Of a DNA stretch of 64,000 nt, positions 1-64,000 are shown one piece after another (the stretch's first letter is position 1; every line of letters starts with the position of its first letter). The stretch is from an uncultured Methanomicrobiales archaeon (lineage in GTDB: Archaea > Halobacteriota > Methanomicrobia > Methanomicrobiales > Methanospirillaceae): positions 640,001 to 704,000 of the forward strand of contig OY969100.1 of NCBI GenBank assembly GCA_963697895.1, given 5' to 3'. The notes beneath the pieces are model-generated. The model did not search any database. It saw nothing but the letters and a program-made list of their open reading frames with translations, and had not been told where the DNA came from. A program made the translations under genes and the position numbers.

Positions 1-722
1 AAGACCTCGTCGGCCGAGTACATGTCGTAGTACCCGAGGTTCTGCTCGAGGAGGGTGATGCCGAGCGACTTCGCGAGCTCGAGGACGACCGCACGGGTGA
101 TCCCGCGGAGGTTGTTCAGGGTCGGCGGGGTGAAGATGACCCCGTTCTTGACGATGAAGATGTTGTCGCCGGATCCTTCCGACATGTACCCGTTGGTGTC
201 GAAGAAGATCGCCTCGTCTCCGCCCTTGTAGTTCGCCTCGATCTTCCCGAGGATGTTGTTCAGGTAGTTTAGGCTCTTCACGTTCGGGGGGAGGGCGTCT
301 GCCGGGTTTCTCCGGACCGAGACCGAGATCGCCTTCAGTCCCTTGTCGTACAGGTCGCCGTACATGGCGCCCCATTCGATGGCGATGATGATGACACTCG
401 GCTTCGGGCACTTCCGCGGGTCGAGCCCGAGGTCGCCGACCCCGCGGGTGACGAGCGGACGGATGTACCCGTCCTTTAAGTTGTTCTTCCGGAGCGTCTC
501 CTTGATCGCTTCGGTCATCTCCTCCTTGGAGATCGGCACGGCCAGGTCGATCGTCTTCGCTGAGTCGTAGAGCCGGTCCAGGTGCTCCTGGAGCCGGAAG
601 ACCCTGCCGTTATACGCCCGGATGCCTTCAAAGACACCGTCCCCGTAGAGAAGACCGTGGTCGAAGACCGAGACCTTCGCCTGGTCTTTGTCGTAGAACC
701 TCCCGTCGATGTAAATCTGCAT
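1..722 (-). CDS. ilvE: Branched-chain amino acid aminotransferase (3' end runs off the window)
   Basis: Manual translation from ATG at 722 gives [35 protein letters not shown]...KSLNYLNN...EGSGDNIF, which are class IV aminotransferase motifs. Not in the ORF track because it is truncated. Confidence 0.93.
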
Positions 723-854
723 GCCCAAGAGATTTGCGCTCATAGTATTTTTTTCCAACGGGTTTTCATGCGGCCGAATGACCGGACGGGCCGTTCATCA
801 TGCGCACAAAGGGTCACCGGGAAAAAGCCGGAGGTCCTGCCGGTTACCGTCTTT

Positions 855-2235
855 TCACGCCATCTTTTCCCGGCACCGGTCTACGAAATGCGCGAACATC
901 GCCCGGCTGCTGACCGGGTGCAGGTGGGTGTAACTCCCGATCGTCCGGTCCCGCATGGCGCCGTCGAACCGGTCGCAGATCCCATACCCCCGGGAGAGGC
1001 AATAGGCATACTCCGTGTCTTTTGCAAGACGCACGTCGGAGTAGTGGAATTCATGCCCCCGGAACCAGGATGCCCCGACCGGGGAGTCCGCACGGCTGTT
1101 CCCCTCGACATAGGTGACCACCCGCCGGGCAGGCATGCGGGTCTCCCCGGAAAATACCCCGCACATATCGTACCGTTTCGCCGTCTCCCTGCCCTGCCAT
1201 CCGGGCTCGAGGATGATCGCATCCGTCAGGTACATCAGCCCCCCGCATTCCGCGTAAACAGGGGTGCCATTCCGCGAGATCTCCCGGACCGCCTCCCGCA
1301 TCCGACCGTTCTTCTCCAGCTCGTCCAGGAAGAGTTCCGGGTATCCCCCGCCGATTATGATACCCGTCGGCGTCGGGCAGCCGGTCATGGACGGGGCTGA
1401 ACGTGATGAACTCAGCGCCGAGTCCCCGGATGGTGTCGAAGAGGTCGGCATAATAAAAGTTGAACGCCTCGTCGAGCGCGATCGCGATCCGGGGAGTCCG
1501 GGAGTGAACGGCGCTCTCCGGGAGAACAGGTAGTTCCGGGGGGACATAATCTCCCGCACAGGAGAGGAGTTTTTCGATGGAGAGGTGCTGGCCGATGAAC
1601 CCGACCACGTCCTCAATCCGGCGGTCGAACTCCCCTCTCCCCGTCCCCTCGAGGTACGGGACCAGCCCGAGGTGGCGCATCGTCAGCTCCATCTCCGGGT
1701 GGCGCGGGATCGCACCGATGACCGGGATTTTGCAATAGTGTTCGACCGCGGTGACCGCCTTGTCGATATGCTGCTTCCCGCTCACGTTATTGAGGATCAC
1801 CCCCCGGATCTTCACCCCGGGATCGAACGCAGAGAATCCCTTGACGATCGCCGCCGCACTCCGGGTGATGCTCCGGGCGCTGACCACCAGGACCACGGGA
1901 AGATCGAGTGCCTTGGCGATCGAAGCCGTGCTCCCGGAATCCGTCAGGGCCTCGGCGCCTTCGAAGAGGCCCCGTACCCCTTCGACGAGCGCGATATCCG
2001 CACCCCGGCAGCCGTGATCGAAGATGGACCGGATATCCTGCGGGGCCATCACGAAACTGTCGAGGTTCCTGCAGGGCCGGCCGGTCACCCCCGTCAGGTA
2101 CGACGGGTCGATATAGTCCATCCCGACCTTGAACGTCTGGACGCTCCGGTCCCGGGAGAGGAGCGCGGCGATCGCGAGGGTGATGCTCGTCTTTCCGCTG
2201 CCGGACCGGTCGCCGGCGATCAGGAGGGTCTTCAT
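855..2235 (-). CDS. cfbB: Ni-sirohydrochlorin a,c-diamide synthase (CbiA/CobB family), one-base frameshift near 1364
   Basis: N-terminal half (GDRSGSGKT, KVGMDYIDP, EGVRGLFEG) is in ORF 1051..2388. The glutaminase half (GGGYPE, AECGGLMYL, GHEFHYS) is in ORF 855..1616. Lies in an operon with cfbA/E/D. Confidence 0.9.
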
Positions 2236-3296
2236 CGCATCGCCCTCAACACGGCGCCGAACTCGCTCTCCTGGATCGACCGGACCCCGAGGGTCTTCGG
2301 GTGGAGGTCGACTTCCACGACCACGTGCCGGTGCCCGAGTTCCCGGAGCGGTTCCACCTGGCGGGGGCCGTTCGTTATGGAGAAACACTCCACCCCGTCG
2401 GTATACCTGGGAGGAATCGCGTGCGGGACCCCGACCAGGAGGGCAAACGCAGGCGCCCGGTCTCTGATCCGCTGGCCGAGGGTATCGCCGAGAGCACCGT
2501 ATTCATCGAGGGCGCCGCAGAGCTCCGGGCAGACTCCCCGCCGGTTCATCTCCTCCGCGATCCGTGCGGCATCCGCCCTCACCTTGGGCAGGCCGCGGGC
2601 TTCACAGTTCGCGATGTACGTGATATCTGCTCCGGGGCAGACATCATGGAGCGCGATCAGTTCGTCGGCGAACATGTAGGCCGTCTCCTTCTTCGCGTTC
2701 AGGATGGCGATCCCCCGTTCCCCGCAACCCGCGACCTCGAGGAGGCGCCGGGCGACGAGATGCTTGAGGTCTCCCCGGGAGGGTTCGATGTACGGCCGGG
2801 ATGCGGCCCCCCGTTCCCGTTCCACCTCGTTTGCCTTTGCAAGGCAGAACTTCTGCCGGTCGAGCTCCTCCTCGCTGATCCACCCGGCATCGGCCGCCGC
2901 CACGAGCGTTGCAATCACCCCTTCGATATTTTCGGGATACCCGGCATGGATATCGACCGCGATCGTGGGCGTGGAGATACCCGCCATCTCGATCGCCGAT
3001 GCCAGGTCCTCCCCGATGATCATCGAGACGCAGGTCCCGACGACCGCCATCCTCCGGGGTGAGAACTCGCGTTCGGCGTAATTGAGGACATCCTCGAGTG
3101 ATCGCTGACCCCCGAAGATAAACTCGTTGTCCGCCAGGGAGGTGGTCAGGACATGCATCCCGTCCTCTTCCAGGAGGCGGGCATGCTTGAACGAGCACCC
3201 GGACGGCCCGTGCAGGATCGCCACATCGACCTCGAGGTCGCGAGCCGTGTACAGAGCGGCAACGATGGAACTCGGGCGGGGCTGCATGTATTTCAT
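2232..3296 (-). CDS. cfbD: Ni-sirohydrochlorin a,c-diamide reductive cyclase catalytic subunit (NifD-like)
   Basis: MQPRPSSIVAALYT, HGPSGC and GTCVSMIIGED motifs; ATGA overlap with cfbB. Alternative start at 3311. Confidence 0.92.
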   Translation of the reverse strand: MKYMQPRPSSIVAALYTARDLEVDVAILHGPSGCSFKHARLLEEDGMHVLTTSLADNEFIFGGQRSLEDVLNYAEREFSPRRMAVVGTCVSMIIGEDLASAIEMAGISTPTIAVDIHAGYPENIEGVIATLVAAADAGWISEEELDRQKFCLAKANEVERERGAASRPYIEPSRGDLKHLVARRLLEVAGCGERGIAILNAKKETAYMFADELIALHDVCPGADITYIANCEARGLPKVRADAARIAEEMNRRGVCPELCGALDEYGALGDTLGQRIRDRAPAFALLVGVPHAIPPRYTDGVECFSITNGPRQVEPLRELGHRHVVVEVDLHPKTLGVRSIQESEFGAVLRAMR

Positions 3297-3301
3297 GGGT
3301 T

Positions 3302-4471
3302 TCACCGCCATGTCTTCACCGCGAGGAGGATGGAACCGGATCGGGTGACCGACCGGGCGATCTCATACCCTTCCCGGAGGTTTGGGACCGGGTGAACTCC
3401 GGGCAGTTCAGGGAGTTCCTCTCCGACAAGGATCACACGGGCGGGCCGGATATTCCGGATCGCAAGATCGATCTCGTCGGCGGGAAATCCTTCGCAGACC
3501 GCGTGCGCTTCCATGCCGATGACCAGGGTCAGTTCTTCTTTACCCGAAAGTTTCCGGGCATATGCCGCGGCATCTTCGGTCGTCCTCCGGTTGGTCCCCG
3601 AGTTCGCATTATCCAGAACCAGGACATCTCCGACGCGGGATGTGGACCACCTCCCCTCCAGCGGGGGGAAGGTCTCCAGCCCGGATGGGTCGATACCGAG
3701 GATACTGGCTGCAGCGGCGGCGAGCAGGAGCGGATCACGGTAAGCCTCGAGGACGAGGAGCGGTGATGAGAACGTCCCCGTCTTCCCGTTCATCCGGTAC
3801 GTGCAGACCCCGTCGGCAGAACGGACAATATCCCCGGGTGCATGAGTGTGCTGACCCCGGGCTTCAACACCCGGGGCGACGAGAAGTTCCTTACATACCT
3901 CTGCCGAACGGATCTTCTCTGCGAGCGCCTGTTTCATACCACCCGCAAAGGAGTAGTCTTCGGCTGAAGTGATGATCCCGAGGGTGCAGGCACCCGTAAG
4001 ACCGAGGGAGACTTCTGCGATACACCATCCGCCCATCTCCCGTGCATACCGGGCCGCCGGAATCAGTGAGGCGGGGGTGATGCTCTTCCGCCAGAGAAGC
4101 CGTTTATCCGGGTAGAGGAACGTTCCTTTAGACGTATGCAGTACTCCCGGACCGTTCATCAGGTGTGCGAGGGCATGGGCGGTGGTGGTCTTTCCCCGGG
4201 CCCCCGTGATCTCGATCAACGTCTCAGGGAGATCTTCCCCGAGGATCCACCGAACCGCCTGGTGGTGGGTGATCCGGGGACCCTCGACCGAGCGAAGGAC
4301 AGGATTTCCGGGATCGAGATGGACGGGGGAGATGACGAGGTCGTACTGCCGTGCGATGGCGGGCTCACCGCCCCGATATACCTCCACGAGGTCCACCCGG
4401 TGGCCCGTCCCGCGGAGGATCCCGGCAAGCTCCTGCCCACCGTGGATCGCGTCAAGCACCAGGATATCCAT
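3302..4471 (-). CDS. cfbE: Coenzyme F430 synthase (Mur ligase-like)
   Basis: LVLDAIHGG, EITGARGKTTT, EVSLG, DNANSGTN and C-terminal VKTWR; cfb operon context. Confidence 0.9.
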   Translation of the reverse strand: MDILVLDAIHGGQELAGILRGTGHRVDLVEVYRGGEPAIARQYDLVISPVHLDPGNPVLRSVEGPRITHHQAVRWILGEDLPETLIEITGARGKTTTAHALAHLMNGPGVLHTSKGTFLYPDKRLLWRKSITPASLIPAARYAREMGGWCIAEVSLGLTGACTLGIITSAEDYSFAGGMKQALAEKIRSAEVCKELLVAPGVEARGQHTHAPGDIVRSADGVCTYRMNGKTGTFSSPLLVLEAYRDPLLLAAAAASILGIDPSGLETFPPLEGRWSTSRVGDVLVLDNANSGTNRRTTEDAAAYARKLSGKEELTLVIGMEAHAVCEGFPADEIDLAIRNIRPARVILVGEELPELPGVHPVPNLREGYEIARSVTRSGSILLAVKTWR

Positions 4472-4479
4472 GGGAGGGT

Positions 4480-4881
4480 TCAGGTGGATGAGAGCGCCTT
4501 CTGTGCATTCTTCACCATCAGTTCCGCCAGGAGCGGGTCGCTCCCGATCGGATCGGCGTAGAGGAGGGGGATAGTACTTCCATTTTTTCCAAACGTCCCT
4601 TTATTATGGCCTTCGGGAAGCCCGATGAGTGCCGGGATGTCTTTTAAGATATGCACCCCCTTTGCAAGAAAGAGCGGCACGACCACGAGGGTATCGATCG
4701 GCTCTTTCCGGAACTCTGCAAGGCTTTCTTCGATAGATGGTGAATTCATATTCATAAAAGCGCATTTCACGATGAAATCCGGGTGTTGCTTTGCGATCAG
4801 CCGGCCGGTTGATTCGACAAGCTCCTTGTTATACGGGAGTTTGCTGCCATGGCCCACCAGTAACATTCCCTTCGTACTCAT
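4480..4881 (-). CDS. cfbA: Sirohydrochlorin nickelochelatase (CbiX-short family)
   Basis: LLVGHGSK and VPLFLAKGVHILKDIP motifs, 133 aa, first gene of the cfb operon. Confidence 0.9.
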   Translation of the reverse strand: MSTKGMLLVGHGSKLPYNKELVESTGRLIAKQHPDFIVKCAFMNMNSPSIEESLAEFRKEPIDTLVVVPLFLAKGVHILKDIPALIGLPEGHNKGTFGKNGSTIPLLYADPIGSDPLLAELMVKNAQKALSST

Positions 4882-4989
4882 ATGCTACTATGTATTACGG
4901 GAGATTTTAAAACTCTTACCAATTCTCCTGAAAAGACAGATATTACACCCGTACCGCGTTCATAACCCCGGCCTTACCCCATTTTTGTT

Positions 4990-5112
4990 ATCCCGGAGAT
5001 CCTTCATACCTCTTCCATCCCGGAGATCCTTCATACCTCTTCCATCCCGGAGATCCTTCATACCTCTTCCATCCCGGAGATCCTTCATACCTCTTCCATC
5101 CCGGAGATCCTT
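4990..5112. repeat. 27-bp perfect tandem repeat, about 4.5 copies
   Basis: Unit ATCCCGGAGATCCTTCATACCTCTTCC at 4990, 5017, 5044 and 5071, with a partial copy at 5098. No spacers. Confidence 0.97.
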
Positions 5113-5332
5113 TATTACCCCTGCATCACTCCTGTTCGATCATCCCTGCTTTCCCTCATAACCTCCGCGTCCTCTCCTTCGTCGGCTCTCCCCCTCATCG
5201 ATGGTTTAGCTGCTCCTATTAACCGGCAGGAATCCGGTTGCATCTTTTTATATCCATGAAAAGTCAAAATTATAGGAATATCATTCTCAGGACGACCGGA
5301 TAGACTATCGGGTGTGGCCAGGGTTTTGAGGC

Positions 5333-6475
5333 ATGGATCACATGGAACAGAATGACCGATTCGGATTGATTATAAATGGCCGCATCATAAGAACGCCGGT
5401 CGCAATCGCATCCATGGCGGGTGTGGTGGATGCCGGGTATGTTCTCGCGCGGGCAAATCATATCGGAGCCGCGTTCATCGGCGGATACTCGATCGACAGG
5501 GAGACGCTTGATGCATCGAAGCTGGTCGCATCGCAGGGCAGGGCAGAATTTCTCTGCGAAGACCCGATAGAGGAACTGGATCGGCAGATCGGAAAGATGA
5601 GCGAAAGCGATCTGGTGACCGGGATCAATCTCCGCGGGAGTTCGCCCGCATCCTACGCACGGGTCGCGGAATCATTCGGCGATGCAGTCGTATACGAGAT
5701 CGATGCCCATTGCCGGCAGCAACCCTTTATCGATGCAGGATCCGGGGAACACCTCCTGAAGCACCCCGGAGCGCTCGTGGAGATCATCAGGGCCTTGAAA
5801 AAGGAGGATGTGACCGTCTCGGTGAAGATGAGGGCAGGGGTCTCCGAGGATGACCGGCTCCTCTCCCGGAAATGCTGGCGTGCCGGGGCCGATATCCTCC
5901 ATATCGACCTTATGGACTTCGGTTCGGCCAGGCTCCGCCAGATACGGAACAGCTCTCCGGTCATCCTTATCGCCAATAACGGAATATACACCTTTGATCG
6001 CATGAAAGAGATGTTCTCCCACGGGGCAGATCTCGTCTCCATCGCCCGGAGGTCCGACGAACGGACGCTGGCCGGTCTCGATGCGGCAATAACCCGGTTT
6101 GCGGACGAGCACGGCTGGTATAATTCACCCAAACAGCTCTGCAGGGGAGGGGACATCCGGGCACTCGCATTCTGCTGCATGCCGGTGAAGAGCTGCCCGC
6201 TGATCCCGACCCTGGAACGGCTGGGTATTTCAAAGGAGGAGTACATGCAGCTGAAATGCGAAGCGGTCCGCGGATCCCCCCTGGAGGAGGGAAAACAGAC
6301 CTGTTTTGGCAGTCTTGCATGGTGCTGCAAAGACTCCTCGCCCTGTATGTTCCGGGATATGACCATCCGGCAGGCGGGGATGACCTCCCGCGAGTACATG
6401 CAGCTCAAGCACCGGTTATCCGACCAGATCATCCACCATATCTTCTATGATCACCCCTCTGACGACGCGTGCTGA
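5333..6475 (+). CDS. Methanogenesis marker protein 9 (dihydrouridine-synthase-like TIM barrel plus Cys-rich C-terminal domain)
   Basis: IASMAG, EIDAHCRQ and SVKMRAG, then a Cys-rich tail CRGGDIRALAFCC...TCFGSLAWCCK. Confidence 0.8.
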   Translation: MDHMEQNDRFGLIINGRIIRTPVAIASMAGVVDAGYVLARANHIGAAFIGGYSIDRETLDASKLVASQGRAEFLCEDPIEELDRQIGKMSESDLVTGINLRGSSPASYARVAESFGDAVVYEIDAHCRQQPFIDAGSGEHLLKHPGALVEIIRALKKEDVTVSVKMRAGVSEDDRLLSRKCWRAGADILHIDLMDFGSARLRQIRNSSPVILIANNGIYTFDRMKEMFSHGADLVSIARRSDERTLAGLDAAITRFADEHGWYNSPKQLCRGGDIRALAFCCMPVKSCPLIPTLERLGISKEEYMQLKCEAVRGSPLEEGKQTCFGSLAWCCKDSSPCMFRDMTIRQAGMTSREYMQLKHRLSDQIIHHIFYDHPSDDAC

Positions 6476-7268
6476 GCGGGCGCAGCTCGCCATGATGCTG
6501 GAAGTCACCGCATTCCCCAAACCCGGCAATGTCGATCGTTGCCACGACTACGAGACCACCTATCTCGAACATTTTCTTGCCTCGACCATCCTGGTCCGGC
6601 CTGCGTTCGAGCGGGCGGAGCGCGAGAAAGGCCATATCGGGGAAAGAATCCGCGAAGCGGTCGCGCTGACCAGTGTTCATGCGGGAGGAAACACCCATTT
6701 CGGGGCGTTCATCCTCCTCGTCCCCCTGGTGATGGGAGAAGATGTTCCCGGCGCCCTCGGGTTAATTGAACGCACCACGGTCGAGGATGCGATCGCATTC
6801 TACCAGGCGTTCGCGGAGACGGAGGTGCGGATACTCGATGAAGACGAGCTCGATGTGCATGATCCCCGTGCGATTGAAACGATAAAACGGCAGAATGTCA
6901 CGCTCCTCGATGTGATGCGCCATTCTGCAGCCAATGATATGGTCGCCCGGGAATGGATCAACGGGTTCGCCCTTACCCGTGCGGGGGTGGACCACCTCAA
7001 GCGTCACGGAAGCGGGCGGGATGCGATCGTCGGAGCGTTCCTCGACCTTCTCGCGACCGAACCGGACACGTTCATCATAAAAAAGCATGGCCGGGATGTC
7101 GCCATGAAAACGATGATGCATGCCCGTGAGGTGATCGAAGGGACCCGCGATCTCGCACTCTTCGACGAGCAGTGCATCCTTGCGGGGGTCAACCCCGGAT
7201 CCATGGCAGATATTATCATCGCCGCTGTCTATATCGCACTGGGTGAGGGCTGGCGATGGGAATCCTGA
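6447..7268 (+). CDS. citG: Triphosphoribosyl-dephospho-CoA synthase (CitG family)
   Basis: EVTAFPKPGNVDR, GGNTHFG and NPGSMADI motifs. Confidence 0.85.
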   Translation: MITPLTTRAERAQLAMMLEVTAFPKPGNVDRCHDYETTYLEHFLASTILVRPAFERAEREKGHIGERIREAVALTSVHAGGNTHFGAFILLVPLVMGEDVPGALGLIERTTVEDAIAFYQAFAETEVRILDEDELDVHDPRAIETIKRQNVTLLDVMRHSAANDMVAREWINGFALTRAGVDHLKRHGSGRDAIVGAFLDLLATEPDTFIIKKHGRDVAMKTMMHAREVIEGTRDLALFDEQCILAGVNPGSMADIIIAAVYIALGEGWRWES

Positions 7269-7831
7269 AAGAAGGAATCACCGAGGTCATCGCCACGACA
7301 CGGGGAAACGCCGCACCCATGGGTATCATTCTCCGGGACGCCGAGGCACGGATGATAGTGTACCGGGAGAGCCACACGGCCGCACGAATCGCCGCGGAGG
7401 GGTGGCTCGTGGCAAATGTTATCTTCGACCCTTTTTTGTACGTGAAAACGGCATTCGGGGATCTCCCCCCGGACTTTTTCACCCGGGAAGAGGCGGGCGG
7501 TTTTGTTTTCGAACGACTGACCGATGCCGAGGCCTGGATTGGATTCCGGGCAGACGTTGAGCGTATCTCTTCCGAGGCGCTCTTCGTACGGCTGCACCCC
7601 GTACACGAGGAGATCTGTCTCCCTGGTATTCACCCCGTAAACCGTGGATTTAACAGCATCATCGAGGCCACTATTCACGCGACCCGCTGGAGGAGGAACC
7701 GTAACCCGGAACTTGCCCGCCTGATCGCGCATCATGCGACAATCGTCCGGAAATGCGGAGGCAAACGGGAATCAGAGGCACTTGCGCTCCTCCTATCGTA
7801 TGTACCCGATCTCCCGGAGAATAAAAAATAA
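7256..7831 (+). CDS. DUF447-family protein
   Basis: EGITEVIATT, NAAPMGI and NRGFNSIIEATIHATR; overlaps citG. Confidence 0.75.
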   Translation: MGILKEGITEVIATTRGNAAPMGIILRDAEARMIVYRESHTAARIAAEGWLVANVIFDPFLYVKTAFGDLPPDFFTREEAGGFVFERLTDAEAWIGFRADVERISSEALFVRLHPVHEEICLPGIHPVNRGFNSIIEATIHATRWRRNRNPELARLIAHHATIVRKCGGKRESEALALLLSYVPDLPENKK

Positions 7832-7840
7832 TCTGTCCAC

Positions 7841-8836
7841 TCAACAGACACGGGGGACGGGGTCCCCGATCGGGGGTTCGATAAACCGTTCACCGCCGGC
7901 GATCGTTTCCATGATTACGTGGGCCCCCCCCGATACGATGCCGATATCCGCCGCGTCACGGCCATACGGATGGGAACGGAGCGCCATGAGAACCGCGGCA
8001 ACATCCCGTTCCGGTACCCCCATGATGACCTTCCCTTCATTGGCGACTTCCAGGGGGTCGATCCCGAGCATTCTCGATGCACTGAGCACGCTCTTCCGGA
8101 TCGGGACTGATTCCTCCGATATCCTGACCGAAACGCAACTTTTTCTCGCCATTTCGTTTATTGCACTCGCGAATCCGCCCCGGGTCGGGTCTTTCATCGC
8201 ATGAACTTCTCCCGCGTTCATTGCCCGTTCCACCAGACCCCAGAGCGGGGAGACATCCGATCGGATCTGTTCGCCGAGGTCGAACCCTTCCCGGTGTGCC
8301 ATAATTGCAATCCCGTGATCGCCGAGTGTACCGTTCACCAGGATATGGTCTCCGGGACAGAGCCCCGCATCCCGGACAACGGTCTCCGCGATACCGATCC
8401 CTGCAGTATTTATCACTATCCCGTCGAGACCTTCCCGTTCGACCACTTTGGTATCCCCGGTGACCAGGTTCGCCCCGCATTCACCGAGGGCAAGGTCCAT
8501 CGAACGGACAATTCTCTCGAGGTCCTCGACGAGAAACCCTTCTTCGATGATCATTCCGCACGAAAGGGCGATCGGACGCCCCCCCATCATCGCAAGATCG
8601 TTTACCGTACCGCAGATCGATATCCTCCCGATATCCCCGCCCGGGAAGAAAATGGGGCGGACCACGTGGGAATCGGTCGTGAACACGATATTCTGTCCGT
8701 TGATCGGAATCACGGCGCCGTCATCCAGGGCCTCGAGGCCGATCCCCCCCGCATTGTTGTGTTCGAGATTGGTCAGGACCCGGAGGAGCTCCCCCATCAC
8801 CTCTCCTCCCGCCCCATGCATCAGGGTCACTTTCAT
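7841..8836 (-). CDS. hypE: [NiFe]-hydrogenase maturation protein HypE
   Basis: HGAGG, TTDSHVV, GTVNDLAM, DPTRGG, ANEGK and C-terminal PRVC. Confidence 0.95.
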   Translation of the reverse strand: MKVTLMHGAGGEVMGELLRVLTNLEHNNAGGIGLEALDDGAVIPINGQNIVFTTDSHVVRPIFFPGGDIGRISICGTVNDLAMMGGRPIALSCGMIIEEGFLVEDLERIVRSMDLALGECGANLVTGDTKVVEREGLDGIVINTAGIGIAETVVRDAGLCPGDHILVNGTLGDHGIAIMAHREGFDLGEQIRSDVSPLWGLVERAMNAGEVHAMKDPTRGGFASAINEMARKSCVSVRISEESVPIRKSVLSASRMLGIDPLEVANEGKVIMGVPERDVAAVLMALRSHPYGRDAADIGIVSGGAHVIMETIAGGERFIEPPIGDPVPRVC

Positions 8837-9174
8837 GACTCGTCCACCTCTATCACCATGTGGGAGACGACGATCTCCCTCCCCTTCACGAGTTCGGGGA
8901 GGGCACCGCATCGCGGGCAGACATGGCATTCATTGCCCTCGTATCCGCAGCCACACCGGGTATGCGGTTCCACCTCCTCGCATTCGAGGCTTGTGTCCCG
9001 GAAGAGGGGATCGGACTCCTTCAGGGTGTCAAAGAGAAACGTGACCTGCTCTGGATTTACCATGGCCATGGCTCCGACTTCCACGCAGATGCGTGTTATC
9101 CGTTGTGCATGGTGTTCGAGGGCCGTCCGGCGTGCCGTCGCGTATATATCGTACGCAATACTGTATTCATGCAT
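8833..9174 (-). CDS. hypA: Hydrogenase nickel metallochaperone HypA
   Basis: Starts MHEYSIA, with CGCG...CPRC zinc ligands. Confidence 0.92.
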   Translation of the reverse strand: MHEYSIAYDIYATARRTALEHHAQRITRICVEVGAMAMVNPEQVTFLFDTLKESDPLFRDTSLECEEVEPHTRCGCGYEGNECHVCPRCGALPELVKGREIVVSHMVIEVDES

Positions 9175-9526
9175 AAACTGGCGTCTTAACCCCCACAATG
9201 AAGATCGGGACCCGGCTGCAGGAAACGCTCATGTTCCGGGACCTCCGTCGGATGTGCCACATTGCTACAGTACATGGGAAACCCGGATACATTAAAGCAT
9301 TCCAAACGAACAATACGGGGGAAATGTTGGTTGGAATACGTACTGGACATCCTGTCGGAATAGGGAGAATGGTGCCGGGCTTTCCCTGGTTCCGGTATTA
9401 TCACGCGGGTGCCAATCCTTCCTTTCTGGACGCTCATTTCCTGTAATTTTCCCGGTTTTCCCCGGGAAGGGCACATGCATCCTCCATTTGCTTAAAATAT
9501 ATTGTTCTCATACCATTCTATCACGA

Positions 9527-10183
9527 ATGTACCCCGGAGTTCTCGAGTTCATCCTCAACATCGATCAGCATCTCGGTCTGATCGTTTCACAATACGGGTT
9601 CTGGACGTACCTGATCCTCTTCATCATTATCATGCTGGAGACGGGACTGGTCATCACCCCCTTCCTCCCCGGGGACTCGCTCCTCTTTGTCGCCGGTGCC
9701 ATGGCGGCTGCGGGAGTTCTCGAACTCCCGTGGCTCATCCTCGTGTTCATTTTGGCAGCGATCATCGGCGACACCCTCAACTACTGGATCGGTAATTTCG
9801 TCGGTCTCCAGGTCGTGCTGAAACGGTACCCGACGCTGATAAAAAAAGAGTATATCACCCGGACGTACGGCTATTTTGAAAAATACGGCGGCAAGACGAT
9901 TTTTTTTGCCCGTTTCATCCCGGTCGTGCGGACGATTGCCCCGTTCCTCGCCGGAGTGGGCTCCATGAATTACCGCCGTTTCCTCATGTACAATGTGATC
10001 GGAGCAGTGGCATGGACATTAACCGTGGTCCTCGCCGGATACCTCCTCGGGCAGTATTCGGTTATACAGGAGAACATCAATCTGCTCATCTACCTGGTGG
10101 TCATCGTCACCATCGGTACGGTCCTGGTCATCATTTACGGCCTCATCCAGGCATACCGGCATCCGGCACCGGAAGAGGAATGA
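9527..10183 (+). CDS. DedA/VTT-family membrane protein
   Basis: ETGLVITPFLPGDSLLF, GDTLNYWIG and ARFIPVVRT motifs. Confidence 0.9.
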   Translation: MYPGVLEFILNIDQHLGLIVSQYGFWTYLILFIIIMLETGLVITPFLPGDSLLFVAGAMAAAGVLELPWLILVFILAAIIGDTLNYWIGNFVGLQVVLKRYPTLIKKEYITRTYGYFEKYGGKTIFFARFIPVVRTIAPFLAGVGSMNYRRFLMYNVIGAVAWTLTVVLAGYLLGQYSVIQENINLLIYLVVIVTIGTVLVIIYGLIQAYRHPAPEEE

Positions 10184-10230
10184 AAAGACCAACGCCGGAT
10201 CGGGGTTTACCGATCCGGAGAAACATGTTT

Positions 10231-10887
10231 TCAGGTATTCTGAAGATGGGGCCGGTTATATCCTAAAATAATGAGATAGACCATCGCCGCGAGGGTTATG
10301 CCGGTACTCACGAGGACGAGCACCTCGAGTATGTCTATATTATCCTGTATCAGGGGTACCAGTCCCGTGAGGTACCCGGCGAGTACGACCGTCAGCGAAA
10401 AGATGATTGCACTACCGATATTGAAGAGGATGAACCGGTTATACCGCATCTTTCCTGCACCGGCAAGAAACGGGGAAAACGTCCGTATAACCGGAATAAA
10501 CCGTGCAAAAAAGATGGTCCTCCCCCCGTACCGTTCAAAAAAGGTATAGGTCTTATTCACGTACTCCTCCCGGATCAGGTGGGGAAATTTTTTCTGGAAG
10601 ACCGGGAGACCCGTACGGCTCCCCAGCCAGTAATTCAGCGTGCTTCCGATAACTGCACCACTGATAAAGATGACCAGCAGATAGGCAAGGTTCAGTTGTC
10701 CCGCAGCTGCAGCTGCCCCGGCGACGAATATCAGGGAGGCCCCCGGGAGAAAAACTGCGAGAATCAGTCCTTCTTCAAACACAATGATGACGAACATGAT
10801 GAGATAGACCCAGAACCCGTACATCCGGATAATTTCCGGAAGAATGGTATCGCATTGGATGATTAACTGAAGGAATTCCGGGATCAT
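10231..10887 (-). CDS. DedA/VTT-family membrane protein (second paralog)
   Basis: EEGLILAVFLPGASLIF, GSTLNYWLG and ARFIPVIRT; convergent with the first paralog. Confidence 0.88.
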   Translation of the reverse strand: MIPEFLQLIIQCDTILPEIIRMYGFWVYLIMFVIIVFEEGLILAVFLPGASLIFVAGAAAAAGQLNLAYLLVIFISGAVIGSTLNYWLGSRTGLPVFQKKFPHLIREEYVNKTYTFFERYGGRTIFFARFIPVIRTFSPFLAGAGKMRYNRFILFNIGSAIIFSLTVVLAGYLTGLVPLIQDNIDILEVLVLVSTGITLAAMVYLIILGYNRPHLQNT

Positions 10888-11038
10888 ATGCCTAAACCCA
10901 TAGGTGTATCCACCTCATTGTTCTTTAGGTCTTCTTGGAAAAACCCATCGAGAAGTAAAATATGTTTCCGGGAGATCAAGGGGAGGAGAATTCCCGGGCA
11001 TTAATCGTGTTTTCACCCGGGCAATATTTCGCAGGAAT

Positions 11039-12106
11039 TCAGCCGGATTGTTCGATTTTCAACCCTTCATTGTCGACCGCCGTGCATATTGCAATCGAAA
11101 GCCCGAGGGATTCGACGATCGGTCTCACTTCTTCGGGGTTTTTCCGGGTAATAACCGCAATTGAGGGGCCGACGGAACTCATGCCTACAAATTCAAGACC
11201 GGCCTCCCGGAGCCGGCTCATGTAATGGTAGATCTCAAAGCTGTGATGCTCCACCTCTGCCCGCTTGGATCCCCGGAAATCGATCTCCCAGATCACTTCC
11301 CCGGCCTTTTCCAGGTTATCTTCTTCGAGGGCCGGAATGAGGTCCATCATCACGAGATATGCCTTGAGTGCCCGGTCCCGGTAATCGAGCATCCGTGCCT
11401 TGTTCATGAGGAGGTCAAATTCCTTATCTCCTGCAGAAGAGATATCCGACGGCGGAATGATGATATATACCCGCTTTCCCTCCGCAAACGGATGATGGTA
11501 GATCAGTGTCAGCTGGTCCCCCATGACTGCCATGCCCCCGTACAGGCTGACCGCCGGGCCTACCCCCGTCTCGAAACCGAATGCAATCTTTCCGTCCACC
11601 GTCTCCTCGACATAGTTATTGCCGATCATCTTTCTGAGCTGGTCTGCGTCGAGCGGGGATCCTACCGCACGGTTCAATGCAGTGGCGAGCGCGATCAGGA
11701 CGGTGCTGGTAGACCCGAGCCCTACATGAGCGTACTGGTGGTCCCGCGCCTTTATCCGGAATCCGCCGGTGTATCCGACGGTCTGCCGGAACACTTCACA
11801 GAAATGGCGGATGATGGAAGACCGGCCATAATCGATCTCCAGGCCCGACGGGATACATTCCGCTTCCACCGTGCAATAGAGCTGGATGGCAAAACCGACA
11901 CCCCCTCCTCCCGGACTTTCCGGTGCGAACCGGTTCATATCCATGACCGTCAGGTGGATTCGTGCCGGTGCAGTAACCGTTATTTTCTTACCAGGCGGCG
12001 CAATGACCGGTTTCTCCGGCAACCGGATCTTTCTGATCCGCTCCCCCGGAGCGAAGGAATTAAACTCGTATTCGACCAGGTCGAGGTCTCCGCCGCGTAT
12101 TTTCAT
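11039..12106 (-). CDS. GHMP-kinase superfamily, beta-RFA-P synthase-like protein
   Basis: APARIHL, GGGGVGF, HVGLGSTS and GMSSVGP, as in beta-ribofuranosylaminobenzene 5'-phosphate synthase homologs. Confidence 0.7.
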   Translation of the reverse strand: MKIRGGDLDLVEYEFNSFAPGERIRKIRLPEKPVIAPPGKKITVTAPARIHLTVMDMNRFAPESPGGGGVGFAIQLYCTVEAECIPSGLEIDYGRSSIIRHFCEVFRQTVGYTGGFRIKARDHQYAHVGLGSTSTVLIALATALNRAVGSPLDADQLRKMIGNNYVEETVDGKIAFGFETGVGPAVSLYGGMAVMGDQLTLIYHHPFAEGKRVYIIIPPSDISSAGDKEFDLLMNKARMLDYRDRALKAYLVMMDLIPALEEDNLEKAGEVIWEIDFRGSKRAEVEHHSFEIYHYMSRLREAGLEFVGMSSVGPSIAVITRKNPEEVRPIVESLGLSIAICTAVDNEGLKIEQSG

Positions 12107-12125
12107 CACCGGCACAAGGCATCTC

Positions 12126-12680
12126 CTATGATGATCTCCGGTCAAAGAAGATATTTTTTCCCGACGCCTTGAGCGGTATTCCATAGGCAACGGTGCAGTC
12201 AGGTACCCATCCGAGTGATATCGCCCCGATTCCTGCCGAATACATCACCCGGTTATCGACGTTGTGAAGGGCGGCTGTCTTCACCGCCGAACCGACGGCA
12301 ATACCGAGATCAGCCATCCGGAGCACGCAGTTCGGGCCTTTGAACGGAGGGGCAGGATGGTCCCCGGCCCTGAAGGCCGCTTCCATTTCCTGGCAGGATG
12401 CAAACCCGCAACCCCTGCAGTTTACCCCGGCGGTTTCCTGCCCGCGGACGCCGATGATCAGGCACGCATCACTCTCTGCCACGTTTCCTGCATCGCGGGA
12501 AAAAAAGCCCATCCCCTGGGATTCTCCAAAGGACCGCATCGCTGCCGCGAGCCGGGTACACTCATTAACGGTCGCGATCCGCGTTAAAATACAATCGATG
12601 CCTTTCGCTTTCGGTGCGGTCCTCGCTGCCAGTTCCATAAAAGCAGCGACCATCTCAACGGCTGACTCCCTCTTATCCAT
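12126..12680 (-). CDS. Ferredoxin-domain protein (DUF2148-like)
   Basis: AARTAPK, NCRGCGFASC, GPNC, DLGIAVGSA and DNRVMYSAG. Confidence 0.8.
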   Translation of the reverse strand: MDKRESAVEMVAAFMELAARTAPKAKGIDCILTRIATVNECTRLAAAMRSFGESQGMGFFSRDAGNVAESDACLIIGVRGQETAGVNCRGCGFASCQEMEAAFRAGDHPAPPFKGPNCVLRMADLGIAVGSAVKTAALHNVDNRVMYSAGIGAISLGWVPDCTVAYGIPLKASGKNIFFDRRSS

Positions 12681-12975
12681 AGGGAAGCTGTGGAGATCCC
12701 ACGATTTATAGATTTAGTCTCCGTACGGAACGCTCCCCCGCAGGAATGCAGGAAAGAGACCCCGCATTATCAGAACTGGAGGAAGAGAGACTCCCGCCTC
12801 GTCTCCGGTTGCTGTCCGGATTTCCCGAAAGGGTTGGTCCATTCGTTTTATGACAATATAAACAATCGCGACTGGACCGTTATTTATTATTTATCCGGTA
12901 ATATATCTCAGAATATCCGCGTTGAACAGCGCCGTTGACCCAAAATAAATACGATGAAGTCTCAAATTGATTCAC

Positions 12976-14160
12976 ATGACAGTCAGAGAGATAAAACCGG
13001 GTGTCTATAGCGTCGGCGCCCTTGATTTCGACCGGCGGCTCTTCGAAGCACTGATACCCACACCCCACGGGACCAGCTATAATGCATACCTGATCAGAGG
13101 TTCGGAGAAGACGGCCCTGATCGACACGGTCGATCCGTCCAGGGAATTCGAGCTGGTGTGCAACATTATCCGGTCGAATACCGAAAAAATCGATTATATC
13201 GTCTCAAACCATGCAGAACAGGATCATTCCGGTACGCTTCCGATGATGCTCGAACTCTTCCCGGATGCCCGTGTCCTCGCCAATGAAAAATGCCGGGACA
13301 CGCTGATCGAACTCCTCGAACTTCCGGAAAACCGTTTCTCCGTTATAAAAGATCGCGAAATTGTATCGCTCGGAGATAAGACGCTCGAATTTATCAGTGC
13401 CCCCTGGGTCCACTGGCCCGAAACGATGCTCACCTATCTCAGGGAAGACCGCATACTCTTTACCTGCGATCTCTTTGGATCCCATTCTGCGACGACCGAT
13501 CTCTATGCGGACGATGAAAAATCCCTATATAATGCTGCAAAGAGATATTATGCAGAGATCATGATGCCGTTCCGGGTCAGCATCAAGGGGCATATCGAAA
13601 AGATACAGCCGCTTCCCCTCGATATGATCGCGCCCAGTCACGGTCCCGTATACCGCAGACCGGAGTTCATCCTCGGAGCATACCGCGACTGGATCTCGGA
13701 CGAGGTAAAGAACGAAGTGGTCATTCCCTACATATCCATGCACGGAAGCACGAAAAAAATGGTGGATTACCTGACCGGCGCCCTGATCGAGCGGGGAATC
13801 CGGGTTCACCCGTTCGACATACCCGTGACGGACCTGGGGGAACTTACCATGGCACTGGTCGATGCGGCAACGCTGGTGATCGGTACACCGACCATGCTCT
13901 TCGGTCCGCACCCCGGGATCGTCTCACCGGTGTATCTGGCTAACGTCCTGAAACCAAAGACAAAATTTGCATCCATCATCGGGTCGTACGGGTGGGGAGG
14001 AAAGACGGTAGACACCCTGTCCGGAATGCTCGACCATATCAAACCCGAAATGCTACCCCCGGTATATGTAAAAGGTGCTCCAACCGCGGAGACACTCCGG
14101 CTGCTCGACCACCTCGCCGATGAGATCCGGGATCGCCACAAATCACTGAGTATTCTTTAA
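12976..14160 (+). CDS. fprA: Flavodiiron protein (A-type flavoprotein)
   Basis: GTSYNAYLI, NHAEQDHSG, HWPE, CDLFG and PSHG in a metallo-beta-lactamase domain, plus a flavodoxin domain (SMHGST, GSYGWGG). Confidence 0.92.
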   Translation: MTVREIKPGVYSVGALDFDRRLFEALIPTPHGTSYNAYLIRGSEKTALIDTVDPSREFELVCNIIRSNTEKIDYIVSNHAEQDHSGTLPMMLELFPDARVLANEKCRDTLIELLELPENRFSVIKDREIVSLGDKTLEFISAPWVHWPETMLTYLREDRILFTCDLFGSHSATTDLYADDEKSLYNAAKRYYAEIMMPFRVSIKGHIEKIQPLPLDMIAPSHGPVYRRPEFILGAYRDWISDEVKNEVVIPYISMHGSTKKMVDYLTGALIERGIRVHPFDIPVTDLGELTMALVDAATLVIGTPTMLFGPHPGIVSPVYLANVLKPKTKFASIIGSYGWGGKTVDTLSGMLDHIKPEMLPPVYVKGAPTAETLRLLDHLADEIRDRHKSLSIL

Positions 14161-14533
14161 AATCACGCGATTCCAGAAGGCTTGTCACGGAAACAGATCG
14201 ACCCCGTGAAACGAGAACCCTCCCTTCTTTTATGGAAAGCAAATTTGATTCTATTTGCGGGTATTTGCAGGGAATCACGGATATCGCCGTATAAATGTCA
14301 CAACAATTATAAGTATGCATGTACTACCTGTACATGAAACTGGCATGGCCGGTATACAGGAAACAAATTCAAATGCTGATACTCTATGGAAACATACACT
14401 GATACTCTCTCAGCATCTACTGTTATCCCTGGCCGTGCCATGTCAGTTAATGTTCCTTCCTGACCCGGGTAATTAGCATGCCCTGGAGATCCCGGTTAAC
14501 GGGGGATATTCTTCTGATATTCAGTACCCTATC

Positions 14534-14698
14534 CTAACCTGACAGGGTGCATCCGAAATCCGGAGATTACGGACACCCGGCACATTCTTCATAACATTCC
14601 GGATCTTATTCTAACCTGCCAGGTGCATCCGAATATCCGGGGGATTACGGATAACGGGCACATTCTTCATTACATACCGGATCTTATTCTAACCTGAG
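14534..14698. repeat. Imperfect 77-78 bp tandem duplication ending at the prk start codon
   Basis: CTAACCTG..GGTGCATCCGAA..GATTACGGA..GGCACATTCTTCAT..CCGGATCTTATT at 14534 and 14611, with a third CTAACCTG at 14689. Confidence 0.9.
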
Positions 14699-15649
14699 AT
14701 GAAGTGCCCAAATTTCAAGGACATTATCGTATCTTCGCCGCGGATATTTACGATCGGGGTTGCTGGCGACAGTGGGTCGGGAAAGACAACATTCACCGGC
14801 GCGATCCGGACAATTTTTGGCGCTGACCTGGTATCCACCATCACGCTGGACGACTATCACATCTATGACCGGGAAGAGCGGCAGAAACGCCATATAACAC
14901 CCCTCGCCCCGGAAGCAAATGATCTTCTGCGCCTTGAGAGGGATCTCGCCGCACTGAAACGAGGAGAGGAGATCCAAAAACCGGTTTACAACCACCATAA
15001 CGGGCGGCTCGATGAGCCGGTATCTTTCTCCCCGACAAAGATCGTCATCCTGGAAGGGTTGCTCACCCTGTTTACTCCCCGCCTCCGTGCACTCATGGAT
15101 TTTACCCTGTTTGTCGATCCGGCACCGGATGTAAGACATGAATGGAAGATCCGGCGAGATGTCCATTCACGGGGATATCCGGCCTCCGATGTGCTCAGGG
15201 AGATCGCGGAGCGCGATCCGGATTATCATGCATATATCGAACCCCAGCAGCAGTTTGCCGATGCCATCATCAGGATAGCCCATTCCCGATACGAGGGAGG
15301 CCCGGTGGAGAACATTTACCAGGTCACGCTCTACCAGAAAAAGCTCGACCGTATCTGTGAGGATATCGATCTCTCCATCAATCTCTTCGACCTCCTCTCG
15401 CTCGGTGACCGTAATTTCCTTCTGGAGTATCACCCCGAGGAACTCTTCGGGAGGGAGATGAGCGCACTTACCTTCGACGGAGAACTCAATTCCGATATCG
15501 TTCGTACCCTGGAACGAAGCATCGAAGCACAGACCCGGCTTCATCCGATCGCCCTCTTCGGGAACCGGCCTGCCGTAACCGCGGGGGAGATCGTTCAGCT
15601 GATCCTCAGCTGGAGGATCATCAACCGGCGAATCTTTCTGGAGATGTGA
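14699..15649 (+). CDS. prk: Phosphoribulokinase (archaeal type)
   Basis: [41 protein letters not shown] and YIEPQ match PRK-specific motifs. Confidence 0.85.
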
Positions 15650-15834
15650 CCGAGAAGAAAGCGGCAGATTCTTTGCCGGGATATCAACTGCTATGTCACT
15701 ACCCGCCGGTCTCCGGCAGCATTTTTTTCAGGTACAGAGTACCCACCTCACGCTTTACTAAATACCCGGAGCACAAGCCTGGTGGTGTTAACACCAGTAT
15801 ACCTAATATAAAATGCAGACCAACGTATTACGGA

Positions 15835-16653
15835 ATGAAACAGATTGCCCTCTACGGCAAGGGTGGGATTGGGAAATCGACAACCTCTGCAAACCTTTCC
15901 GCTGCCCTGTCGGATCTGGGCCTCGATATCCTTCAGATTGGATGTGATCCCAAAAGGGACAGCACCCGCATGCTCATGCAGGGCCGGCTCATACCGACGG
16001 TGATGGACCTGGTCCGGAGCCAGGGCGACGCGTCGATCACCCTCGGGGATATTGTGTTCGAGGGCTATCACCACGTACGGTGCGTCGAGGCCGGCGGCCC
16101 CGAACCGGGTGTCGGGTGTGCCGGGCGGGGAATTATCGCGACATTTCAGATCCTGGAACGGCTCGGTGCGCTCCATGGGGATGTCATCGTCTATGATGTG
16201 CTCGGGGATGTAGTCTGTGGCGGGTTCGCCATGCCCATGAGGGAAGGATATGCGGAAGAAGTCTACCTGGTGACGTCGGGAGAGCTGATGTCGCTCTATG
16301 CAGCAAATAATATCTGTAAGGCGATCCACCGGCTTTCACAGCGGGTTAAAAGCAGGTGCCGGCTCGCCGGCGTGATCTGCAACGCAAAGAACATCAATCG
16401 TGAGGAAGAGCTGGTCGCGGAGTTTGCGGAACGGATCCACAGCACCCTCATTCAATACATCCCCCGGGACAGGATCGTTCAGATCGCGGAACTGAATAAA
16501 AGAACCGTCATCGAATACGCACCGGACTCCCCCCAGGCGAGTGCATACCGTGCGCTTGCCTCATCCGTCCTTGAAAACAGGAGGCTCGATATTCCGAGAC
16601 CGATGGAGATCGATGAACTTGAATCCCTCGCCCTTGAATATATCGAGAGCTGA
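15835..16653 (+). CDS. Nitrogenase Fe-protein homolog (NifH/CfbC-like reductase)
   Basis: [34 protein letters not shown] and [11 protein letters not shown], with both [4Fe-4S] cysteines. Start taken at MKQIAL. Confidence 0.92.
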
Positions 16654-17656
16654 AGGGTGCACCCTCACGGGCGCTTTGTCGGTGACCACCTCGGTCATGG
16701 ACGCAGTCAGCATCGTGCACGGGCCGGCCGGATGTGCTCACCATAATTTTTCTCTTCTCCATGCGACCGGTCTCGATAACGACGTGATCCTCATCCCCCG
16801 GATCGTCTCCACCGCGATGAGTGAGAAGGATGTCATCTTCGGAGGGGAGGATTCGCTCTCGGCTGTCCTGAAGCGGGTGACCGCTACACATCCCGCATGT
16901 ATATTTGTCCTGACCTCGTGCATAGCGGATACCATCGGTGACGATGCCGGCGCGGTTTGCCGGAACAACGGGTCGGTTCCGGTCCATGTAATCCCATCCG
17001 GCGGATTTCTCGGGGGAGGTTTTCAGACCGGATATGAACGCGCCCTCTGTTCCCTCTCGGTCCTGGCTGATGAGCCCGGATGCGTCGGGGGGGTGACCCT
17101 TATAGGGGAGAAGAACCTCGAGTTTGAGGCCGAGCAGAACTTCCAGGAGGTTAAACGCCTCCTTATGCTGCTGGATCTCGACGTGACCCTGCGTTTCGTG
17201 AGAAAAATACCGTATGCAGATATCAGACGTCTTTCATGCGGTTCTCTGAATATCCTCCGGGATCCCGGTATTGAGATCATCGGCCGGAGTCTTCGGAGCC
17301 GCTTCGGGACACCGTTCATCGGATCGTTCCCGGTCGGCCTCTCCGGCACTCTTTCCTTTCTGGCGCAGGTCGCGGATGTTTTGGGTATCGACGCCTCTAT
17401 CGCAGTTAAATCGGAACGATCGATTCAGGAAGGGATCATACGCTCGTTCGACAATATCCGGGGATATAACATATGCCTGGATGGAGATTCACGAAGAGAT
17501 CCGGAAGTTCATGGACCGCTCGAAGAGTTGATCGATCTCCTGGATCTCACCCTCTCCCCCGGCGGAACAGGTTTGCCCGTCCCGGTTCCGTTCCCCGTCG
17601 GAAGCAACGGGATCCGGAGGATGCTCCACCGGTGGAGGAGAGTGCTCCGTGCCTGA
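16613..17656 (+). CDS. Short nitrogenase component-1 homolog (NifD/E-like, about 347 aa)
   Basis: [22 protein letters not shown] and [11 protein letters not shown]; overlaps the nifH-like gene. Confidence 0.82.
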
Positions 17657-18782
17657 ATGTTCCAATCCGGTCTGGCCCTGTGCGATGACCGGGGCATGTG
17701 CCTGTGTTGCGGGATTTGAAGGGGCAGCGGTCATAATCCACGGCCCGAGCGGATGTTATTTCTACCCGGCGACCGTCCTCCACCGAAAGCTCTACTGCAC
17801 CTTCCTTATCGAGGAGGATATCATACATGGGACAGAGGAGCGGCTGATCGGGCTGATCAGGAGCTTTCCCCGGAATACCAGAAGATTGCAGTCATTACCA
17901 CCTGCGTACCATCGCTGATCGGGGAGGATCTGAAGGGTCTCGTCGATTCCCGCGACGTTATCTTCATCGACATTCCCGGATTTCTCGGGGAGTTCGAGCT
18001 CGGATATCTTCATGCCCTGGAGAAACTCCCGGTGAAGGAAGACCCGCAGGCACCGGGGGTCAATCTTGACGGACTGAACCTGATGGACCCGTTTTGCCGG
18101 GGTAACATCGTCGAAGGAAAACGAATTCTTGACAGGATGAATGTACCGACGGGCACGGTGCTCTGCAATGATCGGGTGGAGAACCTCGGGCGCCTCTCCC
18201 CGTATACGATCGGAACGAACCCGGATCTGAGTAGCGGCCGGGGAAGACGACTCGGATCGATGCTTGGTCTCGAAGGAGTACGATCGGTCTGCTGCGAGAT
18301 AGCGAATCACTTTCCCTCTGCAGAACCCGGACCGGTATTCGACGAAACCGATGCCGCAGAGGATCTTATTACCCGGGCATGCGACCGGTATTTAAAACGA
18401 TATGACCCCCCGTCCGTCCTTATTTTCGGGGTTTTCTCCTATGCACTGTGCGTCGCGGAACTCCTGAAACGGTTTTTGGATGCGGATATCCTTCTGATAG
18501 GGTCGCGGAACGGGATCGCTTCGTCCCCGTTCAGGACCGAACAGGTGACCGATCTCGATCGTATCGCCGGACTCATCCGCGAACTTGAACCGGACCTGGT
18601 CTTTGGATCCTCTTTCGAACATTCCCTCCGGGGGAATGCCGGTTTCGTCGCATTAACCCCGCCCCTCCGGGGTACTGGTACGGCTCCGGTCCCAACCCCT
18701 CACCGGGATCGAGGGGTCACTCTCCTGCATGGAAGAAACGCTCAACGCGTGTATGGATCAGAAACGAAGAACGAATTGTTGA
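17649..18782 (+). CDS. Short nitrogenase component-1 homolog (NifK/N-like), frameshifts near 17858 and 18674
   Basis: PCAMTGA and HGPSGC in ORF 17649, then TTCVPSLIGED and PDLVFGSSFE in ORF 17753. The restored tail ...PLTGIEGSLSCMEETLNAC ends at TGA 18782. Confidence 0.78.
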
Positions 18783-18888
18783 AGGCGGGAAACACCCCTG
18801 CGGACACGATCCGGGCGTTTCACTTTCACACCGCGCAGAATGAACGGTTATATACCGCGGTTTGAGAGATATAGTCAGAGACAGGAAA

Positions 18889-19341
18889 ATGATGAAGAAA
18901 GCGGGATACATCGAACGGTGCGGTTGGGCTGCCCTGGATGAACACGGTGTACCCTGCGAGATCATCGCCCTTCACATTCAGGGCGCAACGTTCGGTGTCC
19001 GGTCCGATGCATTGATCGGTGCGGTAACGGGGGGTATTGCGGCCCGGATAGAGCGGATACAGCGCAACTGGAAAGATTACATGGAAGGGTATGCCGGAAG
19101 GGTGATGGTTTCAAAGTCCGGAAGAGCGCTGAATATCGAGCTCTTCAGCGGGGATAAATTCACCGTTTCCCTTGATGCGGTCCGGGATGTTATTGTTAAA
19201 AGAGCACGTTTTGCCACGATCGTCCAGATTCCGGACCGATCGTTGTTTGCTCCTCAAAAGGACCACAGGATAACTGAATTTGGGGAGATCTCCCCTCGTT
19301 CCTGCCAGGCGTTTGAGATCTCCGGGAAGCTGACCGCCTGA
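18889..19341 (+). CDS. Hypothetical protein
   Basis: ORF of about 150 aa filling the gap between neighbours, with TTATATA upstream. No family recognised. Confidence 0.55.
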   Translation: MMKKAGYIERCGWAALDEHGVPCEIIALHIQGATFGVRSDALIGAVTGGIAARIERIQRNWKDYMEGYAGRVMVSKSGRALNIELFSGDKFTVSLDAVRDVIVKRARFATIVQIPDRSLFAPQKDHRITEFGEISPRSCQAFEISGKLTA

Positions 19342-19403
19342 CTAGGGAACAACCGACTTCCCGTCCGTAAGAACCAAGTTGAGATTTTGTTGCCGGAGAA
19401 AGA

Positions 19404-20522
19404 TCATCCTTTTCTGATAAGATTGGCAACGTAATCCCCCACTGCCCTCGTTCCCGCACTCCCGCCCATATCCTTCGTCACCACGCCGTCGAGGATCGCC
19501 CGGCTGATGGACTTGAGGATCCGTTCTGCTGCTGCATGTTCACCGACATGGTCAAGCAGCATCGATCCTGCCCATATCGTGGCAAATGGATTCGCCACGT
19601 TCAACCCTTTATATTTTGGCGCTGAACCATGGATAGGTTCGAACATCGATATGCCCCCGGGGCTGATATTTCCTCCCGGGGCAAGGCCGAGGCCTCCCTG
19701 TATCATCGCGCCGAGATCGGTGATGATATCCCCGAACATGTTCGGAGTGACCACGACATCGAACCATTCGGGATTCTTCACGAACCACATCGTGATGGCA
19801 TCCACAAAGGCAAATTCCGTGACCACACCGGGATGCCGTCCCGCACATTCCGAGAACACATCCCGCCAGAGCCCGTAGATATCGCTGAGTACATTCGCCT
19901 TATCGACCGATGTAAGTTTCTTTCGCCGTCTTTCTGCCTGTTCGAAGGCATAGGTGATCACCCGCTCCGCCCCTTCCCGGGTGATCACCCCGATCTGGTA
20001 CGCGATCTCATCGGCATCGCTCTCGACGTCGAGCCCAAACCGTATCGTGTACAGGGTGCGGATTATCTCGAGGGTTTTCTGTTCCCGTGAAGAGCGGAAC
20101 CGGGACCCGATCCCGACATAGAAGTCCTCCGTATTTTCCCGGACCACCAGGAAATCGATTTCTGCGGGGGTTTTTCCGGCGAGCGGCGTGCTTACCCCGG
20201 GAAGGAGTTTTATCGGCCGTAAGTTGATGTACTGGTCGAAGTAAAACCGCAGTGCGAGTAGTATCCCTTTCTCCAGAATCCCGGTCCGGACTCGTTCGTC
20301 GCCGATCGCCCCGAAGTAAATGGCATGGAAACGACCGAGCTCCTGCAGTTCCTCCTCGGTGATGAGTTCCCCGCTCGCAAGATACCGATCGGCACCGATC
20401 GGAAAATCCTGCCACTCGATCGTGAAACCGAAGCGGTCAGCCGCAGCATCCAGTACTTTTTTGCCTTCATGGAGAATCTCAGGACCGATCCCATCCCCGC
20501 CTATCGCTGCGATCCGGTACAC
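19404..20522 (-). CDS. leuB: 3-isopropylmalate dehydrogenase (isocitrate/isopropylmalate dehydrogenase family)
   Basis: [26 protein letters not shown] and EPIHGSAP; operon with leuC/D. Confidence 0.8.
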
Positions 20523-21001
20523 AGGGGCACCTCCTTCATCCCCTTCGCATATGCGACGAGCCCTCCGGCGTCGATGATCTCCTGAAGAAACGACGGTATC
20601 GGATCGACCCGGTACATGCCGCCATCCGTCTCAACCGTCCCCTTTTCGAGATCGACTGATATCCGGTCCCCATCCCTGATCCCGTCCGCATCTGCGCAGA
20701 CCAGCGGCAGGAGAGCGACGCTGATCGCATTCCGGTAAAATATCCGTGCAAATGACTCTGCGATCACGATATGAACCCCGCACCCGAGGAGAGCGAGCGG
20801 TGCATGCTCCCTCGAGGAACCGCATCCGAAATTACGCCCCCCCACGACAACATCTCCCTCCCTGACATCCCGGGCGAATTCGTCGCGGGTGCCTTCAAAC
20901 GCATGGATGGCAAGATCTTTTGGATCATTGAGTATGAGGAACCGCCCGGGAATGATCGCGTCGGTATCGATATTATCTCCGAATTTCCAGGCCCTCATCA
21001 T
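20501..21001 (-). CDS. leuD: Isopropylmalate isomerase small subunit
   Basis: [21 protein letters not shown] and SFARIF. The substrate loop FLIL is hydrophobic like IPMI (YLVY type) rather than homoaconitase (YLRT type). Confidence 0.8.
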
Positions 21002-22254
21002 GCCACCTCGCGTGGATCCGTGATTCTGCCATATATCGCGCTCGCTACGGCCGTTGCAGGGGAACACAGATATACGGACGCCTCCGTACTCCCCTGCCTT
21101 CCCTTGAAGTTCCGGTTGGAGGTGGACAGGGATACTTCGCCCGGTGCGAGGAGGCCAAAAGCCCCCCCCATGCACGGACCGCAGCAGGGTGACTCGACGA
21201 GCGCTCCTGCCTTAACAAACCGCTCGATGAGACCTGCCCGGATTATCTTCAGGTATTCATCCCTGGAAGCGGGGATCATGATCACCCGTACGTCCCCGCT
21301 GAACTGGTGATTCCCCAGCACCTCCGCAGCCTCCCTGAAATCCTCGAACCGGCCGTTCGTGCATGAGCCGATGAAGACCTGATCGATATGCGTTCCCGCG
21401 ACCTCGGTGACGTCCACCCCCTGATCGACATTGTGCGGAATGGCAACCTGCGGGGCGAGATTACTCACGTCATATGACCGCTTACCGATGAATACCGCAT
21501 CCTCGTCGCTCTCCAGTTGAAACGGCGTTACTTCATCCCGCCGCCCTTTCAGATAGTTCCAGGTGGTTTTATCGGGCGCAACGATGCCTGCCTTGCCCCC
21601 CATTTCGATGGCCATGTTGGTGCAGGTCATCCGGCCGGCCATATCCAGGTGAGAAATGGTCTCCCCGGTAAACTCGATCGCCTGGTACGTCGCTCCATCG
21701 GCCCCGATATCGGAGGTAATTGCAAGGATCAGGTCCTTCGCCCCTACCCGGTGCTGAAATTTTCCCCGTACTTCAGCTCGGATCGTCTCCGGCACCCGGA
21801 AATATTGGGCCCCGAATTTGAGGACAAAACCCATATCTGTTGACCCTATACCGGTCGCAAAAGCTCCTGCAGCGCCATACATGCAGGTATGCGAGTCGGC
21901 TCCGACCACGATCTCCCCCGGGGCGACCCACCCTTTCTCCATAACCACCTGGTGGCAGACTCCTTCCCGGATGTCGTAATTATGGATGGACTGTTCCCGG
22001 GCAAATTTTCGCATAAACAACTGATTTTCTGCTGCCGGAATGGAATCGGCCGGTATCTGATGGTCAAAGAGCATGATGATCCTCTTCGGATCAAAGACCT
22101 TATCGCCATCCATCTCCCGAAATTTCTGGATCGCAAGGGGCCCGGTGATATCATGGATCATTGCTGCGTCGACCGGTGCCATCACTACTTCACCGGCATG
22201 AACTTCCTTCCCGCACCTGGATGAAAAGATCTTCTCCGAAATTGTCGCTCCCAT
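20998..22254 (-). CDS. leuC: Isopropylmalate isomerase large subunit
   Basis: GVCHQV, GADSHTC, IGSCTNGR, CGPCMG and SNRNFKGRQG aconitase-family motifs. Confidence 0.82.
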   Translation of the reverse strand: MGATISEKIFSSRCGKEVHAGEVVMAPVDAAMIHDITGPLAIQKFREMDGDKVFDPKRIIMLFDHQIPADSIPAAENQLFMRKFAREQSIHNYDIREGVCHQVVMEKGWVAPGEIVVGADSHTCMYGAAGAFATGIGSTDMGFVLKFGAQYFRVPETIRAEVRGKFQHRVGAKDLILAITSDIGADGATYQAIEFTGETISHLDMAGRMTCTNMAIEMGGKAGIVAPDKTTWNYLKGRRDEVTPFQLESDEDAVFIGKRSYDVSNLAPQVAIPHNVDQGVDVTEVAGTHIDQVFIGSCTNGRFEDFREAAEVLGNHQFSGDVRVIMIPASRDEYLKIIRAGLIERFVKAGALVESPCCGPCMGGAFGLLAPGEVSLSTSNRNFKGRQGSTEASVYLCSPATAVASAIYGRITDPREVA

Positions 22255-22461
22255 GCACAATCGCATATATAGTCGGTGTCGGAGGTTTTCTAGGTTTGGG
22301 GGGCAGGTTGGATGCACCGTGGCCGGGAAGCCTCACTCAGTTTTGCAGGAAACGTTGGAATTCTTCTTCTTATATGCATCCCATCGAGGCATAATTACCA
22401 ATATTCCCGCAATTAAAGGAAAATATTTAAATTTCGATACCTAACAGGAGGATGATCTATT

Positions 22462-23187
22462 ATGCCAAAGAAGATTCAATTCATCGCTTTTGCCATAGTC
22501 CTTCTCATGGCCATTGTCATATCTCCGGTCATGGCGCAGAACGATACCAAGGACAGGGTGATTACGACATCGGCCACGGGTGAGGTGCTGGTTGCCCCTG
22601 ACATGGCACAGATCTCTGTCGGCGTTCAGACCCAGAGTCCGGATGTCAGGGTGGCTCAGGCGGAAAATGCCATAATAATGGACAATCTGGTGAACGCACT
22701 CCTCGGAGCGGGAATAGCGAAGGATGACATCCAGACGTCCGGATATTCGATCTATCCGGTTTATGAAAGTAACCCGATGGGACTCACCCCGAAGATTCAG
22801 TATTATCAGGTGACGAACACCGTCCAGATCACAGTCCGCGACGTGAACCGTGTCGGTGAAATTATAGATATTGCGGTCTCTAACGGGGCCAATCAGGCAA
22901 ATGGGATCTCTTTTACCTTAAGCGATGAAAAGGCGAGGGCGGTCCGGAATGTTGCGTTGCAGGAGGCGGTTGTACAGGCGAAAGCGGATGCGGATACCGT
23001 CGCCGCTGCAACCGGAGTCCAGATCCTCGGAGTCAGGGATATATCTGTCGGTGCCAGTTACCCGCCGATCAGATACGACAGCTACTCGGCGGCTGGCTCC
23101 GGAATCTCGCAGAAGGTTCCGACACCGATAGAACCGGGCCAGATCACCGAAAGCGCACAGGTCACGATCACCTACCTGATCCAGTAG
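22462..23187 (+). CDS. SIMPL/DUF541-domain secreted protein
   Basis: Signal peptide; GEVLVAPDMA, DIQTSGYSIYP and PIEPGQ motifs. Confidence 0.85.
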   Translation: MPKKIQFIAFAIVLLMAIVISPVMAQNDTKDRVITTSATGEVLVAPDMAQISVGVQTQSPDVRVAQAENAIIMDNLVNALLGAGIAKDDIQTSGYSIYPVYESNPMGLTPKIQYYQVTNTVQITVRDVNRVGEIIDIAVSNGANQANGISFTLSDEKARAVRNVALQEAVVQAKADADTVAAATGVQILGVRDISVGASYPPIRYDSYSAAGSGISQKVPTPIEPGQITESAQVTITYLIQ

Positions 23188-23309
23188 ACGCCGTGAATCC
23201 TCCTCATTTTTTTTATAAAAAATCCAAAGAAATGTTTTTTCCGGTAATCGGATGGACATATACCAATTTATTTAATGATCGGTGGGGATATGCTATAACG
23301 GACTTATAA

Positions 23310-23762
23310 ATGGAACGAAACATCGGATTTAAAGAACGAAGATATATCGAGGAATTACGCATACTCACGAAATCCATTGCATTGGATTGTGTCATCGACG
23401 AACGGTTTGAAAGAGTGGTATACGTGATTAAAAAAGGGGATATGGGACTGGCGATCGGAAAAAAAGGAGATAATATAAAGCGCATGCAGAATGTCCTCGG
23501 GAAACGCATCGAAATGGTTGAATATTCTGAAGATTTGACCGAATTTATTGAAAATATATTCAAACCTGCCGAGATAACCCGCGTGGAAAAGGACCCGGGA
23601 ACCGGAGAGATCAACGTATACGTGAAGAAAAAAGGGGATCTCGGCATCGCAATCGGCAAGGGCGGTTGTACTATTGAAAAAGCACGGATCCTGGCCAGAC
23701 GATTCGCCGGGGAGGAGATAGGGGAGGTCCTTGTTGCCGGGGAGGATGAGTCAGATGCCTGA
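23310..23762 (+). CDS. nusA: Archaeal NusA-like KH-domain protein
   Basis: Two KH GxxG motifs: GLAIGKKG and GIAIGKGG. Confidence 0.85.
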   Translation: MERNIGFKERRYIEELRILTKSIALDCVIDERFERVVYVIKKGDMGLAIGKKGDNIKRMQNVLGKRIEMVEYSEDLTEFIENIFKPAEITRVEKDPGTGEINVYVKKKGDLGIAIGKGGCTIEKARILARRFAGEEIGEVLVAGEDESDA

Positions 23763-24066
23763 CAGGGATATTCTCAATGAAATCTGGGCGGTGATCAATG
23801 ATCGATTCGAACATCCCCAAGAAGGATCCTATATAACTCAGCTTATCGCGGATGAGAAAGGGATTGACCGGATGCTGGAGAAGGTAGGGGAGGAATCGAC
23901 AGAATTTGTCATCGCCGTGAAGAACGGGAGACCTGACCGGATCCGATCAGAAGCGGCGGACCTGCTCTTTCATCTCCTGGTCGCACTCCGTGCATCCGGT
24001 GTAGATATGAAAGATCTTATGGAAGAGCTGGAAAAAAGACGCGGGATGCGTCACCCGAAAAAGTAG
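23755..24066 (+). CDS. hisE: Phosphoribosyl-ATP pyrophosphohydrolase
   Basis: GSYITQL, KVGEESTE and EAADLLFHLLV. Alternative start at 23746. Confidence 0.9.
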   Translation: MPDRDILNEIWAVINDRFEHPQEGSYITQLIADEKGIDRMLEKVGEESTEFVIAVKNGRPDRIRSEAADLLFHLLVALRASGVDMKDLMEELEKRRGMRHPKK

Positions 24067-24522
24067 CTGTTCAGGTCAACGAGCTCGGGTAGATCGCTTT
24101 TTTTCACGGAAGAACCCTCCACGACCCGCGGATCGATGACGATATCGGCACCATAACGAAGAGCCAGCGCAATACCGTCACTGGGTCTGCAATCGAGCGT
24201 TTCCTCCTGATCTTCACGCATGAGCGAAAGAGTGGCATAATAAATGCCCTCTTCCAAGGTATCGATATACAGACTCCTGAGCTCTGATTCCGAAGGTACC
24301 GAGAAGCTCCACAAACAAGTCATGCGTGAGCGGGCGTGGGGACAACTCACGGTTCAGGGCATTATTGATCGAGATTGCTTCCCAGAGGCCGATGTAAATA
24401 GGAAGACATGCATCGCCATCCAATCCGAGAATCACCGCCGGAGACGCACCGGTATCGTTTAATGCAACAAATACTCCCTGTATCGTACATCGGATCGGGT
24501 CATTGTCCGCGATAAAGGTCAA
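24051..24522 (-). CDS. Bifunctional nuclease family (DUF151), frameshift near 24285
   Basis: LPIYIGLWEA and RPLTHDL in one frame; YYATL and DCRPSDGIALA in the next. Confidence 0.82.
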
Positions 24523-24608
24523 CTCCCTTCATCTGGTATATCTCGTTTGTGTTCATATAATGGGTCGCATAATTGCAGATATTCAGGACAACGTGCAGAT
24601 ACCGCTGA

Positions 24609-25181
24609 TCAGAGAGTGAAAATATCACGGGTACCCGTCACCCGGAAGAGTCCCGCCTGAATGCCCGTATCCAGCCAGGCATACCCGTAACTGAAACAGA
24701 ATAATGCGGGGTGAAATCCATCAATCGCCATAAACAGCCTCCCGTACCGGTGAAAAAACTCCGCAGTGGAAAGGAATCTGTCTGCACCCGCATGGAGAGG
24801 AGTCCCGGATTCCGGAGCGATCTCCAGCGAACGGAGAGCGAGATCAAGGAGCCGATCGTACCGCTCCACCTTCTCGGACAGGAATCCGGACTGTTCAGAA
24901 GGTATATGGATTGCGGCGAAGAGGTCGATGGCCCGTTTCCCTGTACACGAAATTAGCCCCAGGCAGTATCCGGCATCCAGCCATCCGAGCCCATATGCCG
25001 CACTTCCAAGGCCGTTTACCCGGTCACCTTTCTCGATAAACAGCCTCCCGTCACTCTCGTATGCCACGGCCATTTCACGGATCCGGCAGGCCGCGTCATA
25101 GAGAAGTGTTCGTTCCTGCACCCGGATTCCGACCGTATCGACCCGGGCCCGGAGTTCCCCGATACAGACATCAGCTGAACA
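24609..25181 (-). CDS. Tandem DUF357-domain protein (start uncertain; in frame with the Dph5 tail)
   Basis: Two copies of the motif AYxxDGxxF...YGxGWLDAG (YGLGWLDAG and YGYAWLDTG). Confidence 0.75.
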
Positions 25182-25929
25182 TAATCCTGCGAACATTTCG
25201 AGATATGCCCGTTCCATGTGATGCAGCCTCCCCGGGATGACCAGGATATGCAGGGGTGGACCGAAATCGATCTGTACTCAGATGGTCTGCAGTTCCTGCA
25301 GCGATGAGTGGCAGAGGGGAGCCCGCCCGCGCGATACCGACGTACAGGGGAATTTCGCATCCCGTTTTCGTTATGTTCTCTTGGATCAATGCAAGCGCCT
25401 CCGGGATCGTCATGTACCGTTCGTCCTGGATATCCAGATAAACGAGCGTATGGAGGTCGATGGAGAGATTCTGTGCGATGACTTCCACGGGAGTCAACGG
25501 GAACCATTTCCCGTGGGGGAACGGGAGGGAACACGATCTGCCGAACCGGTAATTCTGGAGACCCGTAAGACCGCATACCGCCGTCTGTATGGAAGCTCCA
25601 TGGATAATCGTCGTATCTATGCCCTTTTCATGCGCACGCATCCGAAGATCGATATGTGTCGTCGATACCATGGGATCCCCCCCGGTGAGAAATGCGACCA
25701 GGGAATCTTGTGCACAGACTAGCATTTCATCGGGGTTTTGCTCGACATTCTCGCGGGAAAGAACATGGACGGATTTTCCATAAAAGCGTATCATCTCCGG
25801 GAGATCAGTTCCCATAAGACGTGAGGTGTAAGATTCGAGATAGACGCGATCTGCCTGACGAATGCAGAGAAGCCCTTTTTCAGAGATGTCCGTAAGGTCG
25901 TACAGACCAAGACCGATGAAGACGAGCAT
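25182..25929 (-). CDS. dph5: Diphthine synthase, frameshift near 25272
   Basis: [31 protein letters not shown] and HTLVYLDI. The conserved tail [21 protein letters not shown] appears in the shifted frame. Confidence 0.9.
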
Positions 25930-26046
25930 ACCAAATCCCGGGTGTGTTGACGATGTATCCCCGTTAAACGGACCTCACTCCTTCCTCCCGTATGCTTAGG
26001 GAGTAAAAGCAAAGGAATCAGGTAAATCGCCAGGTATATGGTACGA

Positions 26047-27898
26047 TCATGACATCAGGAAGTTTATAAGAGCTCCGATGCCGATGCCCAATGCAACGGT
26101 GTAGAAGGAAACCAGCAACGCAATCCGTAATCCCATTTCCCGTGAAAGGACTGCGACGGTCGATATGCAGGGTATGAACAGGTACAGAAACGATCGCAAA
26201 GATATAGAGCTGAAGCGAGGTCATCACCGTGCTGAGGTCCGCAGTTCCGGAGAGGATTACCAGCGTCTCGAGTGCCATCTCTTTTCGGAAAATACCGAAG
26301 ATAAGTGCTGTTGTTGCATATGGCGGCAGGCCGAGGAGCCATCCTGAAACCGGAGCAAGCATGGCCTGGACCCCGGTGACAACCCCGAAATACTGGAGTG
26401 TCCCGAGCAGGATACTCGTAATAAGGAGGAGCGGCATGGCGATTATAAGGAATTCCCGTATCCGCATCCATGATTTCCGGAGAACATTCCCCGGTTTCGG
26501 GCGCCGGAGCGGAGCCAGCTCGAGGATCATTCCGACCTGTTCGCCGGGGGCGATGCGCCCGAGAACCAACGCGGTCAGTACGATGAGGATAAACACGATG
26601 ATATACACACTGAGAGCCGCGAACAGACCGACAAATGTTGCCAGGATCCCTGCGATGATCACCGCCCTTCCGGAGCAGGGAATGAGTGTCACGAGAAATG
26701 AAGCGATTATTCGTTCACGCCGGGTCGAGAGAAGGCGGATGTTCATGATCGCCGGCACGGTGCATCCGAAACCCAGCACCATGGGGATAATTGCCTGGCC
26801 GTGCAACCCCATCCGGTGCATCGACCGGTCGGCAAGGAATGCCGCACGAGTCAGGTATCCGGAGTCCTCGAGAACGGCGATGAAGATATAGAACGTGAAG
26901 ATGAACGGAAGCGCGATACCGAGCCCTGCCTGGAGTGCGAGAATGACAGAGGTTCCCAGCTGGTCGGCGAACGGGGGCAGGCCCAGAGCGAGAAACGGCT
27001 CAAGGACGAAGACATTGAGTGCCCACACAATGACCTGTTCGAAGTATGAACCGATCAGGAAAACGGCAAGAAGCATCGAGATCAGGATTATGACGAGGAT
27101 AGGAATCCCCGGGAAACTTGACGTCAGAATCGGCTCCAGATCAAACCGGCGGGGGTGCTCGTGTCGATGGAGGGTCTCATCGGTGATAGAACGTGCATAG
27201 TTGTGCCGGTTGATGGCAATGATCTGATCAACCGACATATGATGCCGCTCTTCTATCTTGCGGGAAAGGAGGGAGGCTGCTTCCACCAGTTCCGTATCCG
27301 CGCCGACACCCTGAAGGGCCTGCAAGGCCGCCAGCCTTCCCATCCCATAAGTGGCACCCAGACTCTTCACTGCGGCCTCTATATGGTGATCATAATCAAT
27401 GACGATCGCCGGTCTTTTTGCCCGTTCCCGGGCAGCTGCAATGATCTGGTCGATATTCTGTCCCTGTATCGCAGCAGTCGGGATCACTTCAACTCCCAGC
27501 CGATCGGAAAGCCTTCCATAATCGATCGACAGACCCTGTTTCTCTGCCTCATCGATCATGTTCACCACGACGATCATGGGAAGATCGTATTCTGCGACCT
27601 CCACGAGGAGATACAGGTTCCGCTCCAGGTGCGTGGCATCGATGACTGAGATAATTACATCAGCTTGTTTTTCTTCGAGAAAATGACGCACCAGTTGTTC
27701 TTCCGGGGAAAGACCCTCCAGTGAATAGATGCCCGGGAGGTCTACGAGTTCGAACCGTTCCCGTTTGAAACAGGTACTCCCTGTCGCGAGGCCGACCGTC
27801 GTTCCCGCATAATTGCTCACCTCGACTCCCAGGCCGGTCAGCTGGTTAAAAATAAGTGATTTACCGACATTCGGGTTGCCGACGAGACCGAATTTCAT
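26047..27898 (-). CDS. feoB: Ferrous iron transporter B, frameshift near 26182
   Basis: GNPNVGKS, DLPGIYSL, NMID, LEDSGY and GFGCTVP. The restored tail LFIPCISTVA...NFLMS ends at 26047. Confidence 0.92.
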
Positions 27899-28539
27899 TT
27901 TTGGATCTCCACGAGGATCGATGCGGCAACCGTTGCACCCAGCGCAATATCACACCCCTTGACGAGGACAACAACTGCATTGCTTCCCAGCTTGCGTAAG
28001 AGGCGGATCTTCTCACCTGGGATAATGCCGAGGTCCATCAGGCGTTTCACTTTCCCTCTTCCCCCGGCGATATCCACAACGCAAAGTTCATCCCCCTCGT
28101 TGAAGTCGGTAATACGTCTTACTCCACGGGTTATTGTGTCAACCGGACCCGATCGGATGCACCTGGCTGTAACCGGCCCTTCCAGGTAAGAGCCGAGCCG
28201 GTCTATCGTCTCGTCGGAGATCGAATGCTCGAGGACGCATGCCTCATCAGACGCCTTCTCAGGTTCGACACCGAGTATCTCAGTAAGGAAACACTGGAGA
28301 AGACAATGTTTCCGAATCACCCGTTCTGCAGTCTCAGCACCCGCAGAAGTCAGATCTACCGTTCCTGGGGGAAGGGAGATGAGGTCACCGGTATCCATGA
28401 GTTCGTTAATTTCTTCTGCGACTTTTCCAGAGTCTTCCTTCAGGCATATTGCGATCTCATCGATGGACGGAGCCCTCTGCAGGGAGCGACGGAGTGAGAG
28501 GATCTTCTCCAGATAATCTTCCCGCTCAGAGGGTAGCAT
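27895..28539 (-). CDS. DtxR/MntR-family metal-dependent repressor with C-terminal FeoA domain
   Basis: EDYLEKI, RKHCLLQCFL and EACVLEHSIS, then KRLMDLGIIPG (FeoA-like); overlaps the feoB start. Confidence 0.88.
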   Translation of the reverse strand: MLPSEREDYLEKILSLRRSLQRAPSIDEIAICLKEDSGKVAEEINELMDTGDLISLPPGTVDLTSAGAETAERVIRKHCLLQCFLTEILGVEPEKASDEACVLEHSISDETIDRLGSYLEGPVTARCIRSGPVDTITRGVRRITDFNEGDELCVVDIAGGRGKVKRLMDLGIIPGEKIRLLRKLGSNAVVVLVKGCDIALGATVAASILVEIQK

Positions 28540-28652
28540 GCATATATATCTGCGATTTCCCTATCTTATGAATTTTGATAGATCCCCTTCTTTTTTCTCT
28601 CAAATCGACGGACGTACCAACCATTATTATCGCCCCGACGCGAATCAGTACC

Positions 28653-30341
28653 ATGGATGTCACCAACAAGCAGGTGGCAGATCTTCTCACCCTTGCAGGC
28701 CAGCTCCTCGAGATAGAGGGGGAGAATGTCTTCAAAATAAGAGCATTTTACCGTGCTGCCGATGTGGTCGATCGGCTGGCATTACCGGTCATCTCGCTCC
28801 AGGAAGAGGAACTTGTCAGGATTCCCGGTATAGGAAAGAATATTTCCCAAAAAATTGGCGAAATACGTGATACGGGAACATTCGCCGAGCTGGAGACATT
28901 GAAGCAGGGAATTCCCGGACCGATCCTTGAACTGCTCAAACTGGAGGGTATTGGCCCGAAAACCGTAAACAAACTGTGGAAAAAACTGAACATACAGAGC
29001 ATCGACGACCTTGAACGGGCTGCAAAAGGACATCGTATCCGGGCGATCAAAGGATTCGGAGAGAAAAAAGAGGCAGGATTCCTCGCTGCAATAGAACGGT
29101 ACCGTGAGCAGGCCGGCCGGATGAACAGATTTGAGGCGGATGAAGTCGTCTCACGCGTGGAGCCGGTAATGCAACCCGGCACATTCGAAGTGGCCGGCAG
29201 TTACCGCCGGGGCAAGAGTACCATCGGCGATATTGATATCGTTTCCAAAGAAACCCCCGGAATTCTGAATCCACGGCTGAGGCAGATCGCGGATGAGATG
29301 ATCGATGAGGGAGACCGGAAGACTTCTTTTCGCTGCCTGGGAAAGCGGGTGGATGTCCGGTTCGCCAGGGCGAAACAATTCGGTTCCATGCTCGTGTATC
29401 TGACGGGGTCGAAGGCGTTTAACATCCGGCTCAGGCAGTTGGCAATCGGGAAAGGGTATAAACTGAACGAGTATGGGATCGAAGAGCAGGCAACCAATAT
29501 CCTCCATGAATTTCCGGAAGAGAAGGATCTTTTTTCTTTTCTGGGACTTGATTATATTCCACCCGAGATCCGGGAAGATTGGGGGGAGGTCGAACGGGCG
29601 ATCCATCACCGGCTCCCGGCACTCATCGAGACAGCCGACATCCGGGGGGACCTGCACGTGCACAGCAACTGGAGTGACGGACAACTCAGCCTGGAAGAGC
29701 TTGCACATACGGGCGCCCTGCTCGGGTACGAATATCTCATCTGTTCGGACCATTCCGCAAGCCTTGGCATCACTCACGGTCTCGATGAAGACGGGGTCAG
29801 GAAACAAATCCAGGAGATAGAACTCATTAACCGGGACTCGGCCTGCAGGCTTCTTTCAGGAACCGAGGTCGATATTCTCAGCGATGGTTCATTGGGACTC
29901 CCTAATGAGATATTAAAGGATCTCGATCTTGTCATCGCATCCGTCCATTCCGGGTTGAAACAGGATCGGGATCAGATGACAAGGAGAGTGATCTCAGCGA
30001 TAGAGAATGAGCATGTGGATATCATTGGTCATCCCACCGGAAGGCTGCTCGGGAAACGGGCGGCTTATGATATCGACCTGCCCCGGGTCATAGAACAGGC
30101 AGCAGACACCGGAACCGCGATCGAGTGCAATGCATCACCGTACCGGTTGGATCTGGATGATGTCTATATCAAACAGGCGATCGAGATGGGCGTGAAGATA
30201 GCGATCGGGACCGATGCCCATAATGCGGCAGAGTTTGCCCAGATCCGGTATGGAATTATAACGGCACGGCGGGGATGGTGCACGAGGGATGATGTGCTCA
30301 ATACGATGACGGAACAGGAGCTCCTTACATGGGCTCATTGA
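28653..30341 (+). CDS. polX: DNA polymerase X / PHP phosphoesterase
   Basis: HhH motifs, AGSYRRGK..GDID and YLTGSK; PHP motifs DLHVHS, DHS, HPTGR and TDAH. Confidence 0.93.
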   Translation: MDVTNKQVADLLTLAGQLLEIEGENVFKIRAFYRAADVVDRLALPVISLQEEELVRIPGIGKNISQKIGEIRDTGTFAELETLKQGIPGPILELLKLEGIGPKTVNKLWKKLNIQSIDDLERAAKGHRIRAIKGFGEKKEAGFLAAIERYREQAGRMNRFEADEVVSRVEPVMQPGTFEVAGSYRRGKSTIGDIDIVSKETPGILNPRLRQIADEMIDEGDRKTSFRCLGKRVDVRFARAKQFGSMLVYLTGSKAFNIRLRQLAIGKGYKLNEYGIEEQATNILHEFPEEKDLFSFLGLDYIPPEIREDWGEVERAIHHRLPALIETADIRGDLHVHSNWSDGQLSLEELAHTGALLGYEYLICSDHSASLGITHGLDEDGVRKQIQEIELINRDSACRLLSGTEVDILSDGSLGLPNEILKDLDLVIASVHSGLKQDRDQMTRRVISAIENEHVDIIGHPTGRLLGKRAAYDIDLPRVIEQAADTGTAIECNASPYRLDLDDVYIKQAIEMGVKIAIGTDAHNAAEFAQIRYGIITARRGWCTRDDVLNTMTEQELLTWAH

Positions 30342-30970
30342 TCTACTGGATGTACGAACGGCGGTTGATCGGGCAGCTGACCACCCTTCCCCGGCAGATC
30401 TGTTTCTTCATCACCGCCGGTGATATGAGAGATGCCCCGGGAAAATTACTGGAATGCACCAACTGGTGCCGTGAAATATCCGAAGTGGTTAAAAAAAGGG
30501 CTATAGAAGGGGCTTCATCCGAGATCCTCGGGATCACGTATCATATCAGCACAACTGAACCGGCAGGCCTCGAGCCCTGCCTTCCTCAGATCAGGAAGAT
30601 AGCCTCTGTTGCGCGACTAATTTTGCACATTGGCGACACAGAAGAGATCCGGGGAGACGGGATCCCGGTAACGGTGGCGATCGGGAAGAGTGGGCGGGAC
30701 GAGATCATCGGGTGCATCCGACGGATGGCAGCTGATGGGATCACCCCGGAACAGGTCGATGAAAATCGGATCGAACCTTATCTGACCTTCCCGTACACAC
30801 CGGATCTCGTGATAAAGACCGGGGGGAATCACCTCACTGACTTTCTGATCTGGCAGTCGGTCTATTCCGAACTCTTCTTCCTGGATGTGAACTGGAAGAC
30901 CCTCCGGAAGGTAGATTTCCTTCGTGCCCTCCGGGACTATCAGTCGCGGGTGCGGCGATTCGGTAAATGA
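30329..30970 (+). CDS. cis-prenyltransferase-like protein lacking the catalytic N-terminal motif (Nus1/NgBR-like subunit)
   Basis: PDLVIKTG, LTDFLIWQSVYSEL and C-terminal RRFGK; no DGNRR. Confidence 0.78.
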   Translation: MGSLIYWMYERRLIGQLTTLPRQICFFITAGDMRDAPGKLLECTNWCREISEVVKKRAIEGASSEILGITYHISTTEPAGLEPCLPQIRKIASVARLILHIGDTEEIRGDGIPVTVAIGKSGRDEIIGCIRRMAADGITPEQVDENRIEPYLTFPYTPDLVIKTGGNHLTDFLIWQSVYSELFFLDVNWKTLRKVDFLRALRDYQSRVRRFGK

Positions 30971-31007
30971 TCACCCGATGCGTGGATACCCTGAAAGGCC
31001 CGGATCC

Positions 31008-31792
31008 TCATGAAAGATGTGGCATGGGTTTGGGGGACGATTCCACCCGTTGAGAGTAGACCCTGACCGCCCTGAGCAGGTCGATCCGTCGGAACATCGG
31101 CCAGTATGGCGCACAGAAATATACCGCTGATTCATGTCCGTTCGCAAGCCACGGAAGAAAATTAGAGGTCCTGAATTCGTTCCCCGTCCGGATGATCAGA
31201 TCGACCGGAGGAAGTTGCATTCCGCCATTCAGGTGCCGCTCCACCAGCCCTTCATCGATATCCGCGGGAGTATACACTCCTGATCGTATCTCATCGAGAA
31301 TCTCCCGGATCGCAGACACGATCTCGTTCCGTCCTCCATACGCCAGGGCGATGTTCAGATAATAGTCATGATATCCGGCTGTCGCCGATTCTGCCGCATC
31401 GATCGCCGCAAGCAAATCCGGGGGAAGCCGTGATCGATCCCCGACCATCTGGACCCGGATATGGTAGCGGTGCACCCGCTCATCTTTGAGCACCCGTTCG
31501 AATTTCTCTTTGAAGAGGGCAAAGAGGTCCGATATTTCGGTTGTATCCCGGTTAAAGTTCTCCGTTGAAAATGAGTAGAGGGTGATATATCTGATCCCGA
31601 CTCTCTGGCCCAGTCGAGCAGCTCTTCGGTTTTATCGGCCCCCGCACGATGCCCTTCCACTTTGTTGATCCCGGCAAGGCGGGCAAACCGCCGGTTTCCG
31701 TCCTGAATAATCGCAATATGTTGTGGTATAAAACGGCATTGTTTCAGGAGCGTTCGTACGTAAATCGGCTCGATAAAGCGTCTTGATATCAA
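31008..31792 (-). CDS. uppS: cis-prenyltransferase (polyprenyl diphosphate synthase), frameshift near 31600
   Basis: HIAIIQDGNRR and GHRAG in one frame, then YSFSTENF, AYGGRNE and DLIIRTG..RTSNFLPW in the next. Confidence 0.88.
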
Positions 31793-32758
31793 AGCGGGGT
31801 CACCTCGACGATCATCCCGTGGTCCGGATACCGTTCCAGAACGTATTTCTTCCCGGGTAATTCATCCGCATATTCGGTAAGGAGCCACCACGCCATATCA
31901 ATATGGTCCCCGCAGTCTTCATACATCCCTTCATCAAGCATTAAAATTTTCTGATCCGGGTTCTCCTTCTCGAGGACTCCATATACAATGGTGCCGTCAT
32001 CGGTGATCTCGTCAAACGGGCGTGCCGTATTTGAGGCGATCCGGATCAGGCGTTTCCTGAGTTGCACGGAATCCTTGAAACTTGAGGGGCACCAGTGAAC
32101 TTTTTCATACCGGCAGAGATCCGATGCCCATTCACGGGCGCCGTAGATTGCATTGTGCACACCGTCGGAGAACGAAAGTCCCCTCTTCCGCATCTCGTCC
32201 GCATTCGTGTCTCCCCATTCCAGCTCGTTGATATTGAGAAAATCAAGTTCCGGGAGTATCGGGATGAGTTCCGCCAGCCCCGGGAGGGCTGGTACCTCTA
32301 TCCCAATCGAAAAACCCATCTCCCGTGCATCACGGGCGGTCAGGAAGAACGGACTCGACAAAATTGACGGCCATTCTTCGGACGGAGGGTGGAGGCGTAT
32401 CTCGTCGACGAAACCCGTGAGAGCGCTGAGTTCTTCAACGGTAAGCGCACGCCCGGTATAAAGGTGTATATGATGTTCGTCTCCGAATTCCCGCTTCAGG
32501 AGACGGCAGCTGTTCACCACACGGTCGAGGCGGAGGAGAGGCTCTCCACCGGTGACACCCGTTCCCAGTGCGTCCATCCGGTGTGCTTCCCGGATAATGT
32601 CCTCGACAGACTGAACATTCCCGGTCGTTCGCGAAGATCACATCCTTTCCTTTCCGTTCACGGGATAGAGGACAATACCAGCAGGAACGATCGCACCGGC
32701 CGGTGATGAAGAGTACCATTTTGGCGCCCTCATGGCAGAGCTGACATCCCGTGCTCAT
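31789..32758 (-). CDS. Radical SAM protein (archaeal, uncharacterised), frameshift near 32611
   Basis: [24 protein letters not shown], then TGGEPL, HLYT, DEIRLHP and NINELE. Confidence 0.85.
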
Positions 32759-32989
32759 GGTCCGTTCCGGTAAGGGAGAAGGTTCTCTTCCGGTAGCAGG
32801 AGTGCCATCTGGTACGTGCATGTCGATAAGATATTGGAACCCGGTGAAGATGGATTCTTGGGTCATGGCAAGGGGTGGGATCCGGGGGTCAGAACAAACC
32901 TGGGGGTACCTGGATATATAAATCCATTCAGGAATGATGGGCCATCTTCCCACCGGATAATGGCTTCGATATTATCACCAGGGTAAAAA

Positions 32990-35260
32990 TCAATCGTAAA
33001 AGGAGTTATTGTAAAAAGAGAACGCGAACTGATCATCGATTAATCCGGTCATATTCCGGAGGAGATCTGCATACCGGGTGAGATCCTGGTTCGCACTTGC
33101 TTTTGCCTGTTTTGGGATAGAAACGATCTTCGCCTGATCCGGTAAAGAGAGCAGCGGGCTGTGCAGGTATTCCGGTGAAATAATGGTTTCCTCATCCGGG
33201 ATTGTTACCACAGAAGGATCGTTCACGGGTAATCCGGGATATTCGGTGAGTTGGGCCGGAACGTCTCCCGGATATTCCGTTTCACGGACGAGATCGAGAA
33301 TTTCCGGAATACGGCCATTCCCCAGAGATGGATCCGGAAGGAGAGATAATATCGGGGATGTCCTTGTCACAACCCCTTCGCTTCCGGTATCGGGAATAAC
33401 CCGTGAATCAACGGAAACATCCGGCGATGCTCCTGTGCCTGCCCCGGACCAGTACCCGGGATACATCACTTCCACCGGGTTCCATGAACTCTGAATTTGG
33501 GAAACAGGTAAAACAGGAACATATTCCGTTGCTACGGGGATTTCAGTAAAGCCGTTTGAAATCGCAGGAAGTGGGCTGATCGACGTTGAAATGTACGGGT
33601 ATAAGAAGGAACTGTAATTCGCTGCCCCGATGAAGGGCGAATAATTGGAGACCGGTATCTGGTAGGAACTGAACACTATGGTAGGAGCAGGGGTCGGTTT
33701 GGCAGTCACCGATACCGCAACCGCTGGTTTTGCCACTGGCGCAAGATTCATCGTAAAAGCTTTCAGGCAGGCATTGGAATTCGGGTAGAGATTGGTAAGA
33801 TCCGTCCAGTCCTCCCCGTTACTGCTCACATAACTCTGACCTTTTGCGGCGCTGGCGCGGCCTGAATAACCGGATATCGGAGATTCGATCGCAATTGGAA
33901 ACCGGGTTCCGGGTGTGGTGATATCGACGACTACTGAGAACCGTTCTCCTGCGGAGACTTCCACCGGATTTTCCAGCGTTACCGTGTGGTATCCGGGCAT
34001 CGGAATCGTTCCGGCAGTGGAGGTATCCGGACCGGTACTGCTGACCGGACCATCTGCAGGATCGGTATACACGGATATATGGTAGGTGGAACTGACAACC
34101 GGTGTGTAAAAGCTGACCGCGGATACCTTCTCTTCGCTTTTAGCCGTGAATATGTTCGCGAAAGAGGCGCTCTGACCGCCGAGCCCTGCACTCTCGGTCC
34201 AGCCAAGGGTGTCGTACTGGTATATTCTGTCATAGTTATCGACCGGTTCGGTCATGTATACCGCGTTATCCTCACCGATCACCGTGTCATAGTAGGAAAC
34301 GTAAAAGTACCCGTTATTTCCCCAGTCTGTCCCCCAACTGTTTTTTACCAGGAATGCCCCGTTGCCGGGAGCTGCCGGACGGAATGCATTCCGATCAAAC
34401 GAGTCATCCCATCCGACGATGAGGACGGCATGGTTCGCACCAGAACCTCCCGGGTAATAATAAGCGCTCTCGTAGGGACTGAAGTACCGGTCATTCCAGT
34501 ACACGGTGGAGTACACGGCCCCCTGGTGGATCAGCGCATCCTTGATGTTGTTGTTATCTGCGGGACCATCACGGGCAGGCACATAGGAAACATCCTGTAC
34601 GTGCTTTTTCACCGGGATCGAAGAACCCAAGGAGAAGGATCCCTCGTTATACGGATCGTCCGCCTCGACTCCCGGACCATCCCATCGGGCAAGATATGCG
34701 GTCGATATAACCGAATTCCCGCCACTGCACGACCCGAGGTCATACCCACTTCTGGTCTTCATATTGTTTTCAGAAAAGTCCCAGGATTCTCCGGGTAAGA
34801 GGGTCGATTCCAAAGATCCCACGGTAGCAAAAGCCCAGCAACACCCACAATCACCTTGGTCTTTGATAGAACTTACCTTCCCTGCGGATCTCAGATCAAA
34901 ACCCGAGGAGGATATCCCCCCGGTGCTGGATACCCCCGACGGTGACGATGTAACGAACCGGGATGCGTGAATGAGTGCCTCATCATCGCTGCTTACCACC
35001 TGTTTTCCCTTGTTTGGCGACAGATCCACCGTGGCCGGTACGAGTCCGAGCGTATGGTTCGCGGAATTTCCCGCCAATTCAACAGCATTCTGCGCGGAAT
35101 ATTGGAGATATTCCGGATTCAAAGGGGCGAGGAAGACCTGTTCCTGGGATCGGAACTGCTCCTCGGTGTACGGATAGAGCGAATCTGCAGCTGCGGATGC
35201 CCCAACCAGTGAGAGAATAAGAAGAAGAACCAAAAAAACCGGAATAGTCCCTCTTTTCAT
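32990..35260 (-). CDS. Secreted papain-family (C1A) cysteine protease with lectin-like domain and a Pro/Ser-rich tail
   Basis: Signal peptide; DQGDCGCCWAF, ANHAV and KNSWG catalytic motifs; IYQYD..GW...NACLKAFT lectin-like domain. Confidence 0.9.
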   Translation of the reverse strand: MKRGTIPVFLVLLLILSLVGASAAADSLYPYTEEQFRSQEQVFLAPLNPEYLQYSAQNAVELAGNSANHTLGLVPATVDLSPNKGKQVVSSDDEALIHASRFVTSSPSGVSSTGGISSSGFDLRSAGKVSSIKDQGDCGCCWAFATVGSLESTLLPGESWDFSENNMKTRSGYDLGSCSGGNSVISTAYLARWDGPGVEADDPYNEGSFSLGSSIPVKKHVQDVSYVPARDGPADNNNIKDALIHQGAVYSTVYWNDRYFSPYESAYYYPGGSGANHAVLIVGWDDSFDRNAFRPAAPGNGAFLVKNSWGTDWGNNGYFYVSYYDTVIGEDNAVYMTEPVDNYDRIYQYDTLGWTESAGLGGQSASFANIFTAKSEEKVSAVSFYTPVVSSTYHISVYTDPADGPVSSTGPDTSTAGTIPMPGYHTVTLENPVEVSAGERFSVVVDITTPGTRFPIAIESPISGYSGRASAAKGQSYVSSNGEDWTDLTNLYPNSNACLKAFTMNLAPVAKPAVAVSVTAKPTPAPTIVFSSYQIPVSNYSPFIGAANYSSFLYPYISTSISPLPAISNGFTEIPVATEYVPVLPVSQIQSSWNPVEVMYPGYWSGAGTGASPDVSVDSRVIPDTGSEGVVTRTSPILSLLPDPSLGNGRIPEILDLVRETEYPGDVPAQLTEYPGLPVNDPSVVTIPDEETIISPEYLHSPLLSLPDQAKIVSIPKQAKASANQDLTRYADLLRNMTGLIDDQFAFSFYNNSFYD

Positions 35261-35556
35261 CCGGATACCTCATTCATCGCATAAATGACCATTTTTTTCA
35301 GGGAAAAGGACATCGGGCCTCTTATTTGTTACCTATTTGAGATCTAAAGCACGATTCGATAAATACTTTCCAGTAGTGGAGTATCTGACCATCCGAATCC
35401 CCTGAATGAATCTCCATCCAGAGCGAACTCTATGGCATTATTCATCTGTGTGTATGATCTCCTGATCACAGGTAAATAATAGATAGATGCTTCCGGTTCA
35501 ATCAGTCCGGCAGATGATCAATAAAACAAAAAAAAAAGAAATTCTCGCCGTTAAAA

Positions 35557-36399
35557 TTATTCTTTCTTCTCCTCTCCCGCCTTTTGCCGGGAGTAATAAT
35601 ACGCCCCCACCCCGATGATGATAATAATGACGAGAATTCCTATCCCCCAGATCGGCGGTATCAGAGTATAACCGGTCGTGCCCGGTGCCTGAGTACCGGT
35701 TGTTGTCACCGTCGGAGTCGGGCTTTCGGTTGATGAGCTATCCGTTCCATTTGTACCGATACTCGTTCCCTGCCCGGAACTTGTCCCGGCAGTTCCTTCC
35801 TGTGCTGTTCCTGAAGTACTTTCATTAACACTTTCTGTCCCGGTAACCGTGGTGGTGGGAGTAACGCTCGTACCTTCAAAGCCACCTCCACCGCCGCCGC
35901 CCCCGCCTGAAGGGGATTGGCCCGAGGAGGTGTGTGTTGCGGTCACTGTCGGAGTGTACGTGAACGTAACTGTACCTTTACCGACCTGCAGGTTCAGCTC
36001 CGTCACTTCACCGCTCTTGAATGGATACGTATCGGTCCAGCCGCCAGCGGCAGCGACATCATAGCACTGTGCCTGGGTACCCCCGACGAAGAAGGTTATC
36101 GGGGTTCCATCGGTTATATTTCCCTGGACGATCAGCTTGTTGGGATCCATCCCGGGGGCACCATATATTCCTGTCTGAATAGTGGTAATAGGATTACCAA
36201 GCACTCCCGTTGTCACCCCCGTTCCCTGCGCCTGAATAACAGTTCCTGCGGGGACGGGTTGACCGCTGGCATCAATGACCGTGCCATAGAACGCCTGCGG
36301 AAGTGCCGGGATCGTCGACGATTCTGCATATACTGACGTTCCTGCGAGGAACATGAATATGCAGAGCCCGGCGAGCATAACGAATAATTTCTGTTTCAT
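35557..36399 (-). CDS. Membrane-anchored surface protein (D)
   Basis: Signal peptide, a PALPQAFYG domain, a poly-Gly and Ser/Thr-rich linker, and a C-terminal TM helix followed by a charged tail. Confidence 0.85.
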   Translation of the reverse strand: MKQKLFVMLAGLCIFMFLAGTSVYAESSTIPALPQAFYGTVIDASGQPVPAGTVIQAQGTGVTTGVLGNPITTIQTGIYGAPGMDPNKLIVQGNITDGTPITFFVGGTQAQCYDVAAAGGWTDTYPFKSGEVTELNLQVGKGTVTFTYTPTVTATHTSSGQSPSGGGGGGGGGFEGTSVTPTTTVTGTESVNESTSGTAQEGTAGTSSGQGTSIGTNGTDSSSTESPTPTVTTTGTQAPGTTGYTLIPPIWGIGILVIIIIIGVGAYYYSRQKAGEEKKE

Positions 36400-36473
36400 G
36401 GTTTTCACCCAATTCATAAGAGAGAGAGGACGCATTTGTCCCCTCCCGCATTTTCTTATCAATCTTTTTTTTA

Positions 36474-38621
36474 TTATCCTATATTTTTGACGGGGGTTGT
36501 GCTGAACCCAAACAGGGTATCGGTGTTTTCCATAACAACCCAGTATCCCTTGTACGGAAGGATATCCTCAAGGGGGCCTCCGAGTGCATATACCCAACCG
36601 GGCTGATTCAGATCCGGGCTGATTACGATCGTATATCCTGTCAGGTTCCCCGGAGCTTCCTGAATACTGATCAGTGCCTGATCAACGGGCATTGCCGGGA
36701 ATCCCCCCATTTCATATGCCGGGGCCGACCCGATCAGGCTGAGCCCTGAAGGAAGGACCCGGGAAGGAGGCTCTGTTACCGACGGGGAGGGATAGATAAA
36801 GGCAACTGCAATCGAGTTCACCCGTACATAATATGCATCGAGCGGCTGCGGTACCGTTGATCCTGCGGGTATGTACCAGATCTTCTGTTCATTATCCCAT
36901 CCGTAAATGACGTCGATCATATCGATGGACTGGTTGAAGATCATTTCAAAGGTCCCATGCCCCGGGTCGAGGGTGACGGGAGTCGAGAAAAGGTTCCATC
37001 CTGACTCAAGGGTCTGGTTAAAATATATCAATCCTCCCTGACTGAATGTCGCCTGAATCGTATGGTCCATGGTCACATTCGGGAACGTATACATGCTGAT
37101 GGGACCTTGCGGCTCCCCGTCTACAAGCACCTGCTCGATGGAGAATTCGCTGTCGGGGATGATGGAGAAGCTCTGATCATTTCCCTGATTGACAATAACA
37201 CTCCCGTTCGGCGCTATCGATCCACCGGCACCTGCGGAAGCTTCGATCGTATAGGTGATCACCTCACCCTGGGTGAAGGTCGCCTGAATCGTGTGGTTCG
37301 CGATTACATTCACGAATGTGTATGTACTGACGACACCCTGCAGCGAGCCGTCGACCGTCACCTGTTCGATGATAAATCCGCTATCGGGGACGATGTTGAA
37401 GGTTTTATTCGTTCCTTCGTTTACGGGTACATTTCCGCTCGGGTTGATCGATCCTCCTGCTCCTGCACTCGCGTTGATCGTGAAGGTCGTCCCTCCACCC
37501 TGCGTGAAGGTCGCCTGGATCGTGTGGTTCGCGATTACATTCACGAATGTATAGGTACTGACAGCACCCTGCGGCGACCCATCAACCGTTACGTGATCGA
37601 TGATAAATCCGCTATCGGGGACGATGTTGAAGGTTTTATCCGTTCCTTCATTTACCATTACATTTCCACTCGGATTGATCGATCCTCCTGTTCCTGCACC
37701 CGCGTTGATCGTGAAGGTTGCCCCTCCACCCTGCGTGAAGGTCGCCTGGATCGTGTGGTTCGCGATTACATTCACGAATGTATAGGTACTGACAGCACCC
37801 TGCGGCGATCCGTCGACCGTCACCTGTTCGATGATAAATCCGCTATCGGGGACGATGTTGAAGGTTTTATCCGTTCCTTCGTTTACGGGTACATTTCCGC
37901 TCGGATTGATCGATCCTCCTGCTCCTGCACCCGCGTTGATCGTGAAGGTTGTCCCTCCACCCTGCGTGAAGGTCGCCTGGATCGTGTGGTTCGCGATTAC
38001 ATTCACGAATGTATAGGTACTGACAGCACCCTGCGGCGACCCATCGACCGTCACCTGATCGATGACAAATCCGCTATCTGGGACGATGTTGAAGGTTTTA
38101 TCCGTTCCTTCGTTTACGATTACATTTCCACTCGGATCAATCGATCCTCCTGCTCCTGCACTCGCGGTGATGGTTTTCTGGTTGATTGTGCCGGATCCCC
38201 GGATATTAAGGATGGTCACTCCTCCCGACTTGAAGGGATACGATGCCATCCAGCCATCCTGAGATTCGACATCGTTCACCTCGGCCGGTGCCCCGTTCAC
38301 GAAAAAGGTGATCGGGGATCCTTCGGGGATCTGTTTGCCCTGGGTTCCGTGGACGAAAAGCCTTTTTTCGACTTCAAAGGGACTCATTCCCCCGTAAAAC
38401 CCAGTTACTTCGGTTACGACGGTACCTCCCCCATTCGTCACAGCAGCGGTTATAACGGTACCGGCCGGAGCCGGTTGACCTTGAATGGACACGGCCCCAT
38501 AGAAGGCATGGGGAAGCTGGGGGGTCTCCTCCGCCAGGGTGGGTGCGATACAGACTGCCAGAAGCAGCAGTACTCCTATCATCGCCCACGGTATTCTGCG
38601 TTTCATTACGATTTGCTTCAT
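36474..38621 (-). CDS. Secreted repeat protein (C) with InlB-B-like repeats
   Basis: Signal peptide, a PQLPHAFYG domain, five 77-aa repeats and a C-terminal GWN...GYWV domain. No TM anchor. Confidence 0.87.
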   Translation of the reverse strand: MKQIVMKRRIPWAMIGVLLLLAVCIAPTLAEETPQLPHAFYGAVSIQGQPAPAGTVITAAVTNGGGTVVTEVTGFYGGMSPFEVEKRLFVHGTQGKQIPEGSPITFFVNGAPAEVNDVESQDGWMASYPFKSGGVTILNIRGSGTINQKTITASAGAGGSIDPSGNVIVNEGTDKTFNIVPDSGFVIDQVTVDGSPQGAVSTYTFVNVIANHTIQATFTQGGGTTFTINAGAGAGGSINPSGNVPVNEGTDKTFNIVPDSGFIIEQVTVDGSPQGAVSTYTFVNVIANHTIQATFTQGGGATFTINAGAGTGGSINPSGNVMVNEGTDKTFNIVPDSGFIIDHVTVDGSPQGAVSTYTFVNVIANHTIQATFTQGGGTTFTINASAGAGGSINPSGNVPVNEGTNKTFNIVPDSGFIIEQVTVDGSLQGVVSTYTFVNVIANHTIQATFTQGEVITYTIEASAGAGGSIAPNGSVIVNQGNDQSFSIIPDSEFSIEQVLVDGEPQGPISMYTFPNVTMDHTIQATFSQGGLIYFNQTLESGWNLFSTPVTLDPGHGTFEMIFNQSIDMIDVIYGWDNEQKIWYIPAGSTVPQPLDAYYVRVNSIAVAFIYPSPSVTEPPSRVLPSGLSLIGSAPAYEMGGFPAMPVDQALISIQEAPGNLTGYTIVISPDLNQPGWVYALGGPLEDILPYKGYWVVMENTDTLFGFSTTPVKNIG
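37040..38175. repeat. Intragenic 231-bp repeats (four near-identical, one diverged)
   Basis: GTGAAGGTCGCCTG recurs at 37273, 37504, 37735 and 37966 (period 231). Confidence 0.93.
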
Positions 38622-38642
38622 GATCCCTCCGAATTGGCAGAA

Positions 38643-38668
38643 CAGGGCGGGGTAGTTCCCCTGCCCTG
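38643..38668. other. Strong intergenic hairpin between genes B and C
   Basis: CAGGGCGGGG-TAGTT-CCCCTGCCCTG. Confidence 0.65.
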
Positions 38669-38702
38669 CTCAGACGTGTTCATTCAATCCCTCACTTTCG
38701 TA

Positions 38703-41700
38703 TCAGGATGGAAGCTCGAATTCGAAATGGAAGGGGGTGATCTCAAATCCGCTGAGTGTCGCCGGGTTCACCATGAACACCCAGTATCCTTCACCCGTGT
38801 AGAGATCCTTCTTCTTCAGGTCGTCGGCAGTCAGAGCCCATGTCTGGATCTGCCCGGGTACCGATGGGCTGATCACCGTCGACAATCCCCTCGGGGATAC
38901 GGACATGATCGAATTGAGTGCCTCTTCCGCTGACTTTTCGGCTTCCGGATCTCTGGTATCCGGGTTAGCGACTGCCCATCTTCCTTCGTCCGAGCCTATC
39001 TTATCGTCCTTCTTGTCGATACCGAATGCCGATCCTACCAGGTTCCAGCCGTTCGACAGGGGATAGGTTGGTAATCCTGGCGACTCACTGCCACTGTAGA
39101 GGACCGGGAACCGCGTGCCTTCCTTCACCTTGATATAGTAACCGCGGCAGGGTATCATGTTCGGGCTGATCGGTTCGAACAGGTGCGTATTCGCGTTGAA
39201 CTGATAGGCGATGACGAAGTTGTCGGATGTCAGGTACTTGCCGAGGTAACTGATCTCCATTATGGTATCTGCCCGGTCATCCAGAGTAAGGGGGACGGAC
39301 AGGGTGTTCCAGCCTGCCTGGAGCTCAAGGCTGTCCGAACCATACCACCGTACCGGGTCATTTTTCAGGACGATCGCATACGGCTGGGTGAGCCATGGGT
39401 TGTATTCGACGAGTTCGCTGACTGCATCGCCATTGCCGAGGGCGAGACTCCGCTCGTCCCGTTCATGGCAGATCGGTGCCGGACCCATGCTCGGGCCGCC
39501 GATCTTGCCCCACCAGTTCTCTTTGGCGATCAGGAGATCGGTCTCACAGTGTTCCAGTCCTTCATTGGTAACGAAATTCTTGATTCCCCACCACTTGTTT
39601 CCGACGATATCATTGTACTTGATGATGATGAGCGCCGGATCCGCGAAGGAGGAGATCCCGAATACCTTGTTGTCCTTGATCTCGTTCTCGAGGATCGTCA
39701 GGTGCTGTTCACAGTGTTTTCTGTCCTGGATGTCGCTCCCGATCAAGGAGACGTTCGCGCCCGCGGTTACGATGGGCTCGTAATCGCAATTCCCTTTCGC
39801 GACTGCACAATCAAGGAGGTTTATCCCTGCATGGGCATTGTTGTAGATCTTGTTCCCGATAATGAACGGGTTAGAGAATTCCAGGAACTGTTCTCCATCG
39901 TTACATTCACGACAGAAGAATCCATCGGATCCATCGAGTCCGACCAATCCATCCGCTTCTTTTTCGTTATCTCTGCAGCAACAGTTGACAACGCTCCGGA
40001 TCTCAATGCCCGCGTCGATCCAGAAGGGATCGCCGTTCTTCGGCGGATCCAGGTACGCCGTGCTGAATGAAACCCTGCTCTTATCATTACAGTCCTTGCC
40101 TTCCCATGAACTCATCTTTCCACAGCCATTGTCATGGAACTGGTTGAAGAGGATCTCGGTTACAACGTGATAGCAATGAGTGATTGCATAGGGATCGATA
40201 CATTCGACACCGCATTTCAGCTCTTCTCCGCCAAACCCGTCCCAGCAGTTCTGGTACACGTCGTTTCCTTCGACGAGGACGACGGTGTTATTGGCGAGGA
40301 TACCTTCGGCCGTGCTGTTATAGATGGTGTTGTTGATGATATTCACCCGTCCTTCACAGCATGGGAAGGCCATCACATGATCTTTTTCAACCTCTTTTCC
40401 ACCGTCGATATACGCGGCTGCGCACTTCCAGCTGGAGGGGTGCACGACAACCCCGGCAGCGTCCATGTACCCGTTGCCGTCGATATCCGGCGAGCCGCCA
40501 TTACAGCGTCCCGCATTTTTGATGACAAACCCGTTCAGTTCCGTGCAGCCTGCCGTTATGAAGACCGCTCCTGCGCGGCCGTCAGGGAATTCGGTCGCAT
40601 TGAATGCCGGTGGTACTCCAAAGGCATCGATGACTGCTCCACCCTTGTTCTTTGCCTTCAGTACGACCCCGGGGGTATCCATCTCGAAGGTCTCTTTATA
40701 GATACCGTTATCGACAACGATCAACGCCCCAATCAGGCCCTCGAACTCCGGGTGTTCATCGATCCAGCACTGGGTATGCAGCTGCCAGGCCGGCATCTGC
40801 GGGCAAACATCCAGGATATCGACGATGTTTGGCGGACCCCGGTGGTCATTCTGTGGTGCCCACCATATCCGTACTTCATCATTCACGATGATCAATGTCG
40901 CCTGGTTATTGGTCGTTCCGTCATCACCGACATAGGTGACGAGGTAGGTCTCTCCACAGTGCTTTGTGGGCGGACAGGAGATATCTACACATACGCTTTC
41001 ACCGAGCGACTTTCCGTCATTCCACTGCCCTGCGGGATCCGGCGGGTGTCCGTAGTTCCCATAACACGTGCCTGAAGTTACCCCGAAGATATCGAAGAAG
41101 TCCTGGTAGAGGCACGTCGTTCCTGCATTGGTTCCGACCACGTTTTCGACGTTCACGATATTGGTAAGCGGATTGCCCAGATATTCGATCGGGTACAGAC
41201 CGGGACCGGTGATAGTAACGGGATCTGCAACTACCTGGGTACCGTCATTGAGGTCGACTGTCACCTGGAAAGTCTCCGTGTCCGTTGCTCCATTGGGGTT
41301 GGAAGGCACGTCGATATTTGCGGCTTCACCCACAGGCGGACCGTCATTCCATGTACCGCCCATGAAATTGCCATAGGTTGGGTGGAACGCATGGTTCTTG
41401 GTGCTGTCCAGGCTGAACTCAGCATCGTCTCCGCCAATATAGAGACAGTCAACAAAGTCCAGCGCATCAGTTATGTTGTTACTGGTGTAGATGAAATCAC
41501 AGGTAGAACCGATGGGGTTGATAGCACCACAGTCTGCCGTCGCATTCTGGTATTTCAGGAACACGGTTACATTTCCGCGGAATGTTGCCGAGATCTCCCA
41601 GCATTCATGCAACGGGTCAAACTTGAATGTCGAATGCTTCGGATCGTAGGTGAACGTGCCTATTCCCGGGTCGCATGCCGAGGCAGAATAGCACGGGTCA

Positions 41701-42434
41701 TTGCTGGAGTCGAGCTTCTTCACACAGACCTGGCATATGGTAAATCCGGGATCTGCCGTGATATCGAATACGGGTTGGTCCCCGCAATCATACGGCGAAG
41801 GCGTCCGGGCGGTAATCTTGCCTCCCTTGTTCGGGATGATCGTGACATCGTACTGAAGGTTGGCCTTGTTCTTACTCTTGAAGTCGGAGTCCTTTGCGAC
41901 GTCATATGGCTCAAGGTCGGTGCTCACCCACGCATAGAAGTCACACTTCTTCATTTCAAGGTCCGCACAGGGCAGGAAACAGATACGTACAATCTTATTC
42001 GTGGGTACATCTATCGGAGTCCATATCTTTACGGTCGTGGTCTTCTTCCCCTCCCCGTCTGTTGGAGTGGGATGCCCGGGCACCTTACCGAAAAATACCT
42101 CAACATCTGTGGGGTTTTCCGGGGTCGTCCACTCTCCTTTGACGGTATCATAATACGAGACCTCAATGCAATACGAGTTTATCACACTCGGTACGCACAC
42201 GTTCTCATCCGGAAAGCTGACCAGAAATGCGTTGATACCTTCACTCACACCCTTATCTATGGTAAATATGACACATTTCGTTGCATCAGTACATGGCCCT
42301 TCAGGCTGGTCGATCGATACCGATACGTCGTGGATCGCAGCGACCGGAGTAACCGCCAGCAGGCAACCCACCAGGAATACCGCGAGAAGAATCGCTAACC
42401 GGTTCTTCTCCAGGGTCTTTCTCATCATTGTCAT
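38703..42434 (-). CDS. Large Cys-rich secreted protein (B) with a right-handed beta-helix region
   Basis: GGAGG RBS before ATG 42434; signal peptide; about 46 Cys by hand count; beta-helix repeats (IINNTIYN, IIGNKIYNN, AKENWWG); C-terminal GWN...GYWV domain. Confidence 0.85.
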   Translation of the reverse strand: MTMMRKTLEKNRLAILLAVFLVGCLLAVTPVAAIHDVSVSIDQPEGPCTDATKCVIFTIDKGVSEGINAFLVSFPDENVCVPSVINSYCIEVSYYDTVKGEWTTPENPTDVEVFFGKVPGHPTPTDGEGKKTTTVKIWTPIDVPTNKIVRICFLPCADLEMKKCDFYAWVSTDLEPYDVAKDSDFKSKNKANLQYDVTIIPNKGGKITARTPSPYDCGDQPVFDITADPGFTICQVCVKKLDSSNDPCYSASACDPGIGTFTYDPKHSTFKFDPLHECWEISATFRGNVTVFLKYQNATADCGAINPIGSTCDFIYTSNNITDALDFVDCLYIGGDDAEFSLDSTKNHAFHPTYGNFMGGTWNDGPPVGEAANIDVPSNPNGATDTETFQVTVDLNDGTQVVADPVTITGPGLYPIEYLGNPLTNIVNVENVVGTNAGTTCLYQDFFDIFGVTSGTCYGNYGHPPDPAGQWNDGKSLGESVCVDISCPPTKHCGETYLVTYVGDDGTTNNQATLIIVNDEVRIWWAPQNDHRGPPNIVDILDVCPQMPAWQLHTQCWIDEHPEFEGLIGALIVVDNGIYKETFEMDTPGVVLKAKNKGGAVIDAFGVPPAFNATEFPDGRAGAVFITAGCTELNGFVIKNAGRCNGGSPDIDGNGYMDAAGVVVHPSSWKCAAAYIDGGKEVEKDHVMAFPCCEGRVNIINNTIYNSTAEGILANNTVVLVEGNDVYQNCWDGFGGEELKCGVECIDPYAITHCYHVVTEILFNQFHDNGCGKMSSWEGKDCNDKSRVSFSTAYLDPPKNGDPFWIDAGIEIRSVVNCCCRDNEKEADGLVGLDGSDGFFCRECNDGEQFLEFSNPFIIGNKIYNNAHAGINLLDCAVAKGNCDYEPIVTAGANVSLIGSDIQDRKHCEQHLTILENEIKDNKVFGISSFADPALIIIKYNDIVGNKWWGIKNFVTNEGLEHCETDLLIAKENWWGKIGGPSMGPAPICHERDERSLALGNGDAVSELVEYNPWLTQPYAIVLKNDPVRWYGSDSLELQAGWNTLSVPLTLDDRADTIMEISYLGKYLTSDNFVIAYQFNANTHLFEPISPNMIPCRGYYIKVKEGTRFPVLYSGSESPGLPTYPLSNGWNLVGSAFGIDKKDDKIGSDEGRWAVANPDTRDPEAEKSAEEALNSIMSVSPRGLSTVISPSVPGQIQTWALTADDLKKKDLYTGEGYWVFMVNPATLSGFEITPFHFEFELPS

Positions 42435-42529
42435 TCGTTTCCTCCAAAGAAACGGTGATATGCAAACGGTCTCTCCGCTCTCGTACTCGTATGTAGAAAT
42501 ACCCCCGAGCACCTATCGATGCCCAAGGC

Positions 42530-42701
42530 CTCCGCTTGTGGAGGGCGGTTCCGGATGTTCATCACCATCATTATCCCCATACTCTGATGATATCGGACTA
42601 CCGCTCCATCGCTGATGCCAAATCAAGCATATGGATTAGTCACGCCACCTTGTCCGAAAATTGGGACATATTCGCATTAGAATTATACCTATATATAATT
42701 T
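42530..42701 (-). promoter_or_regulatory. TATA box plus long conserved 5' leader of gene B
   Basis: Minus strand reads AAATTATATATAGGT, then a leader homologous to 43135..43320. Confidence 0.75.
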
Positions 42702-43134
42702 TTCCATCAAAATTTTGATCGGTCTCCGACAATTGCCTACATTGGATGTTGACGAATGAAACAGGCAAATTTTTTTGGTATATATAACTGTTGATTTATC
42801 ACAATTAACCGTAAGGTTCAATATAGAGGTTTCCGCGCCCCGCCCTCACAATCACCGGCGATTGCTCCTTTTTCGTATCCGAGATCATTCCCTGGAGAGG
42901 AATATCCTGGATACTATTGGTCCATTATGCCGTATTTCATCGTTTGATCGTTCTGCAAACCCGGCAAGGGGGAGATCGAATCGGATCGGCGCTATGAGCC
43001 GTGCGATCGGGGAATGGATATAATAATCCATTTTCTCGGTTAGCTCTCCAAAATGCTTACAATTCACTTCAATGGGATGCCAAAACATCCTCGTGCCACT
43101 ATTTTATCAAAGCATTTTGTGTAAAAAAAGGAAC

Positions 43135-43320
43135 AAATTATATATAGGTTCAGTTCGAATGCGATAATGTCCCGTTTTCGGACAAGGTGGCGCGACTAAT
43201 CCATATGCTCAAAATGGAGTATGTAATGGAGTAGTAGTCCGGATAATCATCAAGTATGGGGATAATACGAAAGTAGAATGATGGCGATGAGATCTGGAAT
43301 ATTCCTCCTCCAGCGGAAGC
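43135..43320 (+). promoter_or_regulatory. TATA box plus long conserved 5' leader of gene A
   Basis: AAATTATATATAGGT at 43135, then TTTTCGGACAAGGTGGCGcGACTAATCCATATGCT; an inverted copy of 42530..42701. Confidence 0.75.
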
Positions 43321-43416
43321 ACTGTGCGGTAAAAGAACCGTAACATGGCCTTCAGCCCGTATCGATCGATACCGGAGGGGATGTTCTTCTTGTTACCATC
43401 TGATTAGGGGATAATT

Positions 43417-46400
43417 ATGATGGACATTCAATCAGGTGGAAAAGAACGCTTTACGTTTCTTTGTATCGCGTTCCTGTTCGGCTGCATACTGGCGGTGGCA
43501 CCGGTTGCAGCATTACATGATGTGTCGGTCTCTATCGATCAACCGGGAGGACCCTGTTCTCCGGCGGAGAAATGTATCCTGTTCGAGATCGATGCGGGGC
43601 TTACGGGAAATGATCAGCACTCCTTCTTCGTGAGTTTTCCGAAAGATGACATTTCAGTACCGTTGACTATCGATCCCGACTGTGTCAACATTTCCTGGAA
43701 TGATAATGGGACGTGGACGACTCCGGTTCATCCAAATGCAACCGAGGTCAATGACACGTTTCCGAACCAGCAGCTATGCCCGGATACCACAACCGTCAGG
43801 ATATTGAACCCGATAGGGATCCCGACGAACAAATATGTCGAGATCTGTTTCCTGCCGTGTTCAGACATTGCCTTGATCGGATGCAATTATACCGCGTGTG
43901 TAGGCACGGATGAAGAGAATGTTTCCGTACAGAGCAATAATTCGGTTTCTCTCATGTATAATGTGACCATAATTCCGGGCGAGAATGGTACGATTGTTGC
44001 TGAGACACCACCGCCCTACCCGTGCGGATCGACGCCGAGCTTCGATTTCATTCCCGATTGCGGGTATAAGGTCTGCAATGTCTGCATCACTCCCTTGGGA
44101 GGGAATGATCCCTGCCTCGGCCCCATGTCCTCCTATACGTTCGACCCCCTCGACCAGTGTTATGAAATTTCCGCTGAATTCTGCCCGATCGGAAACATCA
44201 GCGGTTATAAACTGGATAAGGAAGGAAATCCACTCAGCGGCTGGGAGATCAGGCTCTTCAACATGACGGCCCTGGTGGAAACCAATACCACCGGAGCCGA
44301 CGGGAAATACACGTTCGAGGATCTTGATTTGGGGAATTATACCGTGAACGAGACCCTTCAACCCGGATGGATGCAGATCGGCCCGCCGGGCGGCTTTTAC
44401 CAGGTCGAGATCAATTACGATAACCGGGTATTTACCGATCTGAATTTCACAAACGAGCAGATTGGCAATATCAGCGGGTATAAGCTGAACGATGCGACCG
44501 GTCTCGGCATCCCGGGTTGGTTAATGAACCTGTCCAATGAGTCTGTAATAAACATTCATAACACATCGACCGACGGATCCGGGTTCTATCTCTTCGCCGG
44601 CCTGCCGTTTGACACGTATACGGTCGCCGAGGAACTGAAGCCGGGGTGGGCGAACATCACCCCGACCTCGGTGGGGGATCTGGTTATAGACGGGGATACC
44701 CTCAATATCGGGAACGTGAACTTCACGAATGAACAGAATGGAACAATCAGCGGGTATAAACTCGACAATACCACCGGACTCGGCATCCCGGACTGGTTAA
44801 TGACCCTGTCCAACGAGTCTGCAGCTAACATTCAAAATACGTCGACTAACGGATTGGGATTCTACATCTTCACCGGACTGCCGTTCGAAACGTACACGGT
44901 CACCGAGGAACTGAAACCGGGTTACACGAATGTCACCCCCCTCTCCCAGGACGACCTCGTCATAAATGAGGAAAACCCGTCCATAGAGAACGTGAACTTC
45001 ACGAACGAGTTGGAGAAGTTCTGTATCGACGGGTACAAGCTCGATGAGACCGGACTCGGACTTGAGGGATGGACCATTACCGTCACGGATGATCAGGAAC
45101 AGGAAGTCGGGACCGACGTAACCAATGAGACCGGGTTCTACCGGATCTGCGGTCTTGTACCGGGCGACTATACCGTCACCGAGGATCTCAAGGATGGCTG
45201 GTTGAACCAGACCCCGCTCAGCGTGAGTGTCACGGTCGATGAATCCAACGTAGACAACGTGAACTTCACGAACGAGTTGGAGAAGTTCTGTATCGACGGG
45301 TACAAGCTCGATGAGACCGGCCTCGGACTTGAGGGATGGACCATTACCGTCACGGATGATCAGGAACAGGAAGTCGGGACCGACATAACCAACGAGACCG
45401 GGTTCTACCGGATCTGCGGTCTTGTACCGGGCGACTATACCGTCACCGAGGATCTCAAGGATGGCTGGTTGAACCAGACACCGCTCAGCGTGAGTGTCAC
45501 GATCGATGAATCCAACGTCGATAATGTCAACTTCACGAATGAGTTGGAGAAGTTCTGTATCGACGGGTACAAGCTCGATGAGACCGGACTCGGACTTGAG
45601 GGATGGACCATTACCGTAACGGATGATCAGGAACAGGAAGTCGGGACCGACGTAACCAACGAGACCGGGTTCTACCGGATCTGCGGTCTTGTACCGGGCG
45701 ACTATACCGTCACCGAGGATCTCAAGGATGGCTGGTTGAACCAGACACCGCTCAGCGTGAGTGTCACGATCGATGAATCCAACGTCGATAATGTCAACTT
45801 CACGAATGAGTTGGAGAAGTTCTGTATCGACGGGTACAAGCTCGATGAGACCGGCCTCGGACTTGAGGGATGGACCATTACCGTAACGGATGATCAGGAA
45901 CAGGAGGTCGGAACCGACATAACCAATGAGACCGGGTTCTACCGGATCTGCGGTCTTGTACCGGGCGACTATACTGTCACCGAGGATCTCAAGGAAGGCT
46001 GGATGAACCTCACCCCGCTCAGCGTGAGTGTCACGGTCGATGAATCCAACGTCGATAATGTCAACTTCACGAACGAGTTGGAGAAGTTCTGTATCGACGG
46101 GTACAAGCTCGATGAGACCGGTCTCGGACTTGAGGGATGGACCATTACCGTAACGGATGATCAGGAACAGGAAGTCGGGACCGACATAACCAATGAGACC
46201 GGGTTCTACCGGATCTGCGGTCTTGTACCGGGCGACTATACCGTCACCGAGGATCTCAAGGAAGGCTGGTTGAACCTCACCCCGCTCAGCGTGAGTGTCA
46301 CGGTCGATGAATCCAACGTCGATAATGTCAACTTCACGAACGAGTTGGAGAAGTTCTGTATCGACGGGTACAAGCTCGATGAGACCGGTCTCGGACTTGA

Positions 46401-48069
46401 GGGATGGACCATTACCGTCACGGATGATCAGGAACAGGAAGTCGGGACCGACATAACCAATGAGACCGGGTTCTACCGGATCTGCGGTCTTGTACCGGGC
46501 GACTATACCGTCACCGAGGATCTCAAGGAAGGCTGGTTGAACCTCACCCCGCTCAGCGTGAGTGTCACGGTCGATGAATCCAACGTCGATAATGTCAACT
46601 TCACGAACGAGTTGGAGAAGTTCTGTATCGACGGGTACAAGCTCGATGAGACCGGTCTCGGACTTGAGGGATGGACCATTACCGTCACGGATGATCAGGA
46701 ACAGGAAGTCGGGACCGACATAACCAATGAGACCGGGTTCTACCGGATCTGCGGTCTTGTACCGGGCGACTATACCGTCACCGAGGATCTCAAGGAAGGC
46801 TGGTTGAACCTCACCCCGCTCAGCGTGAGTGTCACGGTCGATGAATCCAACGTCGATAATGTCAACTTCACGAACGAGTTGGAGAAGTTCTGTATCGACG
46901 GGTACAAGCTCGATGAGACCGGCCTCGGGCTTGAGGGGTGGACCATTACCGTCACGGATGATCAGGAACAGGAAGTCGGGACCGACATAACTAATGAGAC
47001 CGGGTTCTACCGGATCTGCGGTCTTGTACCGGGCGACTATACTGTCACCGAGGATCTCAAGGAAGGCTGGATGAACCAGACCCCGCTCAGCGTGAGTGTC
47101 ACGGTCGATGAATCCAACGTCGATAATGTCAACTTCACGAACGAGTTGGAGAAGTTCTGTATCGACGGGTACAAGCTCGATGAGACCGGCCTCGGGCTTG
47201 AGGGGTGGACCATTACCGTCACGGATGATCAGGAACAGGAAGTCGGGACCGACGTAACTAATGAGACCGGGTTCTACCGGATCTGCGGTCTTGTACCGGG
47301 CGACTATACTGTCACCGAGGATCTCAAGGAAGGCTGGATGAACCAGACCCCGCTCAGCGTGAGTGTCACGGTCGATGAATCCAACGTAGACAACGTGAAC
47401 TTCACGAACGAAAAGATCCTCGGCACCATCAGCGGGTACAAACTCGACAATGCAACCGGCCTTGGTATTCCCGACTGGGTAATGACATTGTCCAACGGCT
47501 CTGCAACAATCGACGTGACGCAGACCAACGAATCCGGGTTCTATATCTTCTCTGGTCTGCCGTTTGACACATACACAGTCACTGAAGAACTGAAGACGGG
47601 TTACTTCAACATCACTCCGATCTCACAGGACGACCTCGTCATAGACGAAGAGACCCAGAACATCGAGAACGTAAACTTCACGAATGAAATTGGCAATGGA
47701 ACAGTGGTAGGGTGGATCCACACCAACTGTAACCTGGGTGAGTTAGCTGTTCCGGAGGCAAGGGTCCGGGCATCCCTCTCCGAGGATGGCTTGTTCATCA
47801 ACGGTTCATATTGGGAAGTTACGACCGATATCGGAGGGTTCTATGGAATATCGAACCTTCCGACCGGTGTGCCCCTCTTCATAACGGCGCTGTCTCCCGA
47901 ATCTGCACCTGATAAGTACCATCTATACCTCTACCAGGTGTACCCCGGGAGCCTTATTGTATGCAACGAAACTCCGTGCGTCGTTGATCTGGCACCACTC
48001 GCAATAAATGAAACTAAACAGGTAAACTGGATTTTCACCCCGAATACCTCAGAATTCCAATCCACCTGA
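43417..48069 (+). CDS. Giant acidic secreted protein (A) with SdrD-B/CnaB-like repeats
   Basis: Signal peptide, Cys-rich N-terminal domain shared with gene B, about 13 ISGYK/IDGYK...NFTNE modules, many N-x-S/T sequons and no TM anchor. Confidence 0.9.
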   Translation: MMDIQSGGKERFTFLCIAFLFGCILAVAPVAALHDVSVSIDQPGGPCSPAEKCILFEIDAGLTGNDQHSFFVSFPKDDISVPLTIDPDCVNISWNDNGTWTTPVHPNATEVNDTFPNQQLCPDTTTVRILNPIGIPTNKYVEICFLPCSDIALIGCNYTACVGTDEENVSVQSNNSVSLMYNVTIIPGENGTIVAETPPPYPCGSTPSFDFIPDCGYKVCNVCITPLGGNDPCLGPMSSYTFDPLDQCYEISAEFCPIGNISGYKLDKEGNPLSGWEIRLFNMTALVETNTTGADGKYTFEDLDLGNYTVNETLQPGWMQIGPPGGFYQVEINYDNRVFTDLNFTNEQIGNISGYKLNDATGLGIPGWLMNLSNESVINIHNTSTDGSGFYLFAGLPFDTYTVAEELKPGWANITPTSVGDLVIDGDTLNIGNVNFTNEQNGTISGYKLDNTTGLGIPDWLMTLSNESAANIQNTSTNGLGFYIFTGLPFETYTVTEELKPGYTNVTPLSQDDLVINEENPSIENVNFTNELEKFCIDGYKLDETGLGLEGWTITVTDDQEQEVGTDVTNETGFYRICGLVPGDYTVTEDLKDGWLNQTPLSVSVTVDESNVDNVNFTNELEKFCIDGYKLDETGLGLEGWTITVTDDQEQEVGTDITNETGFYRICGLVPGDYTVTEDLKDGWLNQTPLSVSVTIDESNVDNVNFTNELEKFCIDGYKLDETGLGLEGWTITVTDDQEQEVGTDVTNETGFYRICGLVPGDYTVTEDLKDGWLNQTPLSVSVTIDESNVDNVNFTNELEKFCIDGYKLDETGLGLEGWTITVTDDQEQEVGTDITNETGFYRICGLVPGDYTVTEDLKEGWMNLTPLSVSVTVDESNVDNVNFTNELEKFCIDGYKLDETGLGLEGWTITVTDDQEQEVGTDITNETGFYRICGLVPGDYTVTEDLKEGWLNLTPLSVSVTVDESNVDNVNFTNELEKFCIDGYKLDETGLGLEGWTITVTDDQEQEVGTDITNETGFYRICGLVPGDYTVTEDLKEGWLNLTPLSVSVTVDESNVDNVNFTNELEKFCIDGYKLDETGLGLEGWTITVTDDQEQEVGTDITNETGFYRICGLVPGDYTVTEDLKEGWLNLTPLSVSVTVDESNVDNVNFTNELEKFCIDGYKLDETGLGLEGWTITVTDDQEQEVGTDITNETGFYRICGLVPGDYTVTEDLKEGWMNQTPLSVSVTVDESNVDNVNFTNELEKFCIDGYKLDETGLGLEGWTITVTDDQEQEVGTDVTNETGFYRICGLVPGDYTVTEDLKEGWMNQTPLSVSVTVDESNVDNVNFTNEKILGTISGYKLDNATGLGIPDWVMTLSNGSATIDVTQTNESGFYIFSGLPFDTYTVTEELKTGYFNITPISQDDLVIDEETQNIENVNFTNEIGNGTVVGWIHTNCNLGELAVPEARVRASLSEDGLFINGSYWEVTTDIGGFYGISNLPTGVPLFITALSPESAPDKYHLYLYQVYPGSLIVCNETPCVVDLAPLAINETKQVNWIFTPNTSEFQST
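45007..47409 (+). repeat. Nine near-identical 267-bp (89-aa) intragenic tandem repeats
   Basis: Units start at 45007, 45274, 45541, 45808, 46075, 46342, 46609, 46876 and 47143. Confidence 0.97.
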
Positions 48070-48070
48070 A

Positions 48071-48088
48071 TTTTTTTTTAAAAAAAAA
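48071..48088. terminator. Bidirectional oligo-T terminator between convergent genes
   Basis: A T-run followed immediately by an A-run, right after the gene A stop codon. Confidence 0.6.
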
Positions 48089-48215
48089 GAGTGATTCCAA
48101 CCAGGGAGCAGTATCTCAACATCGATGATGCCGATCAGGATAATCCTCTCCCGAGGCGGATTTGATTGAGGATCAATTCTTAACGGGATATCCTTCACCG
48201 GGAAAAAGGATCCTA

Positions 48216-49220
48216 TTATTTCGGAGCATTCCGGGTGATCTTCGCCCTTGCCAATTTTTCTATCGTATCACGATCGACATCGGTATTGGTGACCAGACGC
48301 GCATGGCTGACCGCACTGTCCACAAATGCCCTGCCGACAGGATTCCTGACGATAAGTGTCGTGAATCCTGAAGGACTCCCGACAGCACCGGCGGAAATAT
48401 CTGCAACGGTTGCTGTCAGATCTGTGCAGTAATGGCATCCCTCCCGGACCGTATCCTCGATCTCTGCCAGAGGTATCGATTTTACTGTCCCATCGCTCAA
48501 TCGCACTTCGAGTTTTCCTTTTACGTCGAGTCGCTCGATCTGCCACGGCTGGATATGGTACTTTTTTTCCAGCCTGTCTTCGATAAGGGCGCGGTAATCG
48601 AAACTCTCCGTGCAGAAAAGCCCTATCACGAGTCGGATGGAGCGGGCAAAGGGTTTCAGCAGATCATTATCGCTCTCACGGATCTGTTTCACCGCCTGAG
48701 CAACACAGGGGACGCCGACGATGGCGATTCGCCGGTATTTCCGATCGATCACCGCCGTTTTCAACGCGCTGAGAAGGGGAACCCACCAGCTGTACCGGCT
48801 TCCTGCCTGTTGTATCAAATCCCCCGATGACGTGAGTATCACGGAGGACGGCCGAAGAGTCCACCGGTCTTCCGTCACGGTAACGACCGCATCGATGAGT
48901 CCCTCATCCAGCGCATTTGCGAGTATTGCGGTGACTGCCCCGCCGCTCTGCTTCCGTGGGATATCGAATGCCGCCTGGCCGGCCAGGATCTCAAGATATT
49001 CCCCGAGTGGAGCCGCGGTAACGGGGTTTACCCGGGGACACACCGCGTAGCATGCACCACAGCGGACCGCATCGGTTGCCTGTTTACAGTACCCCGTATT
49101 CCGTGGGCTCCTGGTACTGTCCTCCAAATCGAAGCAGAGTACATCTCCCGGACAGACGGCGATGCAGGCTCCGCATCCAGCGCATAACCCTTTGTCCCAG
49201 ACCTCCTTTTTCAGGTCCAT
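48216..49220 (-). CDS. Coenzyme F420-binding FrhB-family subunit with N-terminal ferredoxin
   Basis: CAGCGACIAVCP, CGACYAVCP, QSGGAVT, VGVPC, IGLFC, CHYC and DISAGAVGS. The true start may be ATG 49237 if one A is missing from a homopolymer. Confidence 0.87.
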   Translation of the reverse strand: MDLKKEVWDKGLCAGCGACIAVCPGDVLCFDLEDSTRSPRNTGYCKQATDAVRCGACYAVCPRVNPVTAAPLGEYLEILAGQAAFDIPRKQSGGAVTAILANALDEGLIDAVVTVTEDRWTLRPSSVILTSSGDLIQQAGSRYSWWVPLLSALKTAVIDRKYRRIAIVGVPCVAQAVKQIRESDNDLLKPFARSIRLVIGLFCTESFDYRALIEDRLEKKYHIQPWQIERLDVKGKLEVRLSDGTVKSIPLAEIEDTVREGCHYCTDLTATVADISAGAVGSPSGFTTLIVRNPVGRAFVDSAVSHARLVTNTDVDRDTIEKLARAKITRNAPK

Positions 49221-49245
49221 ATAGCTTTTTCTTCCATGCGTATTC

Positions 49246-49986
49246 CTACTCCCATGTGTATTTATTCGCAAAAGGGCGGCTGCTCGAAGGGATTATCCGG
49301 GTAAAGGTCCCTTTCGTGAGCGGCAGGGGATCTTCACCGAAATATCGTGCAAATTCGTGGATGAGAGGTATAAAACTTTCCCTTTCTTCCGGCGTGCAGG
49401 AATGCTTCTTAGCCCCGACCCCGAGGAAGTGATCGGCAACCTCCCCGCGGATGATAATCTCACCCCCGTGAATCCCGGAACCAATCCCCCTCTCTGAAAC
49501 TGCATCTCCATCGTTCATTCCCAATACAAGAATCCTGCCACCAGCCATATATTCTCCGAGGAATGCGCGTGCATGTCCCCCGACAACCAGAATGGGGCAT
49601 TTTTCCTGATATTCTTTCATATGGATTCCGCCACGGTATCCGATGTGGTCCCTGACAAAGACCCTTCCTCCCCGCATGCTATGGGCAACCGCATCCCCCG
49701 CACTTCCATGGATAACGATACACCCGGAATCCATCGTATTGCCGGGTGCATGGTCACAATTGCCATATACGGTGCATGTCGGACCACTCATGAACATCCC
49801 GAGATCTCCCCCGGGAACGCCATTGATCACCAGATTTACCGTTCCTTTCAGACCATCCGCAATGAAACGCTGTCCCATTACATGGTCGATGATGATCTCT
49901 TCCGCCCCTTCCCGGACTGCCTGGCGGATCCGTTGGTTAAGCGGGGTATAGTGCATCCCCCGTGCATCAATCCTGACCGTCGTCAA
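49246..49986 (-). CDS. Glutamate synthase GXGXG-domain subunit
   Basis: GQRFIA, GNTMDSG and GEYMAGG beta-helix repeats; glt operon context. Confidence 0.88.
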   Translation of the reverse strand: MTTVRIDARGMHYTPLNQRIRQAVREGAEEIIIDHVMGQRFIADGLKGTVNLVINGVPGGDLGMFMSGPTCTVYGNCDHAPGNTMDSGCIVIHGSAGDAVAHSMRGGRVFVRDHIGYRGGIHMKEYQEKCPILVVGGHARAFLGEYMAGGRILVLGMNDGDAVSERGIGSGIHGGEIIIRGEVADHFLGVGAKKHSCTPEERESFIPLIHEFARYFGEDPLPLTKGTFTRIIPSSSRPFANKYTWE

Positions 49987-49990
49987 TGGT

Positions 49991-51499
49991 TTATGCCCCC
50001 ACAGATTTTACATCGAGGACATTCATGAGCGACTCGTCCAGCATATACCCTCTGAGCCTATCCCGGTTTCCCCGCAGGCTCTCAATACTGTTTATCCCGG
50101 CGGCTCCCATCAGCTCAGCGATCTCAAGCGTCCATGCGTGGATAAGATTTGCAACATTGGCGGATGCAATCTCCGGATCGAGGCGTTCAACGAGATCCGG
50201 TCTCTGCGTTGCGATCCCCCATGGACAAAGCCCCCGGTAGCAGGTCCCGCAGACCCGGCAACCCATGGCGACGAGTGCGGCTGTGCCGATGTAGACCGCA
50301 TCGGCACCAAGCGCAATTATTTTTGCAATATCTGCACTTTCACGGATCCCGCCACTGGCAATGAGAGACACCTCATTTCGGATTCCCTGTTGGCGGAGTT
50401 TGGTGTCGACACTTGCGATCGCTGCCTCTATCGGTATTCCGACGTGGTCACGGAATACCCGCGGTGCGGCCCCTGTACCTCCCCGGAAGCCATCTATTAC
50501 AACCGCATCAGCAGATGAACGTGCAATCCCTGCAGCAATCGCCGCTGAGTTATGGACTGCGGCGATCTTCACAAATACCGGTTTTTTCCATTCAGTCGCC
50601 TCTTTCAGACTACGCACCAGTTGTTTCAAGTCCTCAATACTGTAGATGTCATGATGGGGAGCAGGGCTGATTGCATCGCTCCCAACCGGAATCATCCGGG
50701 TCGAGGAGACTTCACTATCAACCTTTTCACCCGGCAGATGACCCCCGATGCCGGGTTTTGCACCCTGGCCGATCTTGATCTCGATCGCTGCACCTCTTTC
50801 GAGATAGTCGATATTGACGCCGAACCTACCGGAAGCCACCTGAACGATCATATGATCCTGGTAAGGGTAGAGTGATTCGTGGAGGCCACCTTCCCCCGTC
50901 CCCATGAACGTGCCCATCTCGGTTACCGCCCTGGCCAGGGATTGCTGCGCATTCAGGCTGATTGCTCCATAGCTCATATGCCCGATCATAATCGGGGTCT
51001 CGACCTGGAGGTTGGGGGTAAGTCGGGTCGTAAGTTCAATATCCCCATTATTTCTGACGAAGGTCAGCTGAGATGGTTTTTTCCCGATGAACGTCCGCAA
51101 CTCCATCGGTTCACGAAGCGGATCGATGCTTGGATTGGTTACCTGACATGCATCCAGGACGAGCCGGTCGAAAATGATCGGATAGGGAAGGACATTCCCC
51201 ATACCGGAGAGAATGATCTTACCTGATCGAGCCTGGTTATATATCGCTTCCTTTACCTCAGGTGTCCATACCGGATGAGTACGGTAGTCCATCGGCCGCT
51301 CTTTGATAGAAATGGCATCTCTGGGACACATGGCAACACACCGGTGACAGGCCACGCACTGTCGGGAATTTACCCGTATCCGGTCATTGTCCAGACGAAA
51401 TACTCCAAACGGGCAGTTTTCAATACATCGACCACAAAGCATGCACTGGTCCTGATCAATCTGCACTTTGAATTTGAGAGGGACACTACCGATACTCAC
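49991..51499 (-). CDS. Glutamate synthase FMN-binding subunit with N-terminal ferredoxin
   Basis: MSYGAIS, TGEGG, QVASGRFG, KIGQGAKPGIGGHLP, SPAPHHDIYSIEDL and CRVCGTCYRGLCP. Confidence 0.93.
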   Translation of the reverse strand: MSIGSVPLKFKVQIDQDQCMLCGRCIENCPFGVFRLDNDRIRVNSRQCVACHRCVAMCPRDAISIKERPMDYRTHPVWTPEVKEAIYNQARSGKIILSGMGNVLPYPIIFDRLVLDACQVTNPSIDPLREPMELRTFIGKKPSQLTFVRNNGDIELTTRLTPNLQVETPIMIGHMSYGAISLNAQQSLARAVTEMGTFMGTGEGGLHESLYPYQDHMIVQVASGRFGVNIDYLERGAAIEIKIGQGAKPGIGGHLPGEKVDSEVSSTRMIPVGSDAISPAPHHDIYSIEDLKQLVRSLKEATEWKKPVFVKIAAVHNSAAIAAGIARSSADAVVIDGFRGGTGAAPRVFRDHVGIPIEAAIASVDTKLRQQGIRNEVSLIASGGIRESADIAKIIALGADAVYIGTAALVAMGCRVCGTCYRGLCPWGIATQRPDLVERLDPEIASANVANLIHAWTLEIAELMGAAGINSIESLRGNRDRLRGYMLDESLMNVLDVKSVGA

Positions 51500-52545
51500 G
51501 AGACAATCCTCCCGATGACAGGCTCTCCGGCCCGTGGCATGGTGACCGATTCAATATCCGGCTCCATGGTTCGGATTGCCGCTTCTTCGCTCGAAATGTA
51601 AAGCTTGTTCCTGTGTTCTCCCGTCACCAGTGGGCGCAACTTGATACGATCGGTGAACCCGAGGATGTAATCCTGGTTCGCAACGACGATTGCAAAAGGC
51701 CCGTTCATCATTGCAGGACCGTATGCGAGACGAATTGCCTTATTGATCTTTTGCTCCTCCGGCTCCATACGATCGATCTCATCCCAGAAAGGCGGGGCAA
51801 GTGCACGCACCGCGAGTTCTTCCGGAAGTCCGTGCCGTCGTACAAGGAGATCGATCAGGTAGGCAACAACCTCAGTATCGGTGAACATGGTACATTGGTA
51901 TCCATAACTCTCTATATATCGTCGGTTTGTCCCGTATGATGTGATTTCACCGTTGTGCACTACACTCCAGTCGAGAAGGTTGAACGGGTGGGCACCTCCC
52001 CACCAGCCCGGAGTATTCGTGGGATACCGGTTATGCGCCAGCCAGATATATCCTTCATAGTCCTGGATCCGGTAGAAATCGGCCACGTCTTCCGGCCAGC
52101 CGGAAGCCTTGAAGAGAGCAATATTCTTTCCGGATGAATATATCAGCGCTCCTTTCACTGTCGTATTCACTCTCATTACCAGATCCGTGATTATATCTCC
52201 CTCTGATGAAACTTTATCGGTCTTCGAGTTAAGATCGGGTATGAAAAAGTACCTCCAGGGCGTGTGAACCTTTTTTATTTTGGATTCGTATGTGGGAATC
52301 TCCTCGTCATGAATGATATCTCCGTATTGTCGAAGAACCCCTTCCAGGTTTGTTTTTGCCTCCCGGAGGTTATCAAAAAATACGTGAAGAGCATACAAAT
52401 CTTTGAATTCAGGGAAAGCTCCATACGTAACGTAGCCTGCTCCCTGCCCACTCCCCCGCTCATTCATCTGCGAAAGGGCCAGTTTTATCCGGGAGCCATC
52501 AAAACGTTCCCTGCTCCGGTCGATGACACCAATTATACCACACAT
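51496..52545 (-). CDS. Glutamate synthase class II glutamine amidotransferase subunit
   Basis: MCGIIG, HNRYPTN, AHPF, HNGEI, TDTE and DRIKLRP. Confidence 0.92.
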   Translation of the reverse strand: MCGIIGVIDRSRERFDGSRIKLALSQMNERGSGQGAGYVTYGAFPEFKDLYALHVFFDNLREAKTNLEGVLRQYGDIIHDEEIPTYESKIKKVHTPWRYFFIPDLNSKTDKVSSEGDIITDLVMRVNTTVKGALIYSSGKNIALFKASGWPEDVADFYRIQDYEGYIWLAHNRYPTNTPGWWGGAHPFNLLDWSVVHNGEITSYGTNRRYIESYGYQCTMFTDTEVVAYLIDLLVRRHGLPEELAVRALAPPFWDEIDRMEPEEQKINKAIRLAYGPAMMNGPFAIVVANQDYILGFTDRIKLRPLVTGEHRNKLYISSEEAAIRTMEPDIESVTMPRAGEPVIGRIVS

Positions 52546-52630
52546 CTTTATCACAGATCACATCGATAACAGAAATATCTGAAATATTTGCTCTTATAGA
52601 TATGGGTAATTAAATATAAATATAATTGGG

Positions 52631-52645
52631 TAGAAGCTATTTTCC
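52631..52645. promoter_or_regulatory. NrpR-like operator upstream of glnA
   Basis: TAGAA-GCTATT-TTCC, one mismatch from the GGAA-N6-TTCC consensus, downstream of an AT-rich TATA region. Confidence 0.7.
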
Positions 52646-52647
52646 AT

Positions 52648-53976
52648 ATGACGAAGGATGTCGTATCAGCAATGCTGGAAAGAATAGATGCGGATCTTAT
52701 AAAATTTGTCCGTCTTCAGTTCAACGATATAACCGGACAGCCAAAGAATGCCGCGATCCCTGTCGAGCAGGTTGAAAAAGCACTTACAGATGGAATATGG
52801 TTTGATGGATCCTCCATTGAAGGTTTTGCCCGTATTGAAGAATCCGATATGCTACTCAAGCCCGACCCCGCTACCTACACCATCCTCCCCTGGAGGCCTG
52901 CTGATGCACGGGTTGCACGATTTATCTGTGATATTTACACGTATGGGGAAAAGCCGTTTGAGGGCGATCCCCGGTATATACTGAAAAAAACCATTGCTGA
53001 AGCAGCAAAAATGGGTTATACGTTCAATACCGGGCCAGAACTCGAATTTTTCCTCTTCAAGCTCATTGATGGTATGCCGACTACTCTATTCCAGGATCAT
53101 GGGGCATATTTCGATCTTGCTCCGAGCGATGCGGCCGAAGATGTTCGTCGGGATATCGTTCTTGCACTCACTCAAATGGGTTTCGAGATCGAGATGTCTC
53201 ATCATGAGGTGGCAGAAAGTCAGCATGAGATCGACTTCAAATATGGCGATGTGCTTGATACTGCAGACAAAGTGATTACATTCAAATTCGCAACAAAATC
53301 ACTTGCTTTAAAACGGGGTCTGCATGCCACATTCATGGCGAAGCCTTTGGCAGGAATAAACGGGAGTGGGATGCACACACATGGATCTCTTGCCAAGAAC
53401 GGAAAAAATGCTTTCTATGATCCCAAGGGCCCGAAACAACTCAGCGATACTGCCCTTTATTATATCGGAGGTCTTCTCAAACACGCGAAAGCGATTACCC
53501 GTATTGCAAACCCTACCATCAATTCATACAAACGGCTCGTACCCGGGTATGAAGCACCCGTTTACATCTCGTGGAGTAATACAAACCGTTCCGCATTAGT
53601 TCGGGTCCCTGCTGCCCGTGGAAATAGCACTCGTGCCGAGTTCAGGAGCCCTGACCCCATGTGTAATCCATATCTTACATTTGCCTCAATGCTTGCCGCA
53701 GGGTTGGACGGGATAAGGAACAAGATTATGCCACCGGAGAGCACCGATGTAAATATTTACCATCTGAGTGCAGGTGAGCGAAAGAAAATGGGAATCGAAA
53801 TGCTTCCCGGTAGTCTCATGGAGGCAAACGCCGAATTCATGAAAGATAAGGTTCTCACAAACACAATGGGCACACATACTACTGAAAATCTCTGTAGAAT
53901 AGCTGAATTAGAAAGTGATGCTTTCAGACTAACGGTGCACAAGTGGGAGCTTGATCGCTACCTGGCAACCTATTAA
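52648..53976 (+). CDS. glnA: Glutamine synthetase type I
   Basis: FDGSSIEGF, GPELEFF, HHEVA, ATFMAKP, NGSGMHTH, NSYKRLVPGYEAP and EFRSPD. Confidence 0.97.
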   Translation: MTKDVVSAMLERIDADLIKFVRLQFNDITGQPKNAAIPVEQVEKALTDGIWFDGSSIEGFARIEESDMLLKPDPATYTILPWRPADARVARFICDIYTYGEKPFEGDPRYILKKTIAEAAKMGYTFNTGPELEFFLFKLIDGMPTTLFQDHGAYFDLAPSDAAEDVRRDIVLALTQMGFEIEMSHHEVAESQHEIDFKYGDVLDTADKVITFKFATKSLALKRGLHATFMAKPLAGINGSGMHTHGSLAKNGKNAFYDPKGPKQLSDTALYYIGGLLKHAKAITRIANPTINSYKRLVPGYEAPVYISWSNTNRSALVRVPAARGNSTRAEFRSPDPMCNPYLTFASMLAAGLDGIRNKIMPPESTDVNIYHLSAGERKKMGIEMLPGSLMEANAEFMKDKVLTNTMGTHTTENLCRIAELESDAFRLTVHKWELDRYLATY

Positions 53977-54059
53977 TTTTTCCGGTTTTAAAAATATTAA
54001 AAAATTTTTTCTTATATAACTGAATAAGGATAAACAGATCTTGAGGTATGGCTCCATTA

Positions 54060-54410
54060 TTATTTTTCCAGCAATGAACGTAATTTTTTATCTATATGAT
54101 CGGATATATGGTAATATCCTGGGGTCTCATGGGATCTGGATGCAATTCTGATCGCATCATCTATATCATCATCCGATATTCCATGAGATTCATGATCGAC
54201 AAACTCCGCGGAATACAATTTGCCGTAACCGACCATCATTCTGCAGAGACCGCGACGCCTCCCATCATCCCTGATATAATAATAGCATCTTCCAATAACT
54301 GCCTGTTCATGCCCGTGAAAATTCCGGATAATCATTTCAAATTCGGATGCATATTCCAATGAATCATGAGAGATCTCTTTTGATTCAGAATTTGGTACCC
54401 TTCGATGCAT
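54060..54410 (-). CDS. Hypothetical protein
   Basis: 116-aa ORF with a TATA-like run just upstream (54425-54432). No family recognised. Confidence 0.55.
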   Translation of the reverse strand: MHRRVPNSESKEISHDSLEYASEFEMIIRNFHGHEQAVIGRCYYYIRDDGRRRGLCRMMVGYGKLYSAEFVDHESHGISDDDIDDAIRIASRSHETPGYYHISDHIDKKLRSLLEK

Positions 54411-54683
54411 TGCTCACACCTTTCTTATATATACTTCACAGATCTTCACCAGTCATCTGATGTGACAGGATTTTGCAGACGTGATATACGATTGATTAAT
54501 CTCCCGGGAAAATGGTGTGTGCTTTCACAACTATCTCCATTTGTCCAAACACGAATATTGAAACCAGTCATTGCTTCCTGATTGCCTGATGAATGAAGGT
54601 GGAGGATGCTAGCTTCTGATATCATATAGTTATATCCAATGTAGCAGTACAAATGATCTCATAATCGTAATGTTTATCATATA

Positions 54684-54698
54684 TAGAAATGTATTTCC
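54684..54698. promoter_or_regulatory. NrpR-like operator upstream of the first glnK
   Basis: TAGAA-ATGTAT-TTCC. Confidence 0.7.
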
Positions 54699-54718
54699 TT
54701 CCATAGAGGGAAATTGAA

Positions 54719-55048
54719 ATGAAAATGATAAAGGCGATAATCAGACCGGAACGGGTTGATTTCGTAAAAAAAGCCATGGAGGATAAAGGATTTTTTGGTT
54801 TAACGATAACAGAGGTTATGGGTCGCGGAGACCAAAAGGGGATAACTCTGCAATATCGGGGTGGGGCGATGAATATAGATCTTCTTCCCAAAGTGAAGAT
54901 CGAAGTCGTGGTGAAGAATAATGATATCAACACAGTGGTGGAGTTGATACAGAATTCAGCCAGAACAGGCAAAATCGGAGATGGAAAGATCTTTATCATT
55001 CCCATCGAAAAGTCCATTCGCGTACGGACGGGAGAGGTGGAAGTTTAA
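54719..55048 (+). CDS. glnK: P-II nitrogen regulator
   Basis: KAIIRP, GRGDQKG, LLPKVKIE and [12 protein letters not shown]. Confidence 0.93.
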   Translation: MKMIKAIIRPERVDFVKKAMEDKGFFGLTITEVMGRGDQKGITLQYRGGAMNIDLLPKVKIEVVVKNNDINTVVELIQNSARTGKIGDGKIFIIPIEKSIRVRTGEVEV

Positions 55049-55278
55049 GAGAAATGGATTCCTACAAGGATTCTCCCACTTTTTACGAAAAATCGATAAA
55101 TGCTGCCGGGTTAAACCAGGTTCCTTTAATCGCCTTTTTAAGATCGAAAAATTCTTGAATCAAAAAATCTCGATTGTGATTTTTTACTAAAACAAGTAGC
55201 GCCTGCATCTATTTTTTTTATTGATTAAAGCATAGGTTTATAAATACTTCCAATTAAAAAAATAAAATTAAAATACCA

Positions 55279-55293
55279 TAGAAACAAACTTCC
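55279..55293. promoter_or_regulatory. NrpR-like operator upstream of amtB
   Basis: TAGAA-ACAAAC-TTCC, with TTTATAAATA near 55237. Confidence 0.68.
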
Positions 55294-55559
55294 TTCTATC
55301 AGAGGAGAGAGAGGATCATCAGGATCGTCACGTGTACGTACAATAAGAATCGGAAAATTGGAATGATTTCGATTTAAATTGCTCCCTCTGCAGGAATTGA
55401 TCGAATGTTGAATGAAAGTGTCACGAGGAACCTCTTGGATGACGGCGCTCGGATCATATCCGCCGTATATGCATTTGAAATGAACACCATAGGAGGACTT
55501 TACCGAAGTTTTCCTGATTGCAAATCGAAAAAGGTAAACGATAATGGTATGGTGATCCA

Positions 55560-56768
55560 ATGGCAATAGACACCGGTAGTACGGCATGGATACTTGCAGC
55601 AACTGCACTCGTTATGCTCATGACTCCGGGTGTAGGATTTTTCTATGGGGGACTTGTCCGCCGGAAAAATTTTATCAATATGATTGCGCTTTCATTCCTG
55701 GTCTTTGCGCTGGTGAGCCTGCAATGGGTTATACTGGGGTTCAGCCTTGCATTCGGCCAAGGTGGGGACTTTATAGGTAGTCTTCAGTACCTCGGCCTGA
55801 ATAATGTCGGCCAGGAGCCTGGGCCGTATAGTGCTGCAATCCCTGGACTGCTTTATATGGTCTTCCAGCTGGTATTCGCAACGGTAACAATGGCAATTGT
55901 CACATCCGGGTTCGCAGAGAGGGTGAAGGTGAGTTCATTTATCATATTTGCGCTTCTCTGGACAACGCTCGTCTACGATCCGCTCGCTCACTGGGTCTGG
56001 GGAGGAGGCTGGGCTGCTCAGGCTGGTGCGCTTGACTTCGCCGGAGGCACGGTCGTCCATATCAGTTCCGGTTTTGCTGCACTTGCGGTAGCAATAATCA
56101 TCGGGAAACGAACCGGATACGGGCAATATTCGATGGAGCCGCATAATATTCCCATGACGCTCCTCGGAGCTGCCCTGCTCTGGTTCGGCTGGTTTGGATT
56201 TAATGCCGGGAGTGCACTGGCCGCGAACGGGCTTGCCGCGAATGCGTTTGTCGTCACCAATACGGCGGCCGCAGCCGGTGCAGTTGCATGGCTTCTCGCA
56301 GCCTGGGCACGTGGCAAACCAAGCTCCTTAGGCATGGTATCCGGAGCTGTTGCCGGTCTCGTGGCAATTACACCCGCGGCAGGGTATGTAGGCCCGCTCA
56401 CCGCGATTCTGATTGGTGCTGTCGCGGGATTGATCTGTTATTCTGTCATGCTCTGGAGGATAAACAAAGGACTGGATGAAAGCCTGGATGCATGGGCAGT
56501 TCATGGTATGGGGGGCCTCTGGGGGGCATTTGCAACAGGTATTTTTGCTACAGCCGCAGTCGGTGGATTTTCCGGACTCCTTGAAGGGAATGTTCATCAG
56601 TTCCTGGCAAATGCAGCAGGAGCAATCGGCGCAGTAGTATATGCATTTGTAGTAACACTGGTTCTTGCCTGGATCGTCCACAAAACGCTCGGACTGCGGG
56701 TATCTGAAGATGAAGAGTACGTGGGACTTGATATATCCCAGCACGGAGAACGGATCAATACGTCATGA
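55560..56768 (+). CDS. amtB: Ammonium transporter
   Basis: [39 protein letters not shown] and VHG. Confidence 0.96.
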
Positions 56769-57107
<339 letters not shown>

Positions 57108-57302
57108 AAAAACACATATTATCCAAACTTATTTTCCTTTGGAATTTTTTCCATAGGAAAGAATTTTTTTTTCCCCGGGCTTACCCATTTTAAGGAAGAA
57201 GCTAATTATATGCCAAATATAGGGGACCCGGACAACGAACAACTCTTCGGTGAATGAAATGCATTTCACAAATTTAATATTTTAACGTGGAAATGGCTAT
57301 GA

Positions 57303-57797
57303 ATGGACCGGGGGAGTGGTGTATCGCAGGCCACTGCGACGATATTGCTCATCGCAATCACTATTCTGCTCGCTGCACTTGTTCTCCTCCTCTTTCATCT
57401 GCCATCATTTGAGAGTTTTCCTCCCGCTTTTATCGAAATTAACAACGTTTATCATAACAACGAACATGGGGCCCTGACCTATGACAGCCGGGTAATCCTG
57501 TTTCATAATGGAACCGAACGAATTGAAAACGATAGTTTAAACGCATCTTTCTTCCGGAACGGAGCACAGGTCCCGTGTATCATCTCGACGCTGAATGGCC
57601 ATAATTTTATTTCCACCCACCATTTTGGTGTACAGACCATGGGGGGAATGGGCTGCTCGGGAATGTTCTGGGAACCCCATGCACGAATTGCAATTGACTT
57701 CTCCGACGGTACCTTTCATCCCGGTGACACAATACGGGTGGATATCTATTCAAAAACGACGAACCGTCTTATATCGCGGTATTCATATATTGCATAA
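57303..57797 (+). CDS. Archaeal type IV pilin-like protein
   Basis: Class III signal peptide-like N-terminus (RGSG-VSQATATILLIAITILLAALV). Confidence 0.75.
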   Translation: MDRGSGVSQATATILLIAITILLAALVLLLFHLPSFESFPPAFIEINNVYHNNEHGALTYDSRVILFHNGTERIENDSLNASFFRNGAQVPCIISTLNGHNFISTHHFGVQTMGGMGCSGMFWEPHARIAIDFSDGTFHPGDTIRVDIYSKTTNRLISRYSYIA

Positions 57798-58338
57798 CTG
57801 AACGTGCGCAGAGACGGGCGACTCGTAACGGCTCAGGAATCTTTCCATCACTCGTGAATGCATTGCAGAGTAGTTCTGCATCGTGAATTGAGATGCCGGA
57901 ACACCGGATAAAAATATCATAATCCGTGTGGAGATGAACCTTCGTCCGTGCCCCAAGACGGTGGTATGCTGAACGCCGCATTTCGTCATTGGGAAAATGA
58001 AAAGCAAGGTCTGACTCGAGCCCCTCAGAATCCTCATACGTGACACAAACCACCGGAAGGTTCGTCTCATGATAAACCCTATCGGGATCGATAATATTGT
58101 ACCAGGCGATAATACAACCGGAAAGCATGATCATGTTGATATCCCGGCGCCGCATCCCCTGAACCATATTAATGATCACATCGGTTGCATCCATCCCTCC
58201 TATATTGACGAAGGAGAACTTGATGCCATCAATTTGAAGGTCTTTTCTCATAACCACTCCGGCAAGAGTCGATCTACTCCCGGAGGAGAAACTTTCGGCG
58301 ATTCCCAGTGCACGAATGCCTTTCTTGCCGATCTGCAT
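57769..58338 (-). CDS. DUF99-family (endonuclease V-like) protein
   Basis: IRALGIAESF, GGMDAT, GCIIAWYNIID and PEPLRVA. Confidence 0.83.
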   Translation of the reverse strand: MQIGKKGIRALGIAESFSSGSRSTLAGVVMRKDLQIDGIKFSFVNIGGMDATDVIINMVQGMRRRDINMIMLSGCIIAWYNIIDPDRVYHETNLPVVCVTYEDSEGLESDLAFHFPNDEMRRSAYHRLGARTKVHLHTDYDIFIRCSGISIHDAELLCNAFTSDGKIPEPLRVARLCARSVMQYMNTAI

Positions 58339-58376
58339 GGAAGCAATTATGACGATGGATCAGATATATTATCTCA

Positions 58377-59303
58377 ATGAATATCGAGAAGGATGAGGTT
58401 TGTGTCCTTATCCCTACCCTGAATGAAGCCCCGACCATTGCCGAATTAATCCTTGAATTTGTCTCACATGGATTTCATAATATATTGGTTGCCGATGGAA
58501 GAAGCTCCGACGGGACACCGGATATCGCCCGCGACACCGGTGCCAAGGTAGTAACGCAGACGGGTAAAGGTAAAGGGAATGCAATCATTGAAGCGTTCGA
58601 AGCAATAGATAAACCCTATATCCTCATGCTTGATGGTGACGGAACCTATTCAGCCGAGGATGCAGACAGGATGCTTGCACCGCTCGGGGAGGGTTTTGAT
58701 CACGTCATTGGAGACCGGTTAATCAACGAAAATGAGCGAGCATTCTCGCGCCTGAACTTTATCGGAAACCAGTTCCTGAATCGTCTTTTCAAGGTTGCAC
58801 ACGGCAGATACCTGAATGATATCCTCTCCGGGTACCGGGCATTCCGGCGGGACGCACTCACTCAGATGCACCTGACCGAATCAGGGTTTGAAATAGAGAC
58901 AGAAATTTCAGTTGAAGCAGTGAGGAGCGGGCAAAAAATCGCCATTGTCCCTATCAGTTACGCGAAGAGACCCGGTTCGGTCACGAAACTGAATCCGTTT
59001 CATGACGGGTTCAAGATTACCACGACGATTTACCGGCTTGCCAAAATGAACAATCCGCTATTTTATTTCGGTCTGATAGGCATCATCATGATGGCAGGGG
59101 GATTTATCACGGGGATTTATGTCATTTTTGAATGGCTGCGACATGTGGACCACCTTCCCCTCACTCTTCTTACCGTCCTTCTGATCGTGGTGGGATTTGA
59201 GATCTTCATGTTCGGTATTATCAGTGACATGCTCCTCGCATATCACCGGGAAGTAATCCGGGAATTACAGCGGATACAGGAGGAATCGGGACCGAAAAAT
59301 TAA
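58377..59303 (+). CDS. aglJ: GT2 glycosyltransferase, AglJ-like (dolichol-phosphate hexosyltransferase)
   Basis: IPTLNE, DGRSSDGT, LDGDGTY, DILSGYR and FEIETE, with two C-terminal TM helices. Confidence 0.8.
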   Translation: MNIEKDEVCVLIPTLNEAPTIAELILEFVSHGFHNILVADGRSSDGTPDIARDTGAKVVTQTGKGKGNAIIEAFEAIDKPYILMLDGDGTYSAEDADRMLAPLGEGFDHVIGDRLINENERAFSRLNFIGNQFLNRLFKVAHGRYLNDILSGYRAFRRDALTQMHLTESGFEIETEISVEAVRSGQKIAIVPISYAKRPGSVTKLNPFHDGFKITTTIYRLAKMNNPLFYFGLIGIIMMAGGFITGIYVIFEWLRHVDHLPLTLLTVLLIVVGFEIFMFGIISDMLLAYHREVIRELQRIQEESGPKN

Positions 59304-59444
59304 CTCGATCGTATCTTCCCGGAAAAAATTCCTCTATCCCGGCTCATACGTGTGAGAAGGCAATTATTTTGCAAAAACGGGGTCTTATTGGGTTATTAAA
59401 AAACCTTATCTTCCATAGAAATAATATGGTAATGAAATTTCCTC

Positions 59445-59515
59445 GCGATAGTAGTCTAGCGGCAGGACAGGAGCTTCCCAAGCTTCTAACCCGGGTTCGA
59501 TCCCCGGCTATCGCA
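59445..59515 (+). tRNA. tRNA-Gly (CCC)
   Basis: Acceptor stem GCGATAG/CTATCGC, anticodon loop TTCCCAA and T-loop TTCGATC. Confidence 0.95.
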
Positions 59516-59523
59516 TCCTATCC

Positions 59524-60204
59524 ATGACCGAATGCGAAACGGACATTTTTGCAATCAGAATAATCGCCGAGAACCGTTCGGGTGTTCTGCGGGATATCGG
59601 GGCGGTCGTAGCAGAACATCATGCAAATATCATGATGATTCATCAGGAAATTTTTGACTCAGGACCGTTCAACGGTATGGCCGAACTATATGTGGAATAT
59701 GCAGACGGCAGCGATCAAGAGAATCTCATCGCAAATCTCCGGAAGATCACCTCGGTAAAGGATGTCCGTCCTCACCAATCCTTTTCACACATTTTTGGGA
59801 CGAGGGTGATCATCATCGGAGGCGGTGCTCAGGTGGCGCAGGTAGCGATGGGCGCTGTGAATGAGGCAGATCGCCATAATATTCGCGGAGAACGTATTTC
59901 AGTCGATACAATCCCGCTGGTGGGTGAAAAAACGGTCGCTCTTGCGGTGGATGCAGTGGCACGCCTGCCACGCGCAGGAATTCTGGTGCTGGCGGGTTCC
60001 CTGATGGGGGGAGAGATATCCAGGGCAGTCGATCGGGTGAGAGAGGCCGGGATTCCGGTAATTGCCCTGAAAATGGCGGGAAGCGTCCCCGATCATGCGG
60101 ATCTCGTGGTAACTGACCCGATACAGGCAGGGGTATTCGCCGTCATGCACGTGAGCGAAAAAGCGATGTTTGATATCGATCGTGTCCGTGGTCGCGAATT
60201 CTGA
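59524..60204 (+). CDS. ACT-domain protein (DUF5612-like)
   Basis: ENRSGVLRDI ACT motif, GGGAQVAQVA, EADRHNIRGERISVDTIP and DPIQAG. Confidence 0.8.
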   Translation: MTECETDIFAIRIIAENRSGVLRDIGAVVAEHHANIMMIHQEIFDSGPFNGMAELYVEYADGSDQENLIANLRKITSVKDVRPHQSFSHIFGTRVIIIGGGAQVAQVAMGAVNEADRHNIRGERISVDTIPLVGEKTVALAVDAVARLPRAGILVLAGSLMGGEISRAVDRVREAGIPVIALKMAGSVPDHADLVVTDPIQAGVFAVMHVSEKAMFDIDRVRGREF

Positions 60205-60779
60205 TGGATGAGATCGAAAAGGCTGTCCGGATACTGATGCACGACGGAATTGTCGTATATCCCACGGACACGATATACGGTCTCGGGGCTGATGCCCTTT
60301 CGGATGATGCGATCCTGAAGGTATATGAAGCAAAGGGGCGCCCCCTCTCAAAGCCCATATCAATCGCCGTATCCGACCTGGAAATGCTTTGTACCGTGGC
60401 ACGGGTTGATGAAGAGGCAACTGCATTCGTCGAGAGGTTTCTCCCCGGGCCGGTCACGATGATACTCCGGGCCCGGACATGCCTTCCGGAGATCCTGACC
60501 GGAGGCACTCAACAGATCGGCGTCCGTATCCCTGCTCATGAAATCCCTCTACAGATCATCAACCGACTCGATGCCCCTATAACGGCAACGAGTGCAAACC
60601 AGTCGGGAGGAAAGGAGCCGACAACCCCGGAGGAGTGCCATGTTCCCTATGACTTCCTCATAGACGGGGGTCGCCTCCCGGGTATTCCGAGCACCGTCGT
60701 TGACCTGGTCAATGGCTCAATTCTTCGAAAAGGGAGAAATTCAAATGAAATCGAAGCATATCTCTCCATGTTCCGATAA
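60204..60779 (+). CDS. tsaC: L-threonylcarbamoyladenylate synthase (TsaC/YrdC)
   Basis: YPTDTIYGL, KGRP, PGPVT, TSANQSG and PSTVVD. Confidence 0.92.
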   Translation: MDEIEKAVRILMHDGIVVYPTDTIYGLGADALSDDAILKVYEAKGRPLSKPISIAVSDLEMLCTVARVDEEATAFVERFLPGPVTMILRARTCLPEILTGGTQQIGVRIPAHEIPLQIINRLDAPITATSANQSGGKEPTTPEECHVPYDFLIDGGRLPGIPSTVVDLVNGSILRKGRNSNEIEAYLSMFR

Positions 60780-61722
60780 TGTTCCCGGACGACCTATTCG
60801 GTTGAGAGATTTTATAGAAGATACTGACGGGTGGTTATATGCGGTCTCTGTCTACGACAATGAGGAACGTGTCGGAGGCATTCTCAGGTATGTACCGGAT
60901 CCGGCAGGTGAACGGATCGGTCGAGGCGGGCAACGGTACAAAAAACTTGATTTTAATCAGGCGTATGAGATGATCGCGTCTGAGAAACCCCACTACCTCG
61001 ACCTTGTTCACCGAGTACCCCGGAATGAAATCCATCGTGTGTTGAAACCGGAAAATGAGATCGATAAAATAGCCGAAAGAAACAGGCTTGTAAAAAGACT
61101 GATGGAGATCTTTGATCTTCCCCGTAATTCACTGGGATGTACCGGTTCATTTCTCTGCGAACTCGAACAACCCGAATCAGATATCGATCTGGTGATCTAT
61201 GGAAGATCCTGGGTTCAGGCACAGAAAATCCTCAGACATGCGATAATAGACGGTTATCTCCAGGATATTTCCGAGGAAGTCTGGCGGAAAATCTATGAGA
61301 AGAGAAGGCCCGATATCTCATTTGAGACCTTCATCGCACATGAGGAGCGGAAGGTGAACCGTGGTCAGATTGATGGCACATATTTTGATCTGCTTTATAC
61401 GCGATCCTATGAAGATCTCCTTAGGATGTCACCGGGTCCTGGCAGGATAGTGGGTTCAATGCGGATTGAGGCGAAAGTTACCGACGCCTCGCTCTCTTTT
61501 GACAACCCGGCAGTTTATGAAGTCGAACACGACCGGGTCACCCGGGTGCTTTCCTTCACCCATACATACAGTGGGCAGGCATTAACCGGCGAGACCATCG
61601 AGGCCCGTGGAGTTCTCGAGGAACACGGGGAAGAATGCTGGCTTATCGTTGGCACGACCAGGGAAGCACGGGGAGAATATATCATTTCGAAAACGCTTCT
61701 TGAGTCTTCGGACGTCGCATAA
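60745..61722 (+). CDS. Pol-beta-like nucleotidyltransferase-domain protein
   Basis: RLRDFI, LRYVP and GCTGS...SDIDLVIYG, with an OB-like C-terminus. Confidence 0.8.
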   Translation: MKSKHISPCSDNVPGRPIRLRDFIEDTDGWLYAVSVYDNEERVGGILRYVPDPAGERIGRGGQRYKKLDFNQAYEMIASEKPHYLDLVHRVPRNEIHRVLKPENEIDKIAERNRLVKRLMEIFDLPRNSLGCTGSFLCELEQPESDIDLVIYGRSWVQAQKILRHAIIDGYLQDISEEVWRKIYEKRRPDISFETFIAHEERKVNRGQIDGTYFDLLYTRSYEDLLRMSPGPGRIVGSMRIEAKVTDASLSFDNPAVYEVEHDRVTRVLSFTHTYSGQALTGETIEARGVLEEHGEECWLIVGTTREARGEYIISKTLLESSDVA

Positions 61723-61873
61723 AACGTTGTTCCCGATTCACGCATCGGTTTGCAGAACGAAAATTGCATCGTTAAAAAAACAGTTCAAGGTAGCGAAGAC
61801 CAACAAGAGATACGGCTCTCCAGAAATATGACGAACTAAAGTTTGATCCTGGAACGGGAAGCAGATTTCTTTA

Positions 61874-62563
61874 TTACTTTTTATCCAGAATATCCGATAA
61901 TCTTCTGCCTCCGGGGGTACACCGGGCCTCAAAGGGACATTTCCGACAGGGTGCATTTACCGGTTTTTTGGGGATCCGTCCTTCCATAAGGGACTGAAAA
62001 ATACGACGTCCGGATAAAAATGCCCTTTTGTCACGGGGCTGAATTTCACAATACCTTTCCACACCGCTGGGAATATAATCCACAGAACCCCCTGGAACCG
62101 GTATGCCGAGCAGTTCCTGCAGGCAGAGAGCATAACAGACAACGCGGAGACGGTCATGATGGTAGACTCCCGCCGTCGGGGCTTTGGAAGATCGGACTAC
62201 GGAAAAATAGGGAGGTTCATCGAATAATCGATCGACCGATCCGAAAATGCCATAACGCTCTGAAGATACCGGGACGTCAATACCGGAAGCGGATCTCCAC
62301 GCGTTTATACTGCAATAACTGATACATTCGTCTAAAAATGCCTGGAATATGGGATCGATATCCGGATGAACTGTGCAGATCTCCTCCCAGATCCGGGTGC
62401 GATCGAGCGGGGATCCAAGGTGCATGGAGATCTGCTTGCATACCGTATAACGGGGAGATTCAATTCCATTACGGTCCGTTTCACCCGATCCATAGTATAC
62501 ACGAAGAGGACATATCGCAGCGGTAATGATCGACGATATGCTCATTTTGCCCCGGGAGTCCAT
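61874..62563 (-). CDS. Solo Cas4/Dna2-like Fe-S protein
   Basis: N-terminal CPLR and C-terminal CRKCPFEARC four-Cys staple; GSVDR motif. No cas genes or array nearby. Confidence 0.75.
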   Translation of the reverse strand: MDSRGKMSISSIITAAICPLRVYYGSGETDRNGIESPRYTVCKQISMHLGSPLDRTRIWEEICTVHPDIDPIFQAFLDECISYCSINAWRSASGIDVPVSSERYGIFGSVDRLFDEPPYFSVVRSSKAPTAGVYHHDRLRVVCYALCLQELLGIPVPGGSVDYIPSGVERYCEIQPRDKRAFLSGRRIFQSLMEGRIPKKPVNAPCRKCPFEARCTPGGRRLSDILDKK

Positions 62564-62611
62564 TTATTTTCCTCTCATAAGGCTTATCGGAGTACAGGTA
62601 AATTAATACCC

Positions 62612-62908
62612 ATGACTTCTCACGAAATTGCGGTCAATGTCCCCCAGAGCCTCGATCCTGTTTACAGCAATATGATACAGATCGCCTACAAGGAGGATGA
62701 ATTCACGTTTGTCTTTCTCCATCAGATTCCTGCGGTAAATCAGGCACGGGCGAAGGCAATCGTTAGCATTACGCCGATGCATGCGAAGAGTCTCCTTGCG
62801 GTCCTCACCAAGACGATGCAGGACTATGAATCCAAGTTTGGAAAAATTGAGCCTCCCTCGGGGAAGACCCCGGTCGACAGCGTAACGACCATGCGGGGAT
62901 ATTCCTGA
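62612..62908 (+). CDS. DUF3467-family protein
   Basis: PVYSN, EFTFVF, PMHAKSLL and YESKFGKI. Confidence 0.78.
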   Translation: MTSHEIAVNVPQSLDPVYSNMIQIAYKEDEFTFVFLHQIPAVNQARAKAIVSITPMHAKSLLAVLTKTMQDYESKFGKIEPPSGKTPVDSVTTMRGYS

Positions 62909-62970
62909 TCCCCGGTTCACTCAGTAAAGAACGTTAATATCCGATCACGCCAATCCTATACGGGAACCGT

Positions 62971-63042
62971 GCCGCCGTGGCTTAGCGGTATAGCGGCTGA
63001 TTCGTAATCAGCAGGTCGAGGGTTCAAGTCCCTCCGGCGGCT
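62971..63042 (+). tRNA. tRNA-Thr (CGT)
   Basis: Acceptor stem GCCGCCG/CGGCGGC, anticodon arm GCTGA-TTCGTAA-TCAGC and T-loop TTCAAGT. Confidence 0.95.
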
Positions 63043-63395
63043 CTTCCGTTTGCCTGTATGAATAGTACCCTTCATTTTTCTCTGAATCCGGTTTCCCTGC
63101 AACCGGTCTGAACCCTCTTTGGCCGGCTTGAAACATCCGATATGACCGATCAGGTTAATTATCCCGCATATTTTCGCGACCAAAAAAAATGCAAGATTGA
63201 TCCCCGGATTAGGCTGTTCAATTTGAGAAGAGGAACTTCCTCACGAGAAGAGGCAGAATAAGAACAGTCGGCATACAAAATCGATAGCTGATGAGAAAGA
63301 AAGTTTAACGAAATATCAGTGACACTTGGGAAATTAAGTTATCGCATCAACAAAGAAGTGCCGATCCATGAAAAGACGCGCTCATCGGTATTGCT

Positions 63396-63548
63396 TCATC
63401 GACGCTGATCTGTTTCATCCTCATCCACCGTCCCGTAGAGCTCGTCGTACATCTCGAGAATGACGTCGCTGAAGGTCATATTTCCTTTTTTAAGGGAGAC
63501 CAGCGCGTCATACACTTCTCTTGTTACGGATATGGTCTTCTTCGTCAC
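63396..63548 (-). CDS. Small VapB-like antitoxin (ribbon-helix-helix), 50 aa
   Basis: Manual translation from GTG gives MTKKTISVTREVYDALVSLKKGNMTFSDVILEM...; GGAGGTGA upstream. Confidence 0.68.
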   Translation of the reverse strand: MTKKTISVTREVYDALVSLKKGNMTFSDVILEMYDELYGTVDEDETDQRR

Positions 63549-63829
63549 CGGGGAAATATATCACCTCCTGCATATTAAATATATCTGGTATATCGGGAAC
63601 ATTATTTATACTAGTTATTTTGAATATAAAACATGTATGCACGTCAAGGTGGATGTATACTCTGGAATAGCGTTTGCTATGCTCATCATCGGGATGAGTG
63701 GAATCGAAACTGCTGAAAAAATCTCCGGGCTCAAGGAGAGCGATCGAACCAATTCTGGGTTCCCTGAATATGGGAGCCATAGCCTCGCCAAACCTGGTGC
63801 TACGGTAACTTCCAAGGAGGTGCTCAATA

Positions 63830-64000
63830 ATGCATAAATCTGCGTTGTTATGTCTGGTTATCCTGATAACGTTCGGTCTGCTCGCATGTATAGCGGGAGC
63901 TGCGGATATTTCAGGGTTCAAGAAAGATGAAAGCGGTAATCTGCTTGATGGCTGGGAGATCACGCTTTACAATGAATCTGGGCTCGTAGCCAACAACACC
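63830..64000 (+). CDS. Secreted SdrD-B-like repeat protein (5' fragment, truncated by the window)
   Basis: GGAGGTG RBS; MHKSALLCLVILITFGLLACIAGA-ADISGFKKDESGNLLDGWEITLYNESG resembles the repeat module of gene A. Confidence 0.75.
   Translation, partial: MHKSALLCLVILITFGLLACIAGAADISGFKKDESGNLLDGWEITLYNESGLVANNT

Follow-up and report, generated by a model that had tools for sequence, protein, structure and literature searches.

Three overlapping genes that resemble those of nitrogenase raise the question of whether they encode a self-contained reductase, and of what such an enzyme would act upon. They occupy positions 15835–18782 of the window (the whole stretch of 64,000 nucleotides analysed here) in a methanogen of the order Methanomicrobiales, and a first-pass annotation described them as a heteromeric reductase that is neither a nitrogenase nor CfbD. 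The gene structure given there agrees with the sequence: all three genes lie on the plus strand, with overlaps of 41 nt between the first and the second and of 8 nt between the second and the third. The first (H; 15835..16653) encodes a NifH-family ATP-dependent reductase of 272 aa (PF00142, 354.7 bits), the second (D-like; 16613..17656) an alpha-type nitrogenase component-1 homolog of 347 aa, and the third (K-like; 17649..18782) a beta-type component-1 homolog of about 377 aa if it is read through two frameshifts. Both component-1 homologs belong to the PF00148 superfamily, with 168 bits for D-like and 36.5 and 52.9 bits for pieces of K-like against a cut-off of 28.6.

Genomic setting of the locus

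A TATA-box-like element, TAATATAAAA (15804..15813, plus strand), read from the sequence 22–31 nt 5' of the H start codon, is a possible archaeal promoter for the H-D-K unit. A search for sequencing runs that contain the stretch returned no RNA run. Downstream of K-like lies orf159 (18889..19341, plus strand; 150 aa from its second ATG), a conserved ORF of no known family, with no match in Pfam or NCBIfam and no usable one in the Atlas. Its counterpart is found by tblastn 3' of K, on the same strand, in many relatives (38–49% identity), and it possibly belongs to the same unit. The flanking genes encode a flavodiiron-like ODP protein, PRK and IPMDH, joined in relatives by TrkH. A metabolic link to PRK and RuBisCO through the upstream PRK gene was considered and rejected: because TrkH lies between PRK and H in relatives, and a terminator-like hairpin with a T-run (15705–15727) follows PRK here, the arrangement is taken as plain synteny.

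The host genome (2.09 Mb) is that of a methanogen and contains mcrA, CfbD, CfbE and a NifB homolog (354.8 bits, above its cut-off), the last of these encoded elsewhere and unlinked to the locus. The cfbD gene (2232..3311, minus strand; TIGR03282, 491.5 bits) lies 13 kb from H-D-K, grouped with cfbE (3302–4471; NF033197, 316.9 bits) and with a cfbB-like gene bearing CbiA/AAA_26 domains (1051–2388). CfbD, D-like and K-like are the only PF00148 matches of the whole genome, from which nifE and nifN are absent. Pfam and NCBIfam scans of the locus found no nifE, nifN, nifB or nifI, as had been stated from the sequence, and domain scans found no radical-SAM genes neighbouring H-D-K. Genes for sulfur metabolism, tetrapyrroles or transporters do not adjoin the operon of Methanomicrobiales either. 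Nitrogen regulation of the locus was also rejected: the NrpR operator, whose consensus we take to be GGAA-N6-TTCC, does not occur near it, again as first described, and its three occurrences in the 64-kb window compare with 2.56 expected by chance. An Rfam search of positions 12000–20000 gave no match at E ≤ 0.1.

The Fe protein of the operon

CfbC is the nitrogenase-type Fe protein (electron donor) required for the biosynthesis of F430, the methane cofactor, and CfbD is its established partner. By its sequence, H is the CfbC ortholog of this host. It scores 418.8 bits against the F430_CfbC family (NCBIfam NF033200), above the cut-off of 402, and 384.8 bits against nifH (TIGR01287), under the cut-off of 394.35. 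It holds the P-loop GKGGIGKS and both cluster Cys, and is the sole strong PF00142 match (354 bits; runner-up 38.9) of a genome that also carries cfbB, cfbD, cfbE and mcrA. Thus, the trio consists of cfbC and a second catalytic pair rather than of a self-contained set of three. The original reading of the trio holds for the D-K pair, which falls outside the sampled characterised clades, but not for H, which is no private partner. Judging from the sequences, the D-K pair most likely shares the Fe protein of the F430 pathway.

The gene neighbours of CfbC were compared in 61 genomes across the phylum. CfbC-scoring genes (404–429 bits) directly adjoin cfbD in three families (f7, f14 and f23) and in part of a fourth (f10), whereas in Methanomicrobiales a CfbC gene of 412–421 bits adjoins D-like rather than cfbD. 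Exactly one NifH-family gene (E ≤ 1e-30) is present in 28 of 41 genomes of the order.

D-like adjoins H in 40 of the 41 Methanomicrobiales genomes sampled, and the H-D-K order is kept across 45 related loci. In a sample of 151 genomes of the phylum, all 23 Methanomicrobiales hold a D-like ortholog (22 at 252 bits or above, and one split), and none was found in the 128 others, where the top score was 105 bits. On this sequence evidence, cfbC-D-K is a near-universal operon of the Methanomicrobiales and not the oddity of one genome. Its cultivated carriers include Methanoculleus bourgensis, M. marisnigri and Methanolinea mesophila. A full-text literature search, with subscription journals outside its scope, found no description of this operon.

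Cluster ligands and fold of the D-like and K-like proteins

The D-like protein holds three N-terminal cysteines in the motifs EGC (C16), GPAGC (C41) and TSC (C103), and the K-like protein three in WPC, GPSGC and TTC; all were read directly from the sequence and are those named in the first-pass annotation. C16, C41 and C103 are invariant in an alignment of 31 D-like relatives, and C11, C36 and C86 of K-like, together with C4, are kept in at least 90% of its relatives. The P-cluster Cys columns were tabulated over 77 members of the superfamily, where the pattern is C/C/C in 12/12 D-like and 11/11 K-like proteins, a twelfth K-like row (P0122) being left out because its gene call misses the first 12 residues. 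The D-K pair therefore carries the six P-cluster Cys that characterise nitrogenases (NifDK, VnfDK and AnfDK). CfbD is S/C/C in 11/11 rows of the same table, in keeping with the earlier remark that it lacks the first Cys.

The Cys ligand of the catalytic cofactor is missing. In excerpts of a 2026 review (PMC13474568), this ligand is given as Cys275 in A. vinelandii numbering. Its column was located through the CHRS motif and holds an Arg in 12/12 D-like proteins; this Arg216 is invariant in 31/31 relatives, and a HMMER alignment with NifD from C. pasteurianum places 'LNILR-D' of D-like opposite 'LNLVQCHRS'. The claim that D-like shows no FeMo-co ligand motif is borne out for this Cys. For His442, the motif search yielded no anchor point in the NifD used as reference. 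Since D-like matches the PF00148 profile over positions 1–273 of 399 and the protein ends about 60 residues later, the His442 region is largely missing.

The model of D-like (pLDDT 84.9) has just two short strands beyond residue 285, and its third domain is reduced. Its top Foldseek match is NifE (9i0f_A, E 2.5e-18, TMq 0.73), and the folds that it matches are those of the alpha-type proteins NifE, NifD and MarD, and also of BchB. The K-like fold was modelled on a relative (P0123; pLDDT 92.5), whose best matches are VnfK, AnfK, NifN and BchB (TMq 0.80–0.83). Foldseek E values against NifE/D/K/N and BchB range from 1e-17 to 1e-20.

A complex between D and K was predicted with a score of 0.57 (0.00 for the best of three controls), 74% or more of the contacts shared between runs and a partner pLDDT of at least 86. 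Of 157 solved complexes, 116 reach the same mark, as do 2 of 215 mismatched pairs; passing scores of 0.60 or less, however, include just 18 of the 157 solved complexes and yet both of the passing mismatches. The prediction is a weak argument for the heteromer. In addition, as the structures of NifDK, NifEN and BchNB have been solved, the pass may merely reflect likeness to them.

Phylogenetic position and comparison with known systems

Phylogenetic trees were calculated with quick SH-aLRT support only, on 77 rows and again without nine long rows, and contain no labelled Mar, Isr, Nfa or Group VI sequences. D-like and K-like each form a clade of their own (SH-aLRT 100 in the 77-row tree; 99 and 100 after removal of the long rows), outside NifD/E, NifK/N, CfbD (a separate clade, support 100) and BchNB/YZ. 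The phylogeny that had been proposed as a check on the locus thus sets both proteins apart from NifDK, NifEN, CfbD and BchNB/YZ, in a tree without labelled MarDK. The deep nodes of the trees are weakly supported.

The sisters of D-like and K-like are the two subunits of systems composed of a NifH::NifE fusion and an N-like protein (SH-aLRT 93 and 88 in the 77-row tree; 85 and 96 without the nine long rows), which were noted in archaea by Dos Santos et al. 2012 (PMC3464626, in excerpt). Like D-K, these systems lack the FeMo-co Cys (loci L053 and L080). However, their alpha-type subunit carries the Fe protein as a fusion, whereas H is separate and a CfbC; their beta-type partner retains one of the three Cys, in a D/C/(S or P) pattern of the [4Fe-4S] type, whereas D-K has three per subunit; and their genes lie beside ABC importers (in L053 directly 3' of a Peripla_BP_2/FecCD/ABC importer of the BtuFCD kind), while no importer is found at H-D-K. 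Because of this different ligand set, the function of the sister systems may differ from that of D-K.

CfbD resembles the D-K proteins in being a short component-1 protein without a site for a complex cofactor. Contrary to D-K, with two distinct subunits that are C/C/C each, CfbD is a single subunit with the S/C/C pattern. D-like and the N-terminal piece of K-like score 44.1 and 24.2 bits against TIGR03282, whose cut-off is 268.4, and fall in separate clades from it. Against the nitrogenase families, the scores are 60 bits for nifD (cut-off 653) and 44 for nifK (cut-off 427), and no nifE, nifN or nifB is linked. The initial view of D-K as neither nitrogenase nor CfbD is upheld by these scores.

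DPOR and COR (BchNB and BchYZ; Group V) are likely to share with D-K the flow of electrons from an Fe protein, through an inter-subunit cluster, directly to an organic substrate, and both subunits have BchB among their top fold matches (TMq 0.73 and 0.83). In DPOR, however, three Cys and an Asp hold a [4Fe-4S] cluster, with one Cys as the alternative to the Asp in Group V, whereas D-K offers six Cys; BchB is P/D/C and BchZ is G/C/S in the 77-member table. Scores against BchB (55.6 bits), BchN (37.8) and BchZ (36.6) compare with cut-offs from 324 up, and the Bch proteins form separate clades.

The closest characterised relative of D-like is NifE, by sequence (nifE 106 bits; PDB 9i0g 88.9 bits) as well as by fold (9i0f_A). 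The alpha-type subunit of NifEN likewise has three Cys, and a Cys in the D116 column is common to D-like (11/12) and NifE (3/3) but not NifD. This kinship could suggest that D-K is not catalytic and acts as a NifEN-like Fe-S scaffold, carrier or chaperone, for instance for CfbC/CfbD or another metalloenzyme of methanogens. Nevertheless, identity to NifEN is 20–29%; the Cys by which NifE binds the L-cluster (the Cys275 column of NifD) is the Arg of D-like, the third domain of which is cut down; every score lies far under the family cut-offs (nifE 106 against 505 bits, nifN 25 against 327); D-like falls outside the NifD/NifE clade (support 99); and both F430 and MCR are made without D-K in other methanogen orders. 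A scaffolding role is hence distinctly improbable.

A second alternative arises from the six-Cys P-cluster pattern itself, which D-K shares with MarDK (Group IV-C) and NifDK, as it does the alpha/beta architecture with a NifH-type protein. D-K could be a reductase of the MarDK or IsrDK kind that cleaves sulfur compounds or other small molecules, with a P-cluster feeding an L-type cluster, made by NifB and held on non-canonical ligands. According to excerpts of PMC13474568, most Group IV sequences retain the P-cluster Cys, and MAR has been observed with a P-cluster and an L-like cluster; the D-like model matches MarD (9d9u_A, TMq 0.71), and the genome encodes the NifB homolog mentioned above. 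Together, the six Cys and this homolog keep a differently bound L-cluster conceivable. On the other hand, NifB is unlinked (no NifB or MarB is encoded near D-K), and every methanogen is expected to have it for the activation of MCR by its dedicated complex (excerpts of PMC12176620 and PMC13474568). As regards the MarDK ligands Cys270 and His429, the Cys column is Arg in 12/12 D-like proteins, and most of domain III, which bears the His ligand, is lacking; the D-K proteins are 100–170 residues shorter. Similarity to the 9d9u and 9fmg chains is low (39.7–56.8 bits, with no labelled Mar in the tree), no neighbour belongs to sulfur metabolism, and the sulfur/NifB gene context typical of isethionate reductase (Group IV-F) or Nfa (Group IV-A) is absent at the locus. 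An enzyme of this kind is considered quite unlikely. Group VI NFL proteins, whose DK pairs have up to four of the six P-cluster Cys and whose gene context is rich in radical-SAM genes according to the excerpted PMC13474568, differ from D-K with its six of six Cys and no radical-SAM neighbours; no Group VI sequence is in the tree.

Frameshifts in the K-like gene

The K-like gene is read on the plus strand in three pieces (17649–17858, 17861–18676 and 18678–18782). An HMM of K from relatives (392 positions) matches them at 3–94, 87–359 and 359–390, in alternating frames and with no positions lost, which places one missing base near 17857–17860 and one extra base at 18676/18677. The first site (17855..17860, plus strand, within CTGATCAGG) is one base short in comparison with close strains, contigs of runs X1, X2 and X12 having one additional base after 17857 or 17859; the second (18676..18677, plus strand, within GGTACTGGTAC) has one base in surplus, contigs of runs X1 and X2 having one base fewer there. 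The HMM frame switches coincide with both sites. Two frameshifts in 1.1 kb exceed the average rate of the window.

If these lesions were real, K-like would be truly inactivated in this organism, a recent pseudogene that leaves D-like orphaned and the locus at the start of its decay. That both fall within 1.13 kb, surrounded by intact H, D, PRK, ODP, orf159 and IPMDH genes, fits this explanation, and the comparison was limited to close strains, since runs contained at most 0.44 of the words sampled. Against it, the closest strains, from three metagenome runs of three studies, carry an intact K frame, and the pieces cover the whole HMM without a further lesion. Of the 40 related loci that contain K, 39 have it in one uninterrupted frame, the nearest intact homolog (P0122) being 89–93% identical to the three pieces, so that the frameshifts are confined to this assembly. 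The pN/pS ratio of the window against a strain of 97–98% identity is about 0.26 (13 nonsynonymous and 17 synonymous changes), and genome completeness is just 93.85% in spite of a closed contig. Two unrelated conserved genes of the same 64 kb, one UppS-like and one with a BFN domain, are split as well, which also argues for assembly error. The first K site lies within GATC and the second within GGTAC repeats, and a GATC or a GGTACC is found around the junctions of the other two splits, where the indel positions are approximate, suggesting a systematic base-calling error. Both frameshifts are thus most likely assembly errors, and true inactivation is unlikely; the decay of the locus that had been raised as a way of refuting the first reading does not apply to the lineage, given the intact frames of the nearest strains and of 39/40 relatives.

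Proposed function and mechanism

D-K is probably a functional catalytic partner of CfbC. Leaving the class of substrate aside, the reading favoured on balance is that the cfbC-D-K operon encodes a CfbC-driven alpha/beta reductase, specific to Methanomicrobiales and devoid of a complex cofactor. Carrying its [4Fe-4S] cluster and MgATP, a CfbC dimer would dock above the D/K interface and pass electrons to an inter-subunit cluster on six Cys, three per subunit, which could be of the P-cluster type ([8Fe-7S]) or related to it. This cluster would in turn reduce an organic substrate bound directly in the D-like cavity, where the invariant Arg replaces the Cys of FeMo-co or the L-cluster, the third domain being reduced. 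D-K would then work like DPOR, COR and CfbCD, in which the cluster acts straight on the substrate, yet with a six-Cys cluster of the nitrogenase type. Co-transcription with cfbC is no proof that CfbC serves D-K, and its role as donor is proposed here along with the heteromer.

The leading guess for the substrate, a tentative one, is a polyanionic tetrapyrrole, which might be a corrinoid or a compound of, or derived from, the F430 pathway. It is suggested by analogy and by the context of the sister clade, with its BtuFCD-kind importer in L053. The operon itself, with neither a tetrapyrrole gene nor a transporter as neighbour, speaks against it, as does the lack of a cobalamin riboswitch, or any other Rfam match at gathering scores, in five related loci (L053, L064, L065, L079 and L080).

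A specific version of this guess makes D-K the missing cobalt-precorrin-6A reductase, substituting CbiJ in corrinoid synthesis. The missing reaction is the reduction of a tetrapyrrole C=C bond, this genome encodes CbiC and CbiD, and CbiJ (PF02571) was found in 0/41 genomes of the order. However, it was also found in 0/151 genomes of the phylum, whereas D-K orthologs are limited to one order, so the two absences do not match; the search was silent in the M. acetivorans and Haloferax control genomes too. The absence of CbiJ is therefore not specific, and its replacement by D-K, hardly credible on these counts, was dropped.

In its most complete form, the proposal has CfbC serving two clients as a common Fe protein in all Methanomicrobiales cells: CfbD, for F430 synthesis, and a D-K heterotetramer, specific to the order, with a nitrogenase-type six-Cys P-like cluster and no catalytic cofactor, that reduces a tetrapyrrole directly. 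As a whole, this version of the proposal is unlikely.

Implications

Nitrogenase-like enzymes are few, and each of those characterised (DPOR, COR, CfbCD, MAR and ISR) has brought new chemistry. The functions of the uncharacterised clades are named as the main challenge of the field in excerpts of the 2026 review (PMC13474568). Methanomicrobiales are a major order of methane producers, and nifH-based surveys and annotation pipelines will go on labelling the H-D-K genes as nitrogenase.

That CfbC is co-encoded with D-K in nearly every sampled genome of the order points, at the sequence level, to a second job for CfbC, and D-K bears on how one Fe protein might serve two catalytic partners. If CfbC does have two clients and D-K acts on a tetrapyrrole, D-K would be the first enzyme in which a P-cluster reduces the substrate itself. 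The D-K pair also bears on the origin of nitrogenase-type alpha/beta proteins, which have been proposed to derive from the F430 machinery (PMC12176620, in excerpt): with a two-client CfbC, it would represent a living step, inside that machinery, between CfbD-type homomers and the nitrogenase-type alpha/beta proteins.

Organization of the H-D-K Locus

The genome, a single contig of 2.09 Mb, encodes mcrA, and the organism is therefore a methanogen. Three overlapping genes on the + strand of the window (15835-18782) encode a NifH-family protein, H (15835-16653, 272 aa; PF00142, 354.7 bits), and two short nitrogenase component-1-like proteins: D-like (16613-17656, 347 aa; PF00148), which overlaps H by 41 nt, and K-like (17649-18782, both matched pieces PF00148), which overlaps D by 8 nt. 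Nearly all relatives found at this locus belong to Methanomicrobiales. A terminator-like hairpin (15705-15727) lies 3' of the upstream phosphoribulokinase gene and an AT-rich element, TAATATAAAA (15804-15813), lies upstream of H, which suggests that H-D-K would constitute its own transcription unit. The wider synteny, ODP - PRK - (TrkH) - H - D - K - orf159 - IPMDH, surrounds the trio with unrelated housekeeping genes, orf159 being an ORF 3' of K.

The ORF after K-like (18889-19341, +; 150 aa) is conserved, following K in many, though not all, relatives; searches of Pfam and NCBIfam assigned it to no family, and Atlas gave no usable match. Elsewhere in the window, two very large ORFs encode 1269 aa with no Pfam match at 1e-6 (38703-42512, -) and 1550 aa with SpaA/CarboxypepD_reg-type repeats, probably a surface protein (43417-48069, +). 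A nitrogen-assimilation block (48216-57107) comprises glutamate-synthase-like genes (48216-52554, -), glnA (52648-53976), and, at 55560-57107, amtB alongside a P-II gene; the genome as a whole contains no nif genes.

Identification of H as CfbC

By its profile scores, H is CfbC, the Fe protein of F430 synthesis: it reaches 418.8 bits against NCBIfam F430_CfbC (cut-off 402), and 384.8 bits against nifH (cut-off 394.35). No other NifH-family gene of the genome scores strongly, the next match reaching 38.9 bits, and the only PF00148 genes are those of CfbD, D-like, and K-like. CfbD (491.5 bits) and CfbE are encoded at 2232-4471, 13 kb from H, and the F430 cluster as a whole reads cfbE - cfbD - cfbB-like (1051-4471, -), 13 kb upstream of cfbC. 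In other orders of the phylum, cfbC and cfbD are immediate neighbors: in a 61-genome sample, families f7, f14, f23, and part of f10 have a CfbC-scoring gene (404-429 bits) next to cfbD, whereas in Methanomicrobiales a CfbC-scoring gene of 412-421 bits adjoins D-like instead of cfbD. A single NifH-family gene (E <= 1e-30) is present in 28 of 41 sampled Methanomicrobiales genomes, each at least 90% complete. Because the role of CfbCD in F430 synthesis is established, according to a 2026 review of nitrogenase-like (NFL) enzymes (PMC13474568), the single Fe protein of these cells must serve F430 synthesis.

Integrity of the K-Like Gene

An HMM of 392 positions, built from the K proteins of relatives, aligns to the window as three segments (3-94, 87-359, and 359-390) whose frames alternate and between which nothing is lost; this implies one missing base near 17857-17860 and one extra base at 18676/18677 in the window. 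The first-pass annotation had allowed that such frameshifts might be real and the locus decaying, and a pseudogene was among the readings weighed here; the evidence runs against decay in the lineage. Of 45 related loci, 40 include K, and 39 of these have it as one stop-to-stop frame, the only split K being found in a long-read-style MAG; of the other five loci, four break off ahead of K and the fifth is a distant fusion form. The frameshifts were also checked against contigs of close strains, the best public run matching at most 0.44 of the sampled words. At the first site, contigs from three metagenome runs of three studies (X1, X2, and X12), representing strains 97-98% identical, have one extra base behind 17857 or 17859; at the second, the X1 and X2 contigs are one base shorter at 18676/18677, so that the frame is restored. 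The nearest protein-database homolog, P0122, is intact and 89-93% identical to the three K pieces, and comparison of K with the X2 contig gives 13 nonsynonymous changes at 847 sites and 17 synonymous changes at 284 sites (pN/pS ~0.26).

Two other conserved genes of the window are split as well: a UppS-like cis-prenyltransferase gene (31011-31861, -), with Pfam Prenyltransf positions 1-38 and 30-215 in different frames, and a BFN-domain (bifunctional nuclease) gene (24054-24528, -), with BFN_dom positions 2-55 and 50-110 in two frames. The first K site falls within a GATC and the second within GGTAC repeats; the UppS-like junction region has GATC and the BFN-domain junction region GGTACC, these latter motifs being placed to the region and not to the indel. 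Genome completeness is 93.85%, although the contig is closed. On these sequence comparisons, the K gene of the lineage is concluded to be functional, and assembly error is the most likely source of the two breaks seen here; a true, very recent loss of K in this strain is unlikely.

Cluster Ligands and the Cofactor Site

The cysteine motifs that the first-pass annotation had read in both component-1-like proteins are present and conserved among relatives: C16, C41, and C103 are invariant in 31 D-like sequences, at least 90% of which also have C116; in the K-like family, conservation of C4, C11, C36, and C86 is likewise 90% or higher. In an alignment of 77 superfamily members, the three P-cluster columns read C/C/C in 12/12 D-like and 11/11 K-like rows (P0122 is gene-called without its first 12 residues), as they do in all rows of NifD, NifE, NifK, and NifN, and P/D/C in the single BchB row. 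CfbD reads S/C/C in 11/11 rows, bearing out the statement that it lacks the first P-cluster cysteine.

The claim that FeMo-co ligand motifs are missing likewise stood for the cofactor cysteine. The NifD cofactor cysteine column, placed by the CHRS motif, holds Arg in 12/12 D-like rows; this residue, R216, is invariant in 31/31, and a HMMER alignment with C. pasteurianum NifD also puts Arg at that position. Since the match of D-like to the Pfam profile is limited to positions 1-273 of 399, and in its predicted structure residue 285 is followed by no more than two short strands, the domain carrying the His ligand (His442) in NifD is, judging from profile and model, largely gone.

Relation to Known Families

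All NCBIfam equivalogs score far under cut-off for D-like: nifE 106 bits (cut-off 505), nifD 60 (653), BchB 56 (490), and CfbD 44 (268). Its best PDB sequence matches are NifE/NifEN (88.9 bits), NifD (63), AnfD (60), and BchB (45), with 56.8 and 39.7 bits against the methylthio-alkane reductase chains 9d9u/9fmg. The D model (pLDDT 84.9) matches NifE, NifD, BchB, and MarD at TMq 0.71-0.73, and the K model (pLDDT 92.5, modelled from relative P0123) matches VnfK, AnfK, NifN, and BchB at TMq 0.80-0.83, with identities of 14-23% throughout.

A quick IQ-TREE phylogeny of 77 rows (LG+C20+F+G4, SH-aLRT support) took its references from labelled genes of annotated plasmids—nifDK(E) of N. vulgaris and C. 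butyricum, bchNB and bchYZ of S. guttiformis, and two unnamed NFL pairs—and from NCBIfam-scored archaeal loci (nifDKEN, CfbD, and several NFLs). D-like and K-like each form one clade (support 100 each), separate from CfbD (100), NifD/NifE (99), NifK/NifN (100), and a group of solitary paralogs, D2 (99). Together with the NCBIfam scores, this agrees with the earlier reading of the proteins as neither N2-fixing nor CfbD. A Mar-like identity was also weighed; placement outside Mar, Isr, Nfa, and Group VI was judged from ligand pattern, context, and PDB scores rather than from the tree. The sister group of D-like consists of the NifE-like portions of NifH::NifE fusion proteins from two loci, L080 and, in Bathyarchaeia, L053 (support 93), and K-like groups with the N-like partners of these fusions (88); after removal of nine long-branch rows, these joins have supports of 85 and 96.

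The D2 proteins (~396-407 aa, PF00148; L071 3927-5117, -; L072 4874-6076, +; also L073, L074, and L082) carry cysteines in each of the three cluster columns as well as in that of NifD Cys275. D2 ends a cfbE-cfbD-cfbB-ilvE cluster in two Methanomicrobiales genomes, occurs in another methanogen family, and was not found in the genome of the window. Two plasmid loci carry other nitrogenase-like arrangements: a nifB-nifX-nifH-D-K cassette neighbored by O-acetylhomoserine sulfhydrylase and ABC importer genes in Ca. Chlorohelix (L064 8649-13681), and an iron-type ABC importer followed by NifH and two component-1 genes in Sporomusa termitida (L065 3949-11273).

Distribution and Novelty

D-like abuts H in 40 of 41 Methanomicrobiales genomes, the exception being fragmentary, with H at a contig end. 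In a 151-genome sample of the phylum, an ortholog is present in 23/23 Methanomicrobiales (22 at 252 bits or more, one split), and none was found in the other 128 genomes, where the best match reaches 105 bits and 33% identity. The protein database holds more than 1100 homologs, the best 120 of which are all of Methanomicrobiales type and annotated only as "nitrogenase component 1".

Dos Santos et al. 2012 (PMC3464626) describe nifH-nifE fusions, as well as NifE/N-like clades, "including Archaea", that have 3+3 Cys and neither of the FeMo-co ligands; sequences of this sort were thus already known. The 2026 review recognizes Groups IV-A to F, V, and VI, with no mention of a cfbC-D-K operon in the part available (PMC13474568), and a full-text literature search found no paper on one. 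As far as seen, what is new is the identification of H as CfbC and as the only Fe protein of the cell, the order-wide and order-restricted distribution of D-K, and the sister relation to fusion systems together with the shift to the full six-Cys set.

Proposed Function

In this operon, cfbC is joined by two component-1 genes, one alpha-type and one beta-type, which are under purifying selection across the order and whose products have six P-cluster-type cysteines, no cofactor cysteine, and a reduced third domain. D and K would form a heteromer, on which CfbC would dock to reduce the six-Cys cluster; this cluster would in turn reduce a substrate occupying the position that the cofactor takes in NifD. 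Complex prediction lends weak support to the heteromer, with a score of 0.57 (best of 3 controls, 0.00), agreement between runs in at least 74% of contacts, and a partner pLDDT of at least 86. The complex mark was reached by 116/157 solved complexes and 2/215 mismatched pairs, scores of 0.60 or below including only 18 of the 157 and both passing mismatches, and the result may reflect only likeness to solved NifDK, NifEN, and BchNB.

A scaffold role and a replacement of CbiJ were also considered. The CbiJ family (PF02571) is found in 0/151 phylum genomes, CbiC and CbiD being present in this one (contig positions 204227-205592), and the cobalt-precorrin-6A reductase step appears to be without a known gene across the phylum.

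Many invariant residues of D-like are charged (R216, R182, R194, K167, and several Glu/Asp) and would suit a polyanionic substrate. ABC importers adjoin the sister fusion systems, such as the Peripla_BP_2/FecCD/ABC set of BtuFCD kind directly upstream of that of L053; no riboswitch link was found on five loci. By analogy with these importers, and because of the linkage to cfbC, a tetrapyrrole is the best guess for the substrate class, albeit a tentative one. The broader statement, that D-K acts as a functional catalytic partner of CfbC, is considered probable.
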